Positions 1 through 46,717 of a stretch of DNA of 46,717 nucleotides are shown here, in pieces; within the stretch, counting starts at the first letter, position 1, and each line of letters opens with the position of its first letter. The stretch lies in IMG/VR virus record IMGVR_UViG_3300028591_000002, positions 1-46,717 of that record. One strand, 5' to 3'. The stretch is from a virus. Lineage: Duplodnaviria; Heunggongvirae; Uroviricota; Caudoviricetes. Both the position numbers and the translations under genes were made by a program. The notes under the pieces are model-generated. The model was not told the DNA's origin and did not search any database. It saw nothing but the letters and a program-made list of their open reading frames with translations.

Positions 1-1176
1 GATAATACTGCTTTATAGAATTTTAATTATTTAGCTAAAGATGGATTTACTAAAGATGAAATATCAAGGCTTAGTGGTAATAAATTTTTAGAAGGAATAA
101 CATTTGACGAAGACCCTAATAATAGTGATACATTCTTAGCTAGAAAAACTCCTGGAAAATCTAACTATTAGGATATTTTAAATTCAACAACTACAAAACC
201 AGTTGCTGAACAAACTACACCAGGAATATTACCTGGGGGATTTAAAAAAGCTACTATTAACTCTGCTTAGATAAATCCAATAAATGAAATACAAGAAATA
301 AATTAGGATGTATTAAACAAAAATAAATATAAGGGTTTAAAATTAGAATCTGCTAAAAAAGGAAATAAAATTATGAATAAATATCAATAGGGTGGAGATA
401 TGGCTCCACAATAGGATGACATGCAATCCCAAATAATCCAATTAGTACAAGCTGCTATGCAGGGGGATGAACAAGCAGCACAATAGATTGAATAGATAAT
501 GCAAGCTGCTCAACAAGGAGACCAACAAGCTGCTCAAATAGCACAAATGATTCAGGAAGTTGTTCAACAAATGTAGGGACAAGCTGCTCAAGCTGCTAAA
601 CAAGGTGCTAAATTAAATTACATTAAAAGACTTAGAGGTGAATGTAAACCTGATGAAGAATTAGTTTACTTTAAATCTGGTGGACAAGTTTGTAAGAAAT
701 GTCAAAAGAAAGCAATAAAAAAAGCTTGTGGTGGAAAGAAAATGTTTAGAGCTGGAGGAACTTTATTAATGAATGATATTCTTACTGAAATTTATGCTAA
801 AGGTGGTGGTCTTCATACTGCATTTGGTGGTAAAGTATCTAATCCAGAAGGAAGATATGGTGGTCGTAAAGCATTTAATCCAAATGGAACACATCAATTA
901 GACCAACATGATAAACCTAATAAATTTACTGCATTTGGTGATGAAGGTAGAAAAAAACCTACAAACTCTGGATTAACAGGACATCATGCAACAGGAAAAG
1001 CAGGTAGAATGCAAAATAAACAAAGTGCTGGAACAACTTATAAAGCAACAGCATTTGGAGGAGATAAACAAAAAAGAAGTCATAAAGGAACAGGTGGAGT
1101 GCCTCGTTCTGGATTAAGAACTATTCCTGGATATCCTAAAGGACATGGTGGAAAAACTGGAATAGGCAGAATTTAA
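1..1176 (+). CDS. 5'-partial low-complexity protein with about 10 xxGG motifs, a Gln-rich helical segment, a CxxC cluster and a basic C-terminus (probable internal virion/cargo protein)
   Basis: Frame 1 is open from base 1 to TAA 1174-1176 when TAG=Gln. It contains KYQ*GG, the Q-rich MQSQIIQLVQAAMQGDEQAAQ*IE*IMQ, CKKC, and FRAGG/YAKGG/AFGG. A possible internal start lies at 373. Confidence 0.75.
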
Positions 1177-1182
1177 TAAATA

Positions 1183-1770
1183 ATGTTACATATATTTCAA
1201 TATAATAATGTTAATGGAAAAATTGAACTTGAAAAACCAGAAATTCTTTTAGTAAAAGAGTTTGCTGAGTTAATGAATAATGAACGAAATAAATGTAAAG
1301 AGGATAAAACTGGAGAAAAACATTTAAGAGCTTTTCGAGAGTTTACATATATATGGTTAGCATTAGATTGGCAATCACTCTATTCTAACTATTCGGAACA
1401 AGAACGACATCAGGAAGCATTAAAAGATTCTGGTCTTTCTGAAGATGAGTTCAATGATCCAAGTTTCAGAGCAGCTTGTAGAAAATATAGAGCTTTACAA
1501 GAAAGTAATAGAACTATACGAATGCTACATGCCGCTCAAAAAACTGTAGATAAGTTTACTGATTATTTTGAAACTATCGACCCATAGGAAAGAGATGTTC
1601 AAACAGGTAAACCTATTTATAAAGTAAAAGATATTATGTCAGAAATTTCACAACTTTCTAAAGTTAATGAGGAATTAAAAATATTAGAAGGGCAAGTGAA
1701 GAAAGAATTAGCTGAAGAATCAAAACTTCGTGGTGGAGCTATTGAAGGATTTACACCTCAAGGATTTTAA
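1183..1770 (+). CDS. Hypothetical protein (195 aa) immediately upstream of TerL; candidate terminase small subunit
   Basis: One TAG (1585) read through to TAA 1768-1770; helical and charged. The TerS call rests on position only. Confidence 0.6.
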
Positions 1771-1772
1771 TT

Positions 1773-4058
1773 ATGGAAAAGAAAAAACGAGGAAGACCAA
1801 AGAAAATAGAATTGCCAGAAGAAGTTCAGGAAGTGCTTGATATTATAAAGGAAACTAAACAAAAAGAAGAAAATGAATTTCATTAGATAGTAGAAGAAAG
1901 TAAAACACAACATAGAAAAGGAGAATGGGATGTTCCTATAGATTAGGAAATTAAATACTTTGATTCTAGACTTTCTTACGAATTAACAGGTTATAAACCA
2001 ATTAATGATACTCAAGGTTTAGATTTTGATCCTGAATGGTTTGTTGAAGCTAAGAATACATTTGAAAGACATGGTAAATATTGCTAGTTTGCAAATGGAA
2101 CAAAATCTTATAATGATTTCTGGCAAAAAGAATATGAAAGATGTAGAGATGGAATGACTGTTAATGGATATACAATAACTGGAGACCATTACTACTTTTT
2201 AAATTATTATAGACTTGAAGATTTAACTTCTGCAACAAAAGCAGGTGGTGGTAGACGAGTTAGTTTTCCTCAATTCTTTGTAGCACAATATGAGTATTTT
2301 CATTACATAGAATTATGTAAAAGATTAAGAAAAGATGCTATAGGGTTGAAGGCTAGAGGAGTCGGTTTTAGTGAAATAGCCGCTTGTATTGTAGCAAATA
2401 CTTATAATTGTAGAAGAGAAAGTATGTGTGTTATAGCAGCATAGCAAGAAAATTATGTTTCTAAAACAATGTCTAAAGTAAATCTTTAGTTAGATTTTTG
2501 TAATGAAAAAACTGATGGAGGATTCTTTAAATTAAGACAAAAGAAAAATACAGAATTAAATAAAAGAGCTTCTATTGTTAAAAAGATAGACGGACAAGAA
2601 GTAGAAACTGGTTGGATGTCTGAAATAAATGCTATAATTGCTGATAAACCAAATAAAATTAGAGGTGATAGAACTGATATATTATTATATGAAGAAAGTG
2701 GTTCTTGGCCTAATTGGAAAAAGGCATATATTCAAGGAGAAGCATTAGTAGGTATTCAAGGTTCCAAATTCGGAATTAGAATGGCTTGGGGTACTGGTGG
2801 AGACGCTGGACCTGCTTTAGAAGGACTTGCTGATGCTTATGAAAATCCAGAGATATATGATGGATTACCTTATAAACATTGCTTTACTCCTACAGGAGAA
2901 GAAACTATAACAGCCTATTTTATTCCAGCATATGCAATATTAAATAAACCTGGTTATATTGACAGTAGAGGATATTGTAATTATGCTAAAGCTAAAAAGT
3001 ATTTCGAAGACGTTAGAATATCCAAAATGAGTGATAGAAATGCTTATTTAATCTATTGTGCGGAATATTGCTTTACTGCTGATGAAGCCTTAGCTTTGGA
3101 AGGAACTAATAAATTTAATAAAGTTTTAATTTCAGAATAGATTGCTAGAATTAATCTTTATAAAGAAGGTCCTGAAGTACAACATGGTGATTTATAGTTT
3201 CTTTACAAAAATGGAAAACATGATTTAAAAAATATAAGTGGTGTTAGATGGGTTTAGAGTAATTTAGGAAATATACACATAATAGAAAAACCTTTATGGG
3301 AAATTCAGTCAGATGACGAATCTTATAAAGAAATGAGAAATTTATATATAGCTGGAATTGATGGTATAGATATCGGCCAAGAACAAACCTCTGAATTTAC
3401 TAAAGATCCTTCTAAGTTTTGTATAGTAATTAAAAAAAGACAATTTGGAATGTAGTCTCCAAAATACGTAGCTTATTATATGCTAAGGCCTGATGATATT
3501 AGAGATGCTTATAAAGCAGCAATTAAATTAATGATGTATTATAATTGTATGTGTAATATAGAAGCAACTAGATTATCATTTTGGAATTGGTGTAAAAATA
3601 ATGGTTGGGCAAATTACTTTATGAGAAGACCTAGAGCTACATATCCAGAGACAGCTAAAAAAATAAGTAATTCTATAGGAACTCCTGCAACAAAAGCAGT
3701 AATAGACCATCAAACAGATTTAATAGCTGCGTATGTTGAAGATTACTGTTCTGAAATATGGTTTCCAGAAATACTTGATTAGTTAAATCGATATACTGAT
3801 GAACATAAAGGAAAATTTGACCTTATTGCTGCAATGGGAATGGCTGAATTAGCCGATGAAGAATTATCTGGAGTGGTTCCTACATAGTTAGAACCTGAGG
3901 ATGAAAACAAATGGCAAGATATTGGTTGGTATAAAGATGAATATGGTATAAGAAGATATGGAATAATTCCATAGAAAAATAAAATTACTACTAATTTTAA
4001 TATGAGTATAGACTATTATGGAGGATTTAACAGAACAAGCGATCCTCGATTCGTTTGA
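1773..4058 (+). CDS. terL: Terminase large subunit (761 aa)
   Basis: Track ORFs 2154, 2616 and 3480 share a frame and join through TAGs. Walker A LKARGVGFSE, Walker B LLYEESG, coupling motif WGTGG and RNase H-like YIAGIDGID are present; ends TGA. Confidence 0.93.
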
Positions 4059-4311
4059 GGAAGTATACAATAAAAAATATATAGGAACCCTTAGAATAAC
4101 AAAACTTAAGCCTATCGGATATAATGTTCGATTAGGAATGAATAATGATGATAAACCTATAAATATTTCAGCACAATTGGATGCTGAAAATTTTATAAAG
4201 TTTTTTAAATAGGAAATAAGAGATAGAAGCTGGAATCATGTTAAATGGTTTTTAGGCTATAAAATGTATCCAGATAATGGTAGTCCAATTAATTCAAAAT
4301 GTTGCCAATGA
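4018..4311 (+). CDS. Small hypothetical protein (97 aa) between TerL and portal
   Basis: TAG 4210 read through; ends ...SKCCQ TGA, overlapping the portal start (ATGA). Confidence 0.75.
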
Positions 4312-6509
4312 AAAAAGATCAAGAGTTAATTGATTATACTAATAAGACAATAGCAGAACTTGTGTATCCTAAGTGGAACTTACAAAAGGCATATAATTAC
4401 TACAATGGTATAATGGACGCCGATTAGTTTAGATACTTGGAAGAAAACTATGGAATTGGTAATCCAACTTCTGTAGAATTTATACCTTTAATAAAAAAAC
4501 ATGTTGATGCTTTAGTTGGAGAGTATTTAGGAACTCCAATCTTACCAAAAGTATCATGTAAAGATTCTGCTACTTTAAGTAAAATAAATAGAGAAAAAGA
4601 ATTAAAAATAGCTAATGACGTATTAGAATTTCTCTAGAAAAGATTGAAAAATAAATTATTATAGTTTATACAAGAAGGTCAATAGAATCCAATTGTAGAT
4701 ACTTCTATACAACAAGACATAGATAATCTAAAAGAAGAGTTAGATTAGAATTTTATATCTGAATATGAAATAGCTGCTCAAAATGTTGTTGAATATTTAA
4801 TGCAGTCTAAAGAAACAGATATGCTTACTAAATTGAAAACTCTTATATTAGATTTATTAATTACTGGGTATACTTTTTTTAGAGCAAAACCAACAGTTGG
4901 AAACAACAATGTTACTATAGAAGTATTAAGTCCTTTAAATACTTTTCCAGAAGAAAATCCGGAATCTCCTTATATTAAAGATTCAAAGAGAATAGTAATT
5001 AGAAAATGGCTTACTAAACAGGACATTTTAAATACTTATGGAAAGAATTTAAAAAAGAAAGATATTGATCTAATTAAAGAATCGTGGCAAGATGCCTTTG
5101 ATACTTCTACCTATTACGTAAGGTCTTTTACTAATTCTAATGGAACTCCAGCAACTGAAGGTTTATAGGCCGGAAGGGAAATAGTTCCAGGATATCCAAC
5201 GGGTCCTTATAATAGTTATAATTATAAGTTAATTCCTGTATATGAAGTAGAGTGGATAGAAACAGATAAAGACTTTGTGATGCAAAGATACAGAACTGTT
5301 AGAATAGGAGAAAGTATTTATATTCTTTATGGTAAAGATGATAATGTAATAAGGAGTATGGATAATCCAACAAAGTGTTCTTTATCTGTAAATGGAGTAT
5401 ACTTTATTAATAGAGGTTCTAAACCTTATTCTTTAGTATTAGCTTGTGCTTCTTTACAAGATAAATATAATATCCTACATTTTTATAGAGATAATTTAAT
5501 AGCTAGTTCTGGAAATGTTGGAGATTGGATTGATGTTTCTATGCTTCCTAAATTCTTAGGAGATTCTTTACCAGAAAGATTACAAAAATTCTTAGCTTAT
5601 AAAAAATCTGGAATTGCTCCAATTGATACTTCATAGGAAGGTAGGTTGGGTGCTGGACAAGCTCCTATAAATACTATCTTTAATGGATATGATGACACTG
5701 TTAAAGCTCCTATGATTCAAGCTATTCAAATAGCTATAGATTCTATAGAGCAAACAGCCTCTTCTATAACAGGAGTATTTAGAGAAAGATTAAACGGAAT
5801 ACAACAAAAAGATGCTGTAACTAACGTACAAACTTCTATGAATAATTCCTTTACTATAACAAAATAGTATTATCATTAGATGGATTTAGTTGTAGAAGGA
5901 ATTCTTTCAGACTCCTTAGATGAAGCCAAAAGAGTATTTAAGAATGGATTAACTGGAACTATAATCTTAGGAGATAAATATTAGAGAGTTTTTACAGCTC
6001 TTCCAGAGTATTTTACTCTTAGTGATTATGATATTCATATTGTTACTAGTGACATAATAACACGACAATTAGAACAATTAAAGCAATTAGTTCCAGATTT
6101 AATTAAATCTTAGATAATGGGTCCAGATTTAATTGTAGAAGCAGTAACTACTAGAAGTATTTCTGATTTTAAATATAAAGTTCTTAAAGCAATTAAAAAG
6201 CAGAAAGAAGAAAATAATCAATTAGCAGAATTACAATAGTAGAATGATTAGATGAAACAAGAATTATAGAAATCACAAAAACAAATAGAACAACTTCAAG
6301 ATAAGGTAGAAAGATTAAATGAAGCTAAAATTAAAATTGAAGCTGAAAAGAATCAAATGCAAAATGAAGTAGACTGGTTCAAAGCTCGTACTGAACGTAC
6401 TTATAAAGAAGCTGTAGCAAAACAAGATGCTAGGAGAACTGATATTGAATTCCTTCAATTGCATGATGGAAATCCTTATAATGATGAAGTTGTAAATGCT
6501 AGAACATAA
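4308..6509 (+). CDS. Portal protein (733 aa)
   Basis: Track ORFs 4437, 4800, 5277 and 5646 are in one frame. Crassvirales-portal-like segments (AYNYYNG, PLIKKHVDALVGE, SSITGVFRERL) and a C-terminal Q/E-rich coiled coil; position after TerL. Confidence 0.88.
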
Positions 6510-6634
6510 TGAGAAATTGTGGTTGTGTGGAAGGCGCAGAGCCTCCAAAAATTAATATAACTAGTTGTGCTATACAATTGGAATGTGGAGATTATATATT
6601 ACAGGAAACTGAATGTAAAATTTTACAAGAATGA
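6509..6634 (+). CDS. 41-aa Cys-rich peptide (MRNCGCVEG...)
   Basis: ATG overlaps the portal TAA and TGA overlaps the next ATG, so it is coupled on both sides. Confidence 0.6.
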   Translation: MRNCGCVEGAEPPKINITSCAIQLECGDYILQETECKILQE

Positions 6635-7050
6635 GTTGTACTAATCTTAAAATTAGTGAAATGCCTTTTGCACATTGTTTATCAGGAAAAGAGTTAGTTC
6701 CTATTGTGCAAAATGGGGAAAATAAAGTAACTACTATTGACCATTTATTCCCTAATCCTTGTGATAAGAAAAATCCAGATTGGAATCCTAATTGGGCTCC
6801 TTGTGGGGACAGAGGTCCTTGGGAAAATGAACCTATGTTTAGACCTCATGAAGATGATTTAGTGAAAAAAGCCTTTTCTAAAGCAACTGTGGCTCAAGCA
6901 GATTCTGAATTAGCTTTAACTAAAATTCAAGAATTAAATTTTGAATTAGGAAAATTGAGAGCTGCTAATTATGATTTAACTACCAGAGTTGCTGAATTAG
7001 AAAGAAGATTAAGTAATATAGGAAATAATACAAATTAGAATAATGGTTAA
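6631..7050 (+). CDS. Hypothetical fibre-associated protein (139 aa) with C-terminal coiled coil
   Basis: N-terminal KISEMP...SGKELVPIVQNGEN, a motif typical of phage fibre N-termini; TAG 7036 read through to TAA. Confidence 0.7.
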
Positions 7051-7528
7051 TAATTGGGAAGACTTTGTAAATCAAAACCCACCTCAATAGCAAAGAATTA
7101 TGGAAGAGTTAAAACGTGGTATTCCAAACAGACCACCTGTTCCACCAATACCTCATATGCCAGATGATGACAGAGCAGCTTTATACATATCAAGAGAAGC
7201 CTTAGAAAAAGCAAATATGGCTATGGCAGATGCTAATGTGGGAATGAATAAAGTTAGAGAAATACTAACAGTTGTTGAAGATTTTTTAGTCAAATATGAA
7301 GATTTAAAAATGAAACTTATAGATGCCAAAATAGAGATAGATTATTTAAGAGATAAAGTTAGATCTTTAAGTGTTTGGAAAGGACAAACCAGTACAAATA
7401 GTAGTGCAATAAATACTATAGAAAATCTAATAGGAATTCCAGATGGAAATACTGGACCTATATTAGATAGAATAGCTGCATTAGAAAGAGAAGTTTTTCC
7501 TCCAGAAACACCTGAATTAACAGATTAA
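7043..7528 (+). CDS. Coiled-coil hypothetical protein (161 aa)
   Basis: Upstream in-frame ATG 7043 with a TAG at codon 16; heptad pattern; PH(M/E)..DD segment resembles the preceding gene. Confidence 0.65.
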
Positions 7529-7561
7529 ATGATTTAAAAATTTCTATTTAGGTAAAAATTA

Positions 7562-8269
7562 ATGAGTTTCACATTAAGAAAATTAGGAAATAATAAGGTT
7601 CAAGTAGTGGATTCTTTAGATGGGTATTTGTCAGAAGATTCTGATTTAATTCCTTATAAAAAATTTAAATATTCTGAAACAATATCTCTTAACGTTTTAA
7701 TGGAAAATACTTCTATTATATCTTACTTTATATCTAAACATGATAGAGACAGTGAAACAGTTTTTCAACTACCTCATGATGGGAGATATACAATATATCA
7801 TATAATATTACCAACTGAAACATGGATAAGAAAAATATCTTTATCTGATGCTATTAGGTATAATTATATATTTACCGTAATAAACGATATTTTATATAAA
7901 TATAACATTCATACTTAGAATGTAGAAGAAACAGAAATTGAAGAAATTTTACAAAATTTAGAAAATGTTATATGGTCTAGATTAGAAGTATTTTCTATTG
8001 ATTCTTTTGAAGAAACAATAAAAAATTTAGCTACTGAAGAAAATTGTTATTGTAATTCAAAACAACTAAATTTTGAAAATTGTTTAACTCTTTATGAAAT
8101 GTTAAAATATTATTTAGAATGTGAGGACTTTGATAAGGCTGAAAAATATCTACCTAAGATTTCTTCAAATTTAAGAAAAAAATCTAGTATTAAATTTGAA
8201 AAATATAAAGTTCCTGAAATTCCTAAAGAAGAACCTAATTGCGATTGCTATGAAAGAACATTGCTATGA
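7562..8269 (+). CDS. Hypothetical virion protein (235 aa), likely paralog of 20138..20863
   Basis: TAG 7916 read through; DGRYTIYHI / VFSIDS / C-terminal CDC mirror DGYYTLIQL / FFSICF / CGC of the paralog. Confidence 0.7.
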
Positions 8270-10142
8270 ACCTATTGTAAAAGTCGAGTATGGTTGGAGA
8301 ATAGATTACAATCCATGCAGACATTATAATACTTTATATATAACAATAGATACAAAAGAATTATTATTTAATGGGGTATCCTATAATAGATTTAACATTT
8401 AGGACATCAATTATTAGAATGGAACAATTTACATAAATGTAGGAAATAGACTGTTAAGTTGTAAACTTCCAACTGCTACTACTAGTTGTCCTGGATTAAT
8501 GTCCCCATTAGATAAACAACAATTAGATTATATATTTCAACTTTTATAGGATGGAGTAGATTCTATAAATATTTCAGAAAATACTTCTTGGGGAGTTGGA
8601 TTATTTAAAAATACAGATAAACAAATACAACCTATAGTTAGTCCTGTTACAACCTTAGAAGAATTAAAAAATCTTCCAGAAGATACAGAAAAGCTAGTTT
8701 CAGCATAGTTATTAAAAAGATTGATAGAATTAAACGGATTAATATATGAAGTAGATGATACTCCTTTAACATATGATGTTTCAATAACTATAGGGGAAAA
8801 TACATATAGAGGTTCTGTAGAAGAAGGAAATAGTATTTCGTTTGAACATATTGCAATACCAGAAGGATATGAATTAAGAAATTTACCAGAGGGGTTCATA
8901 TACAATAATGGAATTTTGACTATTTCTAATGTTACAAATACTATAGAAAGAAAATTAACATTAAGTACAATAGTATATACAATAACAGTAGGCGAGAATC
9001 TAGAACCTTGGAATATAAGTCAAAATAATATTGATTAGTATACTATCGAAAGTGCAGATTTTAATTTAGAATTTGAATTAAAACCTGGGTATGAAGGAGC
9101 TTCAGTAACTTATAAAGTAGGAAATGAAAATCCTATTCCAGTTACTTCTAATAATAATGTATATATTATTAGTATTAGACGTGGGCAAATTGGTAATATA
9201 GTTGTTACATTAAGTGCTAGTGAATCTGTAATTCTTAATAGTATAGAAGTTTCTGGTTCTTATGGATTAAGTGATATTAAAATTTATTCTGGAGGAACAA
9301 ACAAAAAATCTACAACTTGGAATACAGGTACAGTAACTGCGACATATTCAAATGGTACACATGCTACTGTTACAAGTAGTGCAACTGTTACATTAAGTTC
9401 ATCTAATGATTCAATTGCAAAAGTTAATGGAACAACAATTACTGCAGTTGCTCAAGGTGAAGCAACAATTACAGCACACTATTCATATACTGAAGGTAAT
9501 ATAATTAAGACAGTTGATAAACAAGCAACAATAACAGTTACTCCTAAAGCAGTCACTTCAATTAGATGGGCTGAAACAAGTACAGTCACAAGAACAGTTG
9601 GGGAACCTCTTAACTTAGGTAATATTATAGTAACATATAATAATACTGATACTGAAAACAAAGTATATAATGCAAATGGTGTAACATTATGGACAAATCC
9701 TGAAGGAACAAATTCATTTAATAATTCAGAAGTTGGCACACATAGATTATATGCTAAATATGATGATAAAATAACTACAAATAGTAGAGAAGTAACATTA
9801 AGACAGGTAGTAACTTATTATTGGTATGTTGGAACTACTGTGCCAACAAATCCTACAAATAATGATGAAAACACTGGATTGAATAAATGGACTAGTTTAG
9901 GAAGCAGTCTTCCAACATCAAGTATTAAAGTAACAAAAGTGGATGATACCTACAACTATCATACGTGGTATATAGCTGCTCCTAATGCTGCAAACTTTGT
10001 ATTATATAATGCAACAAATGTGGCATCTAATGAAGCTGGTTGGAATAAAACATTATCCGCATTTACAGTTGATTCAATTCCATATACATTATGGACAAGT
10101 AAAGCTACAAGCTATCAAGCAGTTGGATATTTACATAAATAA
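8250..10142 (+). CDS. Fibre/adhesin with bacterial Ig-like (Big_2-type) domain (630 aa)
   Basis: Continuous frame with TAG=Gln; fibre repeat ATTSCPGLMSPLDKQQLD; Ig-like SSNDSIAKVNGTTITAVAQGEATITA; Thr/Ser-rich beta sequence. Confidence 0.75.
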
Positions 10143-10168
10143 AATTAAATATATAAATTAAATAAAAT

Positions 10169-11503
10169 ATGGCAACAATTCAACAAAATAATATTACATT
10201 TACACTAAATGCTGACGTAGTAGCTCCATTTAGTGGTAAATATACTAATGATACTAATTATGATCCGTCTACTGAATTATATAACGTAAATCAAAATAAG
10301 TTAGATAATGCTGGTGTTGGTAAATCTTTTAATGCAGTAGAAATAGATTGGAATGGTGCAAAAATTAGATTAAAGGGAGATTAGGCAGATAGAACTATTG
10401 AAAATACAGGACAATTACTCAAGGCTTTACAAGATGCTTCTAATTCTGGACAAACTCTTCAAGAAGTACTAGGATCTAATCCTTTAGGAAGTTTAAATAC
10501 TCCTATTTACTGGACTGGAGCTAGTTTTGCAGCAGCTCAGAGTTATCCAGGAGATGCTACTACAAATTCTTCTGGATTAATGTCTGCGGGTGATAAAGAA
10601 AAGTTAGATACTCTTAATATTTTAAGAGCAGCTACTTCTAATGCTTTAGGTGGTATAAAAATAGGATATATTGATAATAGTAATAAATATGCTGTTCAAT
10701 TAGACGAAAATAATAAAGCATTTGTTTCTATTCCTACTACTATAAACGCAACAATTAATACTCTTTCAGATAATGAATTAGTAGTTACTGATAATAACAA
10801 TAATGAAAAATTCAAAATATAGTTAACAGAGTTAGCTCTTCCAAATAATTCCAGTGGAACCATTGGAGGTATAAATCTTGTTGTTGGAAATGATAGTATA
10901 CATACTTATTTACCATCTTTCCGTGTAAATTCTAATAATAGAACAATTACTTATATAGGTTCTGATGGAAACGCTACTGATGGAGTTATTAGATTTGGTA
11001 GCTTAGAAATAGTAGATGTTTTAGATGGACTTATTGCTAAAGATAATTAGGGTGAATATTATGTTGGAGTAATAGTTGATGATGTAGATTCAGCTTATGA
11101 TCCTACTGTTCATTTAAACTATCCAGTTTATATTGGAGATTTATTTTTACAACAAATAAATGTAGCAGAATTAGGACAACCTGAAGAATTAGAATATCAC
11201 TTATTTGTATGTAATGATTTTAGTTCAGATGAAAATCCACAAGCTCCATTTAATGGAAATGCTTATTTTGAAGATTTAGGAGTATTCCCTGGAAATAATA
11301 TAACTATAGAAGCTACTAATATAAATTTACAAGATGGTGGTTTCAGTATAGGAGAAACTAATATAAGTAGTGTTCAAGACGCAATAGATAATACACTTTA
11401 CTATGAAGTAGTAGGTGATATTGGAGATTTAGAAGAAGAAGATAACGGCGCCGATGAAGAAGATAATGGAAATTCTGGAGAACCAGAAAATCCTGGAAAT
11501 TAA
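10169..11503 (+). CDS. Fibre protein (444 aa)
   Basis: Fibre repeats ATTNSSGLMSAGDKEKLD and AATSNALGGIKIGY..YAVQLD; SSVQDAID near an acidic C-terminus; ends TAA. Confidence 0.75.
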
Positions 11504-11565
11504 AAAAGATAAAGATTAATCATTTAGATTTTTTAATTTTTTATAAATTTTAAATTTTATTAGTT

Positions 11566-12396
11566 ATGGAATCAAAAATTATGATGCTTCCAGAAAACAA
11601 CAACAACGGTTTCTTAGGAAATGGCTTCGGTGGTGGAGTTCTTGGTTTTATTTTAGGTTTACTTTGTGGTAATGGTGGTTGGTTTGGAAACGGATTCGGC
11701 GGAGGAAATGGTGCTGGATATGCAGTTCAAGCCAACAACACAGATTTAATTATGCAAGCAATCAACGGAACAGATTCTGATATTCGTTTATTAGCTACAA
11801 CTTTAAATGCTGATGTTAATGAAACTAGAAATGCTATAAACGCAGTTCAAGGTGCTATTTCCCAAGTAGGTGCTTAGAATGGAATGGGATTCCTACAAGT
11901 TGTAAATGCTATTCAAAGTGGCAATGCTGCTTTATCTAGACAGCTTTGTGAATGTTGCTGTGAAAACAGACTTTTGACCACTCAGTAGAATTATGAAAAT
12001 AGAATTCAAGGAGAGCAAAATACCAGAACTATTACAGATGCCATCAATAATCAATCAACCCTTATTACTAAAGAATTTTGTGAGCTTAAAGAACGTGAGC
12101 TTCAAAATAAGATTGATGCCCTTACTGCTGATAATGCATTACTTCGTTCTAATGCTAATAATGCAATGCAAACTGCATTTATTAATGAAAAATTTGCACA
12201 AGTTCAAGCAGAGTTAGCCGCTATTAAAGCTTCTCAGCCAGCTACAATTACTGTTCCAAACAATAATTGGACCGCTGTTCCTACATTACTTGCTAATGCA
12301 GGTGCTGATTTCATTTCAAGTTATTGGGCTAATAGATTAACTCAAGCAGTTACTCCAGTTACTGGTGGAACTACAACTCCAACTCAACAAGGTTAA
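11566..12396 (+). CDS. Gly-rich/hydrophobic N-terminus + coiled-coil + CECCC protein (276 aa); gene 1 of a 5-gene cassette
   Basis: Track ORFs 11566 and 12166 join through two TAGs; GGGVLGFILGLLCG, RQLCECCCENRL. Confidence 0.85.
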
Positions 12397-12398
12397 TT

Positions 12399-12647
12399 AT
12401 GATTATTTACGAATTTAAAGAATCAGCTTATAATAAAGCATTTGACCTTTTAGATGAGATTAAAGAACATGGAAAAAAGGTTAAAATGGCAGTATGTGCC
12501 CTTGAAGATGCTTTATATGATTGTTATGAATCAGAAGAAGATATAATGGAAGATGAAGATAATTTAGACTCCAATTTAAAAGATGGGGAAATGTATAGAA
12601 GAAATATGAAAATGCGTAGACGTAACATGCGTAGACGTAGATATTGA
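12399..12647 (+). CDS. Small acidic protein with Arg-rich tail (82 aa); cassette gene 2
   Basis: Intact ORF ending RRNMKMRRRNMRRRRY. Confidence 0.8.
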   Translation: MIIYEFKESAYNKAFDLLDEIKEHGKKVKMAVCALEDALYDCYESEEDIMEDEDNLDSNLKDGEMYRRNMKMRRRNMRRRRY

Positions 12648-12656
12648 TTTTATACT

Positions 12657-12693
12657 GAGAAGAGGATTAATTTCCTCTTCTCTTCCTTTTTTT
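12657..12693 (+). terminator. Intrinsic terminator-like hairpin
   Basis: GAGAAGAGGA-ttaatt-TCCTCTTCTC perfect 10-bp stem followed by TTCCTTTTTTT. Confidence 0.75.
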
Positions 12694-12708
12694 AAAATTT
12701 AAAAGAAT

Positions 12709-13221
12709 ATGTTTTCGTCAATGAGGCCTGGTTCTACTATCTATATTTTAGATAAGAGTGAAAAACCAGCAGTAAAAATAGGTCATGTTGAAAATGTAAC
12801 TTAGCCTAGAGCAATGTATCCAACTTATAATCCAGCATTAAGTTTTGGAACTAATATGCAAACAGTTGTTGATATTGCTGTAAAAGTGGATAATGAAAAG
12901 AAGGATATTATAGGAATACCTAGCAACGAGACCTTATACTCTAAAGGAGATTTTGTAATTAGTGAGACTAGAGAAGCAATGATTTCTGAAGTTGATGCTA
13001 TGTTACAAAATAGCAAAAATGTATTAGATAGTATAGATAAACATAAGATGATTATTGAATCTTGTGAAGACATTCTAAAAGATTTAAATCCAATTTATGC
13101 TAAGGATAAAGAAAGAGATTCTATTATAGAAGATTTATCTTCAAAAGTTAATAATATGCAAAATGTTTTGACTAGATTAGAAGCTTTTTTAAACAATACT
13201 TAGAAAAATGGAACGAACTAA
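12709..13221 (+). CDS. Hypothetical protein with C-terminal coiled coil (170 aa); cassette gene 3
   Basis: MFSSMRPGSTIYILDK... joins track ORF 12814 through a TAG and reads through TAG 13201 to TAA. Confidence 0.8.
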
Positions 13222-13585
13222 AAGTTTTAGAAAATATTTAAGACTATATGGACCGCATTTTAATAAATTATTATGTTAGTTTGCAGTTAGTATGATGGAA
13301 ACGGAGAATGGTCCGATTCAACCATATACTAAAGAAGAAATCGATTCTAAATTAAAGAAATGGAACATATAGTTACAATATAATAAATACGAAGATTATG
13401 TTTTCGTTGCTAATATGTGTAAGGCAGATTTTCTTGGAAAAAGTATTGTTGACGAACAACATTTATGTATTTACATAAAAAATGTAATAGATGACCCAGA
13501 TGGTTATACTGGACAACCTTTTTATAGATGGTTAACAGATATGGATTGCTTGGGAATTACAATTGATTGGGAAGAATTTATATGA
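13208..13585 (+). CDS. Hypothetical helical protein (125 aa); cassette gene 4
   Basis: Missed by the track (two TAGs); YLRLYGPHFNKLLC*FAVSMM...VANMCKADF...DDPDG...RW; overlaps both neighbours. Confidence 0.8.
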
Positions 13586-13959
13586 TTGCTCAATATATAA
13601 AAGTAGGAGATTGGAATCTTCTCATCTATTACAATGCTTCTTTAGATAATAGAACAGAATTAGAAGATGCTTTATTATCTTTAGGAGCTTCTAAAAAAGA
13701 AATTAGAAAAGCTTTACAAGTTTTACGATATAAAAATACTGGATTTACTTTCAGTAGTTCAGATTAGAAGATGAGTATAGTTTGTATTGGAGAAGCCGAA
13801 AATAATCAATAGTTTTTAGATACTATTGTTCATGAATTAAAACATGTACAATCACATATTTGTGAATTTTATGATGTTGCTGAAAATTCTGAAGAAGCTG
13901 CTTATTTGATAGGCTATATGATTCAAAGAATGTATAAATTTATAAAAATATTTATTTAA
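13582..13959 (+). CDS. Small zincin-like metalloprotein (HExxH, 125 aa); cassette gene 5
   Basis: GFTFS...IVHELKHVQSHI...SEEAAYLIG; the HExxH motif lies beyond two TAGs. Confidence 0.75.
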
Positions 13960-15189
13960 ATGACAAATATAGTTTTATTAAAAGATAATCAAGGAAATAA
14001 CTTATATCCAACTAGTCATTCAAGTGCTATTAAATATGATAAATCTCAAAGTAGATTAAATGCGGAGAATGTACAAGATGCTATTGAAGAAGTAAATGGG
14101 AAAGTTGAGCAAGGTAGTGGTTTAAGTACCTCTGCTATTGATGCACTATGTAATATATTGCAAAAGAGTGTCTATACACAAGACCAATATACTGCTATTG
14201 AAACATTAAGAGTCTTGTTAAAACAGAGTGCTATTATTGTAGCAACTCCTATCATATCTCAAAGCGGCAGACAAGTTAGTATATCTTGTAGCACTTCAGG
14301 AGCAAGTATTTATTATACAACTAATGGTTCTGCACCAACCACAAATAGCACTTTATATACAGGTAGTTTCACTCCTTCGGAAGATTGCACTATTAGAGCA
14401 ATAGCAATAAAAGATTTGGAAACGTCTCTTGAAGCATCACCATATAGTTATTTAATTCCTTATGATGTTGCCACTCCTATTATAACATTATCTGGAAGTA
14501 CTGCAACTATTAGTTGTGATACAGCAGGGGCAACTATTTATTATACTACAAATGGTGACACTCCTACAAATGAAAGTTCTGTTTATTCAGAGCCTCTTTC
14601 TCTTACTAATGGAACTACTGTAAGAGCAATCGCATATACATCTAATGATGGTTATTCCCGTGAAGCTACTCCAGTTACTTATAGTGTTGGTGATTTGGTT
14701 GAATCTAATAGTGGGTGGGAAAATATGACGGCTGCTAAATCTGTTCTTGTTACACAAGCAAAACCTTTTAATTTTGAAGATAGTGTTCGTGTATATGAAG
14801 TCGATGTTAAAATATATAGTTTCAATTTAGGTTCAATAAGTTCAGGAATTGTAAAATTATATAGACTTACTATTGATGATACTAATGATTTGGTAACAAA
14901 TACCGAAATATTAGGAGAATGCTTAATAACAAAAGGTTCTAATACTATTACACAATATAATAACGGAACTCCTTTGAATTTTACTTTGGATTCAAATCAA
15001 ACAATTTTGTTTAGTAATTGTATTAATAATACTGGGCAACCTTTGATTTATTTTACAAATACAGACAAAACAAAGGAAATGTGGAAATTCACTATAAGTA
15101 ATGATGTAGCAACACGAACAGATACTGATAAGACTTATAAGGATAGAGTAGCAATGAATATTAAAGGAACAAAAATAATAAATAGTTAA
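13960..15189 (+). CDS. Adhesin-like protein with two Fn3-associated/chitobiase-C-terminal-like repeats (409 aa)
   Basis: Two VATPII...ISC.T.GA.IYYTTNG..PT..S..Y...RAIA repeats; N-terminal NVQDAI anchor; no TAG. Confidence 0.8.
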   Translation: MTNIVLLKDNQGNNLYPTSHSSAIKYDKSQSRLNAENVQDAIEEVNGKVEQGSGLSTSAIDALCNILQKSVYTQDQYTAIETLRVLLKQSAIIVATPIISQSGRQVSISCSTSGASIYYTTNGSAPTTNSTLYTGSFTPSEDCTIRAIAIKDLETSLEASPYSYLIPYDVATPIITLSGSTATISCDTAGATIYYTTNGDTPTNESSVYSEPLSLTNGTTVRAIAYTSNDGYSREATPVTYSVGDLVESNSGWENMTAAKSVLVTQAKPFNFEDSVRVYEVDVKIYSFNLGSISSGIVKLYRLTIDDTNDLVTNTEILGECLITKGSNTITQYNNGTPLNFTLDSNQTILFSNCINNTGQPLIYFTNTDKTKEMWKFTISNDVATRTDTDKTYKDRVAMNIKGTKIINS

Positions 15190-15193
15190 AATT

Positions 15194-16063
15194 ATGACAT
15201 AGTTATATAGTGAACAACAACAAATAAATCCTAAAACAATAGCATCAGAAGTTATACTTACTGGTGGAAGTAATTTACAAACTTACATTAATAATGGTGG
15301 GGGAGGGAATTCTACACCTTCTTCTAAAGTTTATTCTGCATATGCTGCAATAGGAGATAGTATAACCTAGGGTGTGGGAGATGCGCCAAATACTTTCAGT
15401 TACGCTAACGATGTAGCAACAATGCTTGGAGTTACAACATTCAATAAGTTGGCTGTAAGTGGTACAAAAGTATATGATTCTGGACAAAGTGATTATTTAG
15501 GACAATGTGGTAATGAAGGCTCTTATAAAATTACTGCAACTCCTGATTTGATAACCATTATGATGGGAATAAATGATGCACCAGACATGATAGGTAAAAA
15601 TGGTGCTTCTCCAGTAACACCTATTGGAAATGTTGCAGATGTTATTGCTTTAACATATACTCATGATAGTACCAAAACAGCAAGAGCTGCCTACAATAGT
15701 GTTATTACATCTAACCCTAATTCTGCTTGGGAAACATTTTTAGGTAAATTTAGATTTGGTATTGAATTTCTAAAAAATAAATATCCTAATGCAAGAATAA
15801 TTGTTATTACTCCTATACAATGTGCAAGTAAAAATTCTGGTGGTTAGAATGGAACTGATGAATCTATAATAAGAAACCCTATGAGAAATGGAGAATATAT
15901 AATTGCACAAAGATGTGGTGTTGAATGTCTTTATATAACAAAAGACACTTTCTTTGGAGAGTATTTTACTCCATATTTATACGATAAAACTATTCACCCT
16001 GGCACAATAGGACATCAAATACTTGCTAAACGTATTTATCAATATATTGTTTATGGTGTATAA
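15194..16063 (+). CDS. SGNH/GDSL hydrolase (esterase/deacetylase-like, 289 aa)
   Basis: All four SGNH blocks lie in one frame across TAGs: GDSIT*G, AVSG, GIND, DKTIHP. Confidence 0.88.
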
Positions 16064-16392
16064 GGCATGAAAAAGATTAGAGACATACTTAAATCGGATA
16101 CTTATTTGATATAAATATATTATTAATAACTCTTAATATTGTAAATACAAGTTTTGATTTTTATAATAATGTTGTTAGTAATTTTATTAATTTAAATGTA
16201 TACTAATAGTATTTAAAGTTTAAATTCATAGATAATATAAATATTAAATAATATAAATCTTCTACAATAATCTAACAGTAATTAAGATTTATTAGTAGGA
16301 AATTTAGTTGCTATTATAAATCAAATATTTTCTACTATATTAAATTCTACATAGATTTATTAGTTAGAAGACACTAATAATGATTAAAATTT

Positions 16393-17967
16393 ATGGATGT
16401 AATTTTAAAAAATAAATAGGGTAATTCTGTTTATCCGATTAGTCATTCAAGGGCTATTAAATATGATAAATCAGAAAGTAGTTTAAGTGCAGACAATGTG
16501 CAAGATGCTATTAAGGAATTATATGATCAAAGTGTGAAAACTGCTACTTGGAGTGGCTATATAGGTACAAGCAACGTTACTGAGAAAGATAATGTGAGCT
16601 TAAATAACCTTACAAGTTATTCCAACAAGTCGGGAAATATAAACATTACAATTTCCTCTACTTCATATTTATGGTTTGCCGTAAACAGAGAAGTAAGGAT
16701 TGAGAGCTTTGGTATTGAAGTACCTGTTCAATACATGGGTATAGGTGAACAAAATGGCTTGTACTATTACAAAACATACGAGCAAATATTACCTTCAATG
16801 ATTAGTGTAGAACTTATTGCTACAGATGCTTCGCAAAGTGATAATAGCAGTGGTAGTGATACTCCTACCCCAACTCCTACGGCTCAAAAACCAACAATTG
16901 TAACACCTCCACAATCTGCTACATACAATGAGGGTTCTATACCTGTGGCACTTACTGTAGTAGCAAAAGTTACTGATGGGGGTACTTTATCATTCCAGTG
17001 GTATAAAGGTAATGGTGCACTTGGTACTGGTACAATAACAAATGTTGATAACGAAATGCAATCATCTTCTATTACACCAACGTCAGATGAAACTGCTACT
17101 TACTATTGCGTAATTACTAATACCAAGAGTGGTGTAAATTCAAACACAAATCAAACAACACCTGTGACTATTACATTTAGTAGTTCTTCTGAATCAGAAG
17201 AAACAAACTTAAGTGAATTTGTTGAAGGTTATTGGAATACAGACGGACAAAAAATTGAAGATTCTAATTATTTGTCAAGTCCATTTATTGACGTATCTAC
17301 CGATAAGAATTTTGTTGTATTCAACGATATATCAAAAATAGGTACTACTACAAGTCCAACTCATATTTTGTCACTATGGACGAACGAAAACACTTGTAGA
17401 ACTGCTTGGGAAGGTTCTGATAAAGGTAGAAGTGGAAGTGCTAGTTCAGAAGACACTTATATGAGGTTCGTATTCCCTAACGATGCAACACGTGCTGATT
17501 ATTGTTTTATCAAAATTGGAAATAATTATCCTTTTAAGGGTAGTAAGATAAAAAGTGATTTTTTATCAAAGATTTATGCCTTTGGTAAGAGAATGTCTAA
17601 TAATGGCGTAACAAAAGGTAGTGATGTTAATATAGTAAATAATAATAACATGAATCTTAACTCAGATAGAAATTTTACATTTATTGCTGGCCCATTTGAT
17701 TTACAGAGTGGTCATACTTATACATTTGAGACTGGTCGTACTTCAAACGGATCACCTGAACTTGATGTAATCACTTATGTTGATGACAATAATAAATTGG
17801 TAGCTTATCAATATAAAAACATCAACAGTTTTCCAAATGTTAATGTAAAAACAATTCCATCTGGTGCTACTAAATTTTATCTTACTTGCGTTTTCAAATA
17901 TATGCACAATTGCTATCTAAAAGATAATGGTGTGTATGTATGGTATGGTGCTAATATTGAAATTTAA
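16393..17967 (+). CDS. Adhesin/fibre-like protein with Ig-like domain (524 aa)
   Basis: N-terminus paralogous to the 13960 gene; PTPTPT linker; Ig-like PQSATY...LSFQWYKG...YYCVITN; single TAG at codon 9. Confidence 0.78.
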
Positions 17968-17999
17968 AGAAATAACGAATTTAAAAAAATAACGAAGTC

Positions 18000-19952
18000 A
18001 TGGCAAATATATTAGTAAATGGAACGTTTAAAAATAATACTAAAGATGGCACTATTGCTTATGCGAGTCAAATAAAAGCTGACTCTGACAGAATGCAAGA
18101 TGCTGTTAATAGAAATTTTGATAGCAGACTAACAGATTTGGAAAGATCTAGTGGAGGTGGAGGAAGTTCTGCTGATATTACTGAACTTGAGAATAGAGTA
18201 TCTACTTTAGAGAGTGGTGCTGGTTTGAATGAATCGTATTGCAACTATGTTGAAGGTGGTTACTATAAGTATAATAGTGGTAAGTTAGTTTATAATAAAG
18301 ATTATGCTTTTGTTGATGAATATATTCCTGTTGTTGGAGGTTCTACTTATACTTTTAATTTAGGTAAGGCAGGAACTATGGGAAAAACATCTGCATGCAT
18401 TGCTACTTATAAAAGTGATAAAACACGTGATACAGAATATAGTTGTAACGCAGATACAAGATAGATTCCGCTTCATGCTCAAGCAGCATTCGTCAGATTA
18501 TCTTTTCCATTAGGACACACTGATGAGGTGAGTATATTAGACTCTTTAGGTAACGTTATTTGGCAAACAAAAAGATTTGCAGTGTCAACACCAGAATTGC
18601 TGAATAAAGATAGGCTAACTTTAAGGAATATCTATAATGCAACATCTGATTTAAGGCTATTTTTCTTTAGCGACATTCATGGTGATAATCTTGCTTTCCA
18701 AAGAATCATTGAAATGGCTAACGGCTGGAAAAATGCCAACCTTATAGATGCAGTTTTGAATGGAGGAGATACTACGGAAGAATACACAAATACCACAGGA
18801 GTTGATTGGTATAATGCGCTTGTGCCGACACTTGATGCTCCTTTGCTTATGGTTCTTGGTAATCATGACACAAAAATAGGGTTGAGTTCCGTTGATGCAT
18901 ATAATACAGTAATGTCAACATCTATGACAAAATTAAGTTCATTAGTTGGTGACAAATTATCACAGCCATCAGATGCAGCTACGAATGGAAAAAATTATTA
19001 TTATGTTGACTTTGATTCGCATGTCAGTGGTAGCACAAATAAAATTCGTGTGATTGCACTTGATTGTATGAATGTTGATTCTTATTGGGATTCAGATGAA
19101 TAGCAATGGTTGTCAAATGCTTTGTCTGATGCTAACACGAATGGATATTATGTTATTATATTAACACATGCCTCTCCACAAAGTAATTATACTTTAATTG
19201 AATCAAATTTTACTAATTCAAACATAGCATATAATACTGGAACTTGGAGTTTAAAACAAGAAGCTATAACAGAAGTAAATTCTTTTATTTCAAATGGTGG
19301 GAAATTTATCTGTTGGCTATGTGGTCATACTCATGTAGATTATCTTATATATCCTAAAAATGGTAGCACGATATATTCTGAACAAGTTATGTTTGTAACA
19401 AGGTGTGCAAATTGTTCAAAAGGAGATACTGCCCCATATAAAACTTATGATAAGAATGATGTGTTTAGGGATTCATTTAACTATATTACTGTTGATATAT
19501 AGAGGGGTGTATTTAGAATTATTAGAATTGGAAAAAATTATGATAATAGTTTTGTATCAAAATCAATTATGACTTATGATTTCATAAATCATCGTGTTTT
19601 CCCATCCGATAAAACAGTGAAATGGAATGGTTCTGCATGGGTAGAAGAAGATGGTGCAAAGGCTGGAGTAAAAAGGAGAGGAACAACGTCTGAAAGACCT
19701 AATGCAGCTGATATTTATACTGGATTTGAATACTTTGATTCTACATTAGTAAAGACTATAATATGGAATAGTACGAAGTGGGTTGAAGAAGATGGTGCAG
19801 CTGCTGGAGTGAAAAGAACAGGTACAAAAAATCAAAGACCGCAATCAGAGAATATATATGCAGGGTTCCAATACTTTGATACTACATTATCAAAGATGAT
19901 TGTTTGGAATGGTTCTGCATGGACTAATCTTGATGGTACTTCTCTGAGTTAA
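18000..19952 (+). CDS. Fibre-anchored calcineurin-like metallophosphoesterase (650 aa)
   Basis: Four track ORFs fuse in frame; motifs SDIH, GGD, GNHD, LTH, GHTH, DE*QWL; N-terminal coiled-coil anchor and C-terminal WNG..W repeats. Confidence 0.88.
19623..19922 (+). repeat. Tandem 141-nt (47-aa) repeat at the C-terminus of the phosphoesterase
   Basis: WN codons recur at 19623, 19764 and 19905; TGGAATGGTTCTGCATGG is identical at 19623 and 19905. Confidence 0.85.
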
Positions 19953-19974
19953 ATATAATTAAAAAATATAATAA

Positions 19975-20094
19975 ATGAATTGTGGACTAAAAGTTGAGAA
20001 AGGATTGCGAAAATGTTACAATCCTTTCCAACATTTAGATACTTTGTATATAGCAGTCGACACTAAAGAAATTATTTTAAATAGATATTATTAA
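19975..20094 (+). CDS. 39-aa peptide or remnant paralogous to the N-terminus of 8250..10142
   Basis: KVEKGLRKCYNPFQHLDTLYIAVDTKEIILN versus KVEYGWRIDYNPCRHYNTLYITIDTKELLFN. Confidence 0.6.
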   Translation: MNCGLKVEKGLRKCYNPFQHLDTLYIAVDTKEIILNRYY

Positions 20095-20137
20095 TGATTA
20101 AAGTAAATATTTCTAATAAAGAAATAAAATTTTTTAA

Positions 20138-20863
20138 ATGAATCAAATTATAAAAAAATTTAAAGAATTAATATTTCAGCTTTAGATGGGGTACCCAGTA
20201 GATTTATCTAAAATAAAGTCTGAGATATTATCTTTAGATTATGATTTTTCTGAATTTTCTAATATTGACTGTAATTGTAATATACATCTATGTAAAACTG
20301 CAGATGAAAATGCATATGTACATATCTTACTTTTAAATTCAACTGAAGATAAAAAACTAATAGCTATAACATATAATAATAATGGAGATTAGTTAGATGT
20401 AGGTCCTATTGATGATGGATATTACACATTAATTCAATTAGAAGTCTATAAGGAAGTAGATTAGGAAATATTGAAAAAGTATGGAAAAATATACGTTTCA
20501 GATGGAAAGAATCTGTATAAAGTAACATCTGAAAATACAGAAATTGTAAATCCTTTAGAAGTTTATTATGATAAAGATTTTAAAGCAAAATCTGAAGAAT
20601 CTTTCTTTTCTATTTGTTTTTTAAAAAAATGTTTCATATATTTATGTGAATAGCTTATAGGTGATGAAATAGAAGATTTCGTCTATAAAAAGAAAGAAAA
20701 AGAAGAAAATTTCAAGAAGGATTTTGTCTGGATTACATACAAAATACTTATTTATTTAATAAATAACTGTAGATATATAGAAGCTTAGTAGATATTGGAA
20801 ATAGTTGAAGATTGTAATGGTTTTTGTCCACAAGAATATGACTGTGGATGTAATAAAAATTAA
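20138..20863 (+). CDS. Hypothetical virion protein (241 aa), Cys-rich C-terminus
   Basis: Track ORFs 20186 and 20471 fuse through TAGs; ends DCNGFCPQEYDCGCNKN TAA. Confidence 0.75.
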
Positions 20864-20868
20864 CAAAT

Positions 20869-23800
20869 ATGAGTTGCATAAAAAATAGATTCTTATAGGA
20901 AGTCACTGATGAGAAATGGTTTCCTCCTATAAATATTTGTGATTGCCCAAAAAGAGAAGATTCTACAGAATTTGATGGTTTATCCAAAGTAATTTTAGAA
21001 AAAAATATACAACTTAGAGTTAACCATTGTGGTAGACCTGAAAAATATAATTTATTAACTTAGGATTCTTTTTCTACTGAAAATACTATATATATTGTAT
21101 AGTATGATTTTGATTTAAATGGTGGAATTATAAGAATGCCAAAAAATTGTACCTTAGTTTTTTATGGGGGTTCTATTGCTAATGGTACATTACTTTTAGA
21201 TGAAACCTCCATATATCCAATGTTGGATTTAGATAAGCTTGTCTTTTGTAGAGTTTCTGGAACTTACAAAAAAGGACAATTAAAAACTGATGAGAATGGA
21301 ATTTATTACTGGAATGGGTAGGAATGGAAAAAATCTTCTACTACTTCTTAGGAAGGAAGTTCTGGCTCTATTTCAGGAAAAGAATATATAGGCGGAGTAG
21401 GAATCTCCGTTGAAGATAATGTTATAAATCTTAATACTGCTGGAAACTATAACTTAGGAGGTATAAGAACTAATTATACGGAAGAAGGAGATAATTATGC
21501 TGTAAGAGTAGATGAAAGTGGAAATGCATATGTAAATGTCCCACAAAATCAAAATGAAACTGTTTTCTCTTTTAAATCTTATGCCTTTAAAAGAAGCACT
21601 GTAAAACCTACTGGGTCAAATGAGCTTCCTTTTGGAGGAAGTTACGATAATCCTTCTCCTTCTAGAGACTCTGGTTGGAGTGATGGAATACCTTCAGGTA
21701 CAGAACCTATTTGGGTATCTATAAATACTTTTAGGTCTGATTATACTAGTAGTGGTTGGTCTAGTCCTGAATTACTTGCAGACTCTTCAGATATGGATGT
21801 TTGCTTCAGTAGTAAAGAAATACAACCAGACCCTCCAACAAATCATGGTACTCAATATAATGACAATTGGCATAATGACGGTAGAGAAGAAGATATTTGG
21901 ATGGCTGTATCTGTATATTCTTCTGGTTCTTGGGGAGAATGGCAAATAGTTAAAATCAAAGGTGAGCAAGGTCCTAAAGGAGACAGTGGTTCTGATGGTA
22001 AAAGTATTAAAGTAGTTGGAAATTATAAAGATACTGCTGAACCATACTTACAATATATAGAAGGAACTAGTATATTTTAGAATGTAGATAATTCTGAAAT
22101 GACTGTTGATGTGACTGAAATAAATGCTGGAGATTGTTTAAGAATAATTGGTGGGAATTTTGATGGACATTTAATGTATTGTATGGATACATATCCATAG
22201 TGTGTTTGGATGGATTTAGGTAAAGTAGAAGGAGCTGCTACGTATGTTCATATTAAATTTAGTGATGATAGAGAAAATTTCACAGATAATAACGGAGAAA
22301 CTCCTGGAGATTATATTGGATTCTTAACTGATACTAAAGTAGAAGCTTCACCAGTTTTTTCTGATTATACGTGGACTTTATTTAGAGGAAATGATGGTTA
22401 TGGTTACTGGTTTATTTATGCTAAATTGAATCCTGATACTACTCAATGGGGTTATTATAGAAATAATTTTTATTATCAAAATTCTACTGGAAACTTTGAA
22501 GATGGTCTCAGAAATCGTTGGTATGATGAACCTCAAGAATTATAGCCTGGAGAATCTCAATATGTTTCTTTTATAAGAGAACCTTTACAGAATGGCAAAA
22601 AATGGAGTTATCCTAAATTATGGAATAATTATCCAGCTACATATACATTAAGAGTTTATAATGATAATGATGCTATTTTAGATTTAAATGATTCAAATGG
22701 TTTAAATTAGAATAAAACTATTTCTTGGAAATTATATTTAAATGGAAAAGAAATTTCAGATTATTATTCTTACTATTTTATAGCATCTGTAGGTGGAGCT
22801 ACATTTACCATTACCAACGGTAATACTTGGAATTTAAATAATGTAGGTCGTGGTACTAAAAAATCTGTAATTACAGTTACAGCATTTAAAAAGCCTACTA
22901 CAAATACTACTGCTTTATGTTCAGCTGATTTAAATATTCCTATACAAGGAAAAGACGGATAGAATAAAGAATCTTCTGGATTTAAAATAGTTCTTTCTAA
23001 TGATTTAGGTGTTATGCCTTGTAATTTAGATGGGACAAGTGTTGTTGGAGCAACAACTTCCACTCTTATACAGGCATATTACAATGAAACCTAGTTATCT
23101 AATTCTGATTTTGGAGTTACTTTACCAAGTGCTTCTGGATATACTGCATATCTAGAAAGTAGACCTAAAGGATATAATCTAATTGTAAGTAGACTTAATG
23201 GTGCTACTTCTTCTGTTCCATTTATCGTAACTTATAATGGAATTTCATATGAAAAAGAATTTAAAATATTTAAGGATTTAGAGGGGGATTCCTATGAATT
23301 AGAAGTATTTCCACAAGTAGTAACCTCTGAACTTTCAGATGTTTCCGTAAAAGTATTTAAGACTTTTGATAGAGCTACTAACTAGGTTGTACGTACAGAG
23401 ATAAAGGATTTAAGAGCTAATAATTTAGTATTACTCTATTATGATGATAATGGAGATGAAATTGAAGTAAGTAGAATTCCAGATAATCATACTTTCCATG
23501 TACAGGGAAATAATTATATATCATTAACAGAAAATACAGTTACTATTGATACTTAGTATATTACTTATATAAATACTGGAGAAGCTTCTCAAGGTTTATC
23601 TGGTTGTGTACTTAGATTCTGTGGTGAATGGGAAAGTGGAAAATCTTATGTAAATCAATTAAATGATACTTCTGTTGGTGCTTCTACTATAAGATGGATT
23701 GATTATGTTAAAGAAGGAACTGAATATTATTTAGTTGCTCCACTTCTTAATGGAAAAAGAATAACAATGAATCGCCCTTCTCAAAGTAGTGGAACAAATG

Positions 23801-24939
23801 GGGATTGGATAGTAGCAGAAAAAATGGATTTTGCTTATATTCAAACTTTAATTTCTGAATATATATCTTCAAATAGTGTTCAAGCCCATTAGGTACTTAT
23901 AACTAAAGAGAATTCAGGTATTACTAATATAATTGCTGGAATGCATCAAGGTAACGATTAGTTTTAGGATTCAGAAGATACCATTATATGGGCAGGAACT
24001 AAAATTTCTTAGCAAGATTAGTTAAATACTTCTTAGGCTCCTTTCCAAGTAAAAGCTGATGGTAGTCTAGTTGCAACTAAAGCAAAAATTACTGGAGATG
24101 TTGTTGCTAATACATTCACTTCTGGAGAAAAAAACCAACCTGGAATAGCAATAATAACAGGAGATTTTACAAGTTATCAAAATCCAGATACAAGTAAAGT
24201 ATATATAGCAAAAGATTCTAGTAATGTTAATTTTTATATTTATTTTAATGATTCTTGGAAAAAGTTTAATTTAAATTCTGAACAAACATTTGTTTCAGTA
24301 AATTCTTCTAAAAAGTTTTATTTCCTTCATGGGAGTCAAGAGTAGTATGATACTCCTATTAGTGGTAGTTATGAATGTATACAAAATTCATAGGGTAAAT
24401 TCATAGATAATGGAGGACAACTTGTAACTCAAAATAACCTTTGGGAAGAAACTCCACAAAAAATTATATTTATAAAAAGTACTAATTCAACTGACTTACT
24501 TCAAGGTGAATTTTTAATATTAACTAATAATATAAGAATTTTTAAAGGGGTTTCTATTAATGGGGGAGTACTTAATAGTAATAATTAGGTTAGAGTTTTT
24601 GTATAGGGACATCCTTAGTCTGATGGAGAAAATTCTGGAAGTATGACTGGAAATTATTATGAATTATTTGGAATGAATAATAGTACAGATATTGAAACTT
24701 CATCACTCAATGCTAAAGTTAAAAGATATCGATACTCTAATTCTGGTTATTCTTATGAAATTTTAGACAGTGCATCTGAAGAAGACAAAATTAATACGGA
24801 GGGACTAGATTCTGAAGAATCGATATTTCCATTATATTATAAGTCACCTTAGACTTAGCCTTTAACAAGAGACTCTGAAATATCCTATTGCGAAAGAAGT
24901 AATAATAATATTATATTAAATGATGGATCCCTTATATAA
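20869..24939 (+). CDS. Large tail fibre/receptor-binding protein (1356 aa)
   Basis: Single frame with TAG=Gln; NTIYIV*YDFDLNG..I.MP.NC.L.F.GGSI.NG domain, short collagen-like GEQGPKGDSGSDG, YVHIKFSDD...GDYIG and APFQVKADG tail motifs. Confidence 0.82.
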
Positions 24940-25336
24940 ACATAAAAATATTGATAGTATTTTAGATGAATACTACAGATTAAAAAGTAAAGAAGTAACT
25001 ACCAATACTCAAAGAACTCTTGAGAAAGTTCCTGATGGATTAAGTTTTTTTAAAAATGATGTAGGATATATAACTGAAAAAGAAATTAAAGAAGTTATAT
25101 AGAACTTTAATTCCGCTTTACAACTATAGGCTTTTCCGCCTATGGTTGTGAACGGAGAAGTTTGGGAAGCAGGAACTTACAGACAAGGTATTACTTTAAT
25201 TTTACATCCAAATACTGGATACAAAATAACAGATATACAAGGAATAGGAATATATAAAACAGATAATTAGGATGGGACTTGGACAATATCCGGAGAAGCC
25301 CTTGAAGTTAACGTTATTACAGAAAAAATAAATTAA
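24920..25336 (+). CDS. Hypothetical fibre-associated protein (138 aa)
   Basis: Three TAGs read through to TAA; KVPDGLSFFKNDVGYIT resembles the PTKVSQLENDKGFV repeat. Confidence 0.7.
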
Positions 25337-25338
25337 TT

Positions 25339-26313
25339 ATGCAATCAGTTAAATGTTGTAATTTAGACGAACAATATAAAAGTGTTTGTTTTAAGGACTT
25401 AGAAGATTATTAGAAGAAATATGATTATATGGCTGGGTATTCTGAACTAGAATAGGAACAAATCAGAAAAAATTTAGGAATTATAGATCCTAGCTGTGTA
25501 GACCCTTATTTAAGTCCAACCTCAAAAAATCCAGTAGAGAATAATGTAATATTTGCAGCTTTACTTGGAAAAATAGATATTGATAAAGTTTCAAAAGTAA
25601 CTTTTACAGGAAATTATGAAGATTTATGTAGTAAGCCAATGTTTTTACCGAATCCTAATCCACTTACTATTAAAGGTAAAAATCATCTTGGAATAGATGA
25701 TCAGTTTATATATGATGGAAGTTATCCAGTTATGGTCAATCTTCCTACAAAAGTCTCCCAACTTGAAAATGATAAAGGATTTGTCAAACTTGCTGACGTA
25801 GATGAACAAATTCCAATAAAAACTATTTCTGTAAATCATGAAGTTATTACTCCAGATTATACAAAAAATGTAAATATTAATATTCCTACTTTAGCAAATA
25901 TGGGAGTTCTTATTGATGAATACCTATATAGAAATAGGAAAATGCAAACTGTTCAAGTAGATCAACTTTATAGTGCTGGAGTAGCAATAGCTAGAATACT
26001 TATAGACGGAGAAGAAACTAGAATATATGCTCCTACTACAAATAATCAAGGATACAATCCTTATACTGAATTATCTTGTGGAGTTAGACCTGCTTCGTAT
26101 AATAGTCCTTCACAATATGGTAACACTATATTTACAGCAGGAAATGGAGAAATTAATGGAGCTTCTAGTAATATATTTATGATTACTGATAATGGTGTAT
26201 ATGTAAAAGACCAAAATCCTGAAAGAAACGGAGAATATGTTAGTTTACAGGAGATTATCGATTTTATGAGGTAGATGTAGGCTTCTAATAGCCAAATTCC
26301 ACAAGATAATTGA
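25339..26313 (+). CDS. Head/tail fibre-like protein (324 aa)
   Basis: Fibre repeats E*EQIRKNLG, VDPYLSPTSKNPVENNVI, TGNYEDLCSKP, PTKVSQLENDKGFV; ends TGA. Confidence 0.75.
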
Positions 26314-26352
26314 TATTTTTGATTTTCAATTTTTATTTTTGAAAATTATAAA

Positions 26353-26360
26353 TATCTTTG
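26353..26360 (+). promoter_or_regulatory. Candidate Bacteroidota -7 promoter element (TAnnTTTG)
   Basis: TATCTTTG in the intergenic gap before the scaffold-like/MCP genes; no canonically spaced -33 TTTG. Confidence 0.4.
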
Positions 26361-26388
26361 TATAGAACCACAAAATATATATTGAATT

Positions 26389-27492
26389 ATGGGAAATGAA
26401 GTAATGGACATTGATTAGTTAAATTTTGACGAAGAAGATTATACTCAAGAAGAATAGACAGTTGAAGAGAATTCATTTGGAATTCCTGATAACTATTCTA
26501 AAGAATGGATGGAAGGAAATAATACTCAGACAACTGTTTAGGTGGAGGACCCTTCTTTAGAAGAAAAAGATGGCGAAATTTCTGAAGATATATTAACTTA
26601 TCTCTTAAAAGAGAAAGGAATTAAAGACCCTTCTCAGATTAAATTTGAAGGAGAAAACGGAGAAATTGAAACAAGAGATTGGAATGATTTATCTTTAGAA
26701 GAGTAGTATAATATACTTAATACTCCAAAAGATACTTCTGATACAGATTTAGATGACCAAGAAATCCAGCTAATTAATCAGCTTAGACTTAGAGGAATTA
26801 CTCCAGAACAATTCTATGAATTAGCCAAACAACAAGGAGTACAAGAATATACTGCGCAATTACAGGATGATACTCCTTATGTAGTTGACGACTTTACTGA
26901 TGAAGAATTATTCTTATATGATTTAAAGGCTAAGGCTGAAGATATGAGCGATGAAGAGTTATATAAAGCTTTAGAAGCTGCTATGACTAATGAAAGTGCT
27001 TTTAAGAAACAAACGGCTGGTTTAAGAGAAGAATATAAAAAATTAGAATAGGAAGATAAGGCACAGCAATAGATTTTTGAAGCACAACAAAGACAACAAG
27101 AATTTGTAGAATTTCAAAATCAAATATACGATAATATAGGAACTATTCAAGATATTGGTGGAGCTATAGAATTGGAAGATGAAGATAAGAATCTAATTGC
27201 TGAGTTTATTTTAGGTAAAGATAATGCAGGAATAAGTTATTTAGGTAAGGCACTTAATGATCCAGAAACATTAATTAAAATGAGTTGGTTTGCATTAAAA
27301 GGCGAAGAAGCGTTTGAAGATATTTAGAATTATTATGCAGAACAGATAAAATTGGCTAGACAAAATGGATATAAAGAAGGTTTAGCTGCGTAGGGGAATC
27401 CTCCTACTGTCAAAGTATAGAAACCATCTAGGGAGAAGAAAATAAGTGCTTTCTCTTCAAGTTCTTATGGTTCTATTGACGATTTAGATTAA
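26389..27492 (+). CDS. Highly acidic protein preceding MCP; scaffold-like (367 aa)
   Basis: Absent from the track; open with TAG=Gln; D/E-rich and helical; ends SIDDLD TAA; conserved position before MCP in Crassvirales. Confidence 0.8.
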
Positions 27493-27518
27493 TTAATAAA
27501 TAAAAATAGAGAGAAAAA

Positions 27519-28940
27519 ATGATTGTAGCGAATTTTGTAACAAATCGTCCTACTATGAGCGATACTAGGACGTATGAAGATTTTTATAAGTTCTTAGGAA
27601 CTAAACCTCACAAGTTAGGTGTTGTAAGTAGACTTTACCCAGAATTAACTGCAACTTATCTTACTGAATCTTTAAGAAATATTTTCTATCAAGACAGAAA
27701 GAGTGGAAATAGATATCAGTCAATTGATTCTATGTACTTTGAATGGGAAGTTGAAACAAATTATATTAAGAGAGTTGAATTTGCAGCTGTTCCTGAAGGA
27801 ACTGGTGCAGATGGTTCTGAAATTACTATGGCTTTCAAAGAAAGATATTATGAAAAATATGATATCTTTAAGATTGACAAAACTATGCAGCAATGTATGG
27901 TTGTAAGTAGACCAATTAGAAAGGCTGACAACTACTGGGAAGTACAAGTTAGACTTATTGATAATGACTATAGTTCAGTATTAGATACTTCAGGATGTCA
28001 AGTAGGTGATACTACTAGATTCCAATCTAATGCAATGCCTGAACTACACGAAGAAGGATATATCAAATATCAATCTAATATTGAAAGACATCGTAACTAT
28101 ATCACAACTCACCGTGTTGATGATAGTTATTCTGCTCTTTATGCAGCTCACGAAAATACATTCATTAGTATTGCAGAAGGTAAAGGACAAGGAGATTTAA
28201 CAGAAACTATCTATAAGATGGATAAGAAAGAGAAAGTTCTTCTTGATAACTTCCTCTATGTAAGAAACAATGGTTTACTTTTCAACAAATGTAATGTTGA
28301 TGTTAATGGAAAACCAACTATTGTTGATCCAGATACTAATAGACCTATCTATATTGGTGATGGTATTATTCCACAAGTAGAAAGATTTGCAAGTAAATAT
28401 GCATTTGCTAAACTTACTGTAGATGTATTTAATACTGTAATTTCTACTATGAATGAAAAAGCTAAGAATCCTACTGGAAACAAGTATATGTTCATTATGA
28501 ATGAAAGAATGTTCTATCTTGTAAATACAGTTCTCGGAGACTGGCTTGCTAAATTCAAAACTGATGGAACTTACTTATATAGTAAACAAGCTAATGGTTA
28601 TGTTAAAGTTGGTGCTACATTCCAGACTTATGAATTCATGGGTAACGAAATCACATTCAAAGTTGATAGAACATTCTCTAGAGAGTATGGTTTCGAAAAA
28701 GGTTATGCACTTTGCTTAGACTTAACTGCAGACAGCACTGGTAATGAACCTCCAATTCAAATGTTCACATTAAAAGGAGCTGACTTCATTACTAATAAAT
28801 TCCCAGGAGTTGGTGGACTTGATGGTATTAGCTCTGGTATTGTTTCTAGTCCAGTAGCTGGTTCTAAGTTAATCAACTGGGGTTATAGTGGTGTTGGTGT
28901 ATTCAACCCATATAGAAGTTTCATATTGAGAGAGATTTAA
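27519..28940 (+). CDS. Major capsid protein (473 aa)
   Basis: Crassvirales-type MCP sequence (FEWEV, IGDGIIPQ, GATFQTYEF) of expected size and position; followed by a hairpin; no TAG. Confidence 0.9.
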   Translation: MIVANFVTNRPTMSDTRTYEDFYKFLGTKPHKLGVVSRLYPELTATYLTESLRNIFYQDRKSGNRYQSIDSMYFEWEVETNYIKRVEFAAVPEGTGADGSEITMAFKERYYEKYDIFKIDKTMQQCMVVSRPIRKADNYWEVQVRLIDNDYSSVLDTSGCQVGDTTRFQSNAMPELHEEGYIKYQSNIERHRNYITTHRVDDSYSALYAAHENTFISIAEGKGQGDLTETIYKMDKKEKVLLDNFLYVRNNGLLFNKCNVDVNGKPTIVDPDTNRPIYIGDGIIPQVERFASKYAFAKLTVDVFNTVISTMNEKAKNPTGNKYMFIMNERMFYLVNTVLGDWLAKFKTDGTYLYSKQANGYVKVGATFQTYEFMGNEITFKVDRTFSREYGFEKGYALCLDLTADSTGNEPPIQMFTLKGADFITNKFPGVGGLDGISSGIVSSPVAGSKLINWGYSGVGVFNPYRSFILREI

Positions 28941-28959
28941 TAAATAAACTTAAGATTTG

Positions 28960-28990
28960 GGTATGGGAGTAATTTCCCATACCATATTTA
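28960..28990 (+). terminator. Hairpin/terminator after MCP
   Basis: GGTATGGGA-gtaatt-TCCCATACC 9-bp stem; weak U tract. Confidence 0.65.
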
Positions 28991-29018
28991 TAATATATAC
29001 GTTTTTTAATGAATTAAT

Positions 29019-29894
29019 ATGGATAATAGTAAAGGAAATTTTGCATAGGACATTATAGTTCTAAGAAGTGTTTATGGAAAGGTTGGAATTAAATATTATA
29101 TTCAACCTTGTAAAGATAAATTTGGTAATTACCCATCTTGTGTTAAACACGTAGATGTTAATGGTGATATGATTCTATCTGATGCCGAAAAAAATGATCC
29201 AGACAGAAATTATTTTTTAAAAGAAAATCAACCTATAATTATAGAAGACGGGTTTACTCTTAATCTTGAGAACACTAGGGATCGATTTATTTGGGAGGCA
29301 ATAAAGAACTGTCAATTGATAGCTCCAGATAGATATGCTAAAGATGAAAATGGAAATAATTTGATAGATGGTACAATGGACAAAAAATCTTTACATCCTC
29401 GTTATGGTATTGCAGAACTTTATGTTGATAAACCTGGGGTAGAAACTGCTAATAAGGTTACTAGAAAGAAATTAATACATAAGGCTTGTGAATACATATT
29501 TGGAGACGAAAGAGGTAGTGAAGGTAGATTATTAAAAGCAAGACTTCTTGGTAAAAATATGAAAAATATGCCAGATGCCGATGTTGAAGATTATTTACTA
29601 CAAATAGCAGAAAAATCACCTGAAAAAATTATCAATTTATATACAGGTTCAGACACTTCTCTGCGAATTTTATTTGCTGATGCAAGAGATAAGAAAGTAA
29701 TTTTAATAAAAAATAAACTTTATGTTTATGGTGACGATGTTGTTCTTGGAGCAACTGATGATGCCGTAATTACTTGGATGAAAGATCCAAAACATAAGAA
29801 AGTATTGGATTTAATTCGTAAAGACGTATATCCAGAAATGTATGCTACTGAAGAAGTAGATATCATTGAAGACACTAAAAAATCAAAGAAATGA
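29019..29894 (+). CDS. Conserved Crassvirales protein downstream of MCP (291 aa)
   Basis: Upstream ATG 29019 with a TAG at codon 10 extends track ORF 29169; ends TGA overlapping the next ATG. Confidence 0.75.
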
Positions 29895-30886
29895 CAGCAC
29901 GTCAAATTTATGAAGGGGTTTTAATTGAGTTAAATAAGAAAAATGCTCCAAGCCTACTTTTAGAAGATTTTAATTATTTCTTCAATAAAACTATATATCA
30001 CTATATAAATAAAAGGTATAATATTTATGATATCAATTAGTAGACTACTGATGATTTAGGAAGACTAAAAGGGGAAGCAGATTTAAAGCCAATTAAAGCT
30101 GATTCGACTAATAATGTAACTTCTAAAAATTTATATGGTGCTGTAGGCGAGTTTAATCTACCACTGGATTACTATCATTTATTAAACTGTATTTGCAATT
30201 TTAAAGTAAATAAAGACATTAAATGTTATAAGAAAGGAACTTATGTATAGTTTCCAGCAGAAAGGCTAACTTCAGATATGTGGCCTAGAATTATTACTAA
30301 TCTATATATGATGCCTTCTTATAAAAGACCATATTATTATATACATAACATAAATACAAATACAGAACTTCCAACCAACCCAAATACAGAAGATACATTA
30401 GAAAAATCTAATGGAACTGATATGGATGGATTTTATGGAATAACTACTAATGATGGAACAAGAATATATATTTCTGATAGAGTTGCTGTAAATGGAAGCG
30501 AAGGTTCAAATCTTCCTAGAAAAATGACTATACACGATAAGGAGATTAGTCTAATAGAAAAGCAAGCAGGCATTAGATATGGAAATCCAACTAATGTTAG
30601 GTTAGAAATACGATATGGAAAAGATTCATCTGTTTTTGAATTAGATAGTATCCATGTAGATTATTTAAAAACTCCTCAATATATACTCCTTACTTAGGAA
30701 TAGATAGACTTAAGTGAGGATACTTCACAGATTATGGAATTCCCAGATTATGTATGTTAGGAGATAATAGATGAGTTGGTAAAGGTTCTTATGGAAAATA
30801 TAAGTGACCCAAGAATACAAACATTTCCAGTTTTTAATTAGTCTATAGCTGACCCAACTCAGGCTATGTAGACGCAAAAAAAATAA
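29891..30886 (+). CDS. Tail ring/adaptor protein (331 aa)
   Basis: MTARQIYE...FNYFFNK...YDIN**TTDDL...DYLKTP...EFPDYVC*EI; call based on motif recall and synteny. Confidence 0.7.
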
Positions 30887-30895
30887 TTTTAAATT

Positions 30896-31861
30896 ATGTT
30901 TAAATTTAGTACAAATACTGTTGTAAACAACGGAGAAAATGTAACATTAGTTCCATCAAATGGTACTGCAGAAGCTATTAGAATTAATAGAAATACTTTA
31001 AAGTTAGCTAATATTGTAGGAATCTATAAGACTCCTCATGTAGATGATGTAAAATTTTAGGTTACAGTTGATTTAAGTAAATTATACGAAACTACTGGAG
31101 AAGGACAGAATGCAACTACTACACCTAAAGCTAAAGTTGGAAGAATTTATCTTTACATTAAACTTTCAGATTCTTAGAATTCTTATTATTCTAATGATTT
31201 TGTATTCAAAGGAAAACCTTTCTATATTGAATTTCCAATAAAAGCTACTGCTACTGGAAATAATGGCACTGCTGCTGAAGCTGTAAAAGTTGTAAAGAAG
31301 TATCTTAATATGGTTTACGAATATCCTTTAGTAGAAGTTGAAGCTAATGGAGCTAATTTAATTTTAAAAGGAACTGACGAATATCAAATAGTTTCCGAAT
31401 GTAAACTTCAATACTATGATGATACTGCTAAATCTTATGACTGCTGTGATGTTTTTGGTGATTATATTGATATAGAAGGTGCAGTTACTATAGACCAACA
31501 AGGCAATCCTGGATTTGGAACATATCGTTACATGATTAAGAATTTAAGACTTCCTACCGCTGCTAACACTCGTTGGAATAGAATAGTTACTGATGAAACT
31601 CCTATTTATGGAGCTAAATATAATCAATACATCATTAAGTATTGTACAAATAGAGGTATTATGGGTTCTGATGCTGTTGGAGAAGTAACTAAATCTCTTA
31701 CTAACCATGTATTCTATGTAGAAGATGGTTATGACACTGATGCTTTTGAAGACCTTATTAAAGGTTTAACTCCATCTCTATCTGATGATGCTGAAGTAAA
31801 AGTATTGGCAGATAAAACAGGAGGAGAAGCAGGACAAAAAGAGTGGAAGGATTTTGAATAA
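30896..31861 (+). CDS. Putative auxiliary capsid protein (321 aa)
   Basis: Joins track ORF 31310 through TAGs; beta-rich; followed by a strong terminator; assignment by synteny. Confidence 0.6.
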
Positions 31862-31877
31862 TAATAAACTAATACTT

Positions 31878-31916
31878 AAGGAGGCGAAGGCTTAGGCCTC
31901 CGCCTTTAATTTTTTT
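31878..31916 (+). terminator. Intrinsic terminator
   Basis: AGGCGAAGGC-ttag-GCCTCCGCCT GC-rich stem followed by TTAATTTTTTT. Confidence 0.8.
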
Positions 31917-31918
31917 AT

Positions 31919-32587
31919 ATGGTAATATCAAAATTAGCTTCTGCAATTTATAATGATATAGTAGGAGGTTTAAGAGGATATCATCATAATCCTTCTATAT
32001 CTTTAGAATAGTTAGAAGATGAAGTAGTAAATGAACGCTTATAGGTTATCAAAGAATATAATCTAAAAGGAATTGTTCCAAAAAAAGATTTATTAACTGC
32101 TATAAATTGCATCGAAGTTGATTGCAAAGATTTAGACAGATGTACTTGTTCAACTAAGTATACTGGAAAACCAGTAGCTCATTTTGAAGTTCCTCAAATA
32201 TTAGATGGACTAATTGATTATGTTGGAAGTACTGATAGACAAAATCCTTTTATTTTTTATACATCTTCGATGTTTAGTAAATATCATAAATATAGAAGAA
32301 GAGGGAAAAGTAGACCTTACGTCTATATTGATATGTCTCCGAATGAAAACGGAATGTATGATTGTTTTGTCTTTAATGCTCCTTTATTAAAACAAGTTTC
32401 AATAGTTGCTGTTTTTAAGGATTTAAGACAATTAGAATAGTATGCTTGTTGTTCAGATTTATAGGATGAAAATAAATCTTATATTGATAATGAAGTTCAA
32501 AGAAGATTAACTGAAAAAAAGATAAGATATTATAGGTAGTTAGCACCGCCTATTTTACCTAATGATCAACAATACTCTGCTGGATAA
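31919..32587 (+). CDS. Tail ring protein (222 aa)
   Basis: Absent from the track; open with TAG=Gln; SLE*LEDEVVNERL, CIEVDC, YVGS; synteny. Confidence 0.7.
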
Positions 32588-32589
32588 TT

Positions 32590-33279
32590 ATGTATGACTT
32601 TAATTATGCTATGTTTTTGGTAAATCAACTGTATGGAATGGACCCTGTTCCAGAAGATTTTGAGGAAGTTGGTTTAATAGCTTTTAACTCAATTGGAAAT
32701 AAAAGAACAAGAATTTATAAATGTGCTTTAGAAGTAAATTCTGAAAGATAGGTTGAATTACCAAGTAATTGCAGTAAAATACTTGCAATAACATATAATT
32801 TTGAAGATTGGAACCATGTTTCTAATAAATATCCAGAAGGAGATTTTTTCTCTTAGTTTGTAGAATCTTATATAGAAGGAAGAAAAGCTTTTACTTCCCC
32901 TTACTACATTCCAGGAAAATTTGTAAAGTATGAACAAGTAGGAAATACTCTTTATTTAGATTAGGAATATGGTGGTTTAATTTATATAATATATAAAGGT
33001 TAGATTTTAGATGATAATGGTTTACCAGAACTGACTGAAAAAGAAGCACAAGCAATAGCTACCTTTTATGCTTATTCTGAAAAATACAAAGAAGGTTTAA
33101 GAACTAATAATCCTAATATAATAAAATTAGCAGGAGATTTAGAAAATAAATGGAATAGATATTGTGATGCAGCTAGAGTTCCTGAAAGTGTTTCTGATAA
33201 TGAATTAGATTAGATTCTGGATGCTAAAACTAGTTGGAATAGAAAGATATATGGTAAAAGTTATAAACCATTGAGATAA
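32590..33279 (+). CDS. Tail tubular/ring protein (229 aa)
   Basis: Absent from the track; open with TAG=Gln; ELPSNC, YKG*ILDDNGLP, KWNRYCDAAR; synteny. Confidence 0.7.
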
Positions 33280-33722
33280 TGAATTATGCTGTAGGACACG
33301 CTTTTAATACTAATGATATCTTTTATAAATTAGATAAAAAGAAATTATCAAGTATAACAAGCAAATTAAGTCAAAAAATAACTGGGGATGCCCATAAAGA
33401 TGCTTTAATAGGAAAAATATTCAAGGAATCTATTAAAGTAGTTTTAAATGATATAATAGAGAATAATGTTACTTTTTAGCTTCCTTTAGGTAAGTCAGAT
33501 ATTCATGTTTTAAAAGTAGATGGAGAAGACTTCAAGAAAGCTAGAAGAAAAGGTAAATGGAAAGATGTAGATTTTTTAGCTTCTTTTTTTAGTGGTTACT
33601 AGCTTGTCTTAAATATGTATAATAAAGATGGGGGTGTTACCAGAACTAAATTAATATATGTAGATAAAGAATTAAAAAATAAACTTACTCAAAATACCAA
33701 TAACGGTAAACAATATTGTTAA
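33279..33722 (+). CDS. Basic protein, possibly IHF/HU-like (147 aa)
   Basis: IFKESIKVVLNDIIENNVTF*LP resembles the HU helix-to-strand region; Crassvirales carry IHF-like genes at this position. Confidence 0.55.
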
Positions 33723-33723
33723 T

Positions 33724-33972
33724 ATGTTGGAGAAATTAGTATATGGTTGGCCCTTAATAGCTTTATTAAGTTTTATATTAGCTGTACTTTTTACAAAAAG
33801 TTTAGTTTGTGGAATATTACTTAATATTTTTATAGGAGCTTTAATAGGAACTGGTCTTGGATATGCACAAGCATATTTAAAGAAAATATGTAAAGATGGA
33901 GAATTTAAAAAAATTAATATTATATTAAGTATTTTGTTTGGAATTATAGGAGGAATTTTCACATGGTTATAA
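33724..33972 (+). CDS. Small membrane protein (82 aa, about 3 TM)
   Basis: Three hydrophobic stretches; no TAG. Confidence 0.7.
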   Translation: MLEKLVYGWPLIALLSFILAVLFTKSLVCGILLNIFIGALIGTGLGYAQAYLKKICKDGEFKKINIILSILFGIIGGIFTWL

Positions 33973-34217
33973 ATAAAGACAAATGGTATCACTTTATTAT
34001 ATGTTTTTTAATAACTTTTATTTTTGCTATAATTTTTAATTTATTTATATCTGTACCTATTTCTATTATTTTAGGTATTATACTAAGTTTATTTATAGGA
34101 ATTGGAAAAGAAATTTATGATAAATATTCTCCAAACCACTATTTTGATTGGAAAGATATATTAGCTGACCTCTTAGGAAGTATTTTTGGAGGAATTATAT
34201 CAATAATAATCTTATAA
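33963..34217 (+). CDS. VanZ-like small membrane protein (84 aa)
   Basis: DKWYHF...GIGKEIYD...FDWKDILADLLG pattern typical of VanZ-like proteins. Confidence 0.7.
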   Translation: MVINKDKWYHFIICFLITFIFAIIFNLFISVPISIILGIILSLFIGIGKEIYDKYSPNHYFDWKDILADLLGSIFGGIISIIIL

Positions 34218-34219
34218 TT

Positions 34220-34795
34220 ATGCAATTAAAAACTATTTCAGATTATTATGACATCATATAGGAAAGATTTCCAGAAGTAAGTTTGAAAGATATTAAGTAT
34301 ATTTTAAATTACGGCTGGAAATCTTTATACTTATGCAATAGTTATGGTGGTGATACTTTAGTTTAGGACAATGGTTTATGGTTTTATATTGGACAATTAA
34401 CTAATAATTCTTTACATCATTTTAACTATTATGCAAATAAATTAGCGTTTAAAATTAGAACGTTATATAAAAGAAAGAAAATTCAATGGGATGGTAATTA
34501 TTATTTTGCATTATCTGATTCTTAGTATCAAGATTATTAGAACCAACAAAATAAAAGAGGAAGAAAAAGAAAAAATTTTGAATTTAGGAATATCCATATG
34601 TTCAAAATTTTAGATGAATGTAAAATAAGAAATCATGCCTACAAATATATATTTAAAATTCCTTATGGAATTGATTTAGGTTATAGATTAGTAAAAGATT
34701 ATTTAAAAACAGCAGATGCTGAATTAATTATTGAGAGAGAACCTCTTAAATTTGAAGATATATTAGTTTCTAATAATAATTTTGAAGCCTTATGA
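34220..34795 (+). CDS. Basic protein, second IHF-like candidate (191 aa)
   Basis: Joins track ORF 34598 through TAGs; YYDII*ERFPEVSLKDIKYIL; function by synteny only. Confidence 0.55.
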
Positions 34796-37700
34796 GTAAA
34801 CAAATCGCACAAAATGTTTTTACGAATGGGTTGTAGATGGATTTACATCCCCTAAGCAGTCAAAATACAGTACTTACTAATGCATTAAATGCGACCTTGA
34901 TTACTGTTGATGGGGATGAAATGATTCTTTAGAACGATTTAGGTAATTTAAAAATAAAAGATACTAAAGGAGATTATGTGAAATTAACTAAAGGGTTTAT
35001 ACCTATAGGAGTTAAATCTTTTAATGGTATAGCCTATATTGTTTCTTATAATCCCACTACAAAAGAGGGAGAAATTGGTACTTATCCTTCACCAAAATAT
35101 GTGGTAAATAGTGACAACATTTTAATTAGAGATTTTTCTGAATCTGATAAAAATATTTTAGTAGATTAGTATAGTCCTTTATACACCTTATATAAAGGTC
35201 CAGTAGAATATAATGGAGAAGTATACGATTTAGAACAAGAAAGTATTAGACGTGTATTGCATCCATTAAGAACTAAATTATTTAATTTTGATTTAGAACA
35301 TCCTGTAAATATTGAAGTACAAAAGTCTTATGACGGTTCTGTAAATCTAATTTTAAATGATGGATTAAATATTCCTAGACTTATTAATAGTAGATTTAGT
35401 GTTTTATAGGATAATAAAGTGGAAATACCACAAAGAAGAAGAAATACTGATAACATTTGTAAAGAAGATGCTTTTGATATTACTACTTCTCTCCATAAAA
35501 GAATTTCTTCATTTCCTGTGGTTAAATATAATGGAGTTCTTGACACTGGAGATTTACCAGTAGGAAATTATGTATTATATTTTAAATATTGTGATGAAGA
35601 TGAAAATGAAACTGATTTTATTGCGGAATCAGGTATAATTTCTATTTTTAAAGGAAAAGATTCGGACCCATTTTCTATTGATGGTGGGGAAAGAGATATG
35701 AATGCAAATAAATCTATAAATGTAACATTACAATTAATAGATAATTCATATTCTTATGTTAAAGTATATTATTCTAGAACTTCTGCAGCTGCAGATGAAA
35801 ATAGAGTAACTTCCGCTTATCAAATTTATAAGTCTTATCCTATAGAAGGAGATGAATGTAATATAATAATTACTGGAAATGAAGAAAAAACTCAAATTCC
35901 TTTAACTGATTTAAATCAACAATATACTATAATAAATAGTGCTAAAACTTAGGCTCAAGTAGACAATATGTTATTCTTAGGTAATGTAGAAGAATAGGAT
36001 ATTAACTATAAAAAATTAACAAACTTAAGTTTACATGTAATTCCTTATGTTGAAAAACAAGAATCAAAAAATAAAATTGGATATATTTCTTGTTAGAGCT
36101 ATACTGATACTTCTGGAATAAACCCAAGTGAAAAAAGACATATCTTTAAGGGAGAATATTATAATACAAAAAATATATATTATAATGTTGGATATTGGAA
36201 TGAAGAGTTTTATAGACTTGGAATAGTTTATATTTATAAAGATGGTTCTTTAAGTCCAGTTTTTAACATTTTAGGGTATGAATCTTCTGATTTAGTTAGA
36301 AAAAATGAAGTATATTAGAAATTTAATTTCAATGATGAAGCACTTAATATAGATTCTGATGGATATATAACCAATGGAATTACAGCTACTCTAACTGAAG
36401 AATTAAATATAACTAATTTAAACTCTAATGGAATTATCAAAATAAATGATAAAAATACAGAGTATAGAGAAAATAAAGATTGGTTATATAATATTGGAGT
36501 TTATGTACCAAATGATTTAGTTGACAAATTAAAAGAATTAAACATTCAGGGATTCTTTATAGTTAGGCAAAAAAGAATTCCAACAATTTTAGCTCAAGGT
36601 TATACATTACCTTGGGATAAAGAATCTAAAGTTCCTATTGTAGAATATATTGGAAAAAGTTTACCTTATGGAGATTCTCATACAAAATAGCCAATAGATT
36701 ATAATTGGAATTACTGGAATGATTATAGAAGTTACTTAAATAATTATAATGAAACTGCTCTATATAAAGAAAATGGAGAAAATAATTTTATTTGGCATAA
36801 AATGTATTTTGTAGAAAGTTTTATTTATTAGGTAGGAAAAGAGGGAGAAAATCTTAGAGACCCTGTAGAAAAAGAGCCTCCTTATCAAAGAGTATCTAAT
36901 AACTATATACCAAGACTACATAATATTCTCCCCTTATGTATAGACCATCCAATGTGTACTTCGGAACAAAATAGTCTTGAAGGGTATTCTACTATAAAGA
37001 GTAATGATTCAAACTCTAATTCAAATAATAATTATTATTTTACAGACACTAGAGTAGACCGTATCAATTATTACATATTACAAACTGTTCCAAAAATTTT
37101 AGAAGATAATTCTATAAAAACTCTTTATTCTTATGATGAGCTTTTTAATTTATTACTTACTTATTATGTACCAGAAAATGATAATGAAGATGAGAATACA
37201 AAAAGAACAAACATTGAAAATGCTATAAATAATGGAACAGTAATTACTATACATGCAGGTAATAGTAGTAATACAACTTTTACAATTAAAATAAAAAAAG
37301 ATATTTCTGGAACATTTTATATAGAAATAATTGAATCTAATGGAAATGAAAGTATTCCTTTTTCAGTAGAAAAAAGTGATAATGTAGATTCTTATTATGC
37401 GAATGCTGCATTATTTAGTAAAGGGGCTAACAGTCAAAGTGATACGAGGTCAGATGTATATGCTGTAGATGTACATTTTTAGAACTTATATAAATATTGT
37501 GATGAAAATCAATTAACAGCAATATGTCCAGAATTTGAAGTAAGACAACCTTTCTTTAATCAATTATTCACAGGAACATCTTTTATTGTTAAATATTCTC
37601 AGTATCAATAGGGAGTTTTAACTAGAAATCCTTTTAATGATAGATATTATTATCCAATATTTCCAGAAGGATATGAAAAAAATATATTAATAAATTCTGA

Positions 37701-40389
37701 TATACAGAATGGATTTAAACTTATAGATAATAGTGATTTAAGAGAATTTGTATGTAATAAGTATTTTAATTATACAAATTTCTTACATTATAAAATAGTA
37801 GGTGTTACCGAAAATGTTCCTATTGTAGCTATTGACAATACTATATTTAAAGGAGTCTGTGGAGATACTTAGGAAGCTTATAGATTTGAATATATAAATG
37901 AAGAACATTCTGCAAATAGAGGAATAAGTTGGGAATATGATAGGGACTTTAATTTTGTAAGAGGTGTATATACACCTTATTTAGGAATTGTTTCTCAAAC
38001 TATAAATAACAAAACAGAAAAATAGAGAGGTTATTGTAGAACATTTAATATATATGCAGATAATGTAAAAAATTCTTTTAGGGAAAATTATAAGATTAGA
38101 AAACAAAACAATTCAGCTTACTATTCTATTAGTGAAAAAATATCTTTTGATATTGATTATACAGATTATATTCCTGAATTAAATAAATGGAATTCTGAAA
38201 ACGGAGGATATTTCTATGATTTATATAGGGGAGATTGTTTCTTATGTACATTTACACATAGATTAAATAGAAATTTTAGTGATCCTACTGCCCCTTCTAA
38301 CGATAAAATTGCTAATGTAGCAACTTGGAGAAAATACTATGAATTAGCAAAGAGTTCAAACTTTGAAGAAAATATTCAAAAAATAAATAGAGGTGATATA
38401 AATGCTGTAAAGTTAGGTTCTTGGATTACTATTAAAGTAAAATCTTCTTATAATTTATCTATTAGATCTTTAGATGAAAGATATTTAGAAGAAAAGGCTA
38501 CTATGGGTAGAGCTAGAGGATTTTATCCATTACAACAAGCATCTGCAGAAGGAGGATATAAAATTCCTAATTCTTATCTAATAAATGATGGTTTTGGAAG
38601 TACTGTAGGGGAAAAGATATATAATACATTACCTGAAGCTCCTTATTATAATAATTAGTATTAGAATAGAATAGTTTATTCTGACGTAAATATTAATAAT
38701 TCTTATAAGAATAATTATAGAATATTTAGATCTATTAATATGCGAGATTATACTAAATAGTATGGAGCAATTACCAAAATATTAGAGTGGTATGGAGATT
38801 TAATTTGCGTCTTTGAACATGGAATAGCGTATATTCCAGTGAAAGAAAGAATGTTAGTGGCAAATGGAACTGGGGGTGGAGTATTTGTAACTAATAACGA
38901 TGTTCTTCCAGAAACTCCTAAAATATTGAGTGATAAATTTGGTTCTCAATACGCTGATAGTATTATAGCTACTCCTTATTATATTTATGGAGTTGATACT
39001 TCCACTTAGAAAATATGGAAAACTAATGGAGGAGAATAGGGTATTGTTCAAATTATTTCTGACATGAAAGTCGAAAGTTTCTTGAAAACTTATATGAATA
39101 TAAAAGAAACTGAATACTCTGTTAAAGTTGGAATAAAAAATGTAAAAACTCAATACAATCCTACAAAATCTGATTTACTTTTCACATTTTATAATAAAGT
39201 TGGAGAAGATGAAATTGCTTGGAATTTATGTTTAAATGAAATTCAAAGTTCAGAGGACTCTGGACAATTTATTACTTTTTATTCTTGGATTCCATTAGAT
39301 TCGTTTACTATAAATAATATTTGGCATAGTTTTGACAGAGAGACAGTAAGAGATTATATAATAAATCCTCCTGAAGAAGAGAAAAAAAGTCCTTCTTTAT
39401 ATATATGGAGACATAATAATGCTAATAACAGACCTTTACCAACTCATTGGTATGGTAAACAGCATCCTTTTGAATTTGAATTTATTGTCCTTGATAATCC
39501 AATGCAACATAAAATATTTGAAAATCTTTAGATAATATCAAACAATGCAGAACCAGAGTCTTTCCACTTTGAAATAACTGGAGATGTTTATGATTTTAAA
39601 GAAGATTTACCAAATATGTACTATAGGCAAGAATGTACAAAGAAATTATATCACAATTTGGGTTCTCATTGGACTTATGATGATTATTAGAAAATACATC
39701 CTAATTGGAATATAAAATCTACTATATTTCCTTTATATTATGAAAGAAAAGATGAGTATGATCAGATATATGACAATTATCAACAAATGACAGGGGTTGA
39801 TAGGAATTATCAAAATCTATCTGGCTCTGAAGTAGTTTGGTATAAAAGGGAAAATAAATTTGGTATTAGTACACATATAAAGAATTTACCTATAAATGGA
39901 CATTGGGTTCGAGATTACTCAACTGAAGAATCTTTAGGAAAAACTAAGAAAGAAATTAAACCAAAGGAAGCTTTTTTAGAGGATAATGATTATATTTGGA
40001 CTTATAAATGGGAACCTGGAGGAATTCTTAGAGGTAATTCTTAGTATGATAAAGATAAATGGAGTATACAGATTCCTTCTATTACTTTTATGTAGAAAAA
40101 TGAATCGAAATGGGAAGAACCTCCTATTATTTTAAATTCTATACCTAAAGATATTCAACAGGATGTTATAACATATGAATCCCTTCCTAATACTTATTCT
40201 GTAGGACAAGTTTTAGAAAATATTAATGATTAGAATTCTTTATTATTTAATAGTGTTAAAAAACCTGTTGGATGGACAAATAGAAAAGAAGTTAAAATAT
40301 AGGATAAATATTGTAGAATAAAGATTCGATATAGTGGTGAAGAATTAGCTATTATATTGGCAGTTTTAACAATTTTTAATACAAAATAA
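34792..40389 (+). CDS. Muzzle / tail stabilisation protein (P22 gp10-like, about 1865 aa)
   Basis: Track ORFs 34978, 35419, 36952, 39064 and 39787 share a frame; NVFTNGL*MD..P..LTNALN..L*NDLGN, MLFLGN, GYWNEEFYRLGIVY, *YGAITKI, *DKYCRIKIRY; ends TAA. The frame was spot-checked, not read codon by codon. Confidence 0.82.
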
Positions 40390-40390
40390 T

Positions 40391-42385
40391 ATGAGTGTTT
40401 TAAATAATGCTATAAGCACTTTTACTAATAATAAAAGTAATTGGGGCAGTGTAGCTTCAGCAGGAGCCACTTTTTTAGGAAATAAATTAGATTCTAAGGG
40501 AGATAGTAATGAAGGTTAGGTTGTAGGAGGTTTAATATCTAGGTTAGGAGAATCTAATCCTTGGGGTTATGCTGGTGGTTATTTAGGAATGGGTTTAGCT
40601 AATAAAATAACTGGAGGAACCGATGGAATGACTACAACAGATAGACTTCTTGGAAGTAAAGGTATTTCAGGAGCAGCTTTTGGTGCAGCAGCTGCTGCTG
40701 GGGGACCTGTTGGTTGGGGATTAGCTGGAGCATATGCTTTAGGTTCTATTATTAATTCAGCTACAGGAAAAACTACTATGAAAGATTCTTTCAATGACTT
40801 TATGAATAGCGGAAAGTTATCTAATTTAGACTCTGCATATTATAGAGATTCTTCTTTAGATAATTTATATGATAAAAAGTATGGAGGATTTTCTCGTAGA
40901 GCCTATAAAAAAGCCCAAGCAAAGCTAAGAAGAGATTAGTGGGAAAAAGCTACAAAGTTAGATATTAATGAATTAGCAAATATAGGAAAAACTAGAGCGG
41001 GAATGGTAGATGCTAATTATAATAATTATTTATTAAATATTAATGGAGGATATATTCCTACATAGATGGGAAAACATGGCTTAGATGTGTCTCGTTTATT
41101 GAAATCTAGGGAAATAATATAGAAATACACTAGTAAGCCTAAAGAATTAGAGAAATTTCAAAAAGGAGGAAAACCAGAACTTAAAGAAATTAAATCTATT
41201 GAATCTTATTATGACCCAGATAATAATATAATTTATTATACCGATGATGAAGCTTTAGAACATGAAAGATTTCATGCAAATCCTGATTTGGAATACTTAG
41301 AAAAACTAAAACCTTTTTATGAGAATCTAAATGATGATAAAATAACTTGGTTAGGTGGAGATTTAAATTTCGTGAAAAGATTAGATAATGATCCAGGACA
41401 TTTTTATAATCCTGAAGAAATAGGAGCTAGAGTAAAAGCAGCTAAATTTAGAACTAAAGGAAATAAATATACTCAAGAATTCTTCAAAAATTTAAGGAAT
41501 AATGAAGAGTAGTATGGAGATAATATGAGAGATTTATTACATATGTATAATGATAGTATCCTTTCTAGAATATTTAATATAGATGAGAATATAAAAGTGT
41601 TTCAGAATGGAGGTACAATGAATGTTATTCCTGAAGGAGCACTTCATGCTAGAAAACATCATATGGCAGATGATGAACATATTACTAAGAAAGGAATTCC
41701 TGTAGTTGATACTGATGGTAATCAGTAGGCTGAAATAGAATGTAATGAAATAATCTTTAGAAAAGAAGTTACTGATTAGTTAGAAAAACTTAGAAAAGAG
41801 GGATCTGACGAAGCAGCTATTGAAGCTGGTAAATTACTTGCTCAAGAAATAGTAGAGAATACAGAAGATAGAACAGGATTAATTAATACTGTTGTAGGGG
41901 AAGAAGAAAAATTATTAACTTAGCAAGTTCCAATGGCTTAGAAAGGCATAGAAATTCCTAAATTAAATAAAGATTTAGAAGAAACGAAAGTTCCAGAGAA
42001 ATTTGACTCTTTTGAAGATTTATTAAAATACTTGCGAGAAACAGGAAGAGATAGTACTGAAGACTATGACTTGGAGAAAGCTTATAGAGATTTTGAAGTA
42101 TTTAATGACTGGTTAGAAGAAGAAAGAAAAACTCCTGGAAAAGGACATTGGAAAGATAAATATAAAAAACCAAATCATATAACGTATAGTAATGAATCCA
42201 TTTTAGGAGATAATCCAAAAGAAAATGGAGGAATTTGGGCTAAAGACGGAAATGGAGAAGATATATTTATCGTGAGTCCTTATTTATAGAAATTACATAC
42301 TTTATGGGAATATCTAAAATATTTTGAAGATGAACCTATTTCTATTATGTATGATGGTGTAACTTATAAAACTAAGAAAAAATGA
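40391..42385 (+). CDS. Multidomain cargo/ejection protein (664 aa): Gly/Ala membrane-like N-terminus, zincin domain, cargo domain, C-terminal KKPNH domain
   Basis: Track ORFs 40589, 41288, 41525 and 42032 are in one frame; GAAFGAAAAAGGPVGWGLAGA; HERFH...NPEEIGAR; position after muzzle. Confidence 0.78.
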
Positions 42386-42951
42386 TAAAAATAAGATTAG
42401 GAGAAAAAGAATATAATGTTCAAGAAGCCAAAACTACAGAAGAGATGTAGAAAGGGCTTATGGGAGTTAAAGAACTTCCACAAGATGAAGGTATGATATT
42501 CTATTTTGATTAGCCTCAACTAGTAGAAATGTGGATGCGTGATACTTTAATTCCTTTAGATATCATATATATTAATGAAGATCAGGAAGTTACAGCAGTA
42601 GAGTAGGGATAGCCTAATGATGATACTCTATTAGGACATGAAGATACTATGTATGTAGTAGAAGTTAATGCTAATTCTGGAATATAGGTTGGAGATACAT
42701 TAGAATTTGAAGGGGATGAAAATAAAGAAATTGTAATGTAGGTTCTGGCTCCTGATGGAACTTCTTAGATGGATTTAGTGGGAGGGGAAAGAATAGTTTC
42801 TAGAAAAGAAACAAAAGTTCTTATTAGAAAAGCTTTTAAAGCCTATAAATCTCAAGAAGATAAAGATTATAAATCTCTTGGAAAATATATGTTTAAAGTC
42901 TTAAATAAATAGGATTCTAGAGAACCTGAATATGTAAAAAGTCCTGATTAA
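42382..42951 (+). CDS. DUF192 (COG1430) family protein with C-terminal extension (189 aa)
   Basis: A.T.EEM*KGLM...DEGMIF.F...MWMRDTLIPLDII.I...YVVEVNA..GI*VGD, the DUF192 pattern; absent from the track. Confidence 0.85.
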
Positions 42952-42980
42952 TTTTTAAACGTTAAAAACTTTAAAAAGTT

Positions 42981-43011
42981 TTTGATTTTAATAAAAATAA
43001 TTTTATATTTA
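42981..43011 (+). promoter_or_regulatory. Candidate Bacteroidota sigma promoter (-33 TTTG, 19 nt, -7 TAnnTTTa)
   Basis: TTTG 42981-42984 and TATATTTA 43004-43011 in an intergenic gap. Confidence 0.4.
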
Positions 43012-43050
43012 TAAGGATAGAATTAATATTAATTTTAAACGAGAAAATTT

Positions 43051-43368
43051 ATGAGAATTATTAACAAATTTCAACAAGGTGGACCGATGGGTCCAGAAGC
43101 AGCTCCTGCTGATACGGGAGCTGGAGAAGCATATGTACCAGAAGATGCTGGTGGAGCTGGAATGCCAGAAGGTGGCGAAGATCCAATTATGCAGATTGCT
43201 CAAGTAGCTATGCAAGCACTTGAATCACAAGATTGTGAAGCCGCTATGGCTGTATGTGAAGCTTTTGTTCAATTAATACAGCAAGGTCAAGGCGGAGCAC
43301 CAGAAGAAGAAGCTCCAGCTGGTGAACCTGTTTACCGCAACGGTGGGGTTTTATCTAGAAGAATTTAA
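43051..43368 (+). CDS. Small acidic protein bracketed by FQQGG and YRNGG motifs (105 aa)
   Basis: Intact ORF; 10 Gln, none encoded by TAG; candidate promoter upstream and terminator downstream. Confidence 0.8.
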   Translation: MRIINKFQQGGPMGPEAAPADTGAGEAYVPEDAGGAGMPEGGEDPIMQIAQVAMQALESQDCEAAMAVCEAFVQLIQQGQGGAPEEEAPAGEPVYRNGGVLSRRI

Positions 43369-43381
43369 TTAAATTTTAATG

Positions 43382-43420
43382 AAGGGAGCATACTAATACT
43401 TGTATGTTCCCTTTTCTATT
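43382..43420 (+). terminator. Intrinsic terminator
   Basis: AAGGGAGCATAC-taatactt-GTATGTTCCCTT followed by a T-rich tail. Confidence 0.75.
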
Positions 43421-43425
43421 ATTGT

Positions 43426-46400
43426 ATGGCAGTTTATATAAGAAAATTACAATAGGGTGGAAACGTAAATTCTCCAAAATTCCAAATCTATGATACTAAA
43501 GTTAATTTAAAAGACTATACAAATGCTTTAATTTAGAATTTTTAGACTTTCTATGATTCCTATAAAGGTATATGGAATAACGATTAGGAATAGGAAGTTT
43601 TAAGACAACACGAATAGTATATCAATGATTTAAATAATGGTAGAATTAATAGTTACCAAGGACCAAGTCAATCTGGAGATTATGCTACCTTTGTAGACAA
43701 AATTGCTCAGATAACTGGAATATATGCAAATCAAGCAAAAAATAAAAAATTCACTAAAGATTCTATAATGAAAGACTTTTATAATGAATTTTTTGCTGGG
43801 CAAGAAAATCCAGATTTTCAATCTTTTTTAGATTTAGATGAGGTAGTTACAGATGAAACTGGGCGTTAGACTAGGGGTGTAAAAAACAGAGTTAACGCTT
43901 TATTAAACTTTTTGAATGAGAATTATCTATCAAAATATGAAGATGCTGATGAATCTTTAGGTGGGATAGAAAATGTAGCTTTTAAGATTGATAGATTAAG
44001 AAAGGCTTTAGCCGATGGAAAATTGAATAATGAAGATTATGCCGCAGCAGCTGCTTTAGGATTTAATCTTCGAGCATTATTATAGTCAGGAGTCCCTGAA
44101 CAATCTCTTTTAAGTCCACAAGAAAAAATGCAAAAGGAATTAAATACTTGGATGTCTAGAGATAAAGGTGATTTACTTTTAAGTTTAGGAAATAATTCCT
44201 CTATAAAATCTAATGATTTATTAGAAACTTATTTTAGAAACGATATAAAAAAATATTTTGAACATTTAACAAGTTTAGCTAAAAATTTACAAGATAATGG
44301 ATTAGATTACTATAATGTAGAAAATTTAGCTGGAACATAGTATTTAAAAGATGTTCCAAATGGTTCTTATATTCAATCAATGCTTGATGCAATGGTTAAT
44401 TTTAGAAATCTTTTAGGAATATCTTTAAGATAGGATAAATATGGAGTATATGGAATAATTCCAGAATCCTTTAATCCTAATACAGGAACTGTACTTGCTT
44501 ATTATCCAAATAATAAACAAATAAGAAGTATAAGAATTTGGAATTAGAAAGACTTATTAGAATCTTATTATCAAAGGGCTTACCCAGAACTCTTTTAGGA
44601 AATAAGAAGAGGACAATATGGATTTAGAGTTCCAGAATCAGTTAATTAGTATACTGAAGAAGAACAGATTCTTTTACAAAAATTAAATCAACTTCAAAAT
44701 GAAGTTCCTTAGGAAGAAACTTCTGAAGAACAAACTAAAATACCGCAGGAAGAATATTTAAATGCTGTTCCAAATAATTGGGGTAAAAAAGAATGGGCAG
44801 AAATAGGTTCTATAGCTGCAAGTATAGCCTCAATATTAGACCCAGAACCTTTCTCTGCAACTGGATTAGGTTTAGCGGGAACATTAGCTCATGCTTATAA
44901 TTTAGCTGGAGATAATGATGGCTTTACCAAAGGTGATTTAGGAAATACTCTTTTAAATGTAGGATTTGATATTGCAGGAGCTATTCCAGTTTTAGGAGAT
45001 TTTGCACAAGCAAAGAAAATAACAAAGGCAATAAAAACTTTAGGTGCTCCAATATTAGGTCTTTTAGGAGCATCTAGAATACCTGGGGCAGTAGAATCCG
45101 CTAAAAAAATATTTACTGATGAAAAATTAACAATACAAGATTATAGAAATATTGCCGAAGGTTTAATAGCTGTATTAGGTGCTAAGAATTATTGGACAAA
45201 TAAGTATAGAAGCAGAGCTTTAGATGCTGCTCCGGATTTTAAACCTCAAACTCCAATACAAAAGTCTCAAGTGGAATTCCATAATACTTTAAGAAATCTT
45301 GGAAAATCTAATGAGAAACCTATTGGTTGGTGGGAATAGTTTAAAAAGAGTCTTAATCTTGCAGAACATTATAGAAGTAAATTTGGAGCAACTACCACTA
45401 CTACCAAAAAGCAATAGAATTCAGACCCTATTTGGCAAACTCCTGATTGGTTAAAAAATACAGGAAGTAGACTAAAGAAAATAGTAGGATTTAAAAAGTC
45501 TGGAGGTATTATTTTAATGCAAAATGGAGGTTGGTTTGAAAATTTCAAAAAAAGATATGCTCAACAAGCATTAACTGGTTGGGATAATACTAAAGACCAA
45601 TCTAGAGCAGGAGAAAATTTAAAGGGCAATGGACATTATAATGCTGGAAGTCTACAAGAAGCTTATAATAGAAATGTTGCTTATATTAATGATTTTGATG
45701 CTGTAGGAAATGACCTTCAAGATTATTATAACTCTAAATATTCTACTAATTCTTTAGAGGATTATGTAAATAATTACAATTCTGATATAGATAGACTAAC
45801 TGGACATTGGAATGTTAATAGAACTTATGGTTCTACTGATGCTCGAGACCATAATAGACTATTTAGAGCTATGTATACTAGAAGAAGTAGTTAGAACTCT
45901 AATTCTCCTTATAATATTGGATATCAAGATGATATTGAGGATATTGAAGGTTCTTCTGCTTGGCTACGTAGAGCAGACAATTATGAAAATCTTTGGGATG
46001 AAACTTCATTAGAAGATAAATTGAAGAGAATTCATAAAATAAAGCTAGGAAATGGTCAAGAAGGTTTTGTTTATAAGGAAAATAATGGAAAAATAGGAAT
46101 AATTGGAGATGAATAGGTTAAAGATTTAATAAATAAATATCAAGGAACAACTCCAGAATCTCCTACTTCTCCAAATATACCTTCTACTTCTAGTGGTCCT
46201 TTAGTTGAACCTTCTAAAGGTCAAGAAATTAAACCTGATAATGATTTATGGGAAAAAATTACCCCATCTTTAATAGCCTTACAAAGATTGTATGGAGATA
46301 TTAATGCTTCTAATAAAAGAACTAAGGAATATTTAAATTCTCTAATAACTCCAAGTTTAACTCCACCTAGATTTGATAGATAGGTTTATGGAGATTATGC

Positions 46401-46717
46401 TTTAAGAAAGAATTATGAAGATTAGGGAGCACAAATAAATTCTATGGCTAATAGAGCTACTACTTCTGATGCTAAATTGGCTTTCTTACAAAGACTTGAA
46501 GGACAAAATGAAGCTAATAAATTAAGAGAAAAAGGTAAATTAGCCGATAATGAGAGGATTAAAGAAACTGCAGAAGCTTCATCTAGACAAGCTAAAGAAA
46601 ATGTATTTACTTCTAATCAAGTAGCTAATGAAAATAGAAAACTTTCTGCTGATATGGCTCGCCATAAGGCTGAAACAATTGCTTACACTGATGCTGCTAA
46701 TAGATAGAGTATAGATA
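43426..46717 (+). CDS. 3'-partial large cargo/ejection protein (>1090 aa)
   Basis: Frame 1 appears open with TAG=Gln to the window end; LQ*GG, KKSGG and MQNGG motifs; hydrophobic Gly/Ala segment near 44790-45190; C-terminal charged helices. Confidence 0.8.

Follow-up and report, generated by a model that had tools for sequence, protein, structure and literature searches.

A conserved Gly-Gly peptide motif shared by five putative internal virion proteins of a stop-codon-recoded crAss-like phage

The crAss-like genome is circular and 178 kb long; the window, meaning the whole stretch of 46,717 nucleotides analysed here, is its initial 46.7 kb. Reading TAG as glutamine yields 25 long frames as against 13 under translation table 11, so the open reading frames make sense only with this reassignment, and the phage, which is uncultured, is large and stop-codon-recoded and belongs to a divergent crAss-like lineage. 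Features are collected in Table 1. The order of the muzzle gene and the C1-like gene that follows it is the same in seven relatives, and the synteny of the DUF192 gene, whose product lacks the motif described below, is kept in all relatives.

Table 1. Genes, motif copies and other features (window coordinates unless marked as genome coordinates)
Feature	Position	Strand	Remarks
707-aa gene	1..1176 (genome 177217..1176)	+	C-terminal 391 aa in window; spans circular junction
Motif copies, 707-aa gene	376-396; 664-684; 739-759; 787-807		NKYQQGG; VYFKSGG; KMFRAGG; EIYAKGG
Muzzle protein, 1,865 aa	34792..40389	+	Pfam crAss_MUZ, E=4e-23; landmark for the cargo locus
664-aa protein	40391..42385	+	Position of crAss001 cargo protein C1, immediately after muzzle gene
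Motif copies, 664-aa protein	41150-41170; 41594-41614		EKFQKGG; KVFQNGG
Layout, 664-aa protein			Gly-rich N-terminal region; EKFQKGG; HExxH module (aa 260-400); KVFQNGG; core (aa 401-503); C-terminal domain (aa 531-660)
DUF192 protein, 189 aa	42382..42951	+	Pfam PF02643, E=1e-24
105-aa protein	43051..43368	+	Acidic; no TAG codons
Tags, 105-aa protein	43063-43083; 43327-43347		NKFQQGG (N-terminal); PVYRNGG (C-terminal), then VLSRRI
Terminator-like hairpin	43381..43414	+	13-bp stem, then T-rich tail; directly 3' of 105-aa gene
1,204-aa protein	43426..46717	+	First 1,097 aa in window; ends at genome 47040
Tags, 1,204-aa protein	43441-43461; 45487-45507; 45511-45531		RKLQQGG (N-terminal); GFKKSGG and ILMQNGG (tandem, internal)
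597-aa gene	genome 47046-48839		KMYQKGG (N-terminal); just beyond window

Once TAG is read as glutamine, the existence of a recurrent peptide motif with the consensus [IVL]-x-[KE]-[FYLM]-[QK]-x-G-G-x-[MILV] is confirmed. It is restricted to five proteins, of 707, 664, 105, 1,204 and 597 aa. In their combined 3,277 aa a strict pattern, [FYLM][QKR]xGG, defined post hoc on data already seen, occurs ten times where 0.84 would be expected (maximum of four in 300 shuffles). The same pattern is found once in five giant RNAP-like proteins (10,361 aa, 0.98 expected) and once in 40 other late proteins that include the MCP, portal, muzzle and fibres (1.44 expected), so that the non-carrier late proteins, some 24,000 aa, hold it just twice, the chance level; the early proteins, about 23,900 aa, hold it four times. 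The looser [FYLMA]xxGG is far less specific (15 observed, 6.7 expected). Confirmation is independent of the counts in this genome because the motif is conserved in relatives, and because copies differ in their codons, what is conserved is a peptide rather than a DNA repeat. A literature search found no published description of the motif.

Seven of the nine positions given in the window by the preliminary description hold genuine copies: KFQKGG at 41153, FQNGG at 41600, KFQQGG at 43066, YRNGG at 43333, KLQ(TAG)GG at 43444, KKSGG at 45493 and MQNGG at 45517. The other two, "A*KG" near 41936 (actually AQKG) and "GQYG" near 44611, have no Gly-Gly. About ten copies had been attributed to the gene at 1-1176; its part in the window has 12 GG dipeptides, just four of which fit the motif, besides several shorter [FY]GG variants. 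Confinement of the motif to a specific set of proteins is borne out by the counts, as is its absence from capsid, portal, muzzle and fibre proteins, with the muzzle protein showing seven GG dipeptides and no motif copy. Copies do lie, as had been noticed, close to C-termini, at the borders of domains and, in three or four proteins, at N-termini. The label "cargo proteins" was nevertheless too broad, because the giant RNAP-like cargo proteins, all five of them, lack the motif, as does the DUF192 protein. Nor are the carriers all in the cargo locus: the 707-aa gene sits upstream of phrog_16390 and the terminase and portal genes instead, a conserved placement. That the carriers are cargo, and are packaged in the particle, is suggested solely by synteny with crAss001 gp45-47.

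Conservation in homologues had been proposed as a check, and the motif is indeed kept across relatives and homologue families. Seven syntenic loci have 37 copies downstream of the muzzle gene, where 5.1 would be expected, and none upstream. On stand-alone proteins the tag lies 5-25 residues from the N-terminus or 2-9 from the C-terminus. It persists through gene fission and fusion: in relative L007, where the orthologues differ in how they are split and fused, the tag remains at the joint, with an 896-aa protein ending ...WYKQGGNLNL and a 1,154-aa fusion carrying KKYQQGG at residue 556. The 707-aa protein has a copy of the small-protein module embedded within it, and in its family every one of the 77 longer homologues has retained an INYFQEGG-type copy internally, together with copies of the YKKGG type. 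The 597-aa family retains its N-terminal tag down to 26% identity. In the 1,204-aa protein the internal copy is only weakly conserved among the seven relatives. Nearly all of the more than 3,700 homologues of the 664-aa protein have copies, from one to nine each, and the number of tag-bounded modules likewise ranges from one to nine.

The 105-aa protein has homologues in 137 clusters. An alignment of 77 cluster representatives leaves M1, Q8, G10 and G11 as the only invariant columns, with P93, G98 and G99 conserved at 90% or more; the Gly-Gly of the N-terminal copy is invariant, and the sole variant of the C-terminal one is Gly-Ala. AlphaFold predicts a central helical hairpin (helices within residues 45-80, pLDDT about 90) between two tails of coil (pLDDT 50-60). 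For the 664-aa protein it models residues 260-400 as a confident domain with a motif copy on either side (256-260 and 404-408), and with short helices (H250-257 and H397-405) that end at the motif glutamine and Gly-Gly in coil. The core at residues 401-503 is highly conserved (NVIPEGALHARKHH...GIPVVD...QQAEIE.NEIIF), and the most conserved stretch of the protein is predicted not to fold alone. Helices that end at the motif before a coiled Gly-Gly would suit a passive structural joint, a helix C-cap or turn plus a Gly-Gly hinge carried along with mobile modules, with neither partner nor cleavage and conserved only for insulating adjacent modules from one another as they fold. The hydrophobics found at P5 and P2' may fit a capping or hydrophobic-staple pattern, and modules with one flanking tag, such as the HExxH module, are gained and lost as a unit. 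A joint of this kind nonetheless seems unlikely: it leaves unexplained why Q-x-G-G is invariant across 77 clusters in the N-terminal tail of the 105-aa protein, which is disordered, tags five residues after a start codon have nothing to insulate, and multi-domain fibres, the muzzle and the giant proteins, which have no copy, leave the restriction to five carriers unaccounted for.

The bracketed domain of the 664-aa protein, about 140 aa and predicted with confidence, contains the HExxH sequence HERFH. Its best structural matches, all weak, are zincins: anthrax LF and PPEP-3 at Z 3.7-3.8, and IrrE at Z 3.5 with 26% identity; Foldseek returned only E>2, and there was no Pfam match. Wherever this was compared, in the 664-aa protein and in relatives, the module comes immediately before the motif and core. 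Polyproteins classically have a protease lying between its own sites, and these weak matches are to site-specific proteases. It is possible, if doubtful, that the motif marks maturation cleavage after Gly-Gly by a phage-encoded or packaged protease, which would trim termini and cut multi-module proteins and could be combined with a targeting role. A weak Peptidase_C1 match adjoining the muzzle gene in relative L003 would suit such cleavage, and mass spectrometry of crAss001 (trypsin digests, single gel band) is compatible with it. The HExxH module, the only protease candidate among the proteins scanned, cannot however be the general enzyme, because it is present in only 36 of 120 homologues and four of seven relatives, and the 84 homologues and three relatives that lack it all keep tags. 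Pfam and PHROGs gave no protease family among 32 late proteins, and Pfam gave none among the best 25 of 39 families for 67 early proteins, although divergent proteases could escape such scans. Moreover, removing 5-10 N-terminal or 2-9 C-terminal residues from stand-alone proteins would have no evident purpose unless the tag acts earlier. The strong retention of the tag at the extreme termini of such proteins argues that release of domains from a polyprotein cannot be its sole role.

A logo of 204 instances has its conservation mostly on the non-prime side, at P8, P6, P5 and P4, together with an invariant Gly-Gly; the hydrophobic positions are -5 and -8. This arrangement speaks for cleavage, as does the tolerance of the second glycine for alanine alone, which a small-residue pocket would predict. 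Gly-Gly sites are cut by adenain ((M/I/L)XGG-X), by ASFV pS273R (GG-X) and by C39 peptidases in double-glycine leaders, and Gly-Gly ends the tails of ubiquitin and SUMO. The motif shares with such protease sites an invariant Gly-Gly, with Gly-Ala tolerated, and a hydrophobic residue at a fixed distance upstream, but its hydrophobics are at P5 and P8 rather than at P4, as for adenain, PLpro and ubiquitin, or at P4, P7 and P12, as in C39 leaders. Unlike ubiquitin tails or leaders, the copies adjoin neither a beta-grasp domain nor a secretion leader. No clan CE or C39 peptidase and no ABC family appeared in Pfam results for the 32 late proteins and the best 25 of 39 early families. A double-glycine leader/C39 system was rejected on the spacing of the hydrophobics (-5 and -8, not -4, -7 and -12) and the presence of internal and C-terminal copies. 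A Pup- or ubiquitin-like modifier was rejected as well, the Gly-Gly not being at a free C-terminus, the 105-aa protein being a predicted helical hairpin rather than a beta-grasp fold, and no ligase family being among the Pfam families listed.

At P4 the logo is nearly even, with 79 Q and 81 K. Almost every N-terminal copy is of the Q type and almost every C-terminal one of the K/R type (KFQxGG versus FKxGG and YRKGG), a division that might reflect covalent chemistry, either a transglutaminase-like Gln-Lys cross-link or Pup- or ubiquitin-like ligation through an exposed C-terminal Gly-Gly; the C-terminus of Pup, ...YVQKGGQ, resembles the motif. This is pure conjecture and very improbable. Alternation of Q and K is expected at any exposed polar position, the copies are N-terminal, internal or trailed by 2-9 residues and so are not at a free C-terminus, and the Pfam scans of the 32 late proteins and best 25 of 39 early families show no transglutaminase, PafA/Dop-like or E1/E2-like family.

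Short signals on internal head proteins have precedents. T4 gp21 cuts such proteins at LxE and phiKZ gp175 at S/A/G-x-E, and the T4 capsid-targeting sequence combines targeting with gp21 cleavage. In both phages one signal is common to unrelated internal head proteins, at N-termini and, in phiKZ, also at internal junctions. The present phage is similar in that one consensus recurs at the N-termini and junctions of putative internal proteins. It differs in that the T4 and phiKZ consensus has Glu at its end instead of Gly-Gly; a prohead protease is recognisable in those phages, whereas none was found among the proteins scanned here; and the T4 capsid protein is also cut, whereas the MCP here lacks the motif.

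Polyvalent proteins, as described by Iyer, Burroughs, Anand, de Souza and Aravind (2017; PMC5512222), consist of several modules in interchangeable cassettes and are packaged, and the embedded HExxH module proposed to process them, a predicted zincin activity, lends some weight to cleavage; that paper defines no junction peptide, and the word "linker" is absent from it. The C1-like family resembles them in gaining and losing its HExxH cassette, and homologues of the 707-aa protein carry peptidoglycan-binding modules (PG_binding_1 in some). Unlike polyvalent proteins, the junction tag is here the main feature, found also on small single-module proteins.

The cryo-EM atlas of crAss001 (Bayfield et al. 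2023, PMC10172136) shows short segments of cargo protein gp45, an unassigned 14-residue helix among them, that dock on the portal, on ring proteins and near the muzzle and hold the protein in the virion, an observation that speaks for a docking tag; the atlas describes neither tag nor cleavage, and states that the epsilon group is without a detectable gp45 homologue. The 664-aa protein resembles gp45 in occupying the same slot after the muzzle and in its Gly-rich N-terminal region. Its most conserved stretch aligns weakly (hhalign E=0.12, 51 columns) with gp45 residues 441-498, within the portal-bound domain at 425-552; searches of the PDB with phmmer and a 34-sequence profile did not match the gp45 chain. 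Unlike the 664-aa protein, gp45 shows no enrichment of F-x-x-G-G (three matches against 1.96 expected, P=0.31), which makes the analogy from structure an indirect one.

The two readings offered in the preliminary description, a capsid-targeting tag and cleavage at double glycine, are still the leading ones, both unproven. The best, which we favour tentatively, is a docking or loading tag shared by internal virion proteins. Speaking for it are the enrichment of the motif in five proteins with chance levels elsewhere, the copies confined to the downstream side of the muzzle gene in seven relatives, and the persistence of the tag at the joint in L007. The tags fall at the borders of domains and in regions predicted to be disordered, and they are what is best conserved in proteins that otherwise evolve fast; because short linear motifs typically form such conserved islands in disorder, the motif has the character of one. 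Terminal tags on stand-alone proteins favour docking, since a site for separating polyproteins would have no role there, and the absence of a protease family among the 32 late proteins scanned counts for a docking tag over cleavage. Against docking, a protease S2-S1 pocket would account better than a helix cap for the strict requirement for a small residue at both positions, and the known precedents in which one consensus recurs at the N-termini and junctions of proteins inside the head are cleavage sites. Part of the 1,204-aa family does without the N-terminal tag (kept in four of seven relatives, degenerate in one, absent from two), and the giant RNAP-like proteins, presumably packaged too, have none.

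Under the docking reading, the motif would be a short linear peptide tag that lies in flexible segments and marks where modules start, end and join. An amphipathic helix turn closed by Gly-Gly may bind one putative shared receptor surface, for which the procapsid or tail barrel (portal, ring, muzzle, scaffold or capsid interior) is a candidate, and the tag could later be either trimmed or left whole. If the tag binds, tandem copies spaced 8-9 residues apart (FKKSGGIILMQNGG; LPFFKEGGNIELFQNGG) would raise avidity. Unrelated modules, whether fused or separately encoded, would thereby be recruited to the particle and held in it.

A short peptide motif recurs in five late proteins of this phage, the carriers (of 707, 664, 105, 1,204 and 597 aa). 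The loose pattern of the preliminary description, [FYLMA]xxGG, proved poorly specific, with only about 2-fold enrichment, and was replaced by the strict pattern [FYLM][QKR]xGG plus a position logo, which reads [IVL]-x-[KE]-[FLY]-[KQ]-x-G-G-x-[MILV]-[NSE] from 204 distinct instances. Ten strict copies occur in the 3,277 aa of the carriers against 0.84 expected (maximum 4 in 300 shuffles), while the other late sets stand at about chance, with one copy in the five giant RNA polymerase-like proteins (10,361 aa; 0.98 expected) and one in 13,675 aa from forty further late proteins, among them MCP, portal, muzzle and fibres (1.44 expected); early proteins, about 23,900 aa in all, hold four. The giant RNA polymerase-like proteins are not enriched, so the motif does not mark cargo proteins in general. 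Seven of the nine copies first listed within the window stand where they had been placed; the other two, A*KG and GQYG, lack Gly-Gly. The gene at 1-1176, to which roughly ten copies had been attributed, is the C-terminal portion of the 707-aa gene, which spans the junction of the circular genome; it has four good copies as well as several shorter [FY]GG variants. An extra copy lies just outside the window, at the N-terminus of the 597-aa protein. Because the copies are encoded by different codons, selection acts on the peptide. Pfam and PHROGs searches with the five carriers found no family.

Coordinates of carriers, landmarks and motif-associated features (window positions unless marked as genome positions)
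Feature	Coordinates	Strand	Remark
707-aa carrier	ends at 1176	+
Terminase and portal			PHROGs matches
Major capsid protein	27519-28940	+	Pfam Crass_capsid
Muzzle protein	34792-40389	+	Pfam crAss_MUZ
664-aa carrier	40391-42385	+	C1-like
HExxH (HERFH) module, aa 260-400 of 664-aa carrier	41165-41590	+
Conserved stretch, aa 401-503 of 664-aa carrier	41591-41900	+
105-aa carrier	43051-43368	+
Unit of the 105-aa gene	43051-43414	+	100-nt AT-rich gap upstream of the gene
Hairpin after 105-aa gene	43381-43414		terminator type, 13-bp stem
1,204-aa carrier	from 43426	+
597-aa carrier	47046-48839 (genome)	+
TAG codons at motif Gln positions	376-396; 43441-43461; 47055-47075 (genome)	+
Late genes	about 174.9 kb, through the circular junction, to 80.1 kb (genome)	+	TAG read as Gln
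Early block	about 80-175 kb (genome)	-

The motif also bears on the genetic code. Long frames in the window number 13, among short, broken ORFs, under the bacterial code (table 11) versus 25 with TAG recoded, and reading TAG as Gln turns the whole plus strand of the window into a tight late operon. Recoding of TGA brought no gain in long frames, and no tRNA was found within the window. In the early block most long frames are open in the standard code, several being longer when TAG is read through. One of the three motif TAG codons is the conserved Gln at P4 (counted back from a supposed cut after Gly-Gly) of the 597-aa family, a Gln in homologues. Since TAG falls at motif positions that homologues fill with Gln, the motif lends independent and direct comparative support to the reading of TAG as Gln here. 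The contig, of 178,291 bp, has a 127-bp overlap between its ends, and the genome is accordingly circular and complete, with the window as its first 46.7 kb. Its major capsid protein shares only about 22% identity with the capsid proteins of classified Crassvirales, which indicates a divergent, large-genome crAss-like lineage. The portal gene lies at 4299-6509, a scaffold-like protein at 26389-27492 and ring-like proteins at about 31.9-33.3 kb. At the level of Pfam summaries, the products of the early block include a YkuD-type L,D-transpeptidase domain, an OmpA-family domain and an SPFH/Band-7 protein, as well as a sigma-70-like factor, two RNA ligases, an anaerobic ribonucleotide reductase and an adenylosuccinate synthetase.

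Conservation in homologues is seen for relatives of the 664-aa, 105-aa, approximately 600-aa and 707-aa proteins. More than 3,700 database relatives exist for the 664-aa protein, and nearly all of the 120 listed carry one to nine copies, typically I-E-K-F-Q-N-G-G-S-V-N, immediately ahead of a highly conserved core. Seven relatives keep the gene order muzzle, C1-like, DUF192, approximately 105 aa, 1,200-1,670 aa, approximately 600 aa, giant protein. Downstream of the muzzle gene, these seven loci hold 37 strict copies against 5.1 expected (maximum 11), and their muzzle and upstream proteins hold none in 20,618 aa. Wherever the DNA fetched for a relative extends to the gene of the 105-aa protein, that protein has an N-terminal tag; such a tag is also present on the approximately 600-aa protein in five (the contig of L004 stops short of both genes, and in L007 the protein is fused, with the tag at an internal joint), and on the large 1,200-1,670-aa protein in four of the seven. 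In all 77 longer relatives of the 707-aa protein, an internal copy of the INYFQEGG type is retained together with several of the YKKGG type. Peptidoglycan-binding domains occur in some of them, and the position of the gene ahead of terminase and portal is conserved even in a standard-code phage. Another of the relatives, L003, has a 207-aa gene (L003:1323-1946) two genes upstream of the muzzle gene, with a weak match to Peptidase_C1 (papain-like) and no counterpart seen in the window.

The motif is not enriched in gp45-50 of crAss001. In the Suoliviridae phage cr125_1 the genes that follow a 'YomR-like' product, the likely muzzle protein, show no evident copies either. The motif is therefore restricted to this lineage, not order-wide. 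A search of the viral contig collection with the 664-aa protein gave no confirmed relative; the phage collection held only two relatives, both unannotated (MT835470 and MT835492), and no match to the product of 1-1176. We found no description of the motif in the literature on crAss phages with protease, cleavage, Gly-Gly or proteomics.

The 105-aa protein, tagged at both ends, has 137 clusters of relatives. In a 77-sequence alignment of the family, no column is invariant except M1, Q8, G10 and G11; toward the C-terminus, conservation reaches at least 90% at P93, G98 and G99, and spacer lengths vary. AlphaFold predicts a confident helical hairpin at residues 45-80, with both tag-bearing tails as low-confidence coil. 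The gene has zero TAG codons and, with its upstream gap and following hairpin, looks like a separate transcription unit inside the recoded operon, probably a highly expressed one. Short helices in the model of the 664-aa protein end at the motif Gln. The tags are therefore islands of conservation within flexible stretches, as is characteristic of short linear motifs. That they serve as a passive hinge seems improbable.

For the 664-aa protein, AlphaFold gives a confident domain at residues 260-400, including HERFH, and in the model the motif copies at 256-260 and 404-408 fall right at its two borders, so the earlier placement of copies at domain borders holds for this protein. This HExxH module is compact, occurs in 36 of the 120 listed homologues and in four of the seven relatives, and directly precedes a tag and the core in this protein and in the relatives that were compared. 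Its best structural matches are the zincin proteases anthrax LF, PPEP-3, IrrE and ArdC, all weak (Z at most 3.8 on VIA re-alignment). In L007, from a bovine metagenome (14511-20662), the orthologue of the 1,204-aa protein is split just after a tag, its N-terminal piece ending ...WYKQGGNLNL, and its C-terminal piece is fused to the orthologue of the 597-aa protein with KKYQQGG at the joint. By this fission and fusion, and by the gain and loss of the HExxH cassette beside it, the tag behaves as a joint between modules that is retained when genes are rearranged. In precomputed Pfam annotation, one homologue of the 664-aa protein (P0082), of 1,047 aa, has an intein domain and a LAGLIDADG domain (PF14890, PF14528).

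The bracketing of the HExxH module is polyprotein-like, and cleavage at Gly-Gly, which we consider rather unlikely, has good precedents in T4 and phiKZ. The Gly-Gly pair is invariant, with only Gly-Ala tolerated as a variant, and the best, if weak, structural matches of the bracketed module (Z 3.5-3.8) are site-specific zincins. Packaged polyvalent proteins have been proposed to be processed by zincins (Iyer et al. 2017; PMC5512222). However, most relatives that retain tags lack the HExxH module. Pfam and PHROGs searches found no protease family in 32 late proteins, and none is among the best 25 of 39 families for 67 early proteins. Stand-alone proteins have deeply conserved tags very near their ends, so release of polyprotein domains cannot be the whole story. 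The crAss001 papers, including the structural atlas (Bayfield et al. 2023; PMC10172136), make no mention of cleavage, protease or tag; the mass spectrometry in them was not able to reveal processing, and they give no intact-mass data. Participation of the tag in covalent chemistry strikes us as highly improbable.

The most conserved stretch of the 664-aa family, aa 401-503, reads NVIPEGALHARKHH...GIPVVD...QQAEIE.NEIIF, with many columns invariant. Residues 401-453 are unfolded in the AlphaFold model despite this conservation, which suggests that they fold on a partner. By position the 664-aa protein is the counterpart of crAss001 gp45 (cargo protein C1), and the 401-503 stretch gives only a weak profile match (E=0.12) to the portal-bound domain of gp45; it may be the lineage's missing gp45 counterpart. 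PDB sequence and profile searches with the 664-aa protein returned no gp45 chain, and Foldseek with the whole model returned nothing at E<=0.001. The atlas reports the gp45 homologue as undetectable in the epsilon group (PMC10172136).

We tentatively favor a shared docking or loading tag, perhaps bound by a putative receptor and possibly trimmed later. A docking or loading tag accounts for terminal copies, tandem copies, disorder and restriction to one protein set, and it agrees with gp45 of crAss001, which is held by short docked segments (PMC10172136). A possible but speculative extension is a portable loading code, in which I-x-K-F-Q-x-G-G-x-hydrophobic at either end would recruit any protein to a specific procapsid or tail-barrel receptor, and the probably abundant 105-aa protein, tagged at both ends and encoded by a TAG-free gene that has a terminator to itself, would be the bivalent adaptor or the scaffold for the cargo mass.

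crAss001 has the only structural atlas, in which a single cargo protein is resolved, and of that protein no more than short docked pieces (PMC10172136). Among the proteins that crAss-like phages inject are channel formers, enzymes and a giant RNA polymerase, and the tag bears on how these are selected and retained: a signal of 8-10 residues common to otherwise unrelated internal proteins is a concrete, testable handle. It is also a practical marker by which proteins that are cargo or are ejected could be recognised in the many uncultured relatives beyond the reach of homology searches, and position and weak similarity link the 664-aa protein to gp45 where the atlas reports none detectable. Should the tag be a cleavage site, these phages would have an unrecognised maturation protease. 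Should it be a loading code, the puzzling placement of gp45 segments on both sides of the crAss001 portal could be looked at afresh, with the segments as separate pieces, docked or cleaved, and one simple, transferable rule would govern how a major gut phage group packages its cargo.
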